Positions 1-64,000 of a DNA stretch of 64,000 nt are shown piece after piece. Position numbers and translations under genes: made by a program. Source of the DNA: Chloroflexota bacterium (GTDB lineage Bacteria > Chloroflexota > Anaerolineae > Anaerolineales > UBA4823); the NCBI GenBank assembly GCA_049325275.1, contig JBMOLU010000008.1, forward strand, positions 93,460 to 157,459. The letters are read 5' to 3'. The notes below the pieces were generated by a model. The model did no database searches and was not told the DNA's origin. It worked only from the letters and a program-made list of their open reading frames with translations. Every line of letters starts with the position of its first letter. Position 1 is the stretch's first letter.

Positions 1-2199
1 CTTACGCGAGGTAATGTCGCGTGAAATGCCATATGTTCCGACGACTTCTCCACGAGCATCAACCAGGGGCATTTTGGATGTATAAACCCACTTTACCCGC
101 CCATCCGAGTAGACTTCTTTCTCCTCGTAGTCGAGAAGCGGTTTGCCGGTTTCCATAATGCGCTGCTCGTCTTCGAAGGCCGGACGGGCGTGGGCTTCGT
201 CGAACAAATCAAAATCCGTCTTCCCCAACAATGTAGACGCATCTTGTACGCCGTGATGGCGCATCATCGCCGGATTGACGTGAATGAAACGGCTTTCGCG
301 ATCCTTGAAATAAATCTCGTCAGGTAGGCTTTGCATAAGGCTATCGAAGAGATACTTCTCCTGGCGCAGGTCTCGTTCGGTCTGTGCCCGCGCTGCCTGC
401 TCGGCCTGCATCAACTTGGCCTTGTACAAAGCACTGCTCAACTGCAAACACAAGCGCTCGTACAGCCGTGCATCGGCCGGGCCTGGCTCGAAAACGGCAA
501 ATCCCAACGCTGTATCCTGGAAGTGGAGTGGCTTTACAATCAAAGACACGGCTCGCTTCACAGGGAAATAGGCATCCGGGATGAGCTGCTTGGCCGGAAA
601 AAGCACGCCCCGTTCTGGCAAGGCGTGTCGTTTTTCGCCATCAGAAGCCAGAATTAACTGCGCCCAGCCACTGGGGCCGGCCGCATCGGCATAAAGCGCC
701 ACGTAACAGCCTGAGATAGCCAATTTGGGCAGTGCGTCTGCGAGGGCAGAGACGATTTCATCTGCGCTGCTCGCGGCGATCAAATTCGTGGCAAACTCCT
801 GCTGCAAAAACACGGTCTGCTCCTGTTGAAGCAGGTATTTGAGTTGCGCACGCCCGGCAAATTCGCCGATCATCACGCGGGCTTGATTCCACAAGTTTTC
901 GCACACGGGTGCGCTTTTTGTATCCAGGTAAGGCAAAAGAAACTGGCGCAGCGAAGAAACCACAGCCTGCCAGGCATTCTGGTTCCCATCCAGGTGCATC
1001 GTCTGGTAAAGCAGAGAACGCAGCGTTTTCAAGAAAGCGCCTTCGGCTTTACCGGTAGCCTTCCCGGTGGCCTCGGACAAAAAGGCATCCACGAGATAAC
1101 GGATTTCACCGGCCAGTTCGCCGGCGGCCTTGCGGTGTACGCCGCTGCCGGCATGAGCCAAAAAAGCCTGCTCGATATTGCCGATCCAACCCTCTTTTTT
1201 GCTCACCAGGCCTGCAAGGCCACCCGCCAGGAGTGTTGGCGGACGTGAGTGCAACGGCAGGGCTGCTTCCATCACCAGGGCCTCCTGGCAGCCACATGAC
1301 TGGCGCACCATTAACTGTACAGATTGTGCTGCGGCCGGGTGTTCATCGGTTGCGGGCTGCCCATCCAAACGGTCGAGCAGCATCGTCACCGCGTGTTGCC
1401 CGATCTCATAAAGCGGAGGGGAGACCGTCGTCAGGCTGGGGTTGCAGGTTAAGTTTTCTGGAGCATCACCAAAGCCAACAACCGCTACCTGTCCGGGGAT
1501 CACGGTGCCCCGCTGCTGTAAAACACGCATTGCAGCCAACGCCATGCCATGCGAACAACCAACCAGGGCATCATAATCCTTGCCAGGTTTAAGGCGCAGC
1601 CGATCGATTCTGGCAGCCAGGCTCTCGTCGTTTTCTTCCCAGCTGTGTGGGCTTTCGGCCACCAAACGAGGATCGTGTGCAATCTCGGCCTGTGCCAGGG
1701 CATCGCAGTAACCACGATAGCGTTCCACTGCGCTACGGTGATTTTCCGGCCCGGGCAAGAAGACAATTCGGCGACAGTGATGAGCCTCGATCAGATGAGT
1801 CACAGCCTGGCACATCCCCCGGGAATCGTCGGCGCCATCTACCGGTAGAAACGCCGCTTCTGGCACCGTTTTTTGGCTGCAAATCACCGGCACAGTAAGA
1901 TAGCGGGTAACGAAATCATCCAGGGATTTCTGTTCGGCTTCCGTCGAGAGCACATCGGCCCACACGATCAGGCCATCGGGGCGTCCCTCGTGAGCAAGCT
2001 CGAAAAGCTCGCTGGCCGCCATGCTATCAGCGCTTTCAATAGTTGCATCGACATATGCGACCAGGTTTACGTCTTGCTGCCGCGCCATCGCTACCATCCC
2101 AAGCCACTGCCGGCCGGCATGGGTGGGCGGCAAGCCGGTTGAGATCAATCCCAACGTCTTGCGTGTGGACCGCTTAGAGCGGGAAGCGGAGTCACTCAT
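1..2199 (-). CDS. Cytoplasmic sensor: LacI-type ligand-binding domain (no HTH), helical/GAF-like region, PAS-PAC; 3' end (likely output domain) lies beyond the left edge
   Basis: Absent from the ORF track because its stop is outside the window. Translated by hand from ATG 2199 (ATGA overlap with the upstream stop): MSDSASRSKRSTRKTLGLI..IVFLPGPENHRSAVERYRGY..VAVVGFGD..PSLTTVSPPLYEIGQHAV..SCGC, then PAS LPDEIYFKDRESRFIHVN..GKTDFDLF..KMPLVDARGEVVGTYGISRDIT. No stop seen in the parts translated or checked. Confidence 0.88.
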   Translation of the reverse strand, partial: MSDSASRSKRSTRKTLGLISTGLPPTHAGRQWLGMVAMARQQDVNLVAYVDATIESADSMAASELFELAHEGRPDGLIVWADVLSTEAEQKSLDDFVTRYLTVPVICSQKTVPEAAFLPVDGADDSRGMCQAVTHLIEAHHCRRIVFLPGPENHRSAVERYRGYCDALAQAEIAHDPRLVAESPHSWEENDESLAARIDRLRLKPGKDYDALVGCSHGMALAAMRVLQQRGTVIPGQVAVVGFGDAPENLTCNPSLTTVSPPLYEIGQHAVTMLLDRLDGQPATDEHPAAAQSVQLMVRQSCGCQEALVMEAALPLHSRPPTLLAGGLAGLVSKKEGWIGNIEQAFLAHAGSGVHRKAAGELAGEIRYLVDAFLSEATGKATGKAEGAFLKTLRSLLYQTMHLDGNQNAWQAVVSSLRQFLLPYLDTKSAPVCENLWNQARVMIGEFAGRAQLKYLLQQEQTVFLQQEFATNLIAASSADEIVSALADALPKLAISGCYVALYADAAGPSGWAQLILASDGEKRHALPERGVLFPAKQLIPDAYFPVKRAVSLIVKPLHFQDTALGFAVFEPGPADARLYERLCLQLSSALYKAKLMQAEQAARAQTERDLRQEKYLFDSLMQSLPDEIYFKDRESRFIHVNPAMMRHHGVQDASTLLGKTDFDLFDEAHARPAFEDEQRIMETGKPLLDYEEKEVYSDGRVKWVYTSKMPLVDARGEVVGTYGISRDITSRK

Positions 2200-5093
2200 A
2201 TCTTTTCTCCAGAACCCGGATGGCTGCCGTTACCGGAGGGCTTCTCGAGGCTCGAAAACGTCTCTACACTGACCTGCGCAAAGGCTTCGTTAACACCCAA
2301 CGTACGGGCCATCTCGCGCACAGCGGTCTGGATCAAGGTGTCCATATCGGGTGCGCGGCGCATTTTGTCACCGATTTCACGCACCATGCGGTCGCGCGAG
2401 GCGGCGCGTTGCGTCTCCCGGTAAAGGCGGGCATTTTCGAGTGCGGCGCCCAACTGATCGGCCAGGTTTTGAATCGAAACGATCTCCTCGTCTACCCAGG
2501 GGCTTTTGTTGGCATCCTTTTGCAGGCGAATGGCGCCCAACACCAAATCGCGGAATTTGATGGGAACGGCCAGCGTGTGCGAACCAAGCTGAACCACAGA
2601 CCCGGTGCGTAAATCTTGAATGGCCTGCGCCAGGCTTTCTGAAGGCTGGTCGGCCACAGGCAAGATAGCATCTGAAGAACGGATGAGATAACCGCGTACG
2701 GCCTGCTTCTCCGCATAGTCCAACCAAGCTCGTGCGGTCACTTCACCGTATGCCCGGCGGGTGGCCTCGATCGCGGTTTGCAGATCGACGAACAGGCGGG
2801 CATTTTCGATGGCAATCGCCACTTGATCGGCCACCAGGCGTAAAATGGTCACGTCAGCGTCAGAGAAGGCGCTTTCCTGGTCACTTTGGAGGTCCAAGAC
2901 GCCGAGCACTTTTCCGCGCACGATCAGAGGCAAGGCCATTTCAGAATGGGTGTTGGGCAAATCGGGGTTATTGAAGTATGTCGCATCTTCACCGACGTTC
3001 AGTGAAACGCGTGGCTGCCCGGAATCGCTCACGTAACCGACAATACTGTTCCCGCCGACTACCAAACGATGGCCTCGTGCCAACATACGCCGGCCGCCCT
3101 GGCTGTTAGCAGCCTGGAGCACGGCATATTCGCCGGCATCGTCGAGCAGAAAGATGCCGACATGGTAAAAACCAAAGCGATCGCTAAGCAGTTCCGTCAC
3201 TTGAGGCAGGAGTTTATCCATATCACGGATGGTGGAAACGATGCTGCCGGTCTCTGCTGCAACTTGTAGTTGGAAAGCGCGTAGTTCCAGGTCACGTGTC
3301 CGATCGATCACCCGGCTTTCCAGCGTGGTCACGCTCTGGCGAACCTGGGCCGCCATATCGTTAAAAGTTCTGGAAAGCAGGCCAAACTCATCCTCGCTTT
3401 GAACGGGAATGCTGACATCCAGGTTGCCCTGGGCAATTTGCGCGGCTGCATCGGTGAGGCGCAGCACCGGCCGCAGGAACATCGTACTCAACCCAAACGA
3501 AAGCACCGTCAACAAGATACCAATGCCCAAAACCAACAGGCCAACCACTTGAGCCTGCCTTTGCAAAGGCTGCAAAGTAACCGACTCTTCCTGAGAAAAG
3601 ATCACCTTCCAGTTTTGCGTTTTCAACGGATAAACCGCCACCCGAGATTGCACAGCATTTGCTTCGCGCCCATCTGCCGAGGCGCGGTCGGCGCCCACGT
3701 AACTGACAAAAGTGGCCTGCTGATCAGAAGCCCTTAGCTTCTGGTCGAGGTCTGGCAGCTGTGTTGCGATCGTATCCGCGGCGCCGGGTGGGAGGCGTTT
3801 TTCGCTTTGCAACTGGGCAAGCAGGTTGGCATCCTGCAAAGGCGCCAGAAGCTGATAGCGCTGTGACAGATCACGGCCGTGCCCCAGGCGCAGGTGGTTT
3901 TCATCCACCAGGATGGCAAACGACGTCCGGCCGGCCTGGTTGTTATACGTTTCGAGAATATCCTGCAAAACCGCAGCAGCATACTTGAGGCGCAGCATCC
4001 CCATCACGGCACCATCCTCACCCTTGATGGGCGCCGTAAAGTACAGGTAAGCTTCGTATGGCCCGTCTCTGCTTTCGGTCTCGAACAACACGGGAGAAAC
4101 CTGCGGCTTGCCAGTTTCCAAAGTCTCGATAAAGTAGCCGGCGCGAGAAAAATTCTTTTGGGTATCCCTGTTACTCGAATCGACCAGCACCGTGCCGTTG
4201 ATATCCAGAACCGCATAAGAGACGATCTTTTCTTCGTCACGCCTGGCAAGCGATTGCACAATATCCAGGGTGCGTTTCTCATAACCGGTAGGCCCACGTT
4301 GAACCGGCGGCAGGAATAAGTAGTAAGACAAGTCGTCGAACGAAGCCTCTATTTCTACGTTTTTCAGGGTGGTATTCATGAACTGGTCGACTGCCACGGC
4401 AGCCTGTTCGGCGACGCTGAGCAGTTTACTATTTTCGCGTTCGGTCAATACCTGACGGTTAGACCAGTTAAGATAACCGGCCACCGGCAGGACCGTCACC
4501 ACACTGACCAAAGCGATAATGACGGCCAATTTAACGCGCAGCGGGCGGCTGCCGAATCCATAAAAGCTGAAGATAAAGCACAGCAGGGCCATGGCACCCA
4601 GAACACCGATCTGGTACGCCAGCCAGGGCTGTTTGAAAACGTAGCGCGCCAACGGCCAGTAAATGTCGACGACATATGTGAGCACACTGCCCAAAACGGT
4701 CAAAGAAAACGCCCAGGTCGGAATGCGCTCCCGCGGCAGTTGCGCCATGGTTGCTATCATCAGCAGGATTGCGATGAAACCGTACCACAAACCCATCCCC
4801 GCTACAAAAAACGAGCTAAAGACAAACGACGCCGCCATGGCGATTGTCACCATGCGCCAGATATTGCCCAATTCGCCGTGCGATACATCCCACACGTTCG
4901 ATAAAGCGGCCAGGAGAACCAAGAAGTTACTGGCTACCAACAAAGACAAGGCCCAGCTTTCCGTGTTGATAGCCACGAAAAGAAACAGGGCCGCCGTTGC
5001 CAGCGCAAAACCTGCCAGTGCCAACGAAAGGTAACGCACACGCAGCTTCGTGCGGTGTAGCATTTCAGGGGAGAAAGGCATTAAGTCCGTCAT
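2196..5093 (-). CDS. Membrane receptor A: multi-TM N-terminus, Cache-like domain, HAMP, GAF, partial GAF and helical tail; no kinase or cyclase domain
   Basis: Within ORF 2196..5294; start placed at ATG 5093 (MTDLMPFS), adjacent to the upstream stop. HAMP (SEDEFGLLSRTFNDMA), GAF (RFGFYHVGIFLLD..SEMALPLIVRGKVLGVLDLQS..ENARL). Confidence 0.88.
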   Translation of the reverse strand: MTDLMPFSPEMLHRTKLRVRYLSLALAGFALATAALFLFVAINTESWALSLLVASNFLVLLAALSNVWDVSHGELGNIWRMVTIAMAASFVFSSFFVAGMGLWYGFIAILLMIATMAQLPRERIPTWAFSLTVLGSVLTYVVDIYWPLARYVFKQPWLAYQIGVLGAMALLCFIFSFYGFGSRPLRVKLAVIIALVSVVTVLPVAGYLNWSNRQVLTERENSKLLSVAEQAAVAVDQFMNTTLKNVEIEASFDDLSYYLFLPPVQRGPTGYEKRTLDIVQSLARRDEEKIVSYAVLDINGTVLVDSSNRDTQKNFSRAGYFIETLETGKPQVSPVLFETESRDGPYEAYLYFTAPIKGEDGAVMGMLRLKYAAAVLQDILETYNNQAGRTSFAILVDENHLRLGHGRDLSQRYQLLAPLQDANLLAQLQSEKRLPPGAADTIATQLPDLDQKLRASDQQATFVSYVGADRASADGREANAVQSRVAVYPLKTQNWKVIFSQEESVTLQPLQRQAQVVGLLVLGIGILLTVLSFGLSTMFLRPVLRLTDAAAQIAQGNLDVSIPVQSEDEFGLLSRTFNDMAAQVRQSVTTLESRVIDRTRDLELRAFQLQVAAETGSIVSTIRDMDKLLPQVTELLSDRFGFYHVGIFLLDDAGEYAVLQAANSQGGRRMLARGHRLVVGGNSIVGYVSDSGQPRVSLNVGEDATYFNNPDLPNTHSEMALPLIVRGKVLGVLDLQSDQESAFSDADVTILRLVADQVAIAIENARLFVDLQTAIEATRRAYGEVTARAWLDYAEKQAVRGYLIRSSDAILPVADQPSESLAQAIQDLRTGSVVQLGSHTLAVPIKFRDLVLGAIRLQKDANKSPWVDEEIVSIQNLADQLGAALENARLYRETQRAASRDRMVREIGDKMRRAPDMDTLIQTAVREMARTLGVNEAFAQVSVETFSSLEKPSGNGSHPGSGEKI

Positions 5094-5094
5094 A

Positions 5095-7806
5095 CTAATT
5101 TCCTGCCACAGGCATTTCCGGAGAAGCTTCTTGAACGCCACTTCCCATTTCACCAACATCCAGTCGAATTTCGGCCTCTTGCAGATCGAAGGCCTGGCGA
5201 ATTTCGCGAACGGCGGTTTGCAAAATAGAATCGACATCCATCGTTGCGCGAATATTGGCACTGATCGCGCTAAGCAGTTGTTCGTTGGCTGCACGCTGCC
5301 GGCTTTCTTCGTAGAGACGCGCGCTCTCTACGGCCTGGCTCAGACGCTCACCCAGCGCATTCAGCACAAACAGCTGGCTTTCCGACCACGTTCCCTCCGG
5401 GGGATAAACCTTGAGGTTGCCCACGACTTGGCCACGCAGTTTCAACGGCACAACCGCAGGCTCGCGATCCGTAAGGTCGGGCGCAACGCCTTCACCAAGC
5501 GGAACGACGCTGCCGCCCGCGTCATATTGGTATCCCGGCACGTTATGAGCCGAAACGATCCTTTGCCACGAACGCATACTGTAAGAACCGTACAAGGCTT
5601 CGAGCTGCTCCAGGTTCGACTGCACTTCGCGCAGCAAACGCGCGTTCTCGATGGCCACGGCAAGTTGATCGGCCATGGTTTGCAAAATGACCAGGTCATC
5701 CTGTGTAAAGGCGGCTTCTCTTTCGCTTTGTACGTCCAAAACACCAATCGTGCGCTCTCCAACCTTGAGCGGCAAGGCCATTTCGGAACGCGTCAACGGC
5801 AGGAATGGGTTGGGCACGTAGGCGACATCATCACGCACGTTCGAAGCAATACGTGAGAGTCCCTGTGCGGCAGCATACCCCACCATCCCCTCTGCACCCA
5901 ACTTAAGCTTGTGACCGGCTGCCAACATCTGCTGCCCAACCTCACCGGTTGCCGCCTGCAAGACCGCGTATTCACCCAACTCATCGATCAAGAAAATGCC
6001 TGCGTGATAGAAGTCGAAACGCTGGCGTACCAGCTCGACCGCATTACGAATCAACAGGTCGAAATCTTGGGTACGAGAAGCATCGCGGGCAATCTCTGCC
6101 GCCACTTGAAGTTGAACGGATCGCCGTTCGAGATCGGCCGTACGTTCCGCAACACGCTGTTCCAATTGCATCAGTTGGCTGCGCAGCTGGGCCGTCATGC
6201 TGTTGAAGGCACTTGCCAGGGCGCCAATTTCATCATCCTGTTGGACCTCGGCTACCAGGTTCAAGTTTCCGGAGGTGACTTCGTTGGCCGTCCCGGCCAG
6301 GCGGTTGATCGGGCTGGCAATCCGGATCGACACGAACCACGCGGCCACCAATGCCAGGGCAAGCGAGATGACGAACACCGCAACGCTCAGCAAAATACCC
6401 CGCAGCATGGGCAGCCGGGCTTCGAAAGCGCTCTTTTCAGCCACCAGCAACACTTGCAAGTCATCCAGCCAGCCATAAGCGCCCAGAACTTCCTCGCCAC
6501 GATAACTTTGGTAGATCTCCGTTTGCGTTTCCGTCTGCGCCTCGTCGATGGCAGTCATCAGGCCGAGCGGCAGCGGATAGAACTCACCAACGGAAAAACC
6601 TTCAAAACGAGAGGGCGAACTCAACAGCCCTTGCCGGTTGAACAGCAGCGTCTCTCCGGTACTGCTGTCTTTCATACTAACAGCCATCAACTGGCTTAAC
6701 TCTGCCAAACCGACGTCGGCCGCCATCACGCCCACGGTCGCACCCACCTGGTCGATAATCGGCAGTGCCATCTGAAATTCGGGCTGGCCGGTGTCGAGTG
6801 TGAAAACCACCGGCGACGTGACGTACCCCTTCAACGCACCCCGGAAAAACTCCTCCGTGACTTTGTAAGTCCCTTCCATCTCAGGAACCGTGGAAAAGAC
6901 CACCAAACCATCGAGGGTCATGACGTAAACGCGTAAGAAGGCCGGTGAATGATTCACCAGCCCCCCCAGGTCTTCGGCCAGCTCGGTGCGATAAATCGTG
7001 TAATTCGGTTCGGGCCCCCCATTCTCAAGAATTGGCACCAGGTTGATACGGTTTGGCGGCGGTAGAACCTGTACCAGGCTGGCGTGCAAACCGTTCAACC
7101 AGTTTTGAATGCTCACCTGGCGCAGGGTGACGTCGAACTCCAACTGGGTAATGGCCTGCCGCTCAGAAACGATCGCTGCCTGATACGCTGAAATGCTGCC
7201 GCTGATGATCAATGGCGCACCGACAAAGAACGAAAACAAAATCATCAAACGGCTGCGGATACGCCGCCCCGATGAAAAATAGACGGTAATGCCGCCAAAA
7301 ACCAGGATCATCAGCAAGTTGGTACCGATGGCATATACTTGCAATGCCGGAATGGCTCCCTGTTCCACACGCAAAAACGGAGGCCACAAGTTGGCCCAGG
7401 CCATCAGGGCCAGGTACAACGCCATAAAAAAAAGCCACCCGCGATACCTGCCCCGCAAAAAGCGATGGCAAAGCATGAAAAGCAGTAAAAATCCGCCGAT
7501 CAAGTGATAGATCAGCAAGCCTTCCCAGAGGAACTCGTTTACACCATAGCTCAGAATCGCCCCGACCAGCAGCACGATCCCCATCTGAATTTCTTTGCCC
7601 CGCCGTAAAATCATGTAGGCAACCGGCAAGGTAAGCAACACAACGGCAAAAACGCTGATGCCCACCCAAGACTGCCAGGCGCCATACCGCAAATAAAGGG
7701 CGAAGTAAAACAGGCCGGTGATGAGCAGAAAAACCGCCATCGCGCCAAACAGCAGTTTGAAGTTTTTATAACCTTGTGACGTATCGGCAGCAGTTGACGA
7801 GTTCAT
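5095..7806 (-). CDS. Membrane receptor B: multi-TM N-terminus, Cache-like domain, HAMP, GAF, partial GAF and helical tail; no output domain
   Basis: 903 aa. HAMP (QDDEIGALASAFNSMT), GAF (RFDFYHAGIFLID..RSEMALPLKVGERTIGVLDVQS..ENARL). Confidence 0.9.
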   Translation of the reverse strand: MNSSTAADTSQGYKNFKLLFGAMAVFLLITGLFYFALYLRYGAWQSWVGISVFAVVLLTLPVAYMILRRGKEIQMGIVLLVGAILSYGVNEFLWEGLLIYHLIGGFLLLFMLCHRFLRGRYRGWLFFMALYLALMAWANLWPPFLRVEQGAIPALQVYAIGTNLLMILVFGGITVYFSSGRRIRSRLMILFSFFVGAPLIISGSISAYQAAIVSERQAITQLEFDVTLRQVSIQNWLNGLHASLVQVLPPPNRINLVPILENGGPEPNYTIYRTELAEDLGGLVNHSPAFLRVYVMTLDGLVVFSTVPEMEGTYKVTEEFFRGALKGYVTSPVVFTLDTGQPEFQMALPIIDQVGATVGVMAADVGLAELSQLMAVSMKDSSTGETLLFNRQGLLSSPSRFEGFSVGEFYPLPLGLMTAIDEAQTETQTEIYQSYRGEEVLGAYGWLDDLQVLLVAEKSAFEARLPMLRGILLSVAVFVISLALALVAAWFVSIRIASPINRLAGTANEVTSGNLNLVAEVQQDDEIGALASAFNSMTAQLRSQLMQLEQRVAERTADLERRSVQLQVAAEIARDASRTQDFDLLIRNAVELVRQRFDFYHAGIFLIDELGEYAVLQAATGEVGQQMLAAGHKLKLGAEGMVGYAAAQGLSRIASNVRDDVAYVPNPFLPLTRSEMALPLKVGERTIGVLDVQSEREAAFTQDDLVILQTMADQLAVAIENARLLREVQSNLEQLEALYGSYSMRSWQRIVSAHNVPGYQYDAGGSVVPLGEGVAPDLTDREPAVVPLKLRGQVVGNLKVYPPEGTWSESQLFVLNALGERLSQAVESARLYEESRQRAANEQLLSAISANIRATMDVDSILQTAVREIRQAFDLQEAEIRLDVGEMGSGVQEASPEMPVAGN

Positions 7807-7815
7807 AAAAAGACC

Positions 7816-9735
7816 CTAATTGCGCTCTGTATGGTGTGCAACATCCAGATCGACTTCTACACGGCTGGCAGACATCGCCAGGCCAATTTCCCGTACGGCC
7901 GTAATCAAGACGGTTTCCAGGTCGAGCGAGGTTTGCACTTTCGAAGCAACCTGGCTGATCAGTCCCTCTTGCCGGGCGCGTGAGGCGATTTCTTCCAACA
8001 GACGCACGTTTTCCAGCATCGAAACAATCTGGGCAATTGAATCGCGCACGACCTGAATTTCTTCCTGAGACCACGACGGTTGTTCGGCCTCCCGGCGCAA
8101 CACGACCGTACCGAGGGCCTGGTTACGTAGTAACAAAGGCATGCTGAGTTCATAAAAGCCATCCACCAACACCACCTGTGGCTCCATGACGATCGCCTCG
8201 GTTTCATCCTCACCGGGCAGATAAGTGGTCTTCACACCGATGCGGTTATAGGTATACACCAGGGTCTTCCCCTCCAGGCGGCGCAGCCAGCCTTCACGCG
8301 CCTGGTGACCGTAGGCAGTTTCCAACTCGCGCAACGTGCGCTGACTCTGGTTGTACAAACGGGCATTCTCGATCGCCAGGGCCAACTGGTCGGCAAGCAC
8401 CTGCAAAATACGCGTATCCTCTTCACGATAAGCGCTGGGATCGGTCGACTGGACGTCAAGCACGCCGATTACCCGGCCACGCACACGCATGGCAAGCGCC
8501 AGCTCCGAACGGGTAAAGGGCAAATCTGGGTTCTTCAGGTGAACGGCATCCGAGCCTGTATCGAGCACAATGCGCGGATCGCCCTTGGCGGCGACGAAAC
8601 CGACCACACCTTGCCCAAGATGCAGCTTGTGTTGCTTTGACAGCATCCGCTGGCCACCATCACTGTTGGCGGCACGCAGAATGGCGTACTCGCCAGCTTC
8701 ATCGATCAAAAAGATACCAACGTGATAAAAGCCAAAACGCTCCGAGATCAGCACTGTGGTCTGTTTGAGAAGCGCGTCGACATCGAGAATCTCGGCCGAT
8801 TCGCGTGCGACCTGGGCGGCAGTCTCTACCTGGGCCGTACGCTGCGCCAGTTCAGCCGTACGTTCCTTGACCAGGTTTTCCAGGTTGCCCATTTGTGTGC
8901 GCAACTGCTTCGAGAGTAAACCGATCGCATACCCCAAGAACTTGATTTCGTCCTTGAAGGTGGTCATACGCAGGCCGCGCGTAATCGTCTCCAGGTACTG
9001 CATCAGGCTCTCGGTGGTCTGGGCCATCCACTCGATCGGCTTGGCAAGCGAGTTCGCAATAGCCAATGTGACGGCGATCACCCCCACCGTAAAGCCAACC
9101 AGCAGGATGTAATAAACGGTAAGGATAAAGTTGACGCGCGCCCGGTCTTCCGCAATCACACGCGAATCGAGCGCCAGAAACTCGGCTGTGTCTACGGCAA
9201 CGGCCACCCACAGGTTGGTATTGGGAACGCGCTGGGTAGCCATATACATCTGCAGCGAGCGACCACCCCGAACTTCTTTATAGTAACCGGAAACAACTCC
9301 CGTGGTGGCATAGCTATCAGAAACGATCTGCCAGAAATCAGGCTGCGTGATCGACTGCTGAGAAAGCAACTGGAGCACCTTCTCTGGGTCGGGATGGAAC
9401 ATGATCGTAGCTTCCAGGTTGTAAACAAAGCTGTACCCGTTCTGGCCAATGCGTGTGGCCATCAACAGCGACAAATCGGTGTTTTTGGGTAACAGAAAGC
9501 GATCGTCGAAGCTCTGTTCGGAGTGGTTGACCACGTAAGATTGAAGCTGCTGAACGAGTGTTTCCACTCTGGCCTGTACATCCCGCGCCAAATACGTTGC
9601 GCTGGCCTCCTGGCGAGCAGCTTGTACATTTAGCGCCGCAGCTTGTGTACTCCTCAAAGCAAAGATCGTCACGACAAACAAAGGCACCAGGCCGATCAGG
9701 AGGAAAAGCAGGATCAAACGGTGTCGGAATTTCAT
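7816..9735 (-). CDS. Membrane receptor C: TM-Cache-TM, HAMP-like, GAF, partial GAF and helical tail; no output domain
   Basis: 639 aa. N-terminal TM, Cache-like GYSFVYN..HPD, GAF (RFGFYHVGIFLID..RSELALAMRVRGRVIGVLDVQS..ENARL). Confidence 0.88.
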   Translation of the reverse strand: MKFRHRLILLFLLIGLVPLFVVTIFALRSTQAAALNVQAARQEASATYLARDVQARVETLVQQLQSYVVNHSEQSFDDRFLLPKNTDLSLLMATRIGQNGYSFVYNLEATIMFHPDPEKVLQLLSQQSITQPDFWQIVSDSYATTGVVSGYYKEVRGGRSLQMYMATQRVPNTNLWVAVAVDTAEFLALDSRVIAEDRARVNFILTVYYILLVGFTVGVIAVTLAIANSLAKPIEWMAQTTESLMQYLETITRGLRMTTFKDEIKFLGYAIGLLSKQLRTQMGNLENLVKERTAELAQRTAQVETAAQVARESAEILDVDALLKQTTVLISERFGFYHVGIFLIDEAGEYAILRAANSDGGQRMLSKQHKLHLGQGVVGFVAAKGDPRIVLDTGSDAVHLKNPDLPFTRSELALAMRVRGRVIGVLDVQSTDPSAYREEDTRILQVLADQLALAIENARLYNQSQRTLRELETAYGHQAREGWLRRLEGKTLVYTYNRIGVKTTYLPGEDETEAIVMEPQVVLVDGFYELSMPLLLRNQALGTVVLRREAEQPSWSQEEIQVVRDSIAQIVSMLENVRLLEEIASRARQEGLISQVASKVQTSLDLETVLITAVREIGLAMSASRVEVDLDVAHHTERN

Positions 9736-11933
9736 GCAGCTACCTCTTGCGGATCATCGGCGTCCGTTTGCTGAGCATGCGGGGGTTCATCGCGCGCTGC
9801 CGCCGGCGCCTTCTCAGGCAGCGGCAAATCGCTCCCAGCCTCCTCGGCCAGTGTGCCGCCATCCTGAATGCGTTCGAGCAAAACAGCGCTGGCACCCGGC
9901 TGGATGCGCACTTCCGCTTTTGCGGCCCGTAGCAGACGGCCCAGTTCCAACACCGAGGCGCTCAAGATCGAGTCGACGCTGGTCGAAGAGCGCACCGAGC
10001 GAATGATTTCTGCGACCAACCGTTCCTGGGCTGCACGGCGTTGGCTGCGTTCCAACACGCGGGCGTTTTCCAGTGCCTGCGAGGTCTGCGCCAGCAACGC
10101 ATCGACCAGTTCGCGATCTTCCGACGACCAGTTTGCACGTTCCGAGTCGATTTCTACCTTGCCGATCGCAACGCCATCCAACACGATCGGCACATCGAGG
10201 CGGCTGCACGTTGCCTTGCTCGATATTTCATTTTCCTGTTCGTAGGTATAGCCCAACACCGGCCGCAAACGCAGTTCTTCCACCCAGCGCTCGCTCAAAA
10301 ACTGCTGATAGCGTTTTTCCAAGGTGTAATAGTTGTCGCGTAACTCATCAATCAGGCGCGTGGTGGTCAAGACAATACCGATATAGTCGGCAATGTATTG
10401 CAGTGTTTCCTGGTCTTCCGGTTTATCGAATGCACTCGGCTGCGTGGATTGAATGGCAATTGCCCCCAAGACTTCATGCTCGAAACGAATAGGGATGGCC
10501 GCTTCGCTGCGCGCCATCGGCAAACGGGTGAAACTGGTTTGCTCTTTCCGGCTGCCAACTTCCACTTTTTGAATCTGCCGGCGCGATATGGCCATGCCGA
10601 TGGTCGACGAACCACCCACCGTCAGGCGATACCCTGCCGGAACAACGTTGCCGGTGCCGGCTTGTAACACCGCATACAAACGCGCTTCATCCAACAAGAA
10701 AACGCCTACATAATAGTAACCAAACTTGTCCCCCAGTTCGGCCACCAGTGCATGAACGATATCGTCGACACTGCGCGTCGGGATAATCGTGCGCGTCAAC
10801 AGACGCAGGTGCTGCGCCTGTGATAGCTGCTGCTGAAAACCTTTTGCATCCGACAGTTCCTGACTGCTCTGGTCGAGGGCCGCCAACAGGCGATTGATCT
10901 CGCCGACAAGTGCGGCAAACTCATCCTTCCCTTTGACCGAAATCCGGTAGGAGAGGTCATCCTTCTCCCGAATCGAGCGTATCGAACGGTACAGGCTTAC
11001 CAGGCGCCGCCCAACAGCCAGATAAACGACCCCCACCATCAAGAGAATAACGGCAAAACCGCCCACACCAAAGGTGACCGCCAGCCAACGCTGCGTTTCC
11101 TGGCTTTGCACATACGCATCGCGTGGTGTCTCTATACGCAGAATAGCAATCCGCCGCCCGAGAATGTCTACCAGCGGGGCATAACGGGACGTCATTTCGT
11201 CATCGAACGACATCGGCAAAAGGTTCCCGTCACCATCTTCCAACGCCTGGTTGGCTTCTGCAAAATCGAACGGAAGCGCCGTGTTATCCAAAATGGCCAT
11301 ATCAAGCGGCAGGCGAATCTGGTCGGCCAGGCGCTCCAATTCGAGTGCATCCAAATAGCGCCCCATCACAATCGTACCGGTAATGATACCCTCACCGTTG
11401 CTAGGCAGGATCGGCTCCGTTGCAATCATCATTACGCCCTCGGGCAGCAAAATCATTCCTGATATGCCATCTTCGGCGTTCGTGTGCCGGGTAATAAACT
11501 GCCCGTTCGAACCGGTTTGGTTGGCTGTAATGTAGGCGAGCAAGCTTTGCGCACCGTCGACGACATTGTTGGTCTGCGCGCTGTAGGTTGCCTGATAAAT
11601 CACCCGGCCAACATCGTTGTAAATCACCACCATGTCGAGACCATAGTTCGCATAGGTATTGGCACCTAAGGAGGACTGCAAAAAGCCTGGGTTACTGTCT
11701 CCGACGAAACGATAGGTTTCATCCCAACGGGCATAGTCGCGCGTAACGCGTTTGATGCTGGTCAGTTCCCTGTCAATGGCCTGCAAGGCCCGTTGCGTGT
11801 TTACCTCGGATGCGCGCTGTTCAACTGCCAGATACCCATCGGCCACCACATGGCGGATGACGAAGAACAGGGCCACCAGCGCGGCAAGTATCGCGATGGA
11901 AACCGCAAGGATGGTCCGAAAACGTAAAGTCAT
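9732..11933 (-). CDS. Membrane receptor D: CHASE4, HAMP, GAF, partial GAF and helical tail; no output domain
   Basis: 733 aa. CHASE4-type RDYARWDETYRFV, HAMP (GKDEFAALVGEIN), GAF (KFGYYYVGVFLLD..RSEAAIPIRFEHEVLGAIAIQS). Confidence 0.87.
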   Translation of the reverse strand: MTLRFRTILAVSIAILAALVALFFVIRHVVADGYLAVEQRASEVNTQRALQAIDRELTSIKRVTRDYARWDETYRFVGDSNPGFLQSSLGANTYANYGLDMVVIYNDVGRVIYQATYSAQTNNVVDGAQSLLAYITANQTGSNGQFITRHTNAEDGISGMILLPEGVMMIATEPILPSNGEGIITGTIVMGRYLDALELERLADQIRLPLDMAILDNTALPFDFAEANQALEDGDGNLLPMSFDDEMTSRYAPLVDILGRRIAILRIETPRDAYVQSQETQRWLAVTFGVGGFAVILLMVGVVYLAVGRRLVSLYRSIRSIREKDDLSYRISVKGKDEFAALVGEINRLLAALDQSSQELSDAKGFQQQLSQAQHLRLLTRTIIPTRSVDDIVHALVAELGDKFGYYYVGVFLLDEARLYAVLQAGTGNVVPAGYRLTVGGSSTIGMAISRRQIQKVEVGSRKEQTSFTRLPMARSEAAIPIRFEHEVLGAIAIQSTQPSAFDKPEDQETLQYIADYIGIVLTTTRLIDELRDNYYTLEKRYQQFLSERWVEELRLRPVLGYTYEQENEISSKATCSRLDVPIVLDGVAIGKVEIDSERANWSSEDRELVDALLAQTSQALENARVLERSQRRAAQERLVAEIIRSVRSSTSVDSILSASVLELGRLLRAAKAEVRIQPGASAVLLERIQDGGTLAEEAGSDLPLPEKAPAAARDEPPHAQQTDADDPQEVAA

Positions 11934-11978
11934 AAGAATAACCTCGGCGAAAAACCGGCACCGGCGAAGCAGGATCTG

Positions 11979-12677
11979 CTACTCGCCGGTGTGGGTATCT
12001 TCTGGCTGCTCGGCGGCCAACAAAGTCGGCAAGCTGATCTCGATGCGAACGCGTCTCGCATCCAACATGCGGCCCAGTTCTTGTGCGGTGGTTTCGAGGA
12101 TCGTCTGCATGTCAACCGAACTACGAATTTTCATCGTGGCGTCATACAAACGGCGGTAACGACTGACATCCTGCTGAACCGGCCCAAACGAACGCAGCAT
12201 CTGCTCGTGCGCGGAGACTTGCGCCGCCACGACAGACAAGAACTGCAAATCGGTTTCGGAAAACTGGCCTTCTTCCATATAGTCCATCACGGCAATGGCG
12301 CCAAAAGCATCCCCCAATACAACGAGCGGCACGGCGAGCAGCGAAAACGCAGTTCGTGTCGTAAACCTGAGGTTGGCAAAGCGTTCTTTGCCATCCGCCA
12401 CACGCGCCAAGAGAACCGGCCTCGAACTTTGAACCACCTGAGAAAGGCTGTCTTCTTGCAAAGCGTACGCTTCAGCCTGCCGGCGTTGGCCATCGGCCCA
12501 CACGTAAGGCAGGTGAATCTGTTTCGCATCTCGATCATAGTACGCCACAGCCAAGCCTGCGCTTTCCCCAAACTGCTGGGCGACTATCTGATGGATGGCC
12601 GTGTAGACGATTTCTGGGTCTTGTGTTTTCGCAATGGCCTGACTCAGGGCATACAAAGAAGCAAATGGGCTGTCCAT
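11979..12677 (-). CDS. Small soluble GAF protein with the same C-terminal helical tail as receptors A-D
   Basis: About 232 aa; ATG 12677 follows AAGGAG. GAF core (LLAVPLVVLGDAFGAIAVMD..FSETDLQFL), then tail KIRSSVDMQTILETTAQELGRMLDARRVRIEI. Confidence 0.82.
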   Translation of the reverse strand: MDSPFASLYALSQAIAKTQDPEIVYTAIHQIVAQQFGESAGLAVAYYDRDAKQIHLPYVWADGQRRQAEAYALQEDSLSQVVQSSRPVLLARVADGKERFANLRFTTRTAFSLLAVPLVVLGDAFGAIAVMDYMEEGQFSETDLQFLSVVAAQVSAHEQMLRSFGPVQQDVSRYRRLYDATMKIRSSVDMQTILETTAQELGRMLDARRVRIEISLPTLLAAEQPEDTHTGE

Positions 12678-12836
12678 CAATCAACTCTCCTTAAGAACCT
12701 GTAAGAGCTTTCGCCTGCACTTCACCTACCCAGGCCACAAACCAATCCACCGATCACACTTTTACAAGTCCCAAGCGACGAAAAATTCTCCTCCGACCCA
12801 CCCCGGCCAGGTATGTGCCTCCATTGCAGTTCGCTA

Positions 12837-13259
12837 TCAACTCATTTCCCACACGGCTTCACCGGCCAGAATACGGCGGATTTGATCTGGAAAACGATCC
12901 ATATCCAGGGGTTTCCCCAAGAAACCATCAAACCCCGCCTGCCGCGCCTTGGCAATCTGCTCTTCGCTTGCTTCTGCGGTCACGGCGATGACACGCGTTT
13001 CCTTCAATGCAGGCGAGGAACGGATTTTCCGTAACGCACCGTATCCATCTTCATACGGCAAGCGGATGTCCATTAAAACCAGGTCGAGGCGAGGCAGGGT
13101 ATCGGCATATTCCACCACCTCGTAGCCGGAGGTCTTCCACTCGCAATGGATACCCATGTATCCGAGCATGCGAGCTATCAGAACGAAGTTGGATACGTTA
13201 TCTTCAACGACTAAGACCGTGATATCTTTCGGGAGAGCATCGTTCATTTGGTCGCTCAT
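12837..13259 (-). CDS. Stand-alone response regulator receiver (DivK/CheY-like)
   Basis: VLVVEDN, phosphoacceptor DLVLMDIRLP, AVTA and GFLGKP motifs; 140 aa with no output domain. Confidence 0.92.
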   Translation of the reverse strand: MSDQMNDALPKDITVLVVEDNVSNFVLIARMLGYMGIHCEWKTSGYEVVEYADTLPRLDLVLMDIRLPYEDGYGALRKIRSSPALKETRVIAVTAEASEEQIAKARQAGFDGFLGKPLDMDRFPDQIRRILAGEAVWEMS

Positions 13260-13296
13260 AAGGTTTTGTCCAGAAATGAATTTTGTTTGAAATCAG

Positions 13297-13686
13297 TTAG
13301 TAACCGAGACTGGCGTCTTCGATAAATTTGCGCACCTGCTCGGGAAGCAAATCCACATCGACCGGTTTTTGAATATAACCATCACAGCCGGCTTCGAGCG
13401 TACGCTCGCGGTCCCCGCGCATGACGTTCGCCGTCAAAGCGATAATGGGAACACCATCCAGGTTGGGATATTCACGCAAGCGGGCGGTCAGTGTCAGGCC
13501 GTCCATGTCCGGCAAATTGATGTCCATGAGAATCAGATCGGGCCGAAAGGTCTTGGCAACTTCGAGAGCCTTTTGCGGGTTCTCGGCTTCAACCACCTCA
13601 TAGCCTTCGACCATCAAAATACGCCGCACAAGCATGCGGTTATCGGGGTTATCTTCAACATAAAGAATAGTAGAATTCTCACTCAT
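13297..13686 (-). CDS. Stand-alone response regulator receiver (DivK-like)
   Basis: ILYVEDN, DLILMDINLP, ALTA, GYIQKP; start at ATG 13686 (MSENST). Confidence 0.92.
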   Translation of the reverse strand: MSENSTILYVEDNPDNRMLVRRILMVEGYEVVEAENPQKALEVAKTFRPDLILMDINLPDMDGLTLTARLREYPNLDGVPIIALTANVMRGDRERTLEAGCDGYIQKPVDVDLLPEQVRKFIEDASLGY

Positions 13687-13906
13687 GGAACACCTTAGTT
13701 GGATTTTAACATGCCGGCTTCCTGGTGCGCATTTCACCATCGTTACAGAAATATTGCATTCCTTTACTATTTTGCAATTTTGTCACCATCAAGAAGGATC
13801 GTATCCTTCCTGAAATGCGCCTCCATCTAACGTTCCTGGCAGGCTACCGGGGCTTAAATTTGCAGGCTCTTCCGCTTTCGGCGGGAAATGTCCCAGATTT
13901 GGGGTT

Positions 13907-13931
13907 TGATTGGGTGCTTCGCACCCGATCA
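13907..13931. repeat. Intergenic palindrome with a GTGC-TTC-GCAC core (REP-like)
   Basis: TGATTGGGTGC-TTC-GCACCCGATCA; same core as the hairpin at 42745. Confidence 0.45.
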
Positions 13932-14029
13932 CACATCCCGTTAAAGACGGGAGGGCCACTTTGCAAAAAAAAGCGCGACGCACAAATGCAGCATCGAGAG
14001 CAGGCTCGGGCTGTCCCGCTTTATGCGGG

Positions 14030-14977
14030 TCACGAAAGGATCAATTGGCTTGAAATGCTGCGTCCTTCATGGATGTGCAAAATAATGTCGGCCAGGAGAG
14101 GCGCTACCGAAAGGACGACCAGTTTGGCGTGGCGCTTTTCTGGCGGGACCGCAATGGTGTTGGTCACGACCAGTTTTTCAATGCGATCGTCCGTATCCAA
14201 AATTTTCAAGGCGCTTGGCAGCAAGACAGGGTGCGTAATCGAAAAGCAAGCCTTGCCGGTCGCGCCGTGCTCGTAGAGAATATCCAACTGCTTGAGAACA
14301 CTGCCCCCCGCCATAATATCGTCGATCACGATCGGGCGATGGCCTTCGATATCCCCGACGACATGGGAGGTGCGTGTTTCTGAAAAACTGGTACGGCGCT
14401 TGTGTAAGATGACGAGCGGCAAATTGAGCAGACCGGCATACTTGCCTGCCACACTCGCCCGGCCGACATCAGGGCTGACAATGGCCGCATCGGCATATTC
14501 GGGCGAACGGAAATATTCCGCCAACAACGGTAATGCGGTAAGCGGGTCTACCGGGATATTGAAAAAGCCCTGGATGGCCGGGTTGTGAATGTCTACAAAA
14601 ACGACCCGGCTGGCACCCATCGTTTCCAGCAGGTTTGCAACCACCCGTGCGCTGAGCGCCTCACGGCCGCGCGCCATGCGATCTTGCCGGGCATAAGGAA
14701 AGTAAGGGATCACCACACTTACCCGGTGTGCGCTGGCACGCCGGAAAGCATCGAGGTATAACAAGGTTTCCATGATGCATTCATTGACCGGAAAGCTGCC
14801 CGGTTGAATAAAGAAAATATCCTGTCCACGCACAACCTCATCGATCATGACATGGATCTCACTATCGGGCAGAAATGTACTGGTGGATTTCCCAACCGGC
14901 ACACCGAGAATATCGGCAATATCCTGCGCCAGTTCACGGTGGGCCGAACCAGAAAAAATTCGCAACGGATGAGCCAC
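14030..14977 (-). CDS. prs: Ribose-phosphate pyrophosphokinase
   Basis: [41 protein letters not shown]; 315 aa. Confidence 0.92.
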
Positions 14978-15020
14978 ACGACAACTCCTTCTACACTTTA
15001 TCGATTATAGAACAGAAGCT

Positions 15021-16406
15021 ATGAACGCAATCGCCCAGAAAGTTTACCAGACATGCCTTCAAACCAGGACATTAAACAGGAACTCCCATGCCTGCGACGT
15101 TGCCAGCGTGCTGGCCGCAGCGATCCAGGCGGTCGACCCATATGCCGCCGTGCAGAAAAATCTCGAACGCACACAAGCATCGCTTCGCATCGGACAGGCC
15201 ACCTACGATCAAAAAAGAGTGCATCTGCGGAAAGTCGTGGGCGCCGGCAAAGCATCCCCTGCGATGCTGCAAGCTGCGCTGGACGTCATAGGCGACCAGT
15301 TGGAAGGCGGCTGCGTCATCGCCAAGCACTTCGACGCAGAAAACTTGCAGACCGGTCTCGTACCGGTCCTCAAAGGCAGCCACCCCATTCCTGATGAGCA
15401 GTCGGTGCGGGCTACGCGCCGGCTGCTCAGCACCCTGCAAGGCAGCCGGCCGGACGACCTCATTCTCTGCCTGCTGTCCGGTGGGGGCTCGGCGCTCATG
15501 ACGGCGCCGCTGCCCGGTATAACGCTGGCCGATATGCAATCCATTACGGCAAAGTTATTGACCTGTGGTGCAACGATCCAAGAGATTAACACCTTACGCA
15601 AACACTTAGACGCGGCCAAAGGCGGCCGGTTGGCCCACCTGGCCTATCCGGCCAGCATGGCCTGCCTGATCCTCTCGGATGTGGTCGGCAATCCGCTCGA
15701 TATCATCGCTTCAGGCCCAACGGTGCCCGATCGATCTACCTACGCAGACTGTTGGGAAATTGTAACGCGCTATGCCCTGGAAAGGCAAATCCCGGCAAGC
15801 ATCGTCGCTGTCCTGCAAGCCGGTGTAGCGGGAGAAATCGCAGAAACACCCAAGCCGGGCGATCCGACTCTGGCGCGCACCTCGAATACACTGGTAGGCA
15901 GCAACCGCCAGGCGGCACTGGCCGGATTGGCGCAGGCCCAGGCGCTCGGCTATCATACGCTTCTGCTCACCACATATCTGCAAGGAGAAGCTCGTCTCGC
16001 CGGCCAGTTCATCGGGGCAATCGCGCGGCAAGTTGCAGAAAGCGGCGAGCCGGTTGCGCGGCCCGCCTGTATCGCCATTGGTGGCGAGACCACCGTCAGC
16101 GTGCATGGAGCCGGCAGGGGAGGGCGCAACCAGGAACTGGCTCTCGGCAGCGTCGACCACCTGGCGGGAATTGCCGGTTGCCTGTTGGTAACGTTTGCCA
16201 GCGACGGCGAAGATGGCCCCACCGACGCGGCGGGTGCGCTTGTCAGCGGCGAAACCCGGCAACAAGCTCGCACGCAAGGCTTGGAACCTGACGGCTTCCT
16301 GCAGGAAAACGACTCGTATAATTTCTTTCAGGCCATGGGCGATTTACTCACGCCCGGCCCAACCGGTACAAACGTCAACGACCTGGCGTTTTTATGGCTG
16401 TTCTGA
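15021..16406 (+). CDS. Glycerate kinase type 2 (MOFRL/TtuD family)
   Basis: GAGKA, LLSGGGSAL, INTLRKHL..KGG, LSDVVG, IASGPT, GGETTV, GRGGRNQELAL, SDGEDGPT, TGTNVNDL. Confidence 0.92.
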   Translation: MNAIAQKVYQTCLQTRTLNRNSHACDVASVLAAAIQAVDPYAAVQKNLERTQASLRIGQATYDQKRVHLRKVVGAGKASPAMLQAALDVIGDQLEGGCVIAKHFDAENLQTGLVPVLKGSHPIPDEQSVRATRRLLSTLQGSRPDDLILCLLSGGGSALMTAPLPGITLADMQSITAKLLTCGATIQEINTLRKHLDAAKGGRLAHLAYPASMACLILSDVVGNPLDIIASGPTVPDRSTYADCWEIVTRYALERQIPASIVAVLQAGVAGEIAETPKPGDPTLARTSNTLVGSNRQAALAGLAQAQALGYHTLLLTTYLQGEARLAGQFIGAIARQVAESGEPVARPACIAIGGETTVSVHGAGRGGRNQELALGSVDHLAGIAGCLLVTFASDGEDGPTDAAGALVSGETRQQARTQGLEPDGFLQENDSYNFFQAMGDLLTPGPTGTNVNDLAFLWLF

Positions 16407-16895
16407 TCAGGCCAGTTTGTAACCGATCTGGCGCAAAAAACCTTTGCGCCAGGCGATATCCTCATCGCCCTCGATACCCTGCGGCGGGAAACCATCGATC
16501 ACGCCTAGAATCCCGCGCCCCTGATCGGTTTCAGCAACCAGAACTTCGGTTGGGTTCGCCGTGGCGCAGAACACCCTGCACACTTCGGGAACGGATTTGA
16601 TCAGGTTCAGCACATTGATCGGGTAGTAACCGTTACCCAAAAATAAAATAAAACTGTGCCCGGCAGCGATCGCCTGGGCATTTTTTTGCGCCAGCGCGAT
16701 CATATCGCCATCCGTCCCCGACCAGCGGATCAGGCATTTTCCTGAGGCCTCACAAAACGCCAGGCCGAACTTAACGCCTGGCACGGCTGAAATCAGCGCT
16801 TCGTGAATGTCTTCTACAGTTTTGATAAAATGCGACTGCCCTAGAATGAAGTTAGTCTCTTCGGGCTTGTCAATTTTTACGGTACGGATTTCCAT
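16407..16895 (-). CDS. Adenosine-specific kinase family protein (DUF355/PAE2307-like)
   Basis: [55 protein letters not shown]. Confidence 0.85.
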
Positions 16896-16955
16896 AACGA
16901 CACTCCTGCTCTTAACGTCCTTTCATTTGACTTTGACTCCAAAGCATGGCATAAT

Positions 16956-17008
16956 AAAAGCGCTCTGATGACCGGTTGCCCCCCTCAATCGGTCACAGAG
17001 CGTTTTTT
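16956..17008. terminator. Bidirectional intrinsic terminator, ending the rpmF-tat-lipoprotein operon
   Basis: AAAAGCGCTCTGATGACCGGTTG-CCCCCT-CAATCGGTCACAGAGCGTTTTTT: hairpin with an A-tract before and a T-tract after, 3 nt past the stop at 17012. Confidence 0.7.
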
Positions 17009-17011
17009 GAT

Positions 17012-19510
17012 CTATTTTCGCAGCCAACCCGAGTACCAAAACCACAAGATACCTGCGGCCGGTTTGCCGTACACCGAAGACGATTTGTCTTGCAAAGGCA
17101 AGGGCGGGAAAAAACCACGCGAGATCACACCACCAATCCAGGGGCGAATTTCGATCGCAGCCAGCATTGCAGCGTAAGCGTCCACCTGCTCTTGCATATC
17201 CAGGCTGACATCGGGCACATCCTCTTGCAAGCGGGCCAGCGCATCCATACTGAGACAGCCACCCGCAGCAGCAGCCACACAGCCCATGGCCCCGCCATCA
17301 GCAGATGGGTAACCGATCCCCAACCAGACCGGCTTGCCGAGTTGCTGCTGGAAAGGTTGCAGGTTGGCATCGAGCAGGCGGCCCGCTTCGGTTTCCATTT
17401 CGGCCTGGGTCGCAGTTTTGTGGCTGGTAAGCGGCGCCATCCAAAGCACCTCTACCGCATCGACCGCATCGAGAAACGGCGGCGGCGTTTGTACGCCCTT
17501 TGGATAAGCCAGCGCCCACACGACTTGCCCATCGTAACGTTCTCGTACCTCCCCTAATAGCGTTCGCCAGCGGCGTTCGGCATCTGCAGGAACGCCCGAT
17601 GCTGCGCCATCTGCCAGTTTGCCCCCAGGCAAGGCCGGCGCCAGGGTTTCACCACCCAAAATGAGCGCCCCCGCACCGGTTTGCTGTGCCAGGTCGGCAT
17701 GATGCAAGGCATACGTGCGGTACTGATCGAACCACGTCACCCACCAGGAAAAGTCACGCGCCGCATTTTGCCACCAAATCGAAGGCTCCATGGGAAAGCG
17801 CGGCGTGGCAACGATAGCTACATCCAAGCCGGCAGCGCGCGTTTGCAGGGCAAGGTCAAGGACTTCACGCCAGGGAATGTCCTGGCCGGCAAGCGGTTCG
17901 AGCAGCGGTGGGTTAGGGCGCGTAAAGGTCCAGGTGGGTGAAAGCAAGAGCCAGTTGGCGTGCAGCCCCAGTACCGATTGAACCGCCCACACCCAGTTCG
18001 GCTGCCAGGTCGGGTCGTACGCAGGAAGGAACTCCACCCCGGCCACGAACCGATCGGCGCGTGGCAAAATCGAAATGCCCGGCACCACCGGCGGCCTGGG
18101 TGGAGCGTCCCAGGCCCAGTTTTCAACCACATCGTTCCGGACGAGCGGCTGCGCGCCGACCGGCAACACTTCCAGGGGCGGGCTGTCGCTGCCCGGCGTA
18201 CGTATATCGTCGGCCTTGCCACACTGATCTTCACGACAGTAACGGTACCCTATCTCACCGAGTAAATTGAGCGGGCCGGTCAGCACGAACAGCCAGCGGT
18301 GATTTCCCAGCGGCCACATGGGAATCGGCTCCATCCAGCTAAAGCCGGGGTTGAATTGGATAGATACATCCTGGCCATCGGGTGTCGTCGGCGCAGAAAC
18401 TTCAAAGCGGATCGGCTGGCGGCCGCCCGTCCAGGTTTCAACCGCTTCATTCACAACAATATCCTTCTCCGGCACGATCAACTGGCGCAACTGAAAGGCC
18501 CCATCGCTTTTCATCTCGGCGCTCCACAAGCCATCGCCAAGGGTGTATTTGTAGCGAAGATCCGTTCCGGCCGGCAATTGCAACACCAGAGTATAACGGC
18601 CATCGGGCAAATGGGTAAAAACGGGCATACGGGCGGCAACCGTGCTCAAGCCACCGTTAAGGTCGGCAAACGTGTTGCCGGTTTGCAGCAAATTCCCCGC
18701 CAGGCGCAGGACAGCCCCGGCCGGAGTATCTGCCGGTACAGTTACGTGGAAAGAAACGGTTACCAGTTTCGCAGCAACCATCTTAATCGGCGCGGGCGTA
18801 CCGGCATCCGGGGCAATCAGCGCCTCTTGTTGAAATGTATGGTAAGCGCCGTCTAACGCGTACGCCACGAGGTTGTGTTTGCCGGCCGGCAAGCCCTCGA
18901 TGCGAAACGTGCCGTCTGCGGCGGTAATCGTTTGCGCGCCGCCGGCCGCGATGAGGAGCCCTGGCACAGGATATCCCGTCTGCCGATCGAGCACTTCACC
19001 GGTCAAGCGCCCCACCTGGCCGCCAAAAAGTGTATCGGTCCAGCGGCTGACGATGTCATCGATGATCCCCGGCCCGGTGACGTAGGCCATGCGGTAACGT
19101 ACCGGACGCCCATCGCTATAATGCTCCTGCGCCATCGTCTCGCCCTGCCGCACATACCGGTAGCGGATCACCGAACCAACTGCAAACGGCAAAATGACGG
19201 TGAAGTGTCGTTCATCATCCGGATTCATGGCGTAGCGGCGAGAATTGAAGGCGAGGCCGCTGACCTCATCCAGCACGGTCAAGTACAGTGCTTCGCCGGA
19301 GTTCAACGGGGATGGAAGCGCCACACGAAACGTCAACATGGCTTCGGGAAGCGGCTTCGGCATAACGGTGGCTTTCCGGGGTGGACTTCCTCCGCAAGCT
19401 GTCACCAACAGTGAAACGGCGAGGAAAACAGACAGGGCGGAGTAGCGGTGCCGCCTGGCACCCGGGCAATGGAAATGGAAAAAGTGAAAGAAAGCAAAAA
19501 CGGCAGTCAT
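17012..19510 (-). CDS. Putative lipoprotein: CBM20/Ig-like modules, carboxypeptidase-regulatory-like domain, GH113/GTA-like TIM barrel
   Basis: Lipobox LLVTAC; repeated ..YRY/YKY starch-binding-like modules; GEVLDRQTGYPVPG..TAADGTFRIEGLPAG; C-terminal barrel (LILGGE, DAVEV, PVWLGIGY, DMQEQVDAY). Confidence 0.7.
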   Translation of the reverse strand: MTAVFAFFHFFHFHCPGARRHRYSALSVFLAVSLLVTACGGSPPRKATVMPKPLPEAMLTFRVALPSPLNSGEALYLTVLDEVSGLAFNSRRYAMNPDDERHFTVILPFAVGSVIRYRYVRQGETMAQEHYSDGRPVRYRMAYVTGPGIIDDIVSRWTDTLFGGQVGRLTGEVLDRQTGYPVPGLLIAAGGAQTITAADGTFRIEGLPAGKHNLVAYALDGAYHTFQQEALIAPDAGTPAPIKMVAAKLVTVSFHVTVPADTPAGAVLRLAGNLLQTGNTFADLNGGLSTVAARMPVFTHLPDGRYTLVLQLPAGTDLRYKYTLGDGLWSAEMKSDGAFQLRQLIVPEKDIVVNEAVETWTGGRQPIRFEVSAPTTPDGQDVSIQFNPGFSWMEPIPMWPLGNHRWLFVLTGPLNLLGEIGYRYCREDQCGKADDIRTPGSDSPPLEVLPVGAQPLVRNDVVENWAWDAPPRPPVVPGISILPRADRFVAGVEFLPAYDPTWQPNWVWAVQSVLGLHANWLLLSPTWTFTRPNPPLLEPLAGQDIPWREVLDLALQTRAAGLDVAIVATPRFPMEPSIWWQNAARDFSWWVTWFDQYRTYALHHADLAQQTGAGALILGGETLAPALPGGKLADGAASGVPADAERRWRTLLGEVRERYDGQVVWALAYPKGVQTPPPFLDAVDAVEVLWMAPLTSHKTATQAEMETEAGRLLDANLQPFQQQLGKPVWLGIGYPSADGGAMGCVAAAAGGCLSMDALARLQEDVPDVSLDMQEQVDAYAAMLAAIEIRPWIGGVISRGFFPPLPLQDKSSSVYGKPAAGILWFWYSGWLRK

Positions 19511-20341
19511 CTACTGAATCTCTTCACGGATCAGTTGCAAGAGCAATTCCAGGTTTGGGATTTCACCGACAGGAAAGCGCAAAATCCCACCGGAGAATTC
19601 TATCACCAGGTAACCATTGTGAACGGTAAAACGGCGCATCTGTTCCCAAAGGATCAGGCGCGGCTGCCGGCCCGATCGCAAACGGATGCCTTCCTCGCGG
19701 CGCAGCAGCAAGGGGCCAAAAGCAAGCGCTTTGTCATCGCGCAAAGCGACGCGCAAATCGGGCAAGAGCCGCGGGTAAACGGCGGCTTTGACGCGCGTCA
19801 GCAATTCCGGCAGGCCCACAATTTGATCGCTCAAAAAGATTTTTTGGCCAACCCAGGTAAACAGCCACGCATGCTGGTGCCTGCTGATGATGCGTCCGGC
19901 GAGGACGGTTTCGGTGATCTGGGTAGAAACCCCCACGATTTGCTGCCAGGCCAACGACCGGCTTCGACGTAATGGGAACTCGATGCGTAAACCATCCTGC
20001 AAGACGGTGACTTTACGACGTGCGGCGAAAAGCCGCACGATGAGCCAGAGCACAGCAAGCAAGCCGAACAGCCAGGCGACCAGCGACCAGGGGTAGCTCC
20101 ATGCATCCGCCGCAGCCGGGCCATAATGGGTATAGGCATACATGTAAACCAACCCGCTGGATGCAAAGAAAAACAGGCTGGCAAGGCAGCCTGCAATCCA
20201 CAAGAACTTCTCGCTGCGGCGGACTGGCTGCGCACGATAAACCGTTATGGGCGCCCTGCCAGCATGTAACGAATTCCCCGACAAGGTGTGGCCTCCGATA
20301 ACCGAACGATTCACCCGGCCGGCAGGTTTATCCCACCGCAT
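19511..20341 (-). CDS. Membrane protein with two TM helices and PH-like beta domains (DUF6585-like); start uncertain
   Basis: 276 aa; two TM helices, then VTVLQDGLRIE..LAWQQI and LILWEQM repeats; in frame within the tat operon. Confidence 0.65.
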   Translation of the reverse strand: MRWDKPAGRVNRSVIGGHTLSGNSLHAGRAPITVYRAQPVRRSEKFLWIAGCLASLFFFASSGLVYMYAYTHYGPAAADAWSYPWSLVAWLFGLLAVLWLIVRLFAARRKVTVLQDGLRIEFPLRRSRSLAWQQIVGVSTQITETVLAGRIISRHQHAWLFTWVGQKIFLSDQIVGLPELLTRVKAAVYPRLLPDLRVALRDDKALAFGPLLLRREEGIRLRSGRQPRLILWEQMRRFTVHNGYLVIEFSGGILRFPVGEIPNLELLLQLIREEIQ

Positions 20342-21200
20342 TGGGCTTCGCTTCGCCTCGCCGGGCGAGGAAAGCCAACAAAATACCGAAACAATACAGC
20401 AAAGCCATGGGGGCCATCACCAGGGCCATATTGACCGGGTCGGTCGTCGGCGTAATGATGGCCGCTAATAGCGCAATCAACACAACCGCATAGCGCCACT
20501 GGCGTGCCAGCATGCGCGCGTTGACGATCTTCATCGCCGCTAAAATGTAGATAACCAGGGGAAACTCAAACGCCATGCCGATCCAGAACATCAATGAAGC
20601 CACAAAAGGGAAGTAGGTTGCCGGGCGCGGGATGGTTTCGATGCCCATAAAGGTAAACAAGAAGGGCATCGCCACCGGCAGCATGACATAGAAGGCAAAC
20701 GCCATACCGAAGATAAAAAAAAGCGTCGTCAAAGGGATCCCCAACAGGCCAAAGCGGCGCGTACGCGCCGAAACGCCCGGGGCAACGAACAACCAGACTT
20801 CAAAAGCAATGTAGGGAAACGCCAATGCAAAACCGGCTAGCAAAGCGATGCGCATTACGGTGCCGATCGTTTCGGTGGGGTCGATCGAACGCAGGGCATC
20901 CAGCCCGCCTTCGATCGGGCTGGCCAATATCTCTAAAAGTGGCTCGACAAATGTAAAAGAGAGCGCCGTCATCAAGGCCAGCACGAGCACGGCGCGTGTC
21001 AGGTGGACGCGCAGCACGTTCAGGTGCATGAGCACCCCCATCGGATCTTCCATGGCAGAAGCCAGCGATTCGCCGACCGGGGTGTCTTCCGGCTCAAAGG
21101 TCAGAAACTCGCCGGCCTGCCGGATTCCAGAAGGAAGCCAGGCCAGGAAACGAAAAGGCGCGGTGATGACTCGCCAGAGCAAGCGGAAAAAGAAACGCAT
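20328..21200 (-). CDS. tatC: Twin-arginine translocase TatC
   Basis: HLNVLRVHL, PTE..MRIAL, FEVWLFVAPG, FEFPL, AAIITPTTDPVNM. Confidence 0.95.
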   Translation of the reverse strand: MRFFFRLLWRVITAPFRFLAWLPSGIRQAGEFLTFEPEDTPVGESLASAMEDPMGVLMHLNVLRVHLTRAVLVLALMTALSFTFVEPLLEILASPIEGGLDALRSIDPTETIGTVMRIALLAGFALAFPYIAFEVWLFVAPGVSARTRRFGLLGIPLTTLFFIFGMAFAFYVMLPVAMPFLFTFMGIETIPRPATYFPFVASLMFWIGMAFEFPLVIYILAAMKIVNARMLARQWRYAVVLIALLAAIITPTTDPVNMALVMAPMALLYCFGILLAFLARRGEAKPNAVG

Positions 21201-21203
21201 CGT

Positions 21204-21689
21204 TTAATCGCTTTTGAGGGTGGGTGGGCCGTCGGGAGCAGGAGGCGCCGGCGGTGCGGAGATGGTGGGAATACCGCTATCCGGTGGAGAAACGGGCGGC
21301 GCCTTGGCCGTCGAGGCCGCTTTCAGGGCAGGCGTATTCGCCACGGCCTGACCCATTTCACGCCATTCGCCTTTCACCTGCTGCTGCACCTGCGACACTT
21401 GCCGAGAGAGTTCATCCAGGCCGGCTTCTTTTGCAATTTCTTCGGCAGTGGGGAGCAAATCTTCCGGCTTTTCCAGGCCGGCTTCGCGCAGCAACTGGGT
21501 GGGAATGTTGCGCATTTCGGTCTGTACACTTTGGACGGTACGCCAGGTAGGCGATGTGAGCAAATTGCGAATAAAACGTGCAATGCTGCGGCTGCTCGAA
21601 ATCATACGTTCAGGCCCCAAGATAAGCAAGGCAATCAAGAGAAAAAGGATAAACTCGAAAGGCCCAACGCCAAAGATATTCATGCCCAT
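21204..21689 (-). CDS. tatB: TatA/TatB-family translocase subunit with Pro-rich tail
   Basis: FGVGPFEFILFLLIALLILGPERM amphipathic pattern, directly upstream of tatC. Confidence 0.75.
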   Translation of the reverse strand: MGMNIFGVGPFEFILFLLIALLILGPERMISSSRSIARFIRNLLTSPTWRTVQSVQTEMRNIPTQLLREAGLEKPEDLLPTAEEIAKEAGLDELSRQVSQVQQQVKGEWREMGQAVANTPALKAASTAKAPPVSPPDSGIPTISAPPAPPAPDGPPTLKSD

Positions 21690-21696
21690 CCTTAAG

Positions 21697-22128
21697 CTAT
21701 TTCTTCCCGAAAGCCAACCGAATTTCGTTTTGCCGCACGGACAAGCTGCCCAAAACACCGTTTACAAAACGCGGCGTACTGTCTGATCCATATACTTTAC
21801 CCAGTTCCACGGCTTCGTTGATGGCGACTTTCATCGGCGTATCATCACACAGGGCCATCTCCCATAGCGCAATCCGCAGGATGTTGCGATCGATCACGGC
21901 GATTTGATCCAATGGCCACTCAGGCGCATGCTGGGAGATAAAGTTATCCAACTCAACCATCAGTGGCACCACGCCGACCACGATCCGGCGCGTAAAGTCG
22001 GCCAAGGTTTGATCCAGGTTGGCTTCCGCCAGGCGCTCATCAAGGACCTGGCCTGGCGGATGGGCAACGACATCAATTTCGTAAAGTGCTTGCAGGGCAA
22101 CGCTGCGCGCCCTGGTGCGAGGTTTCAT
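21697..22128 (-). CDS. nusB: Transcription antitermination factor NusB
   Basis: RTRARSVALQALY, IDRNILR, VAINEAVELGKVYG..FVNGVL. Confidence 0.96.
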   Translation of the reverse strand: MKPRTRARSVALQALYEIDVVAHPPGQVLDERLAEANLDQTLADFTRRIVVGVVPLMVELDNFISQHAPEWPLDQIAVIDRNILRIALWEMALCDDTPMKVAINEAVELGKVYGSDSTPRFVNGVLGSLSVRQNEIRLAFGKK

Positions 22129-22183
22129 AAGGCCGGGCCGTTCCTTCTTATCGACCCTGGGAGCGGGAAAGGGTTTGCACGTC

Positions 22184-22552
22184 CTAGCTCCCAGGGTCTT
22201 CAGGATAATCGATATCTTCGATATGAACGTTCACCCCACCTACATTCATACCCACCAATTCAGCAACCGTCCGAGCGACGTCACTTTGAACCTTGTGGCT
22301 GACCGTGCGAATGCTTACGTCGCTCTTCATCACGACGTACAGGTCCACATAAACGGTATTATCGACTACACGCAAAACAACGCCATCATCTTGCTGTGTG
22401 TCCTTGCGCAAAAGGCCAACCGTGCGCGGGGCGCTGCCCATCCGGCTGACCCCGGGCACCGCCAACGCGCTCAGGCGCGTCATGGTCAGCAACACACCGG
22501 GCGCAATGGTTGTTCTTCCAGGGGTTTGTGGGTAGTCGCTCGTCGTTTCCAT
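22184..22552 (-). CDS. Asp23/Gls24 family envelope stress protein
   Basis: GRTTIAPGVL..AVPGV..GVVL..VQSDV..GGVNVHIEDI; typical position next to nusB. Confidence 0.9.
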   Translation of the reverse strand: METTSDYPQTPGRTTIAPGVLLTMTRLSALAVPGVSRMGSAPRTVGLLRKDTQQDDGVVLRVVDNTVYVDLYVVMKSDVSIRTVSHKVQSDVARTVAELVGMNVGGVNVHIEDIDYPEDPGS

Positions 22553-22556
22553 GTCT

Positions 22557-23315
22557 TTACATCATTACCATACCACCGTCCACGCTCAGGACATGGCCGG
22601 TGATATATTCGGCTTCATCGGATGCGAGGAAAGCCACGGCGTAGGCAATATCCTGCGTACTGCCCCAACGCCCCAGGGGAATGGCCTTCAGGGTGGCGCC
22701 TTTCAATTCTTCGGGGAGGTCCTTGGTCAGGTCGGTAGGGATAAAGCCAGGTGCAACGGCGTTTACCGTAATGCTGCGCGAACCCAGTTCACGCGCCAGG
22801 GCTTTGGTAAGGCCGATCAGGCCGGCCTTGGAAGAAGAGTAATTGGCCTGCCCGGCCTGCCCGGCCAAGCCGGAAACGGAAGAAATGTTGACGATACGGC
22901 CGTAGCGTTGCTTCATCATCTGACGCACGACGGCCTTCGAGCAGTTGAAGGCGCCCTTCAGGTTGATACCGAGCACCAGATCCCAATCGGCTTCTTCCAT
23001 CCGCATAATCAGGTTATCGCGAGTGACGCCGGCGTTGTTGACGAGGATATCGACGCGGCCAAGCTCGGCCACGGCCTTGTCGATCATCGCTTTGGCGCTT
23101 TCACTGTTGGACACATCTACCGAAGCAGCCACCGTCTTGCGCCCGGTAGCAGCCGCGATCTCCTGGGCAGTCGTCTCGGCCAATTCGGCCCGCAGGTCGG
23201 CGATCAAAACGTCTGCGCCACGCGTCGCCAGGGTCTCGGCGATCACGCGGCCAATGCCACGCGCCGAACCGGTCACGACGGCCACTTTCCCTTGAAACGG
23301 AAGGTTTGAGGACAT
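22557..23315 (-). CDS. fabG: 3-oxoacyl-ACP reductase
   Basis: TGSARGIG, NNAGVTRD, YSSSKAG, NAVAPGFI, VDGGM. Confidence 0.95.
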   Translation of the reverse strand: MSSNLPFQGKVAVVTGSARGIGRVIAETLATRGADVLIADLRAELAETTAQEIAAATGRKTVAASVDVSNSESAKAMIDKAVAELGRVDILVNNAGVTRDNLIMRMEEADWDLVLGINLKGAFNCSKAVVRQMMKQRYGRIVNISSVSGLAGQAGQANYSSSKAGLIGLTKALARELGSRSITVNAVAPGFIPTDLTKDLPEELKGATLKAIPLGRWGSTQDIAYAVAFLASDEAEYITGHVLSVDGGMVMM

Positions 23316-23348
23316 GATTATCTCCTTGAAGCGAAGTGAATTATACCG

Positions 23349-24293
23349 CTAACCAGCGGAAAGAAACTTCTCGAAATCGGCCGGCGCCCCCAGGGCGGTT
23401 TGGCTGACCTGTTTGTCGATGCGTTTGATCAGGCCGGTGAGGACATCGCCACTGCCCAGTTCGATGAATAGCGTGACGCCCTGGGCGGCCATCGCCTGCA
23501 CCGATTCCGTCCAGCGCACACGCGAGTGAAGCTGCGCTTGCAAATCTTCCCGCACGGCCTGGGCGGTGATCAACGCACGGGCCGTGACGTTGCCCACCAA
23601 CGGCACCTGCGGATCGGCGATCGGTGCCGCTTGAACGGCCTCGTTGAATCCGGCCTGGGCATGTGCCATCAGCGGGGAGTGTGCAGCAATGCTGACGGCC
23701 AGGCGCTTCGCCCGGCGTGCACCCGCCGCCTGAATCAAGGGCAGCACGCGTTCGAGGGCCGCGTCGGTGCCCGAAATGACCACCTGGCCCGGACAGTTAT
23801 CGTTGGCGACTTGCACGATCTCATCTGGCGTGCTCGCCTGCGTACAAAGCGCTTCGAGGGTGGGAATGTCGAGGCCCAGGATGGCAGCCATGCCGCCCGG
23901 GGATGCTTCACCGGCCTGTTTCATTAGCTCGCCACGGCGGCGCGCCAACACCAGGGCATCAGCAAAGTCCAGGCAGCCGGCCGCGACGAGGGCGCTCAGT
24001 TCTCCCATCGAATGCCCGGCCACGAAAGCCGGCTGCCATCCGGGGCACTTTTCCTGAAAGACGCGCAGCGCGGCCACCGAGTGGGTAAGCAAGGCCGGTT
24101 GGGTATTGAGGGTGTCGTTGAGGGATTCTTCGGGGCCTTCCCAGGCTAACGCAGAAAGGGAAAAGCCGAGAATTTTGTCGGCCTGGGCGAAGGTTTCGCC
24201 CGCGACGGGAAATGTGTTGGCCAGTTCGCGACCCATACCGAGCGCCTGCGAACCCTGGCCGGGAAAGAGAAGGGCAAAGGGTGTCGGTTGCAT
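23349..24293 (-). CDS. fabD: Malonyl-CoA:ACP transacylase
   Basis: LFPGQGSQ, TQPAL, AGHSMGE, ANDNCPGQVVISG, AHS. Confidence 0.96.
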   Translation of the reverse strand: MQPTPFALLFPGQGSQALGMGRELANTFPVAGETFAQADKILGFSLSALAWEGPEESLNDTLNTQPALLTHSVAALRVFQEKCPGWQPAFVAGHSMGELSALVAAGCLDFADALVLARRRGELMKQAGEASPGGMAAILGLDIPTLEALCTQASTPDEIVQVANDNCPGQVVISGTDAALERVLPLIQAAGARRAKRLAVSIAAHSPLMAHAQAGFNEAVQAAPIADPQVPLVGNVTARALITAQAVREDLQAQLHSRVRWTESVQAMAAQGVTLFIELGSGDVLTGLIKRIDKQVSQTALGAPADFEKFLSAG

Positions 24294-24309
24294 AACTCTT
24301 ATAACACAA

Positions 24310-24334
24310 ACGGGCCGTGAATGTCACGGCCCGT
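24310..24334 (-). terminator. Hairpin after rpmF (terminator-like)
   Basis: ACGGGCCGTGA-ATG-TCACGGCCCGT, an 11-bp stem followed on the minus strand by TTGTGTT. Confidence 0.55.
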
Positions 24335-24341
24335 AGGATAC

Positions 24342-24533
24342 TTATTTTTTCTTTTCTTCGACTTCAACAACCTCGCGACCCTTGTAATGGCCGCAGTTGG
24401 GGCAAACCCGATGCGGCAAGCGCATTTCTCCACAGTTGCTACACTGAACGAGGTTTTGCGCTTCCAGGGCGTCGTGCGCGCGACGGCGGTCGCGGCGGCC
24501 CTGGGAATGTTTTCGTTTTGGATGGGGGGGCAT
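24342..24533 (-). CDS. rpmF: 50S ribosomal protein L32 (Zn-binding form)
   Basis: MPPHPKRKHSQGRRDRRRAH, CSNCG..HRVCPNCGHY. Confidence 0.96.
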   Translation of the reverse strand: MPPHPKRKHSQGRRDRRRAHDALEAQNLVQCSNCGEMRLPHRVCPNCGHYKGREVVEVEEKKK

Positions 24534-24713
24534 GGTCTTACTCCTTCTTACTGGGATCAGCCGGGGCTAACATATTCACACAACAATACCTGCCCAGATG
24601 GGCAGGCAAGGGTGGATTATACGTTTGAGGAGATGGGCTGTCAAGTTTTTGATCCAAGCAAATTGGCTTTCAAGGCTATAATTGCCCCTTGGTAACCCAC
24701 AATATCGAGGATC

Positions 24714-25802
24714 GTGATGCCAACAATCGCTGCCCATCTCCACGCTTCTATCCAAACAAAATACCACCTGCGCCCGGCATCCCTGGTTCCGCTCGTTTTC
24801 TGGACAGCGCTGTTGCTCGCAGGCTGCCAGACACCGGCGAACACCGCAACCACCGGGCCTGCTGCGGAAACGGGCGTTTCTGCCACTGCGGAAGTTCCTG
24901 CCAGCAGGACCGCCGCTCCGCTGCCGACGGCGACACCCATCCCCAGCGCCATCCCCACGGAAGCGTGGATGCCTTCTGCAACCCTCTCGCCCACCGAAAC
25001 GCACGTTCCTTCGCCAACGGCAACGCAAGCTGCCGGCGCCACGCAGGTTTCTGCCGGCGATGGCATGATCCTGGTCTACGTACCGGCCGGCGAATTCGTC
25101 CTGGGCAGCCGCCCCGAAGATGTCGGCGCCGATGCGGATGAGTTTCCACAACGCACGATTTACCTGGACGCTTTTTGGATCGATCAGACAGAGGTCACCA
25201 ACGCCATGTATGCGGCCTTTCTCAACGAGACCGGCGGGCATGCAACGGGTTCATCGGCCTGGTTGAACGCGATCAAGGAAGCGGTGCAAATCGTTAAAGA
25301 TGGCGAACGATGGCAACCACGCAAGGGCCTGGAAAGTCATCCGGCCGTCGAGGTCACCTGGTACGGCGCAGCGGCCTACTGCGCGTGGGCCGGCCGGCGC
25401 CTGCCCACAGAAGCCGAATGGGAAAAGGCCGCCCGCGGCACGCACGGGCACATTTACCCCTGGGGGAGCGAAATCGACTGCACGAAAGCTTTGTACGGTA
25501 ACTGCGCCGTATCTTTCACCTTCCCTGTGGGGAGCCTGCCCGACGGGGCCAGCCCATACGGAGCGCTGGATATGGCCGGCAACGTGTGGGAATGGGTGGC
25601 CGACTGGTACGCTGTCGACACCTATGCCAATATGCCCCAGGCAAACCCTACCGGACCTGAAAGCGGGACGGCGCGTGTGGTGCGCGGCGGCTCGTTCGAT
25701 TACAATGCCAAGCACAACCGTCCCGCCGACCGGCGCAACGACGGACCGGAAAATTCGTCGTACGATTACGGCTTCCGCTGCGCCGTGAGCGCAACGCCTT
25801 AG
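24714..25802 (+). CDS. FGE-sulfatase (SUMF1/EgtB/PvdO-like) domain lipoprotein
   Basis: Lipobox LLLAGC, P/T/A-rich linker, FWIDQTEVTN, RRLPTEAEWEKAARG, DMAGNVWEWV, RGGSF, GFRCA. The FGE catalytic Cys pair is absent. Confidence 0.9.
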   Translation: MMPTIAAHLHASIQTKYHLRPASLVPLVFWTALLLAGCQTPANTATTGPAAETGVSATAEVPASRTAAPLPTATPIPSAIPTEAWMPSATLSPTETHVPSPTATQAAGATQVSAGDGMILVYVPAGEFVLGSRPEDVGADADEFPQRTIYLDAFWIDQTEVTNAMYAAFLNETGGHATGSSAWLNAIKEAVQIVKDGERWQPRKGLESHPAVEVTWYGAAAYCAWAGRRLPTEAEWEKAARGTHGHIYPWGSEIDCTKALYGNCAVSFTFPVGSLPDGASPYGALDMAGNVWEWVADWYAVDTYANMPQANPTGPESGTARVVRGGSFDYNAKHNRPADRRNDGPENSSYDYGFRCAVSATP

Positions 25803-25909
25803 AAATTGTCCGAAAAGCAAAGTGCGATCACTTTGCCGGCCAGAAACAGGTCTCCGCTACCCTTATGGAAGTGCGCCGCACCTGTCGACGGCACTTTTTA
25901 GAGGGTCCC
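25799..25909. mobile_element. MITE/REP-like element, copy 1
   Basis: TTAG-AAATTGTCCGAAAAG end, internal AAGTGCGATCACTT..GAAACAGG..ACCCTTATGGAAGTGCGCCGCACCTG, and a degenerate inverted end CTTTTTAGAGGGTC. Confidence 0.65.
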
Positions 25910-25957
25910 TTTGAAGAAACCCTACACACCGCTTGAACATGATTGGGAGATGAACCG

Positions 25958-28900
25958 ATGAACGCATTGCTTTTACGCCAACGAATTTTTGTTATTCTGG
26001 TCCTGATCAGCCTGCTTGCAGCCCTGGGTGGAAGACAGCCAGCTCAGGCGGCGGCAGACACATCGCTGCTCGTGGCGGTGTTTACCCCCACGCAGGAGGC
26101 GCGGCTTCGCTTCGACGCACTGCCGTTCCCCGTTTACAGTCACATCCACAGCCAAAAGGGAGAATTCGTGCTGACCGGCATGGAGGTCGACCAGATTCAG
26201 CAACTGGCCGATGCACAGCTTACCTTCCGCGTGCTCGATGAAGACACCCGTCACGGAGGCTATTACCTGGCGTACGCACCGATCAAACGCGCGGCCCCCG
26301 ACTGGAGCGCCTACGGAGAGGTGCTGTTCGATGGCGGCTCGGTGGTCGTTTTGCGGGCAGACGAACGCAAAATCGATCGTCTGCCCGATGCCAGCGCGCA
26401 ATTAGACGCCATCCCCTTGACGGCCAGGCCGGAGGCAGCGACGGTCGCCTCCCCGGCTGCCATCACCCCCGATCCGCTCGTCCAGTCCATGCTCAGTCAG
26501 GTTACACTGGAAAATGTGCGTTCGTACACAGGCGACTTGAGCGGCGAGTGGCCGGTGATGGTTGCCGGCCAACCCTACACAATCACGACACGCAACACCT
26601 ACAGCGGCACGCCGATCCAGAAAGCGACGCAGTTCGTGGGCGCGCACCTGGCAGCGCTGAACCTGGACGTGGAGTATCACCAGTGGTCCGGAGCCACTTA
26701 CCCCAATGTGATCGCCGAATTGCCCGGCCTGACCAACCCCGAAGAAATCTACATCATCGGCGGACACCTCGACGATATGCCGTCTTCCGGGCGGGCACCG
26801 GGCGCCGACGACAACGCCAGCGGCTCCGTGGCAACGCTGTTGGCCGCCGACATTCTCAGCCAGTACCAATGGGGTTGCACGCTGCGCTTCGCCTTTTGGA
26901 CCGGCGAGGAGCAGGGCCTGAACGGCAGCGAAGCCTATGCACAACGGGCGCACAGCGCCGGCGAAAACATCCAGGGCTATCTCAACCTGGACATGATCGC
27001 CTGGAACAGCGGCTCCAGTGCCCCCGGCATCGATCTGCTTTACTCCACCAGTATGCCTTCCACTTTGCAACTCGCACAACTCTTCGCCGACACCGTGGAT
27101 GCTTACGATCTGAACCTGACTCCCCAACTGATCACCAGCCTGGGCGGCGGCAGCGACCACAGTTCGTTTTGGGATCAGGGATACACAGCAATTTTAGCGA
27201 TCGAGGACCAGGGCGACTTTAATCCTTATTACCATTCGATCAACGACGATATGGACAATTTCGAAGATTGGGGATATTACGTCACGTTCGTCCAGGCGGC
27301 CATCGGCACCTTTGCCCACATGAGCGGCTGCCTGATCCCCAATGGGATGGGCGCAGTGCAGGGGACGGTCAGCGATGCAGCCGACGGCTTGCCGATCGAG
27401 AATGCCACACTTTCATTCGAGACGAGACACGGAAGCGGCCCACAAACCAGTACGAATGCAACGGGGTATTACACCCAAACCTTGCCCACCGAAACATACA
27501 CGGTTACGGCCGCCGCCTATGGTTATACGCCAGCCACGGTTGGCAACATCGCCGTCATCAGCAACAGCGTCACCACGCAAGATTTCTCCTTGACCGTAGC
27601 CCCCACTTACACCGTCTCCGGCGCCGTCCACGATCTGGCAAGCGGCATCCCGCTGTTCGCCAACCTTGTCGTGGAAGGGACACCTGTCGACATTTGGACC
27701 GACCCCACCGATGGCAGCTACCAGCTATCTTTGCCCGAAGGCACTTACACCCTCCAAGTCAACGCCGACGGCTATAAAGCGCAGACGCGCCCAATCGATC
27801 TGAACAGCAGTCAAGTACAAGACTTTTTCCTCGAGGCGTTAGCCTGCGTTTTGCTGGTCGACGATGACGACAACAGCCCCAACGTACAAAGTTACTACAC
27901 CAGCGCCCTCGATGCATTAAACCTGGATTACGACGTGCGCGATACTTTGAGCGAAGGCGAACCAACGTTGAGCGATTTGAACGGCTATCGCCACGTGTTT
28001 TGGTTTACGGGGAACGACTATCAAAGCACACTTTCCAACGCAGATGAAACAAACCTGGGAGGTTATCTCACCGGCGGCGGCAGTCTGTTTTTATCCGCAC
28101 AGGATTATCTTTACGATCGCGGCCTGAATGCCTTTGGGCAAAACTACCTGCACGTCGCCTCTTTCCAGAACGACGAGGTGCAAACTTCGGTCAGCGGCAC
28201 GAACGTTTTCAGTGGGTTGGGGCCGTATAGCTTGACGTATCCTTTCACCAACTATGCCGATATCGTCCAACCCGATGCGGGCGGGCAAGTAGCCTTTACG
28301 GGCAACCTGGGGAATGCTGCCACCAGCTATGATGGTGAAACGTTCCACGCTGTTTTCCTCGCCTATCCCCTGGAAGCCGTCTCGCCGACAGGCCGGCAGG
28401 AGATCATCTCGCGGGCGCTGGATTTCTTCGGGGGCTGCGGTCCGTTGAACGGCCACATCGCCGGGCAGGTCAGCGATTCACAGACAGGGCAAGGCATTCC
28501 CGGCGCGACATTGGGCGTAGAACCGGGCAGCAGCACTGCCACCACGAACGGGCTGGGGGCGTATACACTCACCTTACCGCCCGGAACATACGATCTGGCC
28601 GTCCAGCACGCCTGTTATGTTTCGGAAACCCTTACGGATATCCAGGTTTCTGATGCGTTCACCACGACACAAAACGTCGTCCTCCAGCCTCTGCCGCCCA
28701 TCGCGGCCATCCAAGCTTCACCTATCGACGTCCACGTGGAAGGCACACAGCCGATTACGCGCAGCGTTGGTATTACAAACACCGGCTGCGCAAGCCTTAC
28801 CTACACGGCAACCATCGCGACCGACAGTCCCTGGCTGCGGATCGAGAACGCCGGTGGTGAAGTTGCCCCTGCGGCCGGGACGGCCGTTCAACTTATCTTG

Positions 28901-29308
28901 GATGCCGGCGGCCTGGCGCATGGAACCTACACGGCAACACTCAGCATCCAGACCAACGACCCGGCCCAACCGCTCACCACGATCCCGGTCCGCATGACCG
29001 GAGGAGCCTGTACGCCGATCGCCGCGCTGGACTTCGAATGGGCACCGACTTCACCGCTTGCCGGCGAAACGATTACATTTACGGCCAGTGCCACCGGAAC
29101 TCAGCCCATTACATTCACCTGGTACTTGGACGGGCAGGCTTTCGGCAGCGGGGCAACCATTTCCCTAGGCGATGCATCTCCGGGTGAGTACGAAGTCAGC
29201 CTAAATGCGTCCAATTTCTGCACGGCCGAGGCCCAGATCAGCCAAACGCTGCGCGTGTGGTTGCAAAAAGTCTTCCTGGCGCTGGTAATGCGCCCGACGC
29301 AGCCTTGA
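25958..29308 (+). CDS. Secreted M28-family peptidase with carboxypeptidase-regulatory-like, BACON/Ig-like and PKD domains
   Basis: Signal peptide (AQAAA), GGHLDD, GADDNASG, TGEEQGLNGS, LNLDMI, SDH, YYH; repeated G.V.D..G.PI modules; ends WLQKVFLALVMRPTQP. Confidence 0.9.
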   Translation: MNALLLRQRIFVILVLISLLAALGGRQPAQAAADTSLLVAVFTPTQEARLRFDALPFPVYSHIHSQKGEFVLTGMEVDQIQQLADAQLTFRVLDEDTRHGGYYLAYAPIKRAAPDWSAYGEVLFDGGSVVVLRADERKIDRLPDASAQLDAIPLTARPEAATVASPAAITPDPLVQSMLSQVTLENVRSYTGDLSGEWPVMVAGQPYTITTRNTYSGTPIQKATQFVGAHLAALNLDVEYHQWSGATYPNVIAELPGLTNPEEIYIIGGHLDDMPSSGRAPGADDNASGSVATLLAADILSQYQWGCTLRFAFWTGEEQGLNGSEAYAQRAHSAGENIQGYLNLDMIAWNSGSSAPGIDLLYSTSMPSTLQLAQLFADTVDAYDLNLTPQLITSLGGGSDHSSFWDQGYTAILAIEDQGDFNPYYHSINDDMDNFEDWGYYVTFVQAAIGTFAHMSGCLIPNGMGAVQGTVSDAADGLPIENATLSFETRHGSGPQTSTNATGYYTQTLPTETYTVTAAAYGYTPATVGNIAVISNSVTTQDFSLTVAPTYTVSGAVHDLASGIPLFANLVVEGTPVDIWTDPTDGSYQLSLPEGTYTLQVNADGYKAQTRPIDLNSSQVQDFFLEALACVLLVDDDDNSPNVQSYYTSALDALNLDYDVRDTLSEGEPTLSDLNGYRHVFWFTGNDYQSTLSNADETNLGGYLTGGGSLFLSAQDYLYDRGLNAFGQNYLHVASFQNDEVQTSVSGTNVFSGLGPYSLTYPFTNYADIVQPDAGGQVAFTGNLGNAATSYDGETFHAVFLAYPLEAVSPTGRQEIISRALDFFGGCGPLNGHIAGQVSDSQTGQGIPGATLGVEPGSSTATTNGLGAYTLTLPPGTYDLAVQHACYVSETLTDIQVSDAFTTTQNVVLQPLPPIAAIQASPIDVHVEGTQPITRSVGITNTGCASLTYTATIATDSPWLRIENAGGEVAPAAGTAVQLILDAGGLAHGTYTATLSIQTNDPAQPLTTIPVRMTGGACTPIAALDFEWAPTSPLAGETITFTASATGTQPITFTWYLDGQAFGSGATISLGDASPGEYEVSLNASNFCTAEAQISQTLRVWLQKVFLALVMRPTQP

Positions 29309-29314
29309 AAAATA

Positions 29315-29380
29315 AGGTGCGACGCACTTTACCGGCGAGAAACAGGCGTCGTCGACCCTTATGGAAGTGCGTCGCACCTG
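29315..29380. repeat. MITE/REP-like element, copy 2 (core only)
   Basis: AGGTGCGACGCACTTT..GAAACAGG..ACCCTTATGGAAGTGCGTCGCACCT, collinear with copies 1 and 3. Confidence 0.7.
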
Positions 29381-29440
29381 TTTTTTCTGTAGGCCGTCAG
29401 GATGCGATATAATCCGCCCGAGGTGTTTCATCAACAGCTA

Positions 29441-29522
29441 TACGACGTTAGCCTACAGAGTTGCGGCTCTCCCGGCTTCGCCGGAAGACCCAGAATTGCT
29501 ACGTACGACGTTAATTTACAGA
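29441..29522 (+). repeat. Two imperfect 19-bp direct repeats 63 bp apart, upstream of the FmdB gene
   Basis: TACGACGTTAGCCTACAGA (29441) and TACGACGTTAATTTACAGA (29504), 16/19 identical. Confidence 0.55.
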
Positions 29523-29539
29523 CAGAATAGAGGTATACG

Positions 29540-29773
29540 ATGCCAATTTACGAGTATGTATGTCATGACTGCGGTGCACAGTCCGAAGCCTTGCGCCCGA
29601 TCAAAGACGCTGACGCCCCAATCGCTTGCAAGCGCTGTGAAAGCCACAACACGGCGCGTGGAATCTCAGTTTTCTTCGCACAAAGTGGCGGGCGGGTGGT
29701 AGCCGGCAGTTCAGGCGGGTGTGGAAGCTGCTCGGGAGGCTCGTGCAGCGGCTGTGGCCACAACCACAATTGA
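29540..29773 (+). CDS. FmdB-family zinc-ribbon protein
   Basis: MPIYEYVCHDCG..CKRCES..CGSCSGGSCSGC; RBS GAGG. Confidence 0.9.
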   Translation: MPIYEYVCHDCGAQSEALRPIKDADAPIACKRCESHNTARGISVFFAQSGGRVVAGSSGGCGSCSGGSCSGCGHNHN

Positions 29774-29840
29774 ACCGTGGTAGAGGCAAGCAGTCAACGG
29801 AGCCGTCCTTCTCTGGATGGCTCCGTTTTGTTCCCTATCG

Positions 29841-31436
29841 TCAGCCAGGCTCCGCCATGCGGTTTTCATCGGTTTCATCCCGGCGATCTGTTTCGATGCC
29901 TAACCGTTCTGCAGCCAGCCTGGCATCTACCTCAGCGCTCAACGCCTCAAACACGTCGTCGGAGATAACCCCGTCGCGCCGTAACCCAAGTAGTGCACTG
30001 CGCTGCGCGCGTAGCACTTCGCGCTGGGTGGTGTCGATTTCTTCCGCTTCCAATTCGGGGATCGAGCGTAAAACCTCACGGACCGCTTCGGCGTAGGCCC
30101 CAATTTCCGTTTGCATGGTAGGTGTAAGCAGTTCAAACGTATGCGCCGACACCAGGCCCTGTGCGTACAGGTTCTTCAAGTGACTTTCTGCGGCACGCGC
30201 TGCCGTCAGGCGGGCATGGCGCTTCTCATATTCCAACTGGCCGTCGCTGCGCGTGATCACTTTGAGCAAACGCAAGATCGGGCGCATCGTGGTCGCCTGG
30301 CTTAGCAAGGTGAACAACACAACGCCATACGTCATCACGCGCAACTGTTCTCGCTCAGGGCCCAGGGCAACCGGCAGGCTCAAGGCCAGCGCCAGGCTGA
30401 TTGCGCCGCGTAAACCACCCCACGAGAGAACATGCTGCCAGCGAAACGGAATCGGCACATCAAGGATGCGGTTTCCCAATGCGCTCAGGCCGTAAACGAC
30501 GGCCACCCGTGCCACAATAACGCCCGCCATCCCCCAGACGATCAACTGCCAGTTCGCCGCCAGGCTGGCAAGATTCACCTGCAGGCCGATCAGCAAGAAG
30601 ATCAGCGAATTTGCCAGGAAAGCAACATATTCCCAGAAGTTGAAGATGACGATGCGCGTGCTGGGGCTCATCCCGCGCGGGCCAATATTGCCGTTGACCA
30701 GCCCGGCAGCTACCACCGCCAACACGCCGCTGAAGTGCAGGCGCTCGGCCAGCAGATAAGCGCCAAAAGCCAAAATCGTCGTCAGGGTGGTCTCAATGAG
30801 GTAATCATCTACACCGGCGATCAAGCGTGCAATCAGCCAACCCAGCAACAGGCCAACGACCGTCCCCCCAACCGCAACACGAGTAAAGTCGACGAAAGCC
30901 TCGACGGCATCGAACTCACCGCCCATGGCAACAGCCAGGACGATACTGTAGATGACGATTGCCGTGCCGTCGTTGAGCAGGCTTTCCCCCTCAATCAAAA
31001 CGCTCAGGCGCTTCGGCACGCCCAAAGAGCGGAACAAAGATACCACCGCGATCGGGTCTGTGGCTGCGATCAAAGCCCCAAAAACGAGCGCGACCGGAAA
31101 AGCCAGCGCTGTTCCCCATGAAACAATCCCACCAACGATAAACGTCGTCAGCAAGACCCCCGGCACAGCGAAAAGTAAAATGGGCGCCAGGTTACGGCGC
31201 AGTTCGTTAAAGCTGAGATGAAAAGCAGCTTCAAAAACCAGCGGCGGCACAAAGAGCGCCAGGATCAGTTCCGGGGTCAACTCGAAGACCAGCGGCTGCT
31301 GGAGCGTGATCGCCAGACCGGCCAGGACCAACGCAACCGTATAAGGTACGCGTAGGCGACGTACCGCAATGGCAACCAACGACACGACCAACAACATTTC
31401 GATAATGACCGTTTCGGTTTGCAGAAATTGTTCCAT
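29841..31436 (-). CDS. CPA1-family Na+(K+)/H+ antiporter (NhaP/NhaK-like)
   Basis: FVPPLVFEAA, AATDPIAV, EGESLLNDG, HFSGVLA, FWEY, WGGLRGA. Confidence 0.92.
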   Translation of the reverse strand: MEQFLQTETVIIEMLLVVSLVAIAVRRLRVPYTVALVLAGLAITLQQPLVFELTPELILALFVPPLVFEAAFHLSFNELRRNLAPILLFAVPGVLLTTFIVGGIVSWGTALAFPVALVFGALIAATDPIAVVSLFRSLGVPKRLSVLIEGESLLNDGTAIVIYSIVLAVAMGGEFDAVEAFVDFTRVAVGGTVVGLLLGWLIARLIAGVDDYLIETTLTTILAFGAYLLAERLHFSGVLAVVAAGLVNGNIGPRGMSPSTRIVIFNFWEYVAFLANSLIFLLIGLQVNLASLAANWQLIVWGMAGVIVARVAVVYGLSALGNRILDVPIPFRWQHVLSWGGLRGAISLALALSLPVALGPEREQLRVMTYGVVLFTLLSQATTMRPILRLLKVITRSDGQLEYEKRHARLTAARAAESHLKNLYAQGLVSAHTFELLTPTMQTEIGAYAEAVREVLRSIPELEAEEIDTTQREVLRAQRSALLGLRRDGVISDDVFEALSAEVDARLAAERLGIETDRRDETDENRMAEPG

Positions 31437-31445
31437 GGCGGCTCC

Positions 31446-31561
31446 TTAGAGACTGTCTGAAAAGTGCCGTCACCAGGTGCGGCGCACCTCCAGAAGGGTA
31501 GAGGACCCCTGTTCCATGTCGACAAAGTGCGTCGCACCTGGCTTCTCAGACAGCTTCTTAA
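31446..31561. mobile_element. MITE/REP-like element, copy 3 (most complete, opposite orientation)
   Basis: Terminal inverted repeats CTGTCTGAAAAG (31453) and CTTCTCAGACAG (31542), TTAG and TTAA flanks, internal GTGCGGCGCAC and GTGCGTCGCAC cores; abuts the antiporter RBS. Confidence 0.7.
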
Positions 31562-31641
31562 CTTTTGCTGGCTAACAGGCTTCACGATACCGGACAGTAC
31601 CGATCATAACAGAACACACGCGTTAGACCCTTTCATCCAGC

Positions 31642-31670
31642 TTGCAAGGAAACACCAATTCTTCTACAAT
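31642..31670 (+). promoter_or_regulatory. Sigma70-type promoter
   Basis: TTGCAA-N17-TACAAT, 47 nt upstream of ATG 31718. Confidence 0.6.
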
Positions 31671-31717
31671 ATGGCTATTGCCAGAGTCATTCCCAGTTTC
31701 ATACGGTGGAGGCCGCC

Positions 31718-32740
31718 ATGTCCAACGATTTTGTTGCCGCAAAAATCCGTGGGTTGAATATTCGCATGTTGCTTGTCAGCTTGTTCGCCATGGGGCTGGT
31801 CTTTGCCGGCCTCGTGCTTGGCGCAAGGTATTTGTACAACATGCTCCTGGGGCCATTTCCGATTAGCCAGGTGGATCTGCTGGCCCGCCAGGATGCCGAC
31901 GATACGCTACAGTACTACGTCACCGTGGAAGGCGACGATCACGCCGATACGGGTTTCACCTACGTCAGCAAAACCGACTCGGGAAAAGAAACCACGGAGG
32001 CCTACTATCATGTCTTGCTCGTCGACGAGAATTTTTTGCTGATCAAAAGCAAAACCGCCGAGGTCGATAACACCGTAACCGGTGCGTTGGTCAATGTTCC
32101 TGCCGAAACCCAAACCGAAGTGATCGACGAACTGGAAAAAGAAGTCCCGGAAATCAAAGGGGCCTTCCTGCCGATGATGCTCGACGCGACCGATTTTCAC
32201 ACGGCCGGGTATATCGGCCTGGGCATCGGCGCCATCATTGCCCTGGTGGCCTTCCTGGGCGCAGCGCTGGCGATCTACCGCTTGCTAACGCCTAAGGCCC
32301 ATCCGGTGATGAAAGCACTGGCAAACTACGGCACCCTGGACACCGTTGTCTCTGAAATCAATATGGATATGGCACAATCGGCCGAAAAAGTTGGCAAAAA
32401 GGTACACTTCACACGCCGCTGGCTGGTTAGCACGACTAGCTCGCTTCAGGCCATGCCCTACCGTGATATTATCTGGTGCTACAAGCACGTGACCCAGCAC
32501 CGCACCAACGGCATCCCCACCGGAAAAACGTATGCCATGTACGTTTACGACCGGCACGGCAAAAATACGATCATCGGCGGCAATGAAAAACAGATCAACC
32601 AGATGCTGGATTTGATCCTGAAGAATGTACCGGGTGTGGTGGCCGGCTACTCGGACGAGCTGAACAACCTATGGAAGAAGGATCGCGCCCGCTTCACCGC
32701 TGCGGTGGATCAACGCCGCCAGGGTGGGAAGGGCGTTTAA
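31718..32740 (+). CDS. Membrane protein of unknown function (DUF6709-like)
   Basis: Two TM segments; C-terminal IWCYKHVTQHRTNGIPTGKTY; RBS GGAGG. Family name is recalled, not verified. Confidence 0.7.
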   Translation: MSNDFVAAKIRGLNIRMLLVSLFAMGLVFAGLVLGARYLYNMLLGPFPISQVDLLARQDADDTLQYYVTVEGDDHADTGFTYVSKTDSGKETTEAYYHVLLVDENFLLIKSKTAEVDNTVTGALVNVPAETQTEVIDELEKEVPEIKGAFLPMMLDATDFHTAGYIGLGIGAIIALVAFLGAALAIYRLLTPKAHPVMKALANYGTLDTVVSEINMDMAQSAEKVGKKVHFTRRWLVSTTSSLQAMPYRDIIWCYKHVTQHRTNGIPTGKTYAMYVYDRHGKNTIIGGNEKQINQMLDLILKNVPGVVAGYSDELNNLWKKDRARFTAAVDQRRQGGKGV

Positions 32741-32894
32741 GACGGGTGCTGCCTTTGCAGCCAAAGCGCATCTTCAGAAACGCAACGATTTTACGGCTGT
32801 TTGAAGCTTACCAACACAGCGCGCAAAGCCAAGCTGGCAGCCGGTTTGCAGCTAACCGTATTTGTTGCCGGGGAATCTGAATCAGGGCAACACG

Positions 32895-32931
32895 CAAACG
32901 CTTCCCAAATTTCCGATTTGGGAAGCGTTTG
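32895..32931. terminator. Perfect 16-bp inverted repeat (terminator or REP)
   Basis: CAAACGCTTCCCAAAT-TTCCG-ATTTGGGAAGCGTTTG followed by TTTT. Confidence 0.6.
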
Positions 32932-32940
32932 TTTTGCCTC

Positions 32941-32969
32941 TTGATTTAGTGTGAAATGTACACTATAAT
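32941..32969 (+). promoter_or_regulatory. Sigma70-type promoter of the radical SAM pair
   Basis: TTGATT-N17-TATAAT; RBS AGAGG before ATG 33004. Confidence 0.7.
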
Positions 32970-33003
32970 TTGTGTAATAAACACACGAACGATAGAGGTT
33001 CTT

Positions 33004-34464
33004 ATGCACCCCTGGAAACCAGCTTCTCCTGCCGATCAGGCACATTTTCCGCCGCCAGAAGTCTTTGCTGCCGGGTTGAAACAACACCATCTCGCCAACA
33101 CTGCCTATCCCATCGGGCATACAGTCACCATGCGCCCCTACCGGGTTGCACACAGCCAGATCGAATGCTTTACCGCACAGGCATGGCAGGCCATCGACCG
33201 GCTCGGCCTGTACGTTCACGTGCCCTTCTGCGAACAACGCTGCGGATACTGCGAGTACTGCGTCGTCGCCCCGGACGAATTTCGCGCCAGCGAAGACGGT
33301 TACTTTGATCTGCTGCTGGGCGAGTTCGAACTGTACCGCCGCGCCATCCAGACCGAAACCAAGACCCTGATCGGTTTCGACATCGGCGGCGGCACCCCAT
33401 CGGCTGCCAAGACGGCGCACATCGCGCGGGTACTCGCAGCCGCACAGCAAAGCTTTCAACTCCCCAACGATGTGGTCATCAGCATCGAAACGACGCCGCG
33501 TATTGCGGCCGGGCAACCGGAAAAAATCAACGCTTACTACCAGATGGGCATCCGGCGCATCAGCATGGGGGTGCAGATGGTCAACCCCCGGCTGCTCGCA
33601 ATGCTCGGCCGGCCGCACACGTCTCTTGACTATGACCGCGCCGCAGCGGAGGCCATCCGCGCAGCCGGTTTCGAAAAGTTCAACATCGACATCATGTACG
33701 GTTTCGCCGGGCAAACGGTAAAAGGCGTTGAGGCTACCTTAAAACATGTGATCAGCCTGGCGCCGGAGTACGTCACCCTTTACCGCATGCGCTACAAGGG
33801 CACACGCATGGCCGGACAGGCCGAACACGTCAGCCGGGAAGCAGCTTACGCACAATACCAGTTTGCTCATGCATTCTTACACGCCGCCGGCTACCTGGCC
33901 ACACCCGGCAAAAACACCTTCAGCCGCATCCCCGACGATCCCGGCACCAGCGACTACCTCACGCAGCGCGTCGTTCAGGGCACGCCTTACCTGGGCTTCG
34001 GACTGGGAGCACAGTCGCTTTCAGAAGTCACGCTAGCCTACAATGCCGGCGCCGCCGAGAAACGCCTCGATCGCTACCGGCGCATGGTCCAGGCCGGCAA
34101 ACTGCCGCTTCAAGACCTGTATCACCTGTCGCGCGAGACGGCTATGGGCAAGATGGTTTCGGTGGCCTTTTATTTTGGAGAGATCAACCTGCCCGCATTC
34201 CGGCAGAAATTCGGCCAGACACTGGAAGCGGCCTTCCCGGATGAAGTGGCATTCGTGCTGGCCGAGGGGCTGATGAACTATTCCAGCAACGCCGAAGCGC
34301 TGCGCCTGACCGAAAAAGGCGTCGAAAACTACAACGGTGTGATCGCCCTGTTTTACGCCCCGGCGGTCCAGGCCCATCTCCTACAGCTTGCCAAAGACTT
34401 GGCGGTGGATGGGCGCCCGGCAAGGCAACGATCGATGGCAAAGCCCACAGCGCTGGGCGCCTGA
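33004..34464 (+). CDS. HemN-like (class C / coproporphyrinogen III oxidase-like) radical SAM protein
   Basis: LYVHVPFCEQRCGYCEYC, GGGTPS, SIETTP, RISMGVQ, NIDIMYG, VTLY, YLGFGLGAQS. Confidence 0.88.
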   Translation: MHPWKPASPADQAHFPPPEVFAAGLKQHHLANTAYPIGHTVTMRPYRVAHSQIECFTAQAWQAIDRLGLYVHVPFCEQRCGYCEYCVVAPDEFRASEDGYFDLLLGEFELYRRAIQTETKTLIGFDIGGGTPSAAKTAHIARVLAAAQQSFQLPNDVVISIETTPRIAAGQPEKINAYYQMGIRRISMGVQMVNPRLLAMLGRPHTSLDYDRAAAEAIRAAGFEKFNIDIMYGFAGQTVKGVEATLKHVISLAPEYVTLYRMRYKGTRMAGQAEHVSREAAYAQYQFAHAFLHAAGYLATPGKNTFSRIPDDPGTSDYLTQRVVQGTPYLGFGLGAQSLSEVTLAYNAGAAEKRLDRYRRMVQAGKLPLQDLYHLSRETAMGKMVSVAFYFGEINLPAFRQKFGQTLEAAFPDEVAFVLAEGLMNYSSNAEALRLTEKGVENYNGVIALFYAPAVQAHLLQLAKDLAVDGRPARQRSMAKPTALGA

Positions 34465-34470
34465 ATCCAG

Positions 34471-35214
34471 ATGATCGCCTTCGCCAACATCCTTTTCTGC
34501 GGTCCGGCACCGCATCCGTGCAACGCACGTTGCCCGTTTTGCATCGGCAAGCAAATCGCGCCACAGCGCTATCACCCGAACCTGGACGAGTACCCACCGC
34601 GTGGGCTGGATGCGTTCCTGGCTGCCCTGCGAGAAAAGCACGTTCGACAAATCGTCCTGACCGGCACGAACACCGATCCGTTGTGCTACCGTCACCTGGA
34701 TCGCCTGCTCAGCTATTTGCGTGTCCAGGTGCCCGAAGGCCGCTTCAGCCTGCATACGAACGGCAGGCTGGTAGAACGCCACATCGCCCTGGTCAACCGT
34801 TTCGATAAAGTCTGCATCTCGTTACCCAGTTTCAAACCAACCACCTACCGGGCCATGATGGGCGTCACAGGCGTTCCGCGTCTGCCGGCCATTCTCGCCC
34901 GCTGTACCGTCCGGGTAAAACTTTCCTGCATCGTGACCGAGCAAAACGCCCCCGAAATGGAAAGCTACCTGGCAACATGCCACCGAATGGGCGTGCGGCG
35001 TGTCGTCCTGCGCAAGCCCTTTGGAGAGAAATTCGCCGCGCAGGCACAACTGGCAAGCTTACTTGGCCACCCCACCGGGCATTTTTACAGCTGCATGGTC
35101 TATGCGTTCAAAGGGATGGAAGTCACGCTGTGGGACTTCGTCCACACGGATATCGAAAGCATCAACCTGTTCAGCACGGGGGAAGTCAGCAGCAACTACT
35201 GCTTGGCGGCCTGA
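34471..35214 (+). CDS. Small radical SAM protein
   Basis: CNARCPFC motif, LTGTNTDP, SLHTNG; 247 aa, 6 nt after the HemN-like gene. Confidence 0.85.
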   Translation: MIAFANILFCGPAPHPCNARCPFCIGKQIAPQRYHPNLDEYPPRGLDAFLAALREKHVRQIVLTGTNTDPLCYRHLDRLLSYLRVQVPEGRFSLHTNGRLVERHIALVNRFDKVCISLPSFKPTTYRAMMGVTGVPRLPAILARCTVRVKLSCIVTEQNAPEMESYLATCHRMGVRRVVLRKPFGEKFAAQAQLASLLGHPTGHFYSCMVYAFKGMEVTLWDFVHTDIESINLFSTGEVSSNYCLAA

Positions 35215-35224
35215 ATCCGCCACC

Positions 35225-35270
35225 TTAGAGACTGCTTGAAAAGTGCGGCCGACAGGTGCGACGCACTTTG
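35225..35270. repeat. MITE/REP-like element, copy 4 (one end only)
   Basis: TTAGAGACTGCTTGAAAAGTGCGGCCGACAGGTGCGACGCACTTTG matches the left end of copy 3. Confidence 0.65.
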
Positions 35271-35400
35271 CCCCCTGAGACATCCTCCCACCGGGCATCA
35301 GTACCCAAGCGCAGCGCCGGACGAATCCGGCTCTTTTGCCGGTGCGGCTGCCCCGTTTTGGCCCCCACCATCGAGCCATCCATCCCGCGGCCTGGCACGC

Positions 35401-36549
35401 TTACAATGCGCCCATCGCCCCGGCCGGCGATGGGCGCGAACGCCGGCGGAACTGCTCGTGAATCTCGTCGACATGAGCCACTTTTTCGGCGATCGCCGCT
35501 TCCAACCACAGGCGGCCATGTTCGGCCGTCGCCAGGCTGCCGGCGCCGTACGCGCCCGTGGCCGTGTCGTCCTGCCAGGGCGGATTGGCAATCAACGCTC
35601 CCCCTTCGATCCAATCCATGTAATACGAAGGGGTGGCAATGAAGCCCATTTCGTCCACCACGCGCGCCGTGCGAACCAGCCCGGGGTGCAGGTGCATGAC
35701 CAGGGACGTTTCCAACTCACAGGCGTGCCCCATGCCGCCAAGCGGCGAACGGCGGTACTTCTCCAGAGCGGTGATACCTTGCGGGCCTGAGAGGTACAAA
35801 AAAGCCGTGGCGCAGAAAATCTGCCTTCCCGATATGCGTGGGTGACGATCGCCGGCATATTTGACGACGTTGACGAGAAACGACATGTTACCGCCGTGGC
35901 CGCTGAGCAGGTAAAAACGGCTGAATCCGCGTGCAACCAGTGCATCGATCACCGCCAGCCAGAAATCTTCGAAAACACGCCCACCCACGCTGAACGTACC
36001 TGCAAAATCCAGACGGTGCATACTGACCCCATATGGCATCACCGGCAGCGACCAGGCCCGTTCATCGGCCACCTGTGCGGTACCCCGGCTGACGGCATCG
36101 ATGATCAGGGTATCGGTAGCAAGCGGCAGATGGTGGCCGTGCTGTTCGGTGTGGCCGATGGGGAGAAGGATGACCTTATCGCGGGCAGATGCGGGCGGGA
36201 AGAGTAACGGTGCGGAGACAGCGTTCCGGTAGTGCTCGATCCCGGAAGGCAAGCCAAGGGAAAGATTCCCAGGCAGCAAAACCCCCAGGCGGCGAAAGCC
36301 ATCCTGGCGCAGGTTTTCGAGCAAACTGGAGACGTAAGCGGCCAGATAAGGCAAGGGGACTTCCAAGCCGCTCCCGCGCCAACCAAAAGGGATCGCCGGA
36401 AGCAGGCCGGCGCGCGGTACATCCCTCAGGGCAGCGGCCATCGGCAAAGGATCATCGTTCGTCCCCAGGGGCAAAATGAGGGGTGTTTCACGCGGCAGTG
36501 CGGCCACTTCGGGCCAGGTCAGGTTTTCGAAGGAGAAGAATTCGGTCAT
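35401..36549 (-). CDS. Creatininase/MftE-family amidohydrolase with a degenerate N-terminal duplicate domain
   Basis: LPIGHTEQHGHHLPLATD, SGHGGN, GHACELETS; N-terminus LTWPEV..LILPLG..LLPAIPFG..ENLRQDGFRR mimics the first half of the fold. Confidence 0.85.
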   Translation of the reverse strand: MTEFFSFENLTWPEVAALPRETPLILPLGTNDDPLPMAAALRDVPRAGLLPAIPFGWRGSGLEVPLPYLAAYVSSLLENLRQDGFRRLGVLLPGNLSLGLPSGIEHYRNAVSAPLLFPPASARDKVILLPIGHTEQHGHHLPLATDTLIIDAVSRGTAQVADERAWSLPVMPYGVSMHRLDFAGTFSVGGRVFEDFWLAVIDALVARGFSRFYLLSGHGGNMSFLVNVVKYAGDRHPRISGRQIFCATAFLYLSGPQGITALEKYRRSPLGGMGHACELETSLVMHLHPGLVRTARVVDEMGFIATPSYYMDWIEGGALIANPPWQDDTATGAYGAGSLATAEHGRLWLEAAIAEKVAHVDEIHEQFRRRSRPSPAGAMGAL

Positions 36550-36573
36550 GCCGGGCAGTATATCACTGCGTTC

Positions 36574-36624
36574 TTGACCCACCGGGAATTCCGGGCTAGA
36601 ATATCGTTTCCAAATCGTTTTGGA
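36574..36624 (+). promoter_or_regulatory. Sigma70 promoter with an overlapping LacI-type operator
   Basis: TTGACC-N17-TAGAAT (36574-36602), then near-palindrome TCCAAATCGTTTTGGA (36609-36624) with a central CG, at the predicted +1. Confidence 0.75.
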
Positions 36625-36630
36625 GGGAAA

Positions 36631-37647
36631 ATGACCGTCACCATTCGCGACATCGCCCGCCGGCTGAATCTTTCACCAACCACTATCTCGCGTGCCCTGG
36701 ATGGGTACGACGACGTGGCGGAGGAAACGCGCCGGTTGATCGTTAAAACAGCCAACGAGATCGGCTATGTTCCCAACCAGGCAGCCCGTCAGCTGCGGCG
36801 CAAACGCGCCGACACGATCGGGTACATCCTGCCTGCCGAAACGCCGCGTTTTTCGGACCCGTTTTTTGCCGAGTTTATCGCCGGGCTGGGCGACGAGGCC
36901 TCGGTGCACGGCTTCGATCTGCTCGTTTCCAGCGCGCCGCCGGGCAGCCAGGCGGAACAGCAGGCCTACGAACGCTGGACGCACGGCCGCAAGGTCGATG
37001 GCATCGTGCTCAACCACATGTACGTCAGGGACTGGCGCGTGCAGTATCTCGCCCAAATGGCGTTCCCTTTTGTAACGCTGGAACGCTCACTCGACCCGTA
37101 CGAATACCCGTCGGTCGAAGTCGATGGGCGGCGTTGGTTCGGCGCCCTGATCGACCACCTGGTCTCCTTGGAGCACCGGCGCATTGCGTACGTGGGGGCG
37201 TCGCCCAGTCTGAAGATTCAAGCTGACCGCTTCGATGGATACTGCGATGGGCTGCGCCGCCACGGGTTGGCGTTCGATGCAGCTCTGGTGACGGAAGGAG
37301 ACCTGACTACGGCGGGCGGCTACCAGGCCGGGGAGCGCCTGTTCGACCTGCCACATCCGCCAACGGCGATTGCCTGCATCGACGATATGACCGCCATCGG
37401 GGTGCTGCACGCTGCCCGCGAACGGGGCTGGACGATTGGAAAAGAACTGGCCGTTGCCGGGTTTGACGGCATCGAGGGGTTCGAACACACGCACCCTCCG
37501 CTGACGACGATCAACCAACCGGTCTATCGCATCGCGCGCCAGTTAATGCAAATGTTGGCAGCCCAAATCGCCGGTAAACCGTTCGCAGACGCTTGCATTC
37601 TCATTGAGCCTGTTATGGAAATCCGTCAATCGACGGTTGGCAAATGA
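36631..37647 (+). CDS. LacI-family transcriptional regulator
   Basis: VTIRDIARRLNLSPTTISRAL HTH, YVPNQAARQL, VAGFDG, PPLTTINQP. Confidence 0.95.
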   Translation: MTVTIRDIARRLNLSPTTISRALDGYDDVAEETRRLIVKTANEIGYVPNQAARQLRRKRADTIGYILPAETPRFSDPFFAEFIAGLGDEASVHGFDLLVSSAPPGSQAEQQAYERWTHGRKVDGIVLNHMYVRDWRVQYLAQMAFPFVTLERSLDPYEYPSVEVDGRRWFGALIDHLVSLEHRRIAYVGASPSLKIQADRFDGYCDGLRRHGLAFDAALVTEGDLTTAGGYQAGERLFDLPHPPTAIACIDDMTAIGVLHAARERGWTIGKELAVAGFDGIEGFEHTHPPLTTINQPVYRIARQLMQMLAAQIAGKPFADACILIEPVMEIRQSTVGK

Positions 37648-37766
37648 GCGCCGTTTGCCAGCATACTTGTTTTTTCCCACAATCACGCGTGGGCCATCTC
37701 GACAGGAGAACCTGGCGCCAAAAGCAGAAAGGCCCACACACCAAGCCAGCGACTGGAGGCCTCGTC

Positions 37767-38228
37767 ATGATCAAAAACTGTATGAAACGTAACGTCTACT
37801 CCATCCCATCCAACGCCACCATCCGGCAGGCGGCAGCTTTGGTCGTGGACCGGCACATCGGCCTGCTCCCCGTTGTCGACGAGAAGGGAAAGCCGCTCGG
37901 GGTGGTTGGACTGCGCGATTTCCTATCGCTGGAATTGCCCGACTTTTTCGACCTGCTTCCCGATCTGGACTTCGTCCACGATTTCGGTGCGGTCGAAACG
38001 ACACGCCCTTCACCCGAAGAACTCAACCGGCCGGTGATGGCGATCATGCGACCGGTGACCTTCGTGGAAGAAACCTGCGGACTGCTGCGTGCATACGCCT
38101 TGATGCTCAAACACAGCCTGCACGACTTACCGGTTGTTGGAGAGAATGGCGCCCTGGTCGGCATTGCTTCGCGAGTCGATATCGGCGTGGCCATTCTTTC
38201 GAATTGGAAGGCGGTTTCGTCGCAATGA
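37767..38228 (+). CDS. Stand-alone CBS-pair protein
   Basis: MKRNVYSI..IGLLPVVD..GVV and IMRPVTFV..LHDLPVV..LVGIASRVDI; RBS GGAGG. Confidence 0.88.
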   Translation: MIKNCMKRNVYSIPSNATIRQAAALVVDRHIGLLPVVDEKGKPLGVVGLRDFLSLELPDFFDLLPDLDFVHDFGAVETTRPSPEELNRPVMAIMRPVTFVEETCGLLRAYALMLKHSLHDLPVVGENGALVGIASRVDIGVAILSNWKAVSSQ

Positions 38229-39514
38229 GCGCCCAAATTCTGACGACGATCGTTTTCCTGGTTTGCCTGTGGCTGATACTTTCCGAAAAACTGAACCGCA
38301 CGATTACCGGCTTTGTGGGCGCAGTGCTGACCGTCGGCATCGGAAAGTGGCTCGGCTTTTACGACGAAGCGCAGGCGATAGCCGCCGTGGATTTCAACAC
38401 CTTGGGGCTGCTGTTGGGGATGATGATCCTCGTGGCGCTGCTGGAACCGACGGGGTTCTTTCAATTTCTGGCGGTGTGGGCCGGGCGCGTCTCACGCGGG
38501 CAGCCGCTGCGGCTGTTGATCCTGTTGGGAACGGTGACCACACTCGTGTCCATGTTTCTCGATAACGTCACGACGGTGGTCCTGATCGCCCCGGTGACGA
38601 TTCTGATCTGTGAAATTCTAGGCATCCAGGCAACGCCCTTCTTGATCGCAGAGGCACTGCTCTCGAATACCGGCGGGACGGCAACCCTGGTCGGGGATCC
38701 CCCCAATATCCTGATCGCTTCCGCCGCCGGGTTTTCGTTCAACGACTTTCTCACCCATTCCCTGCCGGTGGTTTTGTTCGCCTGGTTATCCGCTTTATGG
38801 CTCCTGCGCTACCTTTTTCGTCGCGATCTGGCCGTACGCCCCCCTAACGCCGATGCCGTACTGCAACTCAACCCGCGCGAGTCGCTGGACGATGCCCGGA
38901 CCGCCCGGCAGGTATTGATCGTGCTGGCCGGCGCGATCTTGTTGTTCTTCCTGGAAGAAAGGCTCAAGCTTAGCCCGGCTTTTGTGGCCTTGAGTGCGGC
39001 AGCCGTTGCCCTGGTTTGGGTGCGGCCCGATATCCATGCCGTGCTGCGCCGCATCGAATGGAGCGTGCTGATATTTTTTGCAGCCCTGTTCATCATGGTG
39101 GGTGGCCTGGAAGCATCCAGCGTGCTGGGCGGGCTGGTGGCCCTTTTGGAGAAGCTGTACGTGATCCCACCGATGTTTTTCGGCGTCGTGCTGTTGTGGT
39201 TCTCCGCCTTGCTTTCGGCGTTCGTCGATAACGTACCGATTACGATCGCCCTGATCCCGGTACTCCAGGGATTGGAAGCCGATGGCGTTAACGTCCTGCC
39301 GCTCTGGTGGGCGCTGGCTTTTGGCGCCGGTTTCGGCGGCAACGGCACAATTATCGGTTCTACTGCCAATATCGTTGTCGCCAGCGTTTCAGAACGAACG
39401 CGCACGCCGATCACGGCCAAGTTATGGAACCGGCGCGGCCTGCCGGTCATGCTGGTAGCCTGCCTGGTAGCCAGTGTGCTGTACCTTCTACTGTACCCAA
39501 TCTTTATGCGTTGA
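38225..39514 (+). CDS. IT-superfamily (ArsB/NhaD/SLC13-like) permease
   Basis: DFNTLGLLLGMMI, FLDNVTTV, SNTGGTATLVGDPPNI, FVDNVPIT, GAGFGGNGTIIGSTAN. Confidence 0.9.
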   Translation: MSAQILTTIVFLVCLWLILSEKLNRTITGFVGAVLTVGIGKWLGFYDEAQAIAAVDFNTLGLLLGMMILVALLEPTGFFQFLAVWAGRVSRGQPLRLLILLGTVTTLVSMFLDNVTTVVLIAPVTILICEILGIQATPFLIAEALLSNTGGTATLVGDPPNILIASAAGFSFNDFLTHSLPVVLFAWLSALWLLRYLFRRDLAVRPPNADAVLQLNPRESLDDARTARQVLIVLAGAILLFFLEERLKLSPAFVALSAAAVALVWVRPDIHAVLRRIEWSVLIFFAALFIMVGGLEASSVLGGLVALLEKLYVIPPMFFGVVLLWFSALLSAFVDNVPITIALIPVLQGLEADGVNVLPLWWALAFGAGFGGNGTIIGSTANIVVASVSERTRTPITAKLWNRRGLPVMLVACLVASVLYLLLYPIFMR

Positions 39515-39526
39515 TGGAGGCGAACG

Positions 39527-39871
39527 ATGTACATGATCATGTTTGTTTTGGATAACCCCGACCTGTTGGATGAAGTGCTCAAAGCCTGGGAAGCGGTGGG
39601 CATTCGCGGCGCGACCATCGTCGAAAGCACGGGCATCCAGCGCCTGCGGCATCAAAGCGTGCCGATGCGCTTCTTTTTCCAGTCGCTGGAGCCGGTCGAG
39701 AAGGGCCATCTGACCCTGTTCGTGATCGTCGCCAGCGAGGCGCTGGCACAAGACTGCCTGCACGCCACCGAGCAAATCGTCACCGATCTGGACGGGCCGA
39801 ACACGGGCGTGTTTGCGGCCTGGCCGTTGGCAGTGGTGCGTGGGGTGCCGCTAAGCAACCAGGAGCGTTGA
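39527..39871 (+). CDS. PII-like protein (not canonical GlnB/GlnK)
   Basis: 114 aa; VLKAWEAVGIRGATIVESTG, TLFVIV, GPNTGV pattern; no GlnK T-loop signature. Confidence 0.75.
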   Translation: MYMIMFVLDNPDLLDEVLKAWEAVGIRGATIVESTGIQRLRHQSVPMRFFFQSLEPVEKGHLTLFVIVASEALAQDCLHATEQIVTDLDGPNTGVFAAWPLAVVRGVPLSNQER

Positions 39872-40866
39872 CCATGGTTTGGGTAATATTCTTCATCAGC
39901 GCGGCGCTGATCGTCTTCGCCGCCATGCAGCTCGCCAAATACGGCGACGTCATCGCCATCCGCACGCGCCTGGGCGGCATGTTCATCGGCGTGCTACTGC
40001 TAGCCGGGGTCACCTCGCTGCCGGAAGTCCTGACCACGATCAGCTCGCTCTCGGAAGGCGTCCCCAACCTGGCAGCCGGGAACCTGTTCGGCAGCAACCT
40101 GTTCAATATGTTCCTGCTGGCGATCCTGGATTTGCTGCACCGCAAGGATCGAATTTTGCGCAAAGCGGCGCTCAAGCACGCCCTGACAGGCAGCCTGACG
40201 GTGTTTCTGATCGGCCTGGCTGTGTTTTTCATCATGGCAGACGTTCACACGCGCATCGGCTGGATCGGCCTGGACAGCCTGGCGATCATGCTGGCCTACA
40301 TTGTAGGCGTGTGGCTGATCCAGAAAAACCAGACTCACCAAACGGTGACCGCGGCAGTGGAGGTTGAAGTTCCCAAAGGCACCCCTTCTCTGCTGGCCGG
40401 GCTAGTCGGCTTCGGCCTGGCTGCGACGGGCCTGGTGGTGATCACCCCCTGGATGGTGCGTGCCAGCGCCGAGATCGCCGAGATCACCGGGCTGGGGACC
40501 ACCTTTGTCGGTACGACCCTGGTCGCCATCGTCACCTCGCTGCCCGAGCTGGTGACGACCATTGCCGCGGTCAAGCTGGGCGCCGACGACATGGCAATCG
40601 GCAACCTGTTCGGCAGCAACTTGTTCAATATGTTTGCCCTGGGCCTGACAGACGTGTTCTACGTGCAGGGCCGTTTTCTCGGCGTCATCGACCCGGCCTT
40701 TTTGCTGGTGGGAATGCTCGGCCTGTTGATGACGGCGTTGGGGCTGATCGGCAACCTGATCCGGCTGGAACGGCGCGTCCTGTTCATCGAGTTGGATGCG
40801 CTGGCCTTGATGCTGATTTATTTTTCAGGGCTGTGGCTGCTTTATAACCGCGGGGTCAGTCCTTAA
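39868..40866 (+). CDS. CaCA-family (Na+/Ca2+ exchanger-like) antiporter
   Basis: Two alpha-repeats: GVTSLPEV..GNLFGSNLFN and VTSLPEL..GNLFGSNLFN. Confidence 0.9.
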   Translation: MTMVWVIFFISAALIVFAAMQLAKYGDVIAIRTRLGGMFIGVLLLAGVTSLPEVLTTISSLSEGVPNLAAGNLFGSNLFNMFLLAILDLLHRKDRILRKAALKHALTGSLTVFLIGLAVFFIMADVHTRIGWIGLDSLAIMLAYIVGVWLIQKNQTHQTVTAAVEVEVPKGTPSLLAGLVGFGLAATGLVVITPWMVRASAEIAEITGLGTTFVGTTLVAIVTSLPELVTTIAAVKLGADDMAIGNLFGSNLFNMFALGLTDVFYVQGRFLGVIDPAFLLVGMLGLLMTALGLIGNLIRLERRVLFIELDALALMLIYFSGLWLLYNRGVSP

Positions 40867-40908
40867 ACGTCGCATGCGCCGGGGGTGAACAAAAATCGAG
40901 TTGCAGTG

Positions 40909-40957
40909 CGTTGCGGACGCGGCACACGTTCGTGTGCCGCTTCCGCAACGTTTTTTT
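40909..40957 (+). terminator. Intrinsic terminator of the CBS-CaCA operon
   Basis: CGTTGCGGACGCGGCACAC-GTTC-GTGTGCCGCTTCCGCAACG followed by TTTTTTT. Confidence 0.75.
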
Positions 40958-41020
40958 CCCCGACAGAGAACGCTCGTCAAACTATCCCGAGGATCGAAAC
41001 CCCGGCTGCCAGCAAAGCGT

Positions 41021-41089
41021 TACCCAAATGGGTAGCGCCGGTGCCTGCTGCCCGCAGGGCTGCCGCCACCTTCATCACCCATTTGGGTA
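41021..41089. promoter_or_regulatory. Two copies of the palindrome TACCCA-NN-TGGGTA (candidate operator)
   Basis: TACCCAAATGGGTA at 41021-41034 and CACCCATTTGGGTA at 41076-41089, intergenic. Confidence 0.45.
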
Positions 41090-41289
41090 AACGGGATGAT
41101 TTTAATGGATGGGCCACTCGAAATCTGGCCTAACAAAATGATCCATACGGGCAATGGATGATGAGGCTCATCTTTCATAAAATAGCGGGCAAGTGAACGA
41201 TGAAACCGACAGCTTCAAAACGAACGATAAAGTCGATGGTTTTATCGTGAACGATCAGGAACACGACTTGGACGACAGCAGAGGTTCTC

Positions 41290-42594
41290 ATGTTAACCGC
41301 AATCCTTATCTTTTTCATCGCGTACGTGGCCATTGCCAGTGAAAAATTCCCCCGCCACTGGGTCGCCCTGACCGGCGGCGGCCTGCTCGTCGTGTTTGGC
41401 GTGCTCAGCCCTAACGAAGCCATGCAGTATATCAACTGGGAAACGCTGGGCCTGCTGGCCGGGATGTTCCTGCTGGTCTCGATCTTACAAGAAGCCGGTT
41501 TCTTCTCCTGGCTGGCTATGACGGCCGTGCGCAAGGTCAACTATCACCCGGCGGCATTGTTCGTGGTTTTGTTACTGTTGGCCGCATTTTTGGCCATGTG
41601 GATGGATTCGATCACAGTCATGCTCTTCCTGGCCGCCTTGACGGTGCAACTCTGCCGCCTGCTGCGCCTTGACCCCGTGCCGATCGTGATTGCGGAGGTC
41701 TGTGCGGCCAACACCGGTGGTGCGGCCACGTTGGTAGGCGACCCACCCAACGTGATCCTGGGTACCACACTCGGTTTCACCTTTTCCGATTTCGTCACCC
41801 ACACCGGACCGATTTCCGTTTTCCTGGCGTTCGTGCTGCTCGGCATTTTCTACTGGGTCAACCGCAAGTCACTCAAAGATGCCCATGCCGCGTTGACCGA
41901 AGAAACCATCGCCGAAATCGAAGCCCTGCACAACGAACCGCTTCACGCTCACCTGACACGGGTCGGCCTGACGGGTTTCCTGATGGCGGTCGGCCTGCTG
42001 ATTTTCCACATCCCGCTGACTCATGCCACCGGGCTGCCGATCAATGCCGCCACATCGGCCATCGTCCCTGCTGGATTGACACTGATTGCCTTGCGCGACG
42101 ATCAACGCCGCAAGTCGCTTGCCAAGGTCGACGGTGAGAGCATCCTGTTCTTTGCCGGGCTGTTCGTCCTGATCGGTGGATTGGAAAAAGCGCACATCTT
42201 CGAACGCCTGGCCGACCTGCTGACGCAAACAACGGCCGGCAGCCCCAGTGTGCTCGTTTTTGCCCTACACTGGGTGCCCGGCCTGGCATCCGGGGTGCTC
42301 GACAACGTCCCACTGGCGCTGGCGATGAGCTACGTGCTCCAGGACCTGGCGGCAAACCCCGGCACGCCTGCCCTGGCATTGATGGTTTGGTCCCTGGCGT
42401 TGGGCGTCGATATCGGCGGCAACATCACCCCGATCGGTGCGTCGGCGAACGTGGTGGCTTATTCCTATATGGAACACAACCACGGATCGGTCGGCTGGAA
42501 ACGCTGGCTGCTTTTGGCCGGGCCGGCAACAATCGTTGCCATGATCCTGGCATCAAGTCTGGTAATGCTCAAAGGGCATATTGGCTGGTATTGA
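41290..42594 (+). CDS. Second IT-superfamily (ArsB/NhaD/SLC13-like) permease
   Basis: INWETLGLLAGM, WMDSITV, ANTGGAATLVGDPPNV, LDNVPL, GVDIGGNITPIGASAN. Confidence 0.9.
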   Translation: MLTAILIFFIAYVAIASEKFPRHWVALTGGGLLVVFGVLSPNEAMQYINWETLGLLAGMFLLVSILQEAGFFSWLAMTAVRKVNYHPAALFVVLLLLAAFLAMWMDSITVMLFLAALTVQLCRLLRLDPVPIVIAEVCAANTGGAATLVGDPPNVILGTTLGFTFSDFVTHTGPISVFLAFVLLGIFYWVNRKSLKDAHAALTEETIAEIEALHNEPLHAHLTRVGLTGFLMAVGLLIFHIPLTHATGLPINAATSAIVPAGLTLIALRDDQRRKSLAKVDGESILFFAGLFVLIGGLEKAHIFERLADLLTQTTAGSPSVLVFALHWVPGLASGVLDNVPLALAMSYVLQDLAANPGTPALALMVWSLALGVDIGGNITPIGASANVVAYSYMEHNHGSVGWKRWLLLAGPATIVAMILASSLVMLKGHIGWY

Positions 42595-42744
42595 GCCAGG
42601 GAAGGAGAGACGATGCAGAAAAGCCGGAAAGTTGCAGGTCATCAATTTGAAGTCGGCACCAAAGACAGTTATCCAAGGGAAAACGTTCGTTCCCTTACGC
42701 CCGAAATCTAAGGAATTTTTGTAACTTCTCAATAATGCGGGGTA

Positions 42745-42785
42745 TGGGGTGTTTTGTGCGTGCTTCGCACGCACAAAACACCCCA
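42745..42785. repeat. Perfect 19-bp hairpin upstream of amt
   Basis: TGGGGTGTTTTGTGCGTGC-TTC-GCACGCACAAAACACCCCA. Confidence 0.7.
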
Positions 42786-42841
42786 CGCTCCCCCCACTTT
42801 TCGAGAAGATAGGAATTTTTGATGTTAGAAGGAGAAATCTC

Positions 42842-44215
42842 ATGAAAAGCAAGTTGGTCCTCAGTTCGATGAAGTGGTTACGCTGGGTGATGATCCCGGC
42901 AGTTGTATCGGTAGCACTGTTGAGCGCTGGCCCGGCCTTCGCCCAGGAACCGGATCCGGTGGCCGATCTAACCCGTGGCCTCAATACCGTGTGGGTCTTG
43001 TTGGCCGCCTTCCTGGTGTTTTGGATGCAAGCCGGCTTTGCCCTGGTAGAAGCCGGCCTGACGCGCGCCAAAAACACCACCAACATCCTGTTCAAAAACG
43101 TAATAGACTTCGTTTTTGCGACCCTGGCCTTTTGGGTCATCGGCTATGCCTTTATGTTCGGCAGCAGCGCCGGTGGGTTCATCGGAACGTCAAACTTCTT
43201 GATCGACGCCGCCGGTGAAGACGTGGCCGGGCTGCCGATCACGGCCTTCTGGCTGTTCCAACTGGTGTTTGCCGGAACCGCCGCCACGATTGTGTCGGGC
43301 GCCATGGCCGAACGTACGAAATTCGTCTCCTACCTGCTCTACAGTTTCTTCATCACGGCCATTATCTACCCGATTGCCGGTCACTGGATCTGGGGCGGCG
43401 GCTGGCTTTCGAGCTTCGGAGAGGGCTTCAAAGACTTCGCCGGCTCGACCGTCGTTCACAGCATCGGTGGCTGGCTGGCGCTGATCGGCACCCTCTTTTT
43501 GGGGCCGCGCATCGGCCGCTTTAGCAAAGACGGCAAAGCCAAGGCTATTCCCGGTCACTCCATTTCGCTGGCAACCCTGGGTGTCTTCATCCTGTGGTTG
43601 GGTTGGTTCGGGTTCAATCCCGGCTCGCAGCTGGCCGCTGACGGCGCCAATGCCGACGCCATCGCCCTCGTAGCCGTCAACACCAACATTGCCGCCGCTG
43701 CCGGCGCCATCGGTGCAATGATCCTGGCCTGGGCGCTCTACAAGAAGCCCGACCTGGGCAACACGCTCAACGGTGCCCTGGCCGGCCTGGTGGCCATCAC
43801 GGCGCCCTGTGCATTCGTCACCCCGCTCTCTTCCGTCATCATCGGCCTGGTCGGCGGCGTGCTGGTCATCCTGGGCAGCATCCTGCTCGAAAAACTCAAG
43901 ATCGACGATCCGGTTGGCGCCGTGCCCGTACACCTGATCAACGGCATCTGGGGGACCCTGGCGGTCGGGCTGTTTGCCGCAGGAAATGGCCTGTTCACCA
44001 CCGGGCAAGCAGGGCAATTGATCGCCCAATTGGTCGGCATTCTGGCCGTCGGCGCCTGGTGCATCGTTACCGGCACGATCTTGTTCGCTGCCATCAAAGC
44101 CCTCACCGGCTTGAGAGTCTCGCGTGAGGAAGAAATCAAGGGCCTGGACATCGAAGAACACGGTGTTGAAGCCTATGCCGGCGATATTGTTGGCTCGCTC
44201 GGTCTGGCAGACTGA
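42842..44215 (+). CDS. amt: Ammonium transporter
   Basis: FWMQAGFALVEAG, FQLVFAGT, DFAGSTVVH, WFGFNPGS, NGALAGLVAITA, DDPVGAVPVHL; N-terminal signal peptide; RBS AAGGAG. Confidence 0.96.
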   Translation: MKSKLVLSSMKWLRWVMIPAVVSVALLSAGPAFAQEPDPVADLTRGLNTVWVLLAAFLVFWMQAGFALVEAGLTRAKNTTNILFKNVIDFVFATLAFWVIGYAFMFGSSAGGFIGTSNFLIDAAGEDVAGLPITAFWLFQLVFAGTAATIVSGAMAERTKFVSYLLYSFFITAIIYPIAGHWIWGGGWLSSFGEGFKDFAGSTVVHSIGGWLALIGTLFLGPRIGRFSKDGKAKAIPGHSISLATLGVFILWLGWFGFNPGSQLAADGANADAIALVAVNTNIAAAAGAIGAMILAWALYKKPDLGNTLNGALAGLVAITAPCAFVTPLSSVIIGLVGGVLVILGSILLEKLKIDDPVGAVPVHLINGIWGTLAVGLFAAGNGLFTTGQAGQLIAQLVGILAVGAWCIVTGTILFAAIKALTGLRVSREEEIKGLDIEEHGVEAYAGDIVGSLGLAD

Positions 44216-44233
44216 TTTACCCAAATCCTGCAT

Positions 44234-44259
44234 GGGGCACCTGCTGCGAAAGGTGCCCC
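44234..44259 (+). terminator. Hairpin after amt
   Basis: GGGGCACCT-GCTGCGAA-AGGTGCCCC with a weak T-rich tail. Confidence 0.5.
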
Positions 44260-44339
44260 GTGCCGTTTATTTCGGCAAACAACCCTACCCGTCAGGCACC
44301 ATGCCTGCCCAAACCCCACAGCACAAAGTAGGTTCTCTC

Positions 44340-44642
44340 ATGCATGAAACACCCACCACCGGCCTGTTTTCGCCGCCCGCCCTGCTCTACCTGGGCATGG
44401 GCCTGGTAACGGCCCGCATCCTGCTTGAAGGCACGCGCACGCGCGGCTTGAAATGGCTCGAATGGTTGCAACTGCTGATCAAAGCAGCTTCCATCACGCT
44501 GCTTTGGCCGTTGGTATTGTTTTTGGAGCGATTTGAAGCCTGGCTCAAGGACATCAAACCTGCCGCTGAACAAGATGAAATAACGCACACCGTTTCCGCA
44601 CCCGCTTCCCACGAGGCCGTCCATGACAACGCAAGCCACTAA
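44340..44642 (+). CDS. Small hypothetical membrane protein (about 100 aa, two hydrophobic helices)
   Basis: MHETPTTGLFSPPALLYLGMGLVTARILLE..LLWPLVLFLERF; overlaps the APC start; an alternative ATG lies at 44301. Confidence 0.5.
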   Translation: MHETPTTGLFSPPALLYLGMGLVTARILLEGTRTRGLKWLEWLQLLIKAASITLLWPLVLFLERFEAWLKDIKPAAEQDEITHTVSAPASHEAVHDNASH

Positions 44643-46101
44643 TGCCATCGCCCCCGCCAAAAGCCCGGCGCGCAAGACCCTTGGGCTAACCGGGGTTACC
44701 ATCAACGCCATGGCGTTGACGGCGCCCGGGGCTTTCATTTGGCTGCTTTACCAGGCGCAGGCGGCTGCCACGCCGGGTGGCTACCTCGGCATCTGGCCGG
44801 GCGTGCTGTTGGCGCTGCTGGGGGCCGTGATCACGGCGCTTTCGTTCGGCGAACTGGCCCGCCGCTATCCCGAGGCCGGCCTGCGCAGCGCCTATCATTT
44901 TGCCGAGCAGGTTTTCCGCACGCAGGCCCTTCCGGCCCACCGCCCACGCGCGCGGGCAGCAAAGTTCATCACCGGCTGGACGGCCCACCTGTATTACTGG
45001 GTGTACCCTGGCGTGATGGTGGCCTTTATGGGCATCCTGGCCGACTACTTGCTGCGACAGTTTGGCTACCGGCCGACCGTTGCCGGCCAAATTATTCTGG
45101 CCTGCGCCTTTGCCGCCTTCATCGGTTTCCTGGCGCTGCGCGGAATCACCGGCACGACCACGTCGAGCATCATTCTCAACACCGTCCAACTGGTGACTCT
45201 CCTGGCCTTCAGCGGGCTGGCGATCCTGTTCCGCGTTACGAATCCGTTGGGGCTGGCGCCGGGCGAATGGGCAGCCCCCAGCGCCACAGCCGTTCTGCTG
45301 CCAGCCGGACTGGCCTCGCTGCTGCTCCAGGCGGCCCTGGCAATGATGTTGATGGCCGGATTCGAATCGTCCACCAGCCTGGCCGTTGCCGCTAACAATC
45401 CCAGCCGGGATATTCCTCGGGCCGCCGTACTGGCGTTGATCCTGCAAGGTGTGTTGGTCTACCTGCTCGAGTACTTTGCCGGCGGCCTGGCCTTCAACAC
45501 CCGCCTGGCGGCCCCCGCCTCGCTGCCGGCGCCCATTGGCGAGCTTGCCATACAAATCGGCGACGCCTTGCTGAAAGGCAATGGCTTTTCCTTCATGATG
45601 ATCATCGCCATGACAGTCATCGTCGCCCTGATCGCCGCCACGCTGACGGCCATGAACAACGGGGTGCGCATCACCTTCTCGATGGCCATGGACGACGAAC
45701 TGCCCGACCTGCTGGGCTTTCTGCATCCGAAATATGCCACGCCTTACGTAATCGTGATCCTGATGGGCGCTTTCAGCGGCGTAGTCGGTGCGGCCGGACT
45801 CCTGGGTGGCCTGCCGGTCCTGATGGGCATCATCCTGGCGGCAAATCTGGGCGCCTTCGCACTATACGCCCTGCTGTGTACGCTCACAATTGCCGCCTAT
45901 GCCGGCACCCCGGCGTTCCACGTCGTCAAACATGGCCTGCTTCCCATCCTGGGGCTGGCGCTCAACCTGGGCATGGTAATTGCCGTGCCCGTGATTGGCT
46001 TCGTCAGCGGCGGGCCGTTTGCCCAGGCAGCGGCCATCGCAGCCGGCCTGGCCGGGCTATGGCTGTTAATTTGTACCGTGTATTTTTTCATCAAGAAGTA
46101 G
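44623..46101 (+). CDS. APC-family amino acid/amine permease (paralog 1)
   Basis: KTLGLTGVTINAMAL.APGAF, ELARRYPEAG, AGFESS, HPKYATP; about 12 TM. Confidence 0.9.
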   Translation: MTTQATNAIAPAKSPARKTLGLTGVTINAMALTAPGAFIWLLYQAQAAATPGGYLGIWPGVLLALLGAVITALSFGELARRYPEAGLRSAYHFAEQVFRTQALPAHRPRARAAKFITGWTAHLYYWVYPGVMVAFMGILADYLLRQFGYRPTVAGQIILACAFAAFIGFLALRGITGTTTSSIILNTVQLVTLLAFSGLAILFRVTNPLGLAPGEWAAPSATAVLLPAGLASLLLQAALAMMLMAGFESSTSLAVAANNPSRDIPRAAVLALILQGVLVYLLEYFAGGLAFNTRLAAPASLPAPIGELAIQIGDALLKGNGFSFMMIIAMTVIVALIAATLTAMNNGVRITFSMAMDDELPDLLGFLHPKYATPYVIVILMGAFSGVVGAAGLLGGLPVLMGIILAANLGAFALYALLCTLTIAAYAGTPAFHVVKHGLLPILGLALNLGMVIAVPVIGFVSGGPFAQAAAIAAGLAGLWLLICTVYFFIKK

Positions 46102-46163
46102 GGGCGGACCCGGTTGTCCACCGGCCCGCGTGTTCGCCGGACAACCGGGAAAGGCGCCGGGGG

Positions 46164-46177
46164 TACCCAAATGGGTA
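46164..46177. promoter_or_regulatory. Palindrome TACCCAAATGGGTA (third copy)
   Basis: Identical to 41021-41034; intergenic, upstream of APC paralog 2. Confidence 0.45.
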
Positions 46178-46398
46178 TCTTCCGGGCTTGGTTTCACGCC
46201 CGAATTTGCGTTTTTATGCTCCAGTAAGCTCTCAAGATGCCCCATACGGGTACTGGTTTGGCACGCCTGCCTTACGTAAAATGGATTTTGTATCACCTAT
46301 TTGGACGAAATTGGCGATCGGTGTTTCCAACAATCCACACACTGCGCATCAATGCTGGTCGCCGGTGACCCGAATCCTGGGCACCAGAAAGGACAAGC

Positions 46399-47937
46399 AT
46401 GTCTAACCAACCCTCAGCCATCAAAAAAACTCTCGGCCTGACCGGTGTGACCGTCAACGCGATGGCCTTGATCGCGCCGGGCGCATTCTTATGGATGACT
46501 TACCAGCTCCAGGCAGCCAACGTCGACGCTGCAGGCGTCAGTACGGCCAAAGATATGTGGACGGGCATCGTTACCGCCCTGATCGTCGCCTTCTTGACGG
46601 CCATTGCCTTCTCGGAACTGGCACGGCGCTATCCCGATGCCGGTTCGGGCAGCGCCTATTATTTCGCTGAAAAGGCCTTTCTGGACAGGGAGAAAGCACA
46701 TCACCGGCGTTGGGCGCGCCTGGCCAAGTTCGTTACGGGATGGGCAGCGCACCTGTTTTACTGGGTTTACCCGGGCGTGATGGTGGCCTTCTTTACCGTT
46801 CTGGCAACCTATATCGCAGGCCAGTTCGGCATTGTCATCCCTATCCTGGGACAAATCGTCATCGCCTGGCTTTTTGCTGCCCTGGTCGGATCGATCGCCA
46901 TGCGCGGCATCAACGGCTCGACGACGGCTTCGATCGTCATCAATATCATCCAACTCACGGCCCTGGTGGTGTTTTCTGTGTTAGCGATCCTTTTCCGGGT
47001 GCAAAACCCGCTGGGGATACAGCCTCATGAATGGTACCATCCGACGAGTTCGTCGATCGTCTTCCCGCACAGTTTGAGCGGGATGTTGTTCCAGTCGACG
47101 ATTGCCATTTTGATCCTGGTCGGTTTCGAATCATCGACCGCACTCGGCGCAGAGGCAAAGAACCCCAAGAAAGACATTCCGCGCGGCGTGATCCTGTCGT
47201 TGGTCATTCAAGGCATCTTCGCTTACCTGCTGGAATATTTTGCGGCCAACTACGCCTTGAGCGATCGGTTGGTTTCTGCCGACGGGGCCTTGAAAGGCAT
47301 TTCGGCTGCGGCTGCCTCGGGGGCTCCAATCGGCGACCTGGCCGTCCAAATTGGCAACACGTTCCTGGCCGGGAATGGCTTTGCCTTTATGTTGATCATT
47401 GCCTTCACGGTAGCGATCGCCATTCTCGGAACAACGCTGGCAGCCATGAACACGGGGGTGCGCATCAGCTTCGCCATGTCGCAAGATGCCGAAATGCCCG
47501 ATCTGATGGGTATGCTGCACGAAAAATACGCCACCCCCTATGTCGGTGTCGTCATCATGGTCATCGTTTCGGGCCTGGTTGCTACGATTGGCGTGGCAGG
47601 TGGTGTGACAGCCCTCACCGGGATCACCCTGGCCTCGAACCTCGGCACGTTCGTCTTGTATGCCCTGATCTGTGGTTTGACCTTCGTGGCTTTCAACGGA
47701 AACGCCGAATTCGACCCCTTCAAACACGCCGTGATCCCTTTCGCCGGCCTGGTGGCCAACGTGATCATGGTACTGGCAATTTTCATCATCGGCATTCTGT
47801 CGGGCGGCACCACTGCGCAGGCAACCTTCCTGTCCCTGGGGATTGCGGCTGCCTGGCTTACGCTGAGCGTGGTCTATTTCATAGTTAACAGCCGACGAAC
47901 CGGAAAGGCAATCATTCCAAAAGTCGTAGGAAACTGA
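46399..47937 (+). CDS. APC-family amino acid/amine permease (paralog 2)
   Basis: KTLGLTGVTVNAMALIAPGAF, ELARRYPDAGSGSAY, VGFESSTALGAEAKNP, HEKYATP; RBS AAAGGA. Confidence 0.92.
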   Translation: MSNQPSAIKKTLGLTGVTVNAMALIAPGAFLWMTYQLQAANVDAAGVSTAKDMWTGIVTALIVAFLTAIAFSELARRYPDAGSGSAYYFAEKAFLDREKAHHRRWARLAKFVTGWAAHLFYWVYPGVMVAFFTVLATYIAGQFGIVIPILGQIVIAWLFAALVGSIAMRGINGSTTASIVINIIQLTALVVFSVLAILFRVQNPLGIQPHEWYHPTSSSIVFPHSLSGMLFQSTIAILILVGFESSTALGAEAKNPKKDIPRGVILSLVIQGIFAYLLEYFAANYALSDRLVSADGALKGISAAAASGAPIGDLAVQIGNTFLAGNGFAFMLIIAFTVAIAILGTTLAAMNTGVRISFAMSQDAEMPDLMGMLHEKYATPYVGVVIMVIVSGLVATIGVAGGVTALTGITLASNLGTFVLYALICGLTFVAFNGNAEFDPFKHAVIPFAGLVANVIMVLAIFIIGILSGGTTAQATFLSLGIAAAWLTLSVVYFIVNSRRTGKAIIPKVVGN

Positions 47938-48482
47938 TGGCCCCCTTAGACACCTCCACCCTGCGCATCATCCGCTATGGCCCCGATCAAGTGCAAGCCC
48001 TGCATGAAATCATCACCGAATGTGGTGAGGATCTGAAACGCCGCTTTGGATTGATTCACTGGGCGCCACCGCAACCGCTCGAACACCTGCGCCGTGAGGC
48101 CTACGAATCGAATGTCTACGGCATTCACCGGCAAAACGGGCACGGGGAGGAGGTGCTCGGGACCTTTACGGTCGGTACCAACGGCTGGACATACGACGAG
48201 AAACTGTGGGCAGACGCCCGCCACCGCCCGCTCTACCTCGGCAAACTGGCCATACGCCCGGAACATCAGGGGCAGGGCCTTGGAAAGTGGTGTGTCTGGA
48301 AAGTAGAAGAATTTGCCCACGCCTGGAAATGCCAGGTCGTGCGTTTCGATGCCTTTGCCCAACACACGCATCTGATCCGGTTCTACCAAAACCAGGGATA
48401 TACCGTGCGCGGCACGCGCCCGGTCATCGATTGGCGCGGCCTGGAATGGGAGGTCGTTTACTTTGAAAAGGTTCTCGAGTAA
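47937..48482 (+). CDS. GNAT-family acetyltransferase
   Basis: LYLGKLAIRPEHQGQGLG (motif A), VRFDA, LIRFYQNQGY. Confidence 0.88.
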   Translation: MAPLDTSTLRIIRYGPDQVQALHEIITECGEDLKRRFGLIHWAPPQPLEHLRREAYESNVYGIHRQNGHGEEVLGTFTVGTNGWTYDEKLWADARHRPLYLGKLAIRPEHQGQGLGKWCVWKVEEFAHAWKCQVVRFDAFAQHTHLIRFYQNQGYTVRGTRPVIDWRGLEWEVVYFEKVLE

Positions 48483-49362
48483 CGGCTACCATCCGTTAGG
48501 GCGTAACCGCCTGCTGGCTGAAATTGAAGCAAGCGGGTTGAGCATCGTCGGCCCGGTACGGGAAGATAACCAGGACGCCATCCTGTTGCCCGACGAATCC
48601 ATACCGCAGCCTGCCGGCTCATTATTCGCTGTGGCTGACGGCATGGGTGGCTATACGCACGGCGCCATAGCCAGCGCCCTGGCATTGGAGACCTTGTTCA
48701 CCGCCTTGCAGCAAAGCCCAAACCAAAAACCCGAAAAAGCACTGCGCCGCGGCATCGAGGCTGCAAACCTGAACATTTTCAAAGCCGCCCAAAACCTCGG
48801 CGTCGGGCGCATGGGCACAACCCTTACGGCCGCCTACATCTGTGGGAGCAGCCTCTACCTGGCCCATGTCGGTGACAGCCGGGCCTATCTGATGCGGCAA
48901 GGAAAAATAAGCTGCCTGACCAACGATCACACATTGGTCGGTGACATGGTGCGCGCCCGCCTGATCGCACCTGCCAAAGTTCGCACCCACGCCCAACGCT
49001 CGATCCTCACACGCGCCCTCGGATTGGCAATGTTTATCCAGCCGGACGTCGAGCAGTTCAAGCTCGAGGCCGGCGATCGGTTGATCCTTTGCAGCGATGG
49101 CGTCTGGTCTGCCTTGCAAGATGAGGAGATCGCTCAAATCGCCGGCCAGAAGGCCCGCGCGGAAACATTAGGACAAGCGCTCGTCGACCAGGCAGTTGCA
49201 CACGAAACCGACGATAACTGCTCTGCCGTGGTGATGCACGTCCAGGGATTCGTCGAGATCGAATCGCCGGCTGATAGCCAAAACGGCCTGCCAAAACAAA
49301 CGAGTTGGCTTCGAAAGATTTTCGGGCTTAACCGCTTACCCGTGGAGCAGTATCAAAAGTGA
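48463..49362 (+). CDS. PP2C/PPM-family Ser/Thr phosphatase
   Basis: VREDNQDA, AVADGMGG, MGTTL, HVGDSRAY, LCSDGV, DDNCS; TTG start with GGGAGG upstream. Confidence 0.92.
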   Translation: MKRFSSNGYHPLGRNRLLAEIEASGLSIVGPVREDNQDAILLPDESIPQPAGSLFAVADGMGGYTHGAIASALALETLFTALQQSPNQKPEKALRRGIEAANLNIFKAAQNLGVGRMGTTLTAAYICGSSLYLAHVGDSRAYLMRQGKISCLTNDHTLVGDMVRARLIAPAKVRTHAQRSILTRALGLAMFIQPDVEQFKLEAGDRLILCSDGVWSALQDEEIAQIAGQKARAETLGQALVDQAVAHETDDNCSAVVMHVQGFVEIESPADSQNGLPKQTSWLRKIFGLNRLPVEQYQK

Positions 49363-49376
49363 GCTATGCATACCTA

Positions 49377-49385
49377 TGCTATAAT
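49377..49385 (+). promoter_or_regulatory. Extended -10 promoter in front of the kinase
   Basis: TG-C-TATAAT, 10 nt upstream of ATG 49396. Confidence 0.55.
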
Positions 49386-49395
49386 CGCGGATAAG

Positions 49396-50367
49396 ATGCT
49401 ACAAGTCGGCGATCAGTTTGACCAATATCAGATCCAGTCGCACATGGCCCAGGGGGGAATGAGCGACGTTTACCGGGCTTACGATCTCGTCCACCGGCGT
49501 GAAGTGGTCATCAAGGTTCCCGATCAATCGATGATCGGTGATCCGGCCCAGTATGAACGCTTCCAACGCGAACTGGAAGTGATGAGCACGCTCGATCATC
49601 CGGCGATTCTCAAAGGGTTAGGCTCCGGGCGTTACAATCGCGTCCCCTATCTGGCGACCGAATTTGTCGAAGGCCAATCTTTGCGCGAAATCATCGAAAC
49701 GAGCGCCCCGCTCAAACCCGAAGAGGCCATCCCACTCGTGCTCAAAATTGCCGATGGCATGGCCTATTGCCATCGCAACCAGGTCATTCACCGCGATCTG
49801 AAACCTGAAAATATCCTGGTAACGGTGACGGGCCAACCGGTGATTATGGATTTCGGCCTGGCCCTAACCAAAGGTTCGCACCGTGTGACTTATTCCAACC
49901 TGAGCGCCACGATGGGCACCCCCGACTACATGGCCCCAGAGCAAATCGACGGGCAGCGCGGCGACGCCCGCACCGATGTCTACGCCCTGGGGACGATCCT
50001 GTTCGAAATGCTGGCCGGCCGCCTGCCCTTCACCGGCGACACGCCCATGGCGATCATGGCGCAGCACCTGAACGGCGCTGCACCTCGTCTCGACCGCCTG
50101 AATCCGGCCATTTCGCCGGCATTGGCTGCCATCGTGGCAACCAGTTTGCAGCGCGATGCCGATAAGCGCTATCCCGATATGCCGGCGTTCATGGCCGCCC
50201 TGGAACACCCCGAAAGCGCCGACCTCGCCATTCTGGATACCATCAGCGAGACGCCGCCGGCCGCCCCATCGCTAGAAAACCGGCAAACCGTCAAAGCAGT
50301 CGGCATTGCCTTGGCTATCCTGGCCGGGATTGTCGTGTTGGCGTTTTTACTCCAGGCGCTTCGTTAA
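49396..50367 (+). CDS. Hanks-type Ser/Thr protein kinase with a C-terminal TM anchor and no extracellular domain
   Basis: GGMSDVY, VVIK, HRDLKPEN, DFGLA, GTPDYMAPE, DVYALG; ends in a hydrophobic helix plus QALR. Alternative start at 49366. Confidence 0.92.
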   Translation: MLQVGDQFDQYQIQSHMAQGGMSDVYRAYDLVHRREVVIKVPDQSMIGDPAQYERFQRELEVMSTLDHPAILKGLGSGRYNRVPYLATEFVEGQSLREIIETSAPLKPEEAIPLVLKIADGMAYCHRNQVIHRDLKPENILVTVTGQPVIMDFGLALTKGSHRVTYSNLSATMGTPDYMAPEQIDGQRGDARTDVYALGTILFEMLAGRLPFTGDTPMAIMAQHLNGAAPRLDRLNPAISPALAAIVATSLQRDADKRYPDMPAFMAALEHPESADLAILDTISETPPAAPSLENRQTVKAVGIALAILAGIVVLAFLLQALR

Positions 50368-50403
50368 AACGCGCGATCAAAGCCTCTCGTAAGGAAGTCC
50401 GAC

Positions 50404-51747
50404 ATGACCAACGCTTCGCCCGCATCCATCGCTGACGTTTTGCACATCGTTGAGCAAAAGCACATCCGCTACATCGATCTACAGTTTACCGATGTGGTTG
50501 GCGTGGTCAAGAATGTAACTATTCCTGGGCGCGAGCTGGCGCAGGCTCTCGAAAACGGGATCTGGTTCGACGGTTCCTCCATCGAGGGTTTTGCGCGTGT
50601 TGCTGAAAGCGACATGCACCTGCGTCCTGATCTCAATACTTTTGCTGTTTTGCCCTGGCTGGGCGAAAAAGAAGCCACCGCCCGCCTGATTTGTGATGTC
50701 TACACGCCGGACGGGCAACCTTTCCAGGGTGACCCACGAGCCGTCCTGCGCAGGATCATCGCCGACGCCGAAACGATGGGGTTTCGTTACAATACCGGCC
50801 CGGAACTGGAGTTTTTCCTGCTCAAGCCTCACGCCGATGGCAGCCTGCTCCCACCGGTGCCCCACGATTTAGCCGCTTACTTCGACGCCCCGTCCGACAT
50901 GGCCGCCGGGCTGCGCCGCCAGATGGCCAACACACTTGAAGCCCTCGGCATCCAGGTCGAGGCCATGCACCACGAGGGCGCCCACGGCCAGCATGAAATC
51001 GACTTCCGCTATTCCGATGCCCTCAGCACCGCCGACAGTTCCGTCACGCTGCGTGTGGCGCTCAAGATAGTCGCCCAGGCCAACGGGCTGTACTGCACTT
51101 TTCTGCCCAAACCCATGCGTGGCATCAATGGCAGCGGTATGCACGTGCACCAGAGCCTCGAGTATCTGGCCACCGGCCAAAATGCCTTCGCCGATCCGGG
51201 CGATTCGCACGGGCTCTCGAAAATCGCCAAACATTTCATCGCCGGGCAGTTGGCGCACGCCCGCGGGATGTGCGCAATTTTGGCCCCGCTGGTCAACTCG
51301 TATAAACGGCTGGTGGCGGGTTACGAAGCGCCGGTTTTCGTTAGTTGGGCGCGCATCAACCGCTCGGCGCTGATCCGTGTGCCGCGTGCATCCGGAAGCG
51401 AATCGACGCGCCTGGAGTTACGCTGCCCGGATCCGAGTTGCAATCCCTACCTGGCCTTTGCCGTCATGCTCGCCGCCGGGTTGGATGGTATCCGCCGGGA
51501 ACTGCCGGTACCCGAGGCCACCGAAGAAAATATCTATTTACTCGATCGCCGCAGCCCCATGTCGCTGGGAATTTTGCCCGGCTCACTCAACCAGGCGCTC
51601 AACGCCCTGGAAGAGGACGAGGTCATCTGTGCCGCCCTGGGCGCCCACCTTACCGAGCGTTTTATCTCGGCCAAGCGCCTGGAATGGGAAGATTTCCGCC
51701 TCGATGTAACCCCCTGGGAACTGGAAAAATACCTGGCGAACTACTGA
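50404..51747 (+). CDS. glnA: Glutamine synthetase type I (alpha-like)
   Basis: FDGSSIEGF, GPELEFF, HHE..GQHEIDF, PKP..GINGSGMH, NSYKRL..GYEAP, NRSALIRVP, ELRCPDPSCNPYL. Confidence 0.95.
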   Translation: MTNASPASIADVLHIVEQKHIRYIDLQFTDVVGVVKNVTIPGRELAQALENGIWFDGSSIEGFARVAESDMHLRPDLNTFAVLPWLGEKEATARLICDVYTPDGQPFQGDPRAVLRRIIADAETMGFRYNTGPELEFFLLKPHADGSLLPPVPHDLAAYFDAPSDMAAGLRRQMANTLEALGIQVEAMHHEGAHGQHEIDFRYSDALSTADSSVTLRVALKIVAQANGLYCTFLPKPMRGINGSGMHVHQSLEYLATGQNAFADPGDSHGLSKIAKHFIAGQLAHARGMCAILAPLVNSYKRLVAGYEAPVFVSWARINRSALIRVPRASGSESTRLELRCPDPSCNPYLAFAVMLAAGLDGIRRELPVPEATEENIYLLDRRSPMSLGILPGSLNQALNALEEDEVICAALGAHLTERFISAKRLEWEDFRLDVTPWELEKYLANY

Positions 51748-51761
51748 AAAATTCAAGGTAC

Positions 51762-51808
51762 CCGAAAAGCCCTGCCATGGCGCGATAACCGATGGTGGGG
51801 CTTTTCGG
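51762..51808. terminator. Intrinsic terminator after glnA
   Basis: CCGAAAAGCCCTGCCATGG..CCGATGGTGGGGCTTTTCGG. Confidence 0.7.
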
Positions 51809-51847
51809 TTGCACGCGCGATTGGGAGACTTGCAGTACAATTTTATT

Positions 51848-53365
51848 ATGTTCCCTCCGGCTTCTTCGCCAGATAAACCGCCCCGTTTGACAGACAAGCC
51901 GTTCAGGTTTCATGACCTGGGCCAGCGCATCGGTACAGAAATCGATCGCGCCAGCCCACGGCTGCTGGCAGCCTTTCTTTTTTACACCCTGGCCCTGATC
52001 TTCCTGTTGACGCAACTCGATCTGATCGGCGGCGACAGCCCACCCACCGTTTACCTGCCGGTGAGCATCTTGCGCTGGGGCACTTTTCGGCTCGATCCGC
52101 TCATGGGGCAAGTGCCCGTACTTTTCAACCCCGAAAAGCCCCCCTCTTATCTGACACAGATAGACGGCCATTTCTATTCCAAATTCTCACCATTTCCGGC
52201 GTTGCTTTCGATACCCGTGTATGCGATCTACATGCTCGTCGGCCCGCCGGAAAACTACGCCGTTTACCTGACGCTTTCACGCCTGATGAGCGTGCTCGTT
52301 TCGACCGTCACAGCGATCACAGTGTTCTATCTGCTACGCATCATTTTGCCGCAGCGCCGCGCCCTCTTTTTGACCTTCGTGTACGCGCTGGCCACGTTCG
52401 CCTGGCCGATGGCAACGAATACCTTTGCCACGCAAAGTACGGGAGAGATGTTTCTGGCATTGGCTGTGCTGATGCTGGCAAAAATATCCATGCAGCCTTC
52501 ACCGGAGGCGCCAAACGCCGTTCCCGTCAAACTCTACGCCCTGGCCGGTTTCTTTGCCAGCCTTGCGCTGATCTCCCGCCCACAAACTTTGCCCGCGGCT
52601 TTGCTGCTCAGCATTTACCTGCTGCAATTCACCGGTAGAAGATGGCGGGCATTGTTCGCCTATGGAATCGCAGCCACGCCGGCAGCGGTTTTCCTGGCCG
52701 CATACAATACCTGGGCCTTTGGCGCTCCCTGGCGTACAGGTTACCAGGGCGAAGCTCTGTTTGGCTGGTCATACCCGCTATGGAAGGGCCTGCCGGGTAT
52801 TTTGATCTCCCCCAGCCATGGTTTATTGATGTACAGCCCGGTCATGCTGCTCGCATTCGTCGGTGGTTGGATAGTATGGCGGCGGTCAGGAAAAGCGTTA
52901 CCCCAGTGGGCCTTGGGGCGCTACCTGGCCGCTATCAGCCTGCTGCAACTGTTTTTGATGAGCGGCTGGCACTACTGGAACGGTGGCAACGCCTATAACC
53001 AACGTATGCTGCATGAGGTAACGCCGCTGATCGTCCTGCTGATCGGGTTGGCCTGGCACCAGTATGCACCAAGCCGCCTCTTCTCGTTAGCCCTGGCTGC
53101 CACAACCGCATGGGGCATCTGGATGAATGTGGTACGCGTGGCTTTTTACGATCAGCATATTTTTTGGAGCGAAATCTATCGTCCAGAAATCGATTGGTCA
53201 CTGGCCTTTTCAGAGCTGGCGATGTACATCCATTGGCACGGGCTGGCCGGAATGCTTGCGGGAGCAGGCCAGGTTGCACTCATGGTCGGCGGACTGCTGC
53301 TTGCGTTGACTGTGGTCATGATACGTTTTGTGATGGTGAGCAATGCAAAGCAAAGCGCCGGGTAA
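51848..53365 (+). CDS. GT-C-fold-like multi-TM membrane protein (putative glycosyltransferase)
   Basis: GDSPPTVYLPVSILRWG, SKFSP, SRPQ, GLPGILISPSHGL, GNAYNQRML; more than 10 TM. Confidence 0.65.
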   Translation: MFPPASSPDKPPRLTDKPFRFHDLGQRIGTEIDRASPRLLAAFLFYTLALIFLLTQLDLIGGDSPPTVYLPVSILRWGTFRLDPLMGQVPVLFNPEKPPSYLTQIDGHFYSKFSPFPALLSIPVYAIYMLVGPPENYAVYLTLSRLMSVLVSTVTAITVFYLLRIILPQRRALFLTFVYALATFAWPMATNTFATQSTGEMFLALAVLMLAKISMQPSPEAPNAVPVKLYALAGFFASLALISRPQTLPAALLLSIYLLQFTGRRWRALFAYGIAATPAAVFLAAYNTWAFGAPWRTGYQGEALFGWSYPLWKGLPGILISPSHGLLMYSPVMLLAFVGGWIVWRRSGKALPQWALGRYLAAISLLQLFLMSGWHYWNGGNAYNQRMLHEVTPLIVLLIGLAWHQYAPSRLFSLALAATTAWGIWMNVVRVAFYDQHIFWSEIYRPEIDWSLAFSELAMYIHWHGLAGMLAGAGQVALMVGGLLLALTVVMIRFVMVSNAKQSAG

Positions 53366-54554
53366 CTGGCTGTTTCGCATCGCGCTGGCTGTCAATCTTG
53401 GCCTGGCAATCGCTTATCTTTTGCTGGGGGTTATAGCTTTCCAACAAGGGCTGCTCTGGCGGGCAGACTTCACCGCCTTCTATACGGGTGGCCTGATGGT
53501 CCGGGAGGACGCCGGAAAACAGCTATACGATTACGAGCTGCAAACCCGTTTCCAGCAAGAACTACTTCAGGGGAAAAGCTTTTATGAAGGGTTGCTGCCT
53601 TTCAACTACCCGCCTCACGTAGCCCTGCTGTTTGCACCGCTGGCGCACTTTTCCCGTTCGACTGCGTTTGCGGTTGGGCTTGTCGTTCAATTCGGCCTGC
53701 TGCTATGGTTGCTAAAGAACCTGCTGCGGTTGAGTAAAAACTGGCTGCGCACAGAAAAGATACTGCTCATCAGCGGCGTGTTGGGTTTTTTTCCACTCTT
53801 CTTGAATATGTTGTTGGGGGCGTTTTCTTTGTTTGTCGTCGACTGTTTGCTAGCCTGGTACCTGGCTTTAAAAGAACAAAGGGAAGCCAGGTCCGGCTTG
53901 TGGCTCGTAACAGGCAGCGTCAAGCCGCAAACAGTCATCATCCCTGGCCTGGTACTATTTTTTGGACGCCGTTGGCGGGCCATCCTGGCAATTACCCTGG
54001 GCGGCCTGGGATTGATGCTGTTTACGGCCATTTTTCTTGGTGTGGACATTTGGGCAGACTTTATCCGCATACTACGCCTGAGTTCGTCGTTCTTCGATGA
54101 ATATGGCATCTACCCGTCAGAAATGTACAATCTGAAAGGTACACTGGCGCTCTGGCTAGGCAACTCGCACAAATCTTTAATCAATACCATCAGCCTGGCC
54201 GGGTTCCTGCTGGCGATCGGCGTCACTGCCTGGCTGTGGCGAGGACCCTGGCAACCCACCGAACCTGATTTCGAGCTACGGTTGGCAGTTACACTCATCC
54301 TGGGCATACTCCTGGGAATGCACGTCAACCCACAGGACAGTTTGCTACTCGTAATGCCAGCGCTTCTGTTTTATGAATACCTGCGCCGTATGAATCTGCC
54401 CCGTAAGACTTATGGCGTGTTTTTGTGGGCCTGCCTGCCTTTGTTTTTGGTCGGCGAATTCTCCATTCAAGCACGGCTAGGCATTCGCCTGCCGGTGGTT
54501 GCCATGCTGGTGCTGTTCGGCTGGTCGGGGAAAGCGCTGTGGGATCGGCGATGA
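53343..54554 (+). CDS. GT87/DUF2029-like glycosyltransferase
   Basis: ADFTAFYTGG, FNYPP, VKPQ, HVNPQD. Confidence 0.8.
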   Translation: MQSKAPGNWLFRIALAVNLGLAIAYLLLGVIAFQQGLLWRADFTAFYTGGLMVREDAGKQLYDYELQTRFQQELLQGKSFYEGLLPFNYPPHVALLFAPLAHFSRSTAFAVGLVVQFGLLLWLLKNLLRLSKNWLRTEKILLISGVLGFFPLFLNMLLGAFSLFVVDCLLAWYLALKEQREARSGLWLVTGSVKPQTVIIPGLVLFFGRRWRAILAITLGGLGLMLFTAIFLGVDIWADFIRILRLSSSFFDEYGIYPSEMYNLKGTLALWLGNSHKSLINTISLAGFLLAIGVTAWLWRGPWQPTEPDFELRLAVTLILGILLGMHVNPQDSLLLVMPALLFYEYLRRMNLPRKTYGVFLWACLPLFLVGEFSIQARLGIRLPVVAMLVLFGWSGKALWDRR

Positions 54555-55723
54555 GGCTTCGAAAGGCCTCGTTGTGGGCCTCGTTTGTGATAGCCCTGAT
54601 CGCCCTATTTGCTGTGGCGACACAGTCTCGCTTGAATGGCCTGGAAATGGGAGGAGATTTCGTACAATACTGGTCGGCAGGGCGCTTGAATTTACAGGGC
54701 AAAAGCCCCTACAATGTCGAGCAGTTGGCGGAACTCCAGCGTCCACACGAGCCGGCAGGCGGGCAAGCCTTGATCATGTGGCTACCGCCCTGGGCTTATG
54801 CGCTTGTCATGCCGGTCGGCATGTTACCTTACACTATTGCACGCGTGGCTTGGCTTCTACTCGAAGTCGCGATCGTTTTCGCCTGCACCAACTGGCTGTG
54901 GGCGCACTACCGGGGAGCGAAAGGCTGGGTATGGCTGGCGTGGATCGTCAGCTTTCTGCATTGGGCGACCCTCGAAGCGCTGCGCGGCGGCCAGGTCTCA
55001 CCGTTTGTGTTCGCCGGCGCGGTGTGTTTCCTGGCTGCTATCCAGCGCAAACAGCCGTGGCTGGCAGGAATGTCGCTAGCCCCGGTCCTGCTCAAACCGC
55101 ACTTGCTCTACTTGTTCAGCCTGGCGGCCCTTCTATGGTCGTTCAAAGAACGCCAATGGCGTGTCCTTAGCGGCTGCGGGGTGTCCCTGCTTGCAGGGAC
55201 TGCGCTTGCCTGCCTGCCCAACCGGCACTTACTGGCTCAATATATCGAAAGCGCACGCCAACAACCACCCGATCAGTGGATCACGGCGACAATTGGTGGG
55301 CAGTTACGGCTACACTTTGGTGCCGAACACTTCTGGTTACAGTTTGTTTCTGTGGTAGTGGGCCTGGCCTGGCTCGCCTGGTACTGGCGCCGCCACCACC
55401 ATACATGGAACTGGTGGAAGCGAACGCCTCCCCTGGCAATGGTTTCCCTGGGCACCGCTGCGTATGGTTGGCGGCACGACCAAATAGTCACCTTGCTAGC
55501 AATCTTACCGCTCCTTGCGTGGGTCGTCACAGCAAAGTGGCCTGCCTTATGTAAAGGCATCTTTCTGGGGCTGTACCTCTCGATCAACTGGATCGCAATT
55601 GCTTCTACCCAACCACAAGATTGGTTCTGGTGGCTTCCATGGGCCGTTTTGGCCTGGTACCTTGTTGCGCAGAGGTTACAAAGAAAATTTTCCACACCGG
55701 GGGCGGCAGAGACGATCCCATGA
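54551..55723 (+). CDS. GT87/DUF2029-like glycosyltransferase
   Basis: GDFVQYWSAG, SPY, WLPPW, GQVS, LKPH; ATGA overlap with the upstream gene. Confidence 0.8.
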   Translation: MRLRKASLWASFVIALIALFAVATQSRLNGLEMGGDFVQYWSAGRLNLQGKSPYNVEQLAELQRPHEPAGGQALIMWLPPWAYALVMPVGMLPYTIARVAWLLLEVAIVFACTNWLWAHYRGAKGWVWLAWIVSFLHWATLEALRGGQVSPFVFAGAVCFLAAIQRKQPWLAGMSLAPVLLKPHLLYLFSLAALLWSFKERQWRVLSGCGVSLLAGTALACLPNRHLLAQYIESARQQPPDQWITATIGGQLRLHFGAEHFWLQFVSVVVGLAWLAWYWRRHHHTWNWWKRTPPLAMVSLGTAAYGWRHDQIVTLLAILPLLAWVVTAKWPALCKGIFLGLYLSINWIAIASTQPQDWFWWLPWAVLAWYLVAQRLQRKFSTPGAAETIP

Positions 55724-57279
55724 GAAAAATTATCGGCCAACTGCGCTCAGCCTGGCAAGACGCACCCATCCGTTACGTTTGGTTGGCGCTTCCGCTCGCA
55801 ATTAGTTTTATCGCCATGAACTTTACGCCGCTCAAAGAAGGCGATTTGTGGTGGCATCTCAAGGTCGGCGAGATCGTGCTGGAGAGACGACAGGTTCCTC
55901 AACTGGACGAGTTTACGTTTACGGCATTCCACCAACCCTATTTATTTAACCATAGTTGGTTCAGTGATGTTGTGTTATATTTTAGCGAGCAAGCGGGTGG
56001 GTTGCCGTTGCTCGTTCTCTGGCAATCGCTGATAGCAACAACCATTGCCGGCCTCATCCTGCACGAGAGCCTCGTACGCGGTGCTCCTCCTGCCCTGGCT
56101 GCGGTGCTCACACTGGCAAGTTGGGTGGGAATTTTCCCGTACAGTTCAATCCGGCCACAAGCTTTTTCGTTTTTGAGCTTCACACTCTTCTTTGTCTTAT
56201 GCAGCGACCACACACAGCGGAAGGTGAACCGGCTGTGGTTGTTGCCAGGAGTTATGCTGCTCTGGGTCAATCTGCACGGAGCCTGGATTATGGGTCCGAT
56301 TTTGTGGGCTGTCTACCTGTGCGGCAGCGTGCTGCAGCGTTGGTGGAATCCGTCCCGGGCGGTTTCAGCGTACCCGTTGCTCGCCTGGGGGCTGGCATCC
56401 ATCCTGGTGCTGCCGATTAATCCTTCAGGCCTGGCAGTATATCGCAGCCTGCTTTCGGCCGGAAGCAATGCTATCAACCAACAATTCGTCAGCGAATGGC
56501 AGCCGTTAACCATCACGAACCCACTTTCGTGGGCCTTTTTTGGCCTGCTGGCTTTGTGGATTCTCGGCTTGGCGAATACAACAAAACGCCCGGCCTTGCA
56601 TGAAGTTGTCTTACTTTTGGTATTCGCTGCGTTTGGGCTACGTTATCTGCGTATGCCCCCATTTTTCTTCATCGTTGCTGCCCCGGTCGTTGCAGAAACA
56701 CTGGCCGGCATCCCACTCGATGATCTGAAAGCCCGTCTTGGGCGCCTGCCCGACGTTAGAAGCGAGAAGCGCCAGATCAACATCTTGATCAACCGCGCCT
56801 TCCTGTCCGTAATGCTTGGCGCAGCGGTCTTCAGCATTCCACCAATTCGCGTGGCGCTGGCAAACCAGGACAGCAGCAGCTTGATCAGCCCCCAGTTTCC
56901 CGTCGCAGCAGTGCATGCCTTGAAACAAAATGTGCGACCAGGCACGCGCCTGTACAATCTGGCAGAGTGGGGCGGTTACCTGATCTGGCAAACACACCCG
57001 GATGCCCTGGTTTTTGCTGACGGGCGCGTCGAACTGCTCAATGCGGCAGATTGGGAAGACTACATCACCTTGAGCACCGGCGCCGCAGGTTGGCGCGAGC
57101 TGGTCGAACAGTATCAAATCAGCTACCTGGTTTTGAGCAAAAGTCGCCAGGCAGGCTTAATCCTGAACGCCTATCAGCAAGGCTGGCACTGCCTTTGCGA
57201 AGATGATGTTGCCATCGTCCTGAGCCGCCAGGGAAGCGGCGGGAACTGCCCAAGCCTGGAAAACCGAGACAAGCCATGA
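55720..57279 (+). CDS. GT-C-like membrane protein, D-x-W-W-H family (paralog 1)
   Basis: GDLWWHLKVG, RPQ, WVNLHG, SEWQP, GGYLIW, FADGRVEL. Confidence 0.7.
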   Translation: MRKIIGQLRSAWQDAPIRYVWLALPLAISFIAMNFTPLKEGDLWWHLKVGEIVLERRQVPQLDEFTFTAFHQPYLFNHSWFSDVVLYFSEQAGGLPLLVLWQSLIATTIAGLILHESLVRGAPPALAAVLTLASWVGIFPYSSIRPQAFSFLSFTLFFVLCSDHTQRKVNRLWLLPGVMLLWVNLHGAWIMGPILWAVYLCGSVLQRWWNPSRAVSAYPLLAWGLASILVLPINPSGLAVYRSLLSAGSNAINQQFVSEWQPLTITNPLSWAFFGLLALWILGLANTTKRPALHEVVLLLVFAAFGLRYLRMPPFFFIVAAPVVAETLAGIPLDDLKARLGRLPDVRSEKRQINILINRAFLSVMLGAAVFSIPPIRVALANQDSSSLISPQFPVAAVHALKQNVRPGTRLYNLAEWGGYLIWQTHPDALVFADGRVELLNAADWEDYITLSTGAAGWRELVEQYQISYLVLSKSRQAGLILNAYQQGWHCLCEDDVAIVLSRQGSGGNCPSLENRDKP

Positions 57280-58796
57280 AAACAACCCGTTATCAGCTAC
57301 CAACCTTTTCTGGCCTGAGCACCGCCCAGCTTTGGCCGCTGATCGTCCTGGCAGGCTTTGCCTTCATGGTGTCGCTCGTGCCACTGGCCCCCAACGACTT
57401 CTGGTGGCATTTGAAAATCGGTGAGATCGTCTTCACACAAGGATACGTTCCCGAAACCAATCTGTTCGGTTGGACGCTACCGGCCGATGCGCCATTTTTT
57501 TATGGCGCCTGGCTGGGTGAGTACCTGCTGTACGTACTTTATCACGGGGGGCAACTCGCCCTGGTGACGTTTGCCCGGAACGTGATGATTGTGGCGGCCT
57601 ACTGGCTGGTTGCGTACGAAAGCGTCCGGCGAAGTCGCTCATGGCGCCTGGCAGCATTGGCCGTGGCCGTTGTCGCGCTCAGTACGATCAACAACATGAT
57701 CGTGCGGCCACAGATCTGGTCCTGGTTACCGTTCATGGGTTTCCTGGTTCTGTTGAGCCGCTATGCCGACAGGCAACTGCGCAGGCGCTGGCTGCTGGCG
57801 TTGCCATTGATCATGGTCTTTTGGGTCAACGCGCACGGGGCATTCATCACCGGGCTGGTCATGATCGGCATTTTCTTCGTTGGCGAGGCCGTTCGTACGG
57901 CGTTGAAGGCCGAAGGAGCGCTTCGCTGGCAGCAGGTTGCCTGGATCGGCGCTATCGGGTTGTTGTGTGGCCTGGCAACCGTCATCAACCCACGCTTCTT
58001 CGACATTTTTGCCTACGTACAAGACCTGATGACCGATCGCCCCAGCCAGCGGCTGATCGAAGAGTGGCAGTCGCCGACGCCCACTGGCATCGCCAACGGT
58101 GTCTTCTATGCCAGCATCCTGTTACTACTCGCTGCATTCGCTTACACCCGCTACCGTCCTACGCCGAGCGATGTTTTGCTGCTGGGCGGTTTTCTCTGGC
58201 TGGCTTGGAGTGGGCAACGCTATGTCATCTGGTTCGAAATGATTGCGCTGCCGATCATTTGCCAGGCACTGGCAGCGCTGCCGGTTAAAATGCCCAGGCT
58301 GATTCCACAGAAAAACCGGCTCAACGCGCTTCTGGCAGCGCTTCTCTTCGTCCCCGTTTTGATGGTGCAGCCCTGGTTTGTCGAGAACGTGCCCCTGCCC
58401 GAGCGCTATTGGGCAATCGTACAGCGGCATGCACCGGCAGGGCCGCTGATCGATCGGGCCACACCGCTCGGTGCAGCCGAATACTTACGCCAGCATCCGG
58501 GCGGCAAACTGTTCCAGGAAATGGGGTACGGGAGTTACTTGATTTGGGCCGTGCCCGAGCAAGGGGTCTTTATCGACCCTCGCGTCGAGTTATATCCTTA
58601 CGAACAATGGCAGGACTATATCGAGATCAACCGCGGATACCGCCACAACGAGCTGCTGGAAACCTACGGCGCAGACCGCATCCTGCTGGATAAAAACATC
58701 CAGGCCCAGTTGGCCGGCGCACTCGCCAACGATCCCTTATGGAAGATGGAGTATGAAGACGCCATCTCGCAGATATGGCGTCGTGTGCAACCATGA
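57276..58796 (+). CDS. GT-C-like membrane protein, D-x-W-W-H family (paralog 2)
   Basis: NDFWWHLKIG, RPQ, WVNAHG, EEWQS, GSYLIW, FIDPRVELY. Confidence 0.7.
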   Translation: MKTTRYQLPTFSGLSTAQLWPLIVLAGFAFMVSLVPLAPNDFWWHLKIGEIVFTQGYVPETNLFGWTLPADAPFFYGAWLGEYLLYVLYHGGQLALVTFARNVMIVAAYWLVAYESVRRSRSWRLAALAVAVVALSTINNMIVRPQIWSWLPFMGFLVLLSRYADRQLRRRWLLALPLIMVFWVNAHGAFITGLVMIGIFFVGEAVRTALKAEGALRWQQVAWIGAIGLLCGLATVINPRFFDIFAYVQDLMTDRPSQRLIEEWQSPTPTGIANGVFYASILLLLAAFAYTRYRPTPSDVLLLGGFLWLAWSGQRYVIWFEMIALPIICQALAALPVKMPRLIPQKNRLNALLAALLFVPVLMVQPWFVENVPLPERYWAIVQRHAPAGPLIDRATPLGAAEYLRQHPGGKLFQEMGYGSYLIWAVPEQGVFIDPRVELYPYEQWQDYIEINRGYRHNELLETYGADRILLDKNIQAQLAGALANDPLWKMEYEDAISQIWRRVQP

Positions 58797-59521
58797 GTAT
58801 GTTCAAAACGACCATTGTCATTCCAACATATAACGAAGCCGAAAATGTCCCCCTGATGGCCGACGCCATCTTCAAGCTCGCCATCGAAGGCGTGCAATTG
58901 CTGGTTGTCGATGACGACTCGCCCGACGGTACGGCCACAGTCACCCAAAAAATCGCCGAAAAATACCCCGGCAAAGTCCACCTGTTGCACCGCGTCGGGC
59001 GGCGCGGCCTGGGCAGCGCATACGTTGAGGGCTTCCGCTGGGCGCTCGAAGCAGGCAGCGATTATATCGTGCAAATGGATGCAGATTTTTCGCACCCGCC
59101 CGAGCAGTTACCGGTGCTTTTGCGTTTGATCGCCGATCACGATGTCGTCGTTGGTTCACGCTACGTACCCGGTGGGCGGCTGGACGAACGTTGGGGCTGG
59201 CAGCGCCGTTTTCTCAGTTGGTGGGCCAATTCGGTGTGGGTCCGCTTCTGGTTGGGCCTGAAGACGCACGATGCCACGGCCGGTTATAAATGCTGGCGAG
59301 CCGCGGCGTTGCAGCAGATCGATCTGGGGAACGTCTATTCCAACGGTTACGGCTTCATGGTAGAAATGTGTTACCTGGCCGAACGCGCCGGGTTACGGAT
59401 TTGCGAAACACCGATCTATTTTCGCGAACGCGATCTGGGCAAGAGCAAGATGTCGCTGCGGGTACAACTTCACGCAGCCGTACGCGTGCTCGAAATCCGT
59501 CAACGCCACAACAAGCATTAA
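58793..59521 (+). CDS. ppm1: Polyprenol monophosphomannose synthase (GT2, Ppm1/Dpm1-like)
   Basis: IVIPTYNEAEN, VDDDSPDGT, GLGSAY, QMDADFSHPP, VGSRYVPGG, DATAG, SNGYGF, ETPIYFRER..GKSKM. Confidence 0.88.
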   Translation: MSMFKTTIVIPTYNEAENVPLMADAIFKLAIEGVQLLVVDDDSPDGTATVTQKIAEKYPGKVHLLHRVGRRGLGSAYVEGFRWALEAGSDYIVQMDADFSHPPEQLPVLLRLIADHDVVVGSRYVPGGRLDERWGWQRRFLSWWANSVWVRFWLGLKTHDATAGYKCWRAAALQQIDLGNVYSNGYGFMVEMCYLAERAGLRICETPIYFRERDLGKSKMSLRVQLHAAVRVLEIRQRHNKH

Positions 59522-59586
59522 GGCCTGCCCTTTCCCAGGTACATTCGTCATCAGGAAGAAGGCCAGGCACCACTCAAAGATACCCC

Positions 59587-60825
59587 ATGGCATCTCAAGC
59601 TTTCCTGCAGCGGGCCAACCGCCTGCTTACCCCACAACGTATCAGCTACGCCTGGATCGCCGGCGGCGCCATGTGGCTGGGTTGGTTGATCAGCATCTGG
59701 CTGGGGCCGGGCAAGGTGGACCTTGCCCGGCAGGTGATCGGCGCCGACTACTTGCAGTTTTATGCCGCCGGCCAGACTTTACACCAGGGACAAAGCGCCC
59801 AACTATACGACACGGCGTTTCAGTTTGAACTCGAACAAAAAATCATCGGGCCGGAACTGGTCAACTATCATGCCTTCATCACCCCTCCGTTTTTGGCCTG
59901 GTTATTCGTTCCGTTTTCGTGGCTGCCCTACCTATGGAGCTTCGTTCTATGGAGCTTGTTCGGCCTGCTTTTGTTGCGGTTAAGTCTGAAGGGCCTGGGG
60001 GAGACCGATGGCAGAACCTTCGGTTTGGTAATGACCTGGTACCCGATCTTTGCGGCGATCAGCTTTGGACAAAACAGCCTGCTCAGCCTGGGTATCCTCA
60101 GCCTGGTGTACGTGTTGTGGCGCAAAGGGCTTCTCTGGCAGGCAGGGCTGGTAGCCAGCCTGGTGCTCTACAAACCCCAGTTGGCCTTAGGAATTGGCCT
60201 GCTGTGGTTACTGGAATGGCGCCGGGATTGGAAAGCCCTTGCCGGGCTGACGTTGGGTGGCGCTACGCTGGCAGCGCTTTGTTTTTTGCTATTACCCGAC
60301 GCCAGCCTCGCATATATCCAGTTTGCCCGCACGGTACTGCCCGATTTGCCATCCTGGGAGTCCTTCCCTTTGTGGCACTTACACACGCCACGCGGATTCT
60401 TCCGTTTGCTGTTCCCCGACACGGTTCCTGGCTTCAAATGGCTTGCCGATGGGCTAACGATTCTCCTGACAATTTTCGGCATCTGGACTTTTTACCGTCT
60501 CTGGAAAAACCTGCGCACCGAATATGACATCCTCTTTGGGGCCGCGATTTGCCTGACGTTATGGATCACCCCCCATGCAATGATTTACGACTGGGCCATC
60601 CTGCTGATTCCCGCGGTTTTGCTGTGGCGCAGGCGGCCCGGCTTGCGACGCCTACTGCGCCCGCTGTTCGCCTTCCTGTGGCTGGCTGCTTTCTTGAGCA
60701 GTGCACTGACGGCAGTTCAGCTGAGATTTCTGCCGCTGGCCGTTCAAATCAGCATACCAGTGTTGGCCTATGCGTTGTGGGAAATAAAACGCACCCTGGA
60801 TACACAAGCGCTCGCAGATCCTTGA
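59587..60825 (+). CDS. GT87/DUF2029-like glycosyltransferase
   Basis: ADYLQFYAAG, ITPP, GQNS, YKPQ, PHAMIYDW. Confidence 0.8.
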   Translation: MASQAFLQRANRLLTPQRISYAWIAGGAMWLGWLISIWLGPGKVDLARQVIGADYLQFYAAGQTLHQGQSAQLYDTAFQFELEQKIIGPELVNYHAFITPPFLAWLFVPFSWLPYLWSFVLWSLFGLLLLRLSLKGLGETDGRTFGLVMTWYPIFAAISFGQNSLLSLGILSLVYVLWRKGLLWQAGLVASLVLYKPQLALGIGLLWLLEWRRDWKALAGLTLGGATLAALCFLLLPDASLAYIQFARTVLPDLPSWESFPLWHLHTPRGFFRLLFPDTVPGFKWLADGLTILLTIFGIWTFYRLWKNLRTEYDILFGAAICLTLWITPHAMIYDWAILLIPAVLLWRRRPGLRRLLRPLFAFLWLAAFLSSALTAVQLRFLPLAVQISIPVLAYALWEIKRTLDTQALADP

Positions 60826-60953
60826 ACACTTTACTCGGGTTTTCGGCTTACGGATGGTAGTTCATCCCTTTACAAGCCACCAGAAAGCAGAAAAAGCACA
60901 GCGAGCAAGTACGCAGTCAAGAGCAGGGGCAGGCTTGTTCCGCTGTACGTGGG

Positions 60954-62486
60954 TTACGGTTGGCGAACGAAAACAAGGGCCGCCGTGTCTTCATAAACCA
61001 ACTGCCAGTGTGCCGAAACCCGCACGGCCGCAACCAAGCCGGCCTGTTCAAACGGGCTGAGCATCAGCGTGTTGACACCGTAGGCGGCTAACTCATCTTC
61101 CCACCCAGCGAGCGCCGCGCTGATCTCGATATAGTCCTGCCATACGGATACGGGGTACAGTTCGATGCGTGAATCGACAAAGACGGGGTATTCCGGCTGT
61201 GCGGCCCAGTCGAGATAGCTGCCAAACGACATCGCATGAAAAACATAGCCTGGCCAGTCGTTTTCTAACAAAACTTGCGTGGCACGGACCGGGGTTTCAT
61301 AAGAGATCAATCCGGCCTTTGGTGGTGGAAAAGGTAGCGACTCTTTAAACCAGGGGAGGGAAACAAAACCTAACAACAACAAAAAAGCAAGAATGATCCC
61401 GTTCAAAACCGGCGGTGCAGGTTTCTCGTCCGGATGGGGCGGAAAGCGCTTTACCAGATTCTTTCCAATCCCGGCCAGATGGAAAGCTACGGTCGGCGCC
61501 AGGAATAAACCGAACCAGACACTGCCACGCATGGTCTGCAAACCAAGGGCCGCAAACCCCAGAAAAACGAGCCACTGAAACACACGCGAACGGCGCAGTG
61601 AAAAGAGCAGCAGCAACAGCGCGAACGACAAACCGATGTAAAACAGGCGTCCCCCAAGCGTATCCAGGCCGGGAGCGGCCCATTCAGGGACCATGTTCTG
61701 GATCACCGGGTTGGCGGCCATGCCGCCGACATAACGCAGCACACCTAGGCCGCGCGGGTTCAGCAAACAAGCCAGGCTGGCCAGGGTAAGCGCCAACCCG
61801 CTCGAGTATAGGGATGAAACCTCCCGAGGCCTTTGCTGCCTCGCAACAGGTGCCTGTGCCGTTTCATAGAAACGTGCACGGAAGACAGACACCATGTTCG
61901 CCGCAAACCACGCGCCGAGCAGGGCCAGGCCCATCACGAAACTGCCATGGCTATTAACCCAGACAAGCATCCCCAGGGGAAAAACCAGCAGCCATGCACG
62001 CCTGCCGCCATACTGCAATGCATCGATAGCCCACAAAAACAACGCCCCGATCACAAACGCAATCGCCTGTGGACGCACATTCCAATCGTTGATACCCAGG
62101 GCAGCGGCAAACAGCGCTCCCAACGCCCCGGCGCGCACACTTCTTGACGCGCGCCAGCCGGCGACAAAAGTTACCACGTATGCCGCCGTGATCATCAGCC
62201 CGTGAACGAAAACAACGCCCACAGCCCCACCCCATGTATATAGGGTGTACAGCAGCACTTCCATCAACCAGAAACTCTTATACGAATCGTAAGGCTGGCC
62301 GGCAGCTGTGTAGCTGAAGGTATCGACTTCGGGAATCTCTCCTGTGGACACAATCTCCCTGCCTACGGCAGCATGAAACCAAAAATCGTGCGGGCGCAGT
62401 GGATGGGTGTTCGCGAAGGCAAAAACGCCAATCAAGACAGTGGCGGCCCATAACGTTTCGATGGAGAGAGAAAGGCGTTTTTTCAC
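60954..62486 (-). CDS. GT-C-like membrane protein, D-x-W-W/F-H family (paralog 3)
   Basis: HDFWFHAAVG, RPQ, WVNSHG, PEWAA, GSYLDW, FVDSRIELY; start placed at GTG 62486, just after the upstream stop. Confidence 0.7.
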   Translation of the reverse strand: MKKRLSLSIETLWAATVLIGVFAFANTHPLRPHDFWFHAAVGREIVSTGEIPEVDTFSYTAAGQPYDSYKSFWLMEVLLYTLYTWGGAVGVVFVHGLMITAAYVVTFVAGWRASRSVRAGALGALFAAALGINDWNVRPQAIAFVIGALFLWAIDALQYGGRRAWLLVFPLGMLVWVNSHGSFVMGLALLGAWFAANMVSVFRARFYETAQAPVARQQRPREVSSLYSSGLALTLASLACLLNPRGLGVLRYVGGMAANPVIQNMVPEWAAPGLDTLGGRLFYIGLSFALLLLLFSLRRSRVFQWLVFLGFAALGLQTMRGSVWFGLFLAPTVAFHLAGIGKNLVKRFPPHPDEKPAPPVLNGIILAFLLLLGFVSLPWFKESLPFPPPKAGLISYETPVRATQVLLENDWPGYVFHAMSFGSYLDWAAQPEYPVFVDSRIELYPVSVWQDYIEISAALAGWEDELAAYGVNTLMLSPFEQAGLVAAVRVSAHWQLVYEDTAALVFVRQP

Positions 62487-62494
62487 ACGGAGGC

Positions 62495-64000
62495 TCACGA
62501 ACCGGAAGCGCCAGACTTTGCTCGCTGCAAGCCAACCTGGGCAACGACAACAGCCGCATAACATGCCGCGGCGATATAAAAGTTTACCGAAATACCTGCG
62601 TAAATGGAGATAAGAACGGCCAGCGCAGAACAAAAGACACCGAAAATGCCGTTCAAAGCCCAGTACCATGGCGTCTCTTCGCGTGCGATCGACTTCGTCA
62701 AACGCATACCCGTAGGAAAGAACAAACCCATCATCAACCCGATGGGGAAAGTCACCGCCACCGATACGAGCACCTTCACGAGAAAAGGCGCCGCAACCAT
62801 GGCAGGAAGCAAAGCCTTCAGGAAAAAGCTAAGGGCAAGAATGCTCAGCGCGGTAAGAATGGGGTATACATAGGCCCCGGGAGGCCGCGTCAAAGGCAAC
62901 CTGTCGCTGAGCAGGCTGCCAACTCCGGCACTTGCAATCAATGTAAAAAGGAGAATACCCAAAGCATACATCGGATGACTGAGCAGGACAGTAAGTTTTT
63001 GTATCAGAGCAATCTCTGCCAACATAAATCCCGCACCAATCAGTGAGAAATACAAGGCGCCAGACCACAACGTGCGCGTGGGCACCGTGCTCTTGAACCC
63101 CATGCTGGTCCGGATAGCCAAGGGACGCACGACCGTGTAAATGCTAAGAAGGGCTAAGTTCAACACCAGGCCCAGTAACATCAGCGTAGCAATCAGGTTG
63201 CCTCTGATGACACCATTCGTACTTTTTGCCATGATGCCCAGGTTGTCAAGGCGCAGCATGTTGAAAAAATAGGGGCTTTCGTAGGTTGGCGGCTCATAGT
63301 TTAACGCCACATTCTCGATCGCAGCCGACAAGTCGGCCCGTGTTTTGGCAGAGACGATTTTGTTCAACACCGGGTCAGCAGAAGGATGGCCCGGAAGCAA
63401 AACCACGTCGAACTTCAGTTCTTCGCTTACCGCAACCAATTTCGCCACATCCTCTTGCGTAAACGGTCGCCGGCTCACCAACAGCGTAGACAGATCGTAT
63501 GTCGTTTCACGGTCGTCTCCCACGGTAATCACGGCAATGTGCCTGGAAGGGTCTTGGACCCCCTGGTTCAACAGCGCAGCAACGGCCAGACTGACAGTTC
63601 GCCCGCTTTCATCGACCTGATTGGCGCTATACCAGCGGCTTACCGTGAAAACGCCATTCTCTTCGAGCCTTTGCAGGAATAACTCCCACGCCTCGAGGGT
63701 ATACAAAGAATTCTCGGAGAGCGAAAAAGCGCCTGCACCGGTTGCCGCCCACGTATCTACGAGCGACATCTGGATGACGGCGTATTTTTCAGGGTTTTGC
63801 AGCAAGTAGCTCCTCGCTTCAGCGACGACCAAAGTCACACCCGGATGCTCGGAAAGCCCGGCAAATTCGGCAAAATCATTTTCCAGCAGGTCAACCAGGA
63901 TGGGATTGATTTCGACCCCAACGACTTGTTCGTGCCCAAAGAGGATGGCGCTTTGAATATCTCTACCACCACCAACGCCGATCACCAGGGCTTTGCCGCC
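62495..64000 (-). CDS. Spermidine-synthase-like / class I SAM-binding membrane protein; 5' end beyond the window
   Basis: ALVIGVGGGRD, VGVEINP, AEARSYL, ENSLYTLEA, then multi-TM C-terminus (YFSLIGAGFMLAEI, WALNG.FGV). Confidence 0.8.
   Translation of the reverse strand, partial: GGKALVIGVGGGRDIQSAILFGHEQVVGVEINPILVDLLENDFAEFAGLSEHPGVTLVVAEARSYLLQNPEKYAVIQMSLVDTWAATGAGAFSLSENSLYTLEAWELFLQRLEENGVFTVSRWYSANQVDESGRTVSLAVAALLNQGVQDPSRHIAVITVGDDRETTYDLSTLLVSRRPFTQEDVAKLVAVSEELKFDVVLLPGHPSADPVLNKIVSAKTRADLSAAIENVALNYEPPTYESPYFFNMLRLDNLGIMAKSTNGVIRGNLIATLMLLGLVLNLALLSIYTVVRPLAIRTSMGFKSTVPTRTLWSGALYFSLIGAGFMLAEIALIQKLTVLLSHPMYALGILLFTLIASAGVGSLLSDRLPLTRPPGAYVYPILTALSILALSFFLKALLPAMVAAPFLVKVLVSVAVTFPIGLMMGLFFPTGMRLTKSIAREETPWYWALNGIFGVFCSALAVLISIYAGISVNFYIAAACYAAVVVAQVGLQRAKSGASGS

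Follow-up and report, generated by a model that had tools for sequence, protein, structure and literature searches.

Signalling systems in which the genes for a Hanks-type Ser/Thr kinase and a PP2C phosphatase are neighbours include PknB/PstP, Stk1/Stp1 and PrkC/PrpC, and PrkC of B. subtilis phosphorylates GlnA in vitro (PMC6213207). The GlnE/PII/GlnD cascade acts on the GSI-beta class of glutamine synthetase (GS), where it tunes the enzyme reversibly and covalently according to nitrogen status, GlnE being responsible for the adenylylation of a Tyr residue. In cyanobacteria, PII is phosphorylated on Ser49, and a PP2C, PphA, takes part in this nitrogen signalling. In AmtB-GlnK sequestration, a nitrogen signal is passed from a membrane transporter to cytoplasmic assimilation. 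Kinases also regulate transporters in yeast, where Npr1 acts on Mep2/Gap1, and in plants, where CIPK23 acts on AMT1. In the literature that we searched, we found no account of a cassette composed of a permease, a PP2C, a kinase and a GS, and it is such a cassette that is described here.

The locus lies within the window, a term used here for the whole stretch of 64,000 nucleotides that was analysed, and comprises the following features:

41021-41034 (exact) and 41076-41089 (one mismatch), no strand: two copies of the palindrome TACCCA-N2-TGGGTA, 5' of the CitMHS gene
41290-42594, + strand: CitMHS-family transporter, preceding amt (context)
42746-42785, + strand: perfect 18-bp hairpin in the gap between the CitMHS gene and amt (-44.3 kcal/mol, z -8.4)
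42842-44215, + strand: amt, Amt ammonium transporter with a signal peptide (PF00909, 436 bits)
44230-44263, + strand: intrinsic-terminator-like hairpin with a T-rich tail, directly 3' of amt (-28.1 kcal/mol, z -4.4)
about 44301-44642, + strand: ORF for a small membrane protein with two transmembrane segments, its 3' end overlapping the start of APC1
44623-46101, + strand: APC1 permease, a paralogue of APC2 (51% identical)
46164-46177, with a degenerate second copy at 46239-46252, no strand: palindrome TACCCAAATGGGTA, in the 297-nt gap 5' of APC2
46399-47937, + strand: APC2 permease, a module-specific member of the APC superfamily, core gene 1
47937-48482, + strand: GNAT acetyltransferase, a lineage-specific insertion
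48463-49362, + strand: soluble PP2C Ser/Thr phosphatase, core gene 2
49366-50367, + strand: tail-anchored Hanks Ser/Thr kinase (STK), core gene 3
50404-51747, + strand: glnA, GSI-alpha glutamine synthetase, core gene 4
51758-51812, + strand: long hairpin 3' of glnA (-34.6 kcal/mol, z -4.8), the likely end of the operon

The initial annotation of this region gave the gene content and coordinates correctly, with every gene on the + strand, and had the whole cluster end at one terminator. This last point does not hold, as amt has its own strong hairpin and T-tract and there is more than one transcription unit. A hairpin is also present 3' of APC1, and the 297 nt that separate APC1 from APC2 contain a conserved palindrome. 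From APC2 through GNAT, PP2C and STK to glnA, neighbouring genes overlap or are at most 36 nt apart. The terminator after amt, the hairpin after APC1 and the 297-nt gap therefore delimit a tight unit, APC2-GNAT-PP2C-STK-glnA. Within it, the conserved core consists of an APC permease, a PP2C, a tail-anchored Hanks kinase and a GSI-alpha GS (window positions 46399-51747).

The order APC-PP2C-STK-GS was found in 102 loci from the Chloroflexota, Spirochaetota, Ignavibacteriota and Bacteroidota, this number being the loci with both APC and GS when an APC-anchored genome set and a kinase-anchored metagenome set are pooled. At a coverage threshold of 70% or more, 65 of the 80 APC-anchored genome loci have APC, PP2C, STK and GS in order and on one strand; the remaining 15 include 8 truncated contigs and 5 fragmented hits, and only two APC-anchored loci have enough sequence yet lack a GS (the loci without GS being L021 and L081). 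The metagenome loci anchored on the kinase agree with this, and over both sets every kinase with at least 58% identity and enough flanking sequence is accompanied by APC and GS, L081 excepted. Closed chromosomes that carry the module belong to Leptolinea sp. HRD-7 (AP024710.1), to Ignavibacteriota (OY761615.1 and OY969585.1) and to Bacteroidota (OY970334.1). The proposal that the kinase, the PP2C, one APC permease and glnA form a nitrogen-linked functional unit is thus borne out by an order kept in about 100 loci from four phyla; conservation of the neighbourhood extends to this four-gene core and not to amt, GNAT or the APC1/small protein pair. A sample of 201 Anaerolineae genomes includes just two, G000 and G187, with the kinase orthologue, and the same two are the only ones with the APC subfamily or with a GS of the module clade. 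GSI-alpha enzymes at 50-66% identity occur in 127 of the 201, and neither APC, PP2C nor STK lay beside GS at any of the 19 such loci inspected.

More distant relatives of the kinase (41-49% identity) retain APC and PP2C, and there the fourth partner, which is GS, Amt, GOGAT or two to three PII-like genes, always has a nitrogen function. The absence of GlnK, initially regarded as a defining trait, loses that role, since many relatives have P-II, amt, GlnE, GOGAT or a second GS (with a GAF histidine kinase and response regulator) beside the module. The Leptolinea-type loci L018, L022, L061, L118, L125 and L130 also have a CitMHS-family gene 5' of the module.

The GS tree groups the 49 module GS sequences, drawn from four phyla, in a single clade (support 100/98) inside the Anaerolineae GSI-alpha, which indicates that this clade arose once and then spread horizontally. 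The topology of the kinase tree is the same, the percentages of identity to the proteins of the window are correlated from locus to locus (r = 0.62-0.76), and the module permease subfamily is seen only where the kinase occurs. As judged from sequence, this implies that the four-gene operon is horizontally mobile and jointly inherited.

The kinase and the PP2C both have intact catalytic motifs. In its kinase domain the former is closest to PknB and StkP, and the nearest solved structures to the PP2C are Stp1 and tPphA; neither protein reaches its NCBIfam equivalog cut-off, the kinase scoring 291 where 450 is required and the PP2C 217 where 230 is. The kinase, for which the gene callers' start is Met11, is made up of the kinase domain, a conserved hPExxDLsiLd linker and, at the extreme C-terminus, a single transmembrane segment (residues 306-331) with only 2 residues beyond it. 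It had been described as membrane-anchored and devoid of an external sensor, and it is indeed a C-terminally tail-anchored protein without an extracellular domain. The AF2 model of APC2 (pLDDT 82.8) resembles the AdiC, GkApcT and LAT folds (TM about 0.6-0.7, 15-18% identity), matches that are generic to the APC superfamily, and every NCBIfam hit of APC2 was below its cut-off. In some relatives, the permease preceding PP2C is of the APC1 type. No Pfam match was found for the small protein; the codon-position GC of its ORF resembles that of real genes, and homologues that are 51-66% identical lie directly 5' of APC1-type permeases in L118, L125, L127 and L130.

In the rest of the genome, GlnB, GlnK and GlnD were not found, and the sole P-II genes are nifI1 and nifI2, within a nifH-I1-I2-D-K-E-N-B operon on the same contig as the window. 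It had rightly been observed that glnK, glnE and glnR are not adjacent to the cluster; as to canonical regulators elsewhere in the genome, the expected absence stands for GlnB/GlnK and fails for GlnE, which is present on contig C84. The only other GS is encoded with a GAF histidine kinase and a response regulator on contig C29. Exact copies of the palindrome number just three genome-wide (5' of the CitMHS gene, of APC2 and of an MFS transporter at C8:236028), a copy with one mismatch lies about 150 nt 5' of nifH, and most Anaerolineae relatives have the same motif at -140 to -165 and -75 to -82. The copies at 41021-41089 are a candidate nitrogen-regulon operator, and the region 46164-46252 is a candidate operator/promoter region of the core operon.

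It could be argued that all nine genes of the stretch belong to a single system, which would replace GlnK and control GS and Amt by phosphorylation combined with acetylation. The single strand is consistent with this, as is the presence of a sole amt without a glnK partner in a genome lacking GlnB/GlnK, but amt has its own terminator and adjoins the module in only a minority of loci, module-bearing relatives often have P-II and amt alongside, and GNAT occurs within the module in the window and L010 only (2 of about 180 loci), so that acetylation is not a conserved feature. With GNAT and amt not conserved, the nine-gene reading is largely contradicted and we regard it as very improbable. The Amt, the GNAT and the small protein-APC1 pair, a lineage-specific variant, had all been counted as parts of the system and are instead lineage-specific local additions outside it. 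It is also highly improbable that the cassette serves the catabolism or assimilation of a specific amine or amino acid, imported by the permease and gamma-glutamylated by a GS-like enzyme, with no true GS involved. The gene for the ligase is in every case accompanied by one for a dedicated permease, the recruitment of a BBP2 porin gene 5' of the module in diderm hosts suggests uptake of a real external solute, and in actinomycetes there are GS-like gamma-glutamyl ligases that adjoin APC permeases. Yet the module enzyme exceeds the TIGR00653 GlnA cut-off (498 bits against 429), scores only 297 against the 650 required for gamma-glutamylputrescine synthetase and is also far below the type III cut-off. 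It retains true-GS motifs (FDGSSIEGF, YFD, HHE..GQHEIDF, NGSGMH and GYEAP, covering the catalytic, ammonium and glutamate sites), as had initially been noted for GSSIEGF and GYEAP. Its clade sits inside ordinary Anaerolineae GSI-alpha, and the sole other GS of the genome is the 470-aa enzyme on C29. On these scores and motifs, it is a genuine GSI-alpha glutamine synthetase. As a counterpoint to GS as a target of the kinase, the enzyme is a soluble dodecamer, reachable without a tail anchor.

The retention of APC, PP2C, kinase and GS together in more than 100 loci and at least four phyla suggests that nitrogen assimilation is subject to a phosphorylation switch of a kind so far undescribed, and we give somewhat better than an even chance to the four-gene operon being a phospho-switch located at the membrane, by which a dedicated permease is linked to GS. 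The kinase and PP2C would act reversibly at the membrane beside the permease, with an input that may be either the transport or occupancy state of the permease or a cytoplasmic nitrogen metabolite, and with an output that would be coupled to glutamine synthesis via phosphorylation of the co-encoded GS, the permease, or both. With GlnB, GlnK and GlnD absent, the cassette would give GSI-alpha its own post-translational control, and the second GS would stay under GlnE. The phosphorylation partners, the cargo of the permease and the direction of control we infer, and the same goes for the earlier suggestions of transporters as putative sensors and of GS or Amt as the putative phospho-substrate. 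The sequence of the window was found in a DNA metagenome only. GS may be the output or merely co-expressed, and the occurrence of PII-like proteins or Amt in its place in distant clades makes the permease-PP2C-kinase trio the conserved core. That the kinase and PP2C regulate the permease itself, with GS a co-expressed assimilating enzyme and no phospho-substrate, is compatible with the phospho-switch and, as an explanation of its own, rather unlikely. The tail anchor puts the kinase in the membrane of the permease, whose subfamily occurs only with the kinase; the trio survives in distant clades without GS; and no Ser/Thr has been gained specifically by the module GS clade to indicate a new phosphosite, the signature changes of this clade being only D25, L140, P163, L170, M188, R239, G266 and C290. 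However, virtually all loci of the window's clade have GS 3' of the kinase, and a separate GS clade co-diverging with the kinase exceeds what co-expression requires. The substrates might also be PII-type proteins, with the adjacency of GS secondary; were they NifI1/NifI2 here, the module would serve to inform nitrogenase of the nitrogen status. NifI is not known to be phosphorylated. Two to three PII-like genes lie between PP2C and kinase in the distant relatives L180, L186 and L188, the module-adjacent P-II of Bacteroidota and Ignavibacteriota have a YRGSEY T-loop that we liken to that of Ser49-phosphorylated cyanobacterial PII, tPphA is a homologue of the PII-P phosphatase, and the palindrome is common to the upstream regions of nifH and the module. 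We nonetheless hold this to be improbable, as the window genome lacks GlnB/GlnK, P-II genes are missing within 10 kb of most module loci, and the invariant partner in the window's clade is GS, not PII.

Set against the described systems, the phospho-switch proposed here shares its adjacent kinase and phosphatase with the PknB/PstP-type pairs, but its kinase has no PASTA or other extracellular domain, and its partners are a private permease and a GS rather than cell-wall or division genes. Like the GlnE cascade, it would tune GS reversibly and covalently by nitrogen status, whereas the modification would be Ser/Thr phosphorylation, the GS is of the GSI-alpha class, and the regulator is encoded in the same operon. 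The use of a PP2C in nitrogen signalling would recall cyanobacterial PII/PphA, as does the RGSEY T-loop of some module-adjacent PIIs, although the constant partner in this clade is GS and the genome has no GlnB/GlnK. The proteins are unrelated to Npr1-Mep2/Gap1 and CIPK23-AMT1, and the analogy is one of proposed logic, with a kinase that either controls a transporter for a nitrogen source or reads its state. As in AmtB-GlnK sequestration, a nitrogen signal would pass from a membrane transporter to cytoplasmic assimilation, but the transporter in this case is an APC-superfamily protein and no member of the Amt family, and the signalling would be carried by a kinase and a phosphatase instead of PII.

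The permease APC2, a PP2C phosphatase, a tail-anchored Hanks kinase (STK) and a GSI-alpha glutamine synthetase (GS, encoded by glnA) make up a core module at positions 46399-51747 of the window. Upstream lie amt, a small protein with two transmembrane (TM) segments and APC1, a paralogue of APC2, and a GNAT gene is inserted between APC2 and PP2C. The genes and hairpins of this region are as follows.

42746-42785, + strand: hairpin between a CitMHS gene and amt; perfect 18-bp stem, TTCG loop, -44 kcal/mol, z -8.4
42842-44215, + strand: amt; PF00909, 436 bits; signal peptide
44230-44263, + strand: hairpin directly 3' of amt; 13-bp, GC-rich, T-rich tail, -28.1 kcal/mol, z -4.4
about 44301-44642, + strand: small 2-TM ORF without a Pfam match
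44623-46101, + strand: APC1; AA_permease, 32.5 bits
46399-47937, + strand: APC2; AA_permease PF00324, 75.9 bits (cut-off 24.6)
47937-48482, + strand: GNAT; PF00583, 44.5 bits (cut-off 20.7)
48463-49362, + strand: PP2C; PF00481, 84.4 bits (cut-off 20.3)
49366-50367, + strand: Hanks kinase; PF00069, 169.3 bits (cut-off 31.7)
50404-51747, + strand: glnA; TIGR00653, 498 bits (cut-off 429)
51758-51812, + strand: long hairpin 3' of glnA; -34.6 kcal/mol, z -4.8

Every ORF from amt to glnA lies on the + strand, as the initial annotation had it. The single terminator that it proposed for the whole stretch does not stand, since amt has its own hairpin with a T-rich tail and more hairpins follow APC1 and glnA. 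The small ORF and APC1 overlap by 20 nt, APC1 and APC2 are separated by 297 nt, and from APC2 through glnA the genes either overlap or are spaced by no more than 36 nt. The hairpins after amt and APC1, the 297-nt gap and the close packing from APC2 onwards thus mark out APC2-GNAT-PP2C-STK-glnA as a tight unit. The hairpin upstream of amt could serve to terminate the preceding gene or to regulate amt; it attracted only spurious miRNA matches when the intergenic regions of 40000-53000 were compared with Rfam at E <= 1 for riboswitches and other known RNAs. The sequencing runs listed are DNA only and belong to one biofilm-metagenome study, with the sequence present in one run and no RNA run among them. 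Directly 3' of glnA, at 51848-55723, a 505-aa multi-TM protein without a Pfam match and two GT87-family glycosyltransferases seem to belong to a cell-envelope cluster that is unrelated to the module.

Conservation of the module was examined in the best 80 APC2-homologous loci of GTDB species genomes, searched by tblastn with the window proteins. The permease, PP2C, kinase and GS occur in this order on the same strand, each with at least 70% coverage, in 65 of the 80 loci, and the remaining 15 comprise eight truncated contigs, five cases of fragmented hits and two loci (L021 and L081) that are truly without GS. Identities to the window proteins in these permease-anchored loci (by tblastn) are 62-85% for APC, 41-62% for PP2C, 56-77% for STK and 65-84% for GS, and they correlate locus by locus (r = 0.62-0.76). 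The hosts encompass Anaerolineae, Spirochaetota (Treponemataceae and Rectinemataceae), Ignavibacteriota and Bacteroidota (Chitinophagaceae), and closed chromosomes with the module include that of Leptolinea sp. HRD-7 (AP024710.1) as well as OY761615.1, OY969585.1 and OY970334.1. The proposed conservation of gene order therefore holds for the core but not for GNAT, amt, the small ORF and APC1: amt adjoins the module in a minority of the 80 loci, and the small ORF and APC1 are absent from all of them.

A metagenome scan anchored on the kinase returned a further view of the same arrangement, in 80 loci at 41-82% identity. All kinases of at least 58% identity with enough flanking sequence have APC upstream and GS downstream, except L081, which has no GS; with the permease- and kinase-anchored sets combined, APC and GS are found together in 102 loci. 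In four close relatives (L118, L125, L127 and L130) the order is CitMHS-small-APC1type-PP2C-STK-GS; the small protein, 51-66% identical in them, is therefore a genuine and conserved companion of APC1-type permeases. Both permease variants seem to be combined in the window. At 41-49% identity, the kinases stand behind APC and PP2C as before, with a fourth partner that varies and always has a central nitrogen function. This partner is GS in L167, L171, L173 and L183, Amt in L181 and GOGAT in L172, whereas two or three PII-like genes lie between PP2C and the kinase in L180, L186 and L188, and PII genes lie nearby in L182 and L187. Since APC and PP2C are retained while the partner changes, the deepest conserved core is the permease-PP2C-kinase trio. 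The PII-like genes of L186 (3509-6975; also L180 and L188) encode proteins of 118, 149 and 116 aa, and a long NifI2-like insertion is present in one of them. The same permease type lies upstream, GS is missing, and the PII-like proteins are candidates for phosphorylation.

Among 201 evenly drawn Anaerolineae genomes, the kinase orthologue, the APC subfamily (any match at E <= 1e-20) and a GS of more than 70% identity are each confined to the same two, the window's own genome and a second module-bearing genome. GSI-alpha enzymes of 50-66% identity are present in 127 of the 201, and neither APC nor PP2C nor STK stands beside GS in any of the 19 such loci inspected. In a maximum-likelihood tree, 49 module GS sequences of four phyla fall into a single clade (UFBoot/SH-aLRT 100/98), nested among the non-module GSI-alpha sequences of Anaerolineae. 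Within this clade the spirochaete sequences are nested in those of Anaerolineae, and Ignavibacteriota and Bacteroidota form one subclade. Within the window's own order, GS enzymes share just 52-55% identity with the module GS and resemble it less than the Bacteroidota module enzymes do. The topology of the kinase tree matches that of the GS tree, and these matching trees with their single nested clade indicate that the association of GS and kinase arose once and was transferred between phyla as a unit, probably from an origin in Anaerolineae.

When flanking ORFs were clustered and assigned by Pfam, the recurrent neighbours of the module were P-II, Amt, GlnE (PF03710, 330 bits), the large subunit of GOGAT, a second GS accompanied by the GAF histidine kinase and a response regulator, CitMHS-type transporters and, in the diderm phyla, a BBP2 porin. 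The recurrence of nitrogen genes places the module in nitrogen-assimilation superclusters, often alongside PII. The lack of GlnK, which had been put forward as a mark of the system, is consequently a trait of the window's genome and not of the module, as relatives often have PII beside it. The P-II genes that adjoin the module in Bacteroidota and Ignavibacteriota (L077:8477-8821, L079, L086, L075 and L053) carry a YRGSEY T-loop, which we take to be the Ser49-type motif of cyanobacterial PII. CitMHS/CitMHS_2 genes recur by the module in two phyla; they lie at 38204-39514 and 41290-42594 in the window. In Leptolinea-type loci they are found upstream of the module, in Bacteroidota and Ignavibacteriota (L063, L071, L075, L082 and L086) downstream of its GS gene, and the transporters may provide citrate or 2-oxoglutarate as carbon skeletons for assimilation.

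The genome is a 99.9%-complete, 6.9-Mb metagenome-assembled genome, assigned through its relatives to the class Anaerolineae of Chloroflexota. Its sole amt is that of the window; no P-II gene adjoins it, so that the canonical amtB-glnK pair is absent. P-II is represented by just two genes, nifI1 and nifI2, which belong to a nifH-nifI1-nifI2-nifD-nifK-nifE-nifN-nifB operon (C8:32800-41800, locus L003) on the same contig, about 53 kb upstream and outside the window. GlnD was not found in the genome. GlnE is present on contig C84 (PF03710, 308 bits), and a second GS gene, for a protein of 470 aa, lies on contig C29, where genes for a GAF histidine kinase and a double-REC LuxR-type regulator come after it. 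The earlier view of a system free of GlnK is hence borne out genome-wide, although GlnE and a second GS do exist elsewhere. With P-II restricted to the nif operon, the organism is a putative diazotrophic member of the Anaerolineae that has GlnE without GlnB, GlnK or GlnD.

Upstream of APC2 lies the palindrome TACCCAAATGGGTA (TACCCA-N2-TGGGTA), which has three exact copies in the genome.

46164-46177: exact copy upstream of APC2
41021-41034: exact copy upstream of the CitMHS gene next to amt; a second copy, with one mismatch, at 41076-41089
C8:236028: exact copy upstream of an MFS transporter gene
C8:41927: 1-mismatch copy about 150 nt upstream of nifH

In most Anaerolineae relatives the permease gene has the motif in front of it, at -140 to -165 and at -75 to -82, and the motif is a candidate operator of a nitrogen regulator. 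No good match to a sigma-54 promoter was found upstream of APC2 in the window, whereas the spirochaete loci have instead a sigma-54-type promoter (TGGCAC-N5-TTGC). No NtcA or TnrA box was seen by eye upstream of amt. These promoter-region motifs support the view that the core operon would have its own nitrogen-linked promoter.

The kinase is a Hanks-type Ser/Thr kinase in which the catalytic Lys (VIKVP), HRDLKPEN, DFG and GTPDYMAPE are kept across 52 orthologues. Its single predicted TM (residues 306-331) lies at the extreme C-terminus, and since the chain stops two residues beyond it (2-5 across orthologues) there is no external domain, in agreement with the original description of a membrane-anchored kinase without an external sensor. 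The family also conserves a linker motif, hPExxDLsiLd, and its terminal TM finishes in LQxxR/H. The nearest kinase domains are those of PknB and StkP. Assignment to the PknB/Stk1 PASTA kinases (NF033483) was rejected at 291 bits against a cut-off of 450, with the match limited to profile positions 7-271 and PASTA repeats absent. The phosphatase has the DGMGG, DGVW and DDN metal-binding motifs of the PP2C/PPM family and is nearest to Stp1 and tPphA; at 217.1 bits it falls under the cut-off of 230 for the Stp1/IreP equivalog (NF033484). In one Ignavibacteriota locus (L066) a 609-aa ORF after the permease covers both PP2C and kinase; it is a genuine gene fusion or else an artefact of assembly. 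The GNAT protein has the PF00583 domain and occurs, among the loci compared, only in the window and L010. A role as a protein lysine acetyltransferase on GS or Amt was rejected, as the protein has no NCBIfam match and only weak matches to small-molecule acetyltransferases (E 0.009 or worse) and is not conserved with the module, and family-level support for an MSO/PPT-detoxifying enzyme was not found. Acetylation, which had been thought to be part of the system, is accordingly not conserved with the core.

The permease belongs to the APC superfamily by its Pfam match and fold, and a reading of its sequence shows that the GFES motif of TM6 is retained and that TM1 contains APGAF. Its AF2 model (pLDDT 82.8, pTM 0.86) is matched by Foldseek to AdiC, GkApcT, BasC and LATs (TM 0.6-0.7) and to ApcT, but also to KimA and NKCC, at 15-18% identity, and these matches are so generic that it is best described as an APC-fold transporter without an assignable substrate. 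All named NCBIfam subfamilies with known substrates score below cut-off (best TIGR00909, 95.5 bits against 556.8), sequence matches in the PDB are weak and point to no substrate class (best E 7e-9), and the thousands of metagenome homologues at 75-89% identity are annotated no further than 'amino acid transporter'. In diderm hosts the permease gene is immediately preceded by one for a BBP2 (OmpL-like) beta-barrel porin (L084:783-1883, with equivalent positions in about 20 loci), often with P-II before the porin gene; this placement suggests that the permease imports an external solute.

On the comparative evidence, the permease, PP2C, kinase and GS act together in nitrogen assimilation. The kinase and PP2C would act as a switch on GS, the permease or both, with an input supplied by the permease, and we lean slightly towards this phospho-switch. 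That GS itself is the direct substrate of the kinase is a more tentative proposal, which we would sooner doubt than assert. In this PII-less genome the cassette would give GSI-alpha its own control and leave the second GS to GlnE. Broader still, and unlikely as a whole, is the idea that the trio is a hitherto unrecognised bacterial nitrogen 'transceptor', in which the permease would detect a nitrogen compound outside the cell and the kinase, docked to the permease by its tail anchor, would phosphorylate whichever nitrogen effector the neighbouring gene supplies (here GSI-alpha, in other clades PII-like proteins, Amt or GOGAT-linked partners). Post-translational nitrogen control would then have a PII-independent route that passes from phylum to phylum as a cassette.

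Several other explanations have to be set beside the phospho-switch. The permease could be the only target of the kinase and PP2C; when a clade-specific phosphosite was sought in the module GS, none of the eight signature substitutions was to Ser or Thr, and GS remains the partner that shares its tree with the kinase. Alternatively, the target could be PII or NifI, a rival that touches on the PII-like genes embedded in distant loci, where the closer loci have GS. An amine-ligase cassette would require a different enzyme. With the profile of the gamma-glutamyl-amine ligase GGputSyn (NF045547; cut-off 650) the GS reaches 297 bits, and with that of type III GS (cut-off 469.6) 374.5 bits, and it aligns full-length with the GSI-alpha structures 8oow and 4lnf/4s0r (E 1e-140 or better), whereas GSI-beta structures match only from residue 157 on. 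It keeps the motifs FDGSSIEGF, YFD, HHE..GQHEIDF, NGSGMH and GYEAP and is thus a type I GlnA of the alpha subtype; with its score above the TIGR00653 cut-off, this upholds the first reading of a true GS. Finally, the version of the initial annotation, a nine-gene system in which transporters act as sensors and phosphorylation and acetylation control GS and/or Amt, has the uninterrupted strand in its favor, but a single nine-gene operon is ruled out by the terminator after amt and the absent conservation.

No description of a permease-PP2C-kinase-GS operon was found in the full-text literature searched, and the nearest published fact is that PrkC phosphorylates B. subtilis GlnA in vitro (PMC6213207). 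We class Hanks kinase and PP2C signaling as the known part, and the wiring to a private permease and GS as the new part. The phospho-switch is directly testable, since the cultured Leptolinea sp. HRD-7, with its closed genome, has the module and the modest size of all four proteins suits them to in vitro work. Which kinases phosphorylate PII-type proteins is a question of long standing, and the distant variants, in which PII-like genes are embedded, are relevant to it too. If a co-encoded kinase and phosphatase do act on GSI-alpha, this would be a new control layer common to Chloroflexota, Spirochaetota, Ignavibacteriota and Bacteroidota, phyla that abound in wetlands, sediments and digesters and whose nitrogen regulation is, to our knowledge, essentially unstudied. 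The post-translational control of GSI-beta through GlnE, PII and GlnD is textbook knowledge, and the control known for GSI-alpha consists mainly of feedback inhibition and partner proteins. In contrast to GSI-beta control, the kinase and phosphatase are here co-encoded with a GSI-alpha enzyme and its private permease.
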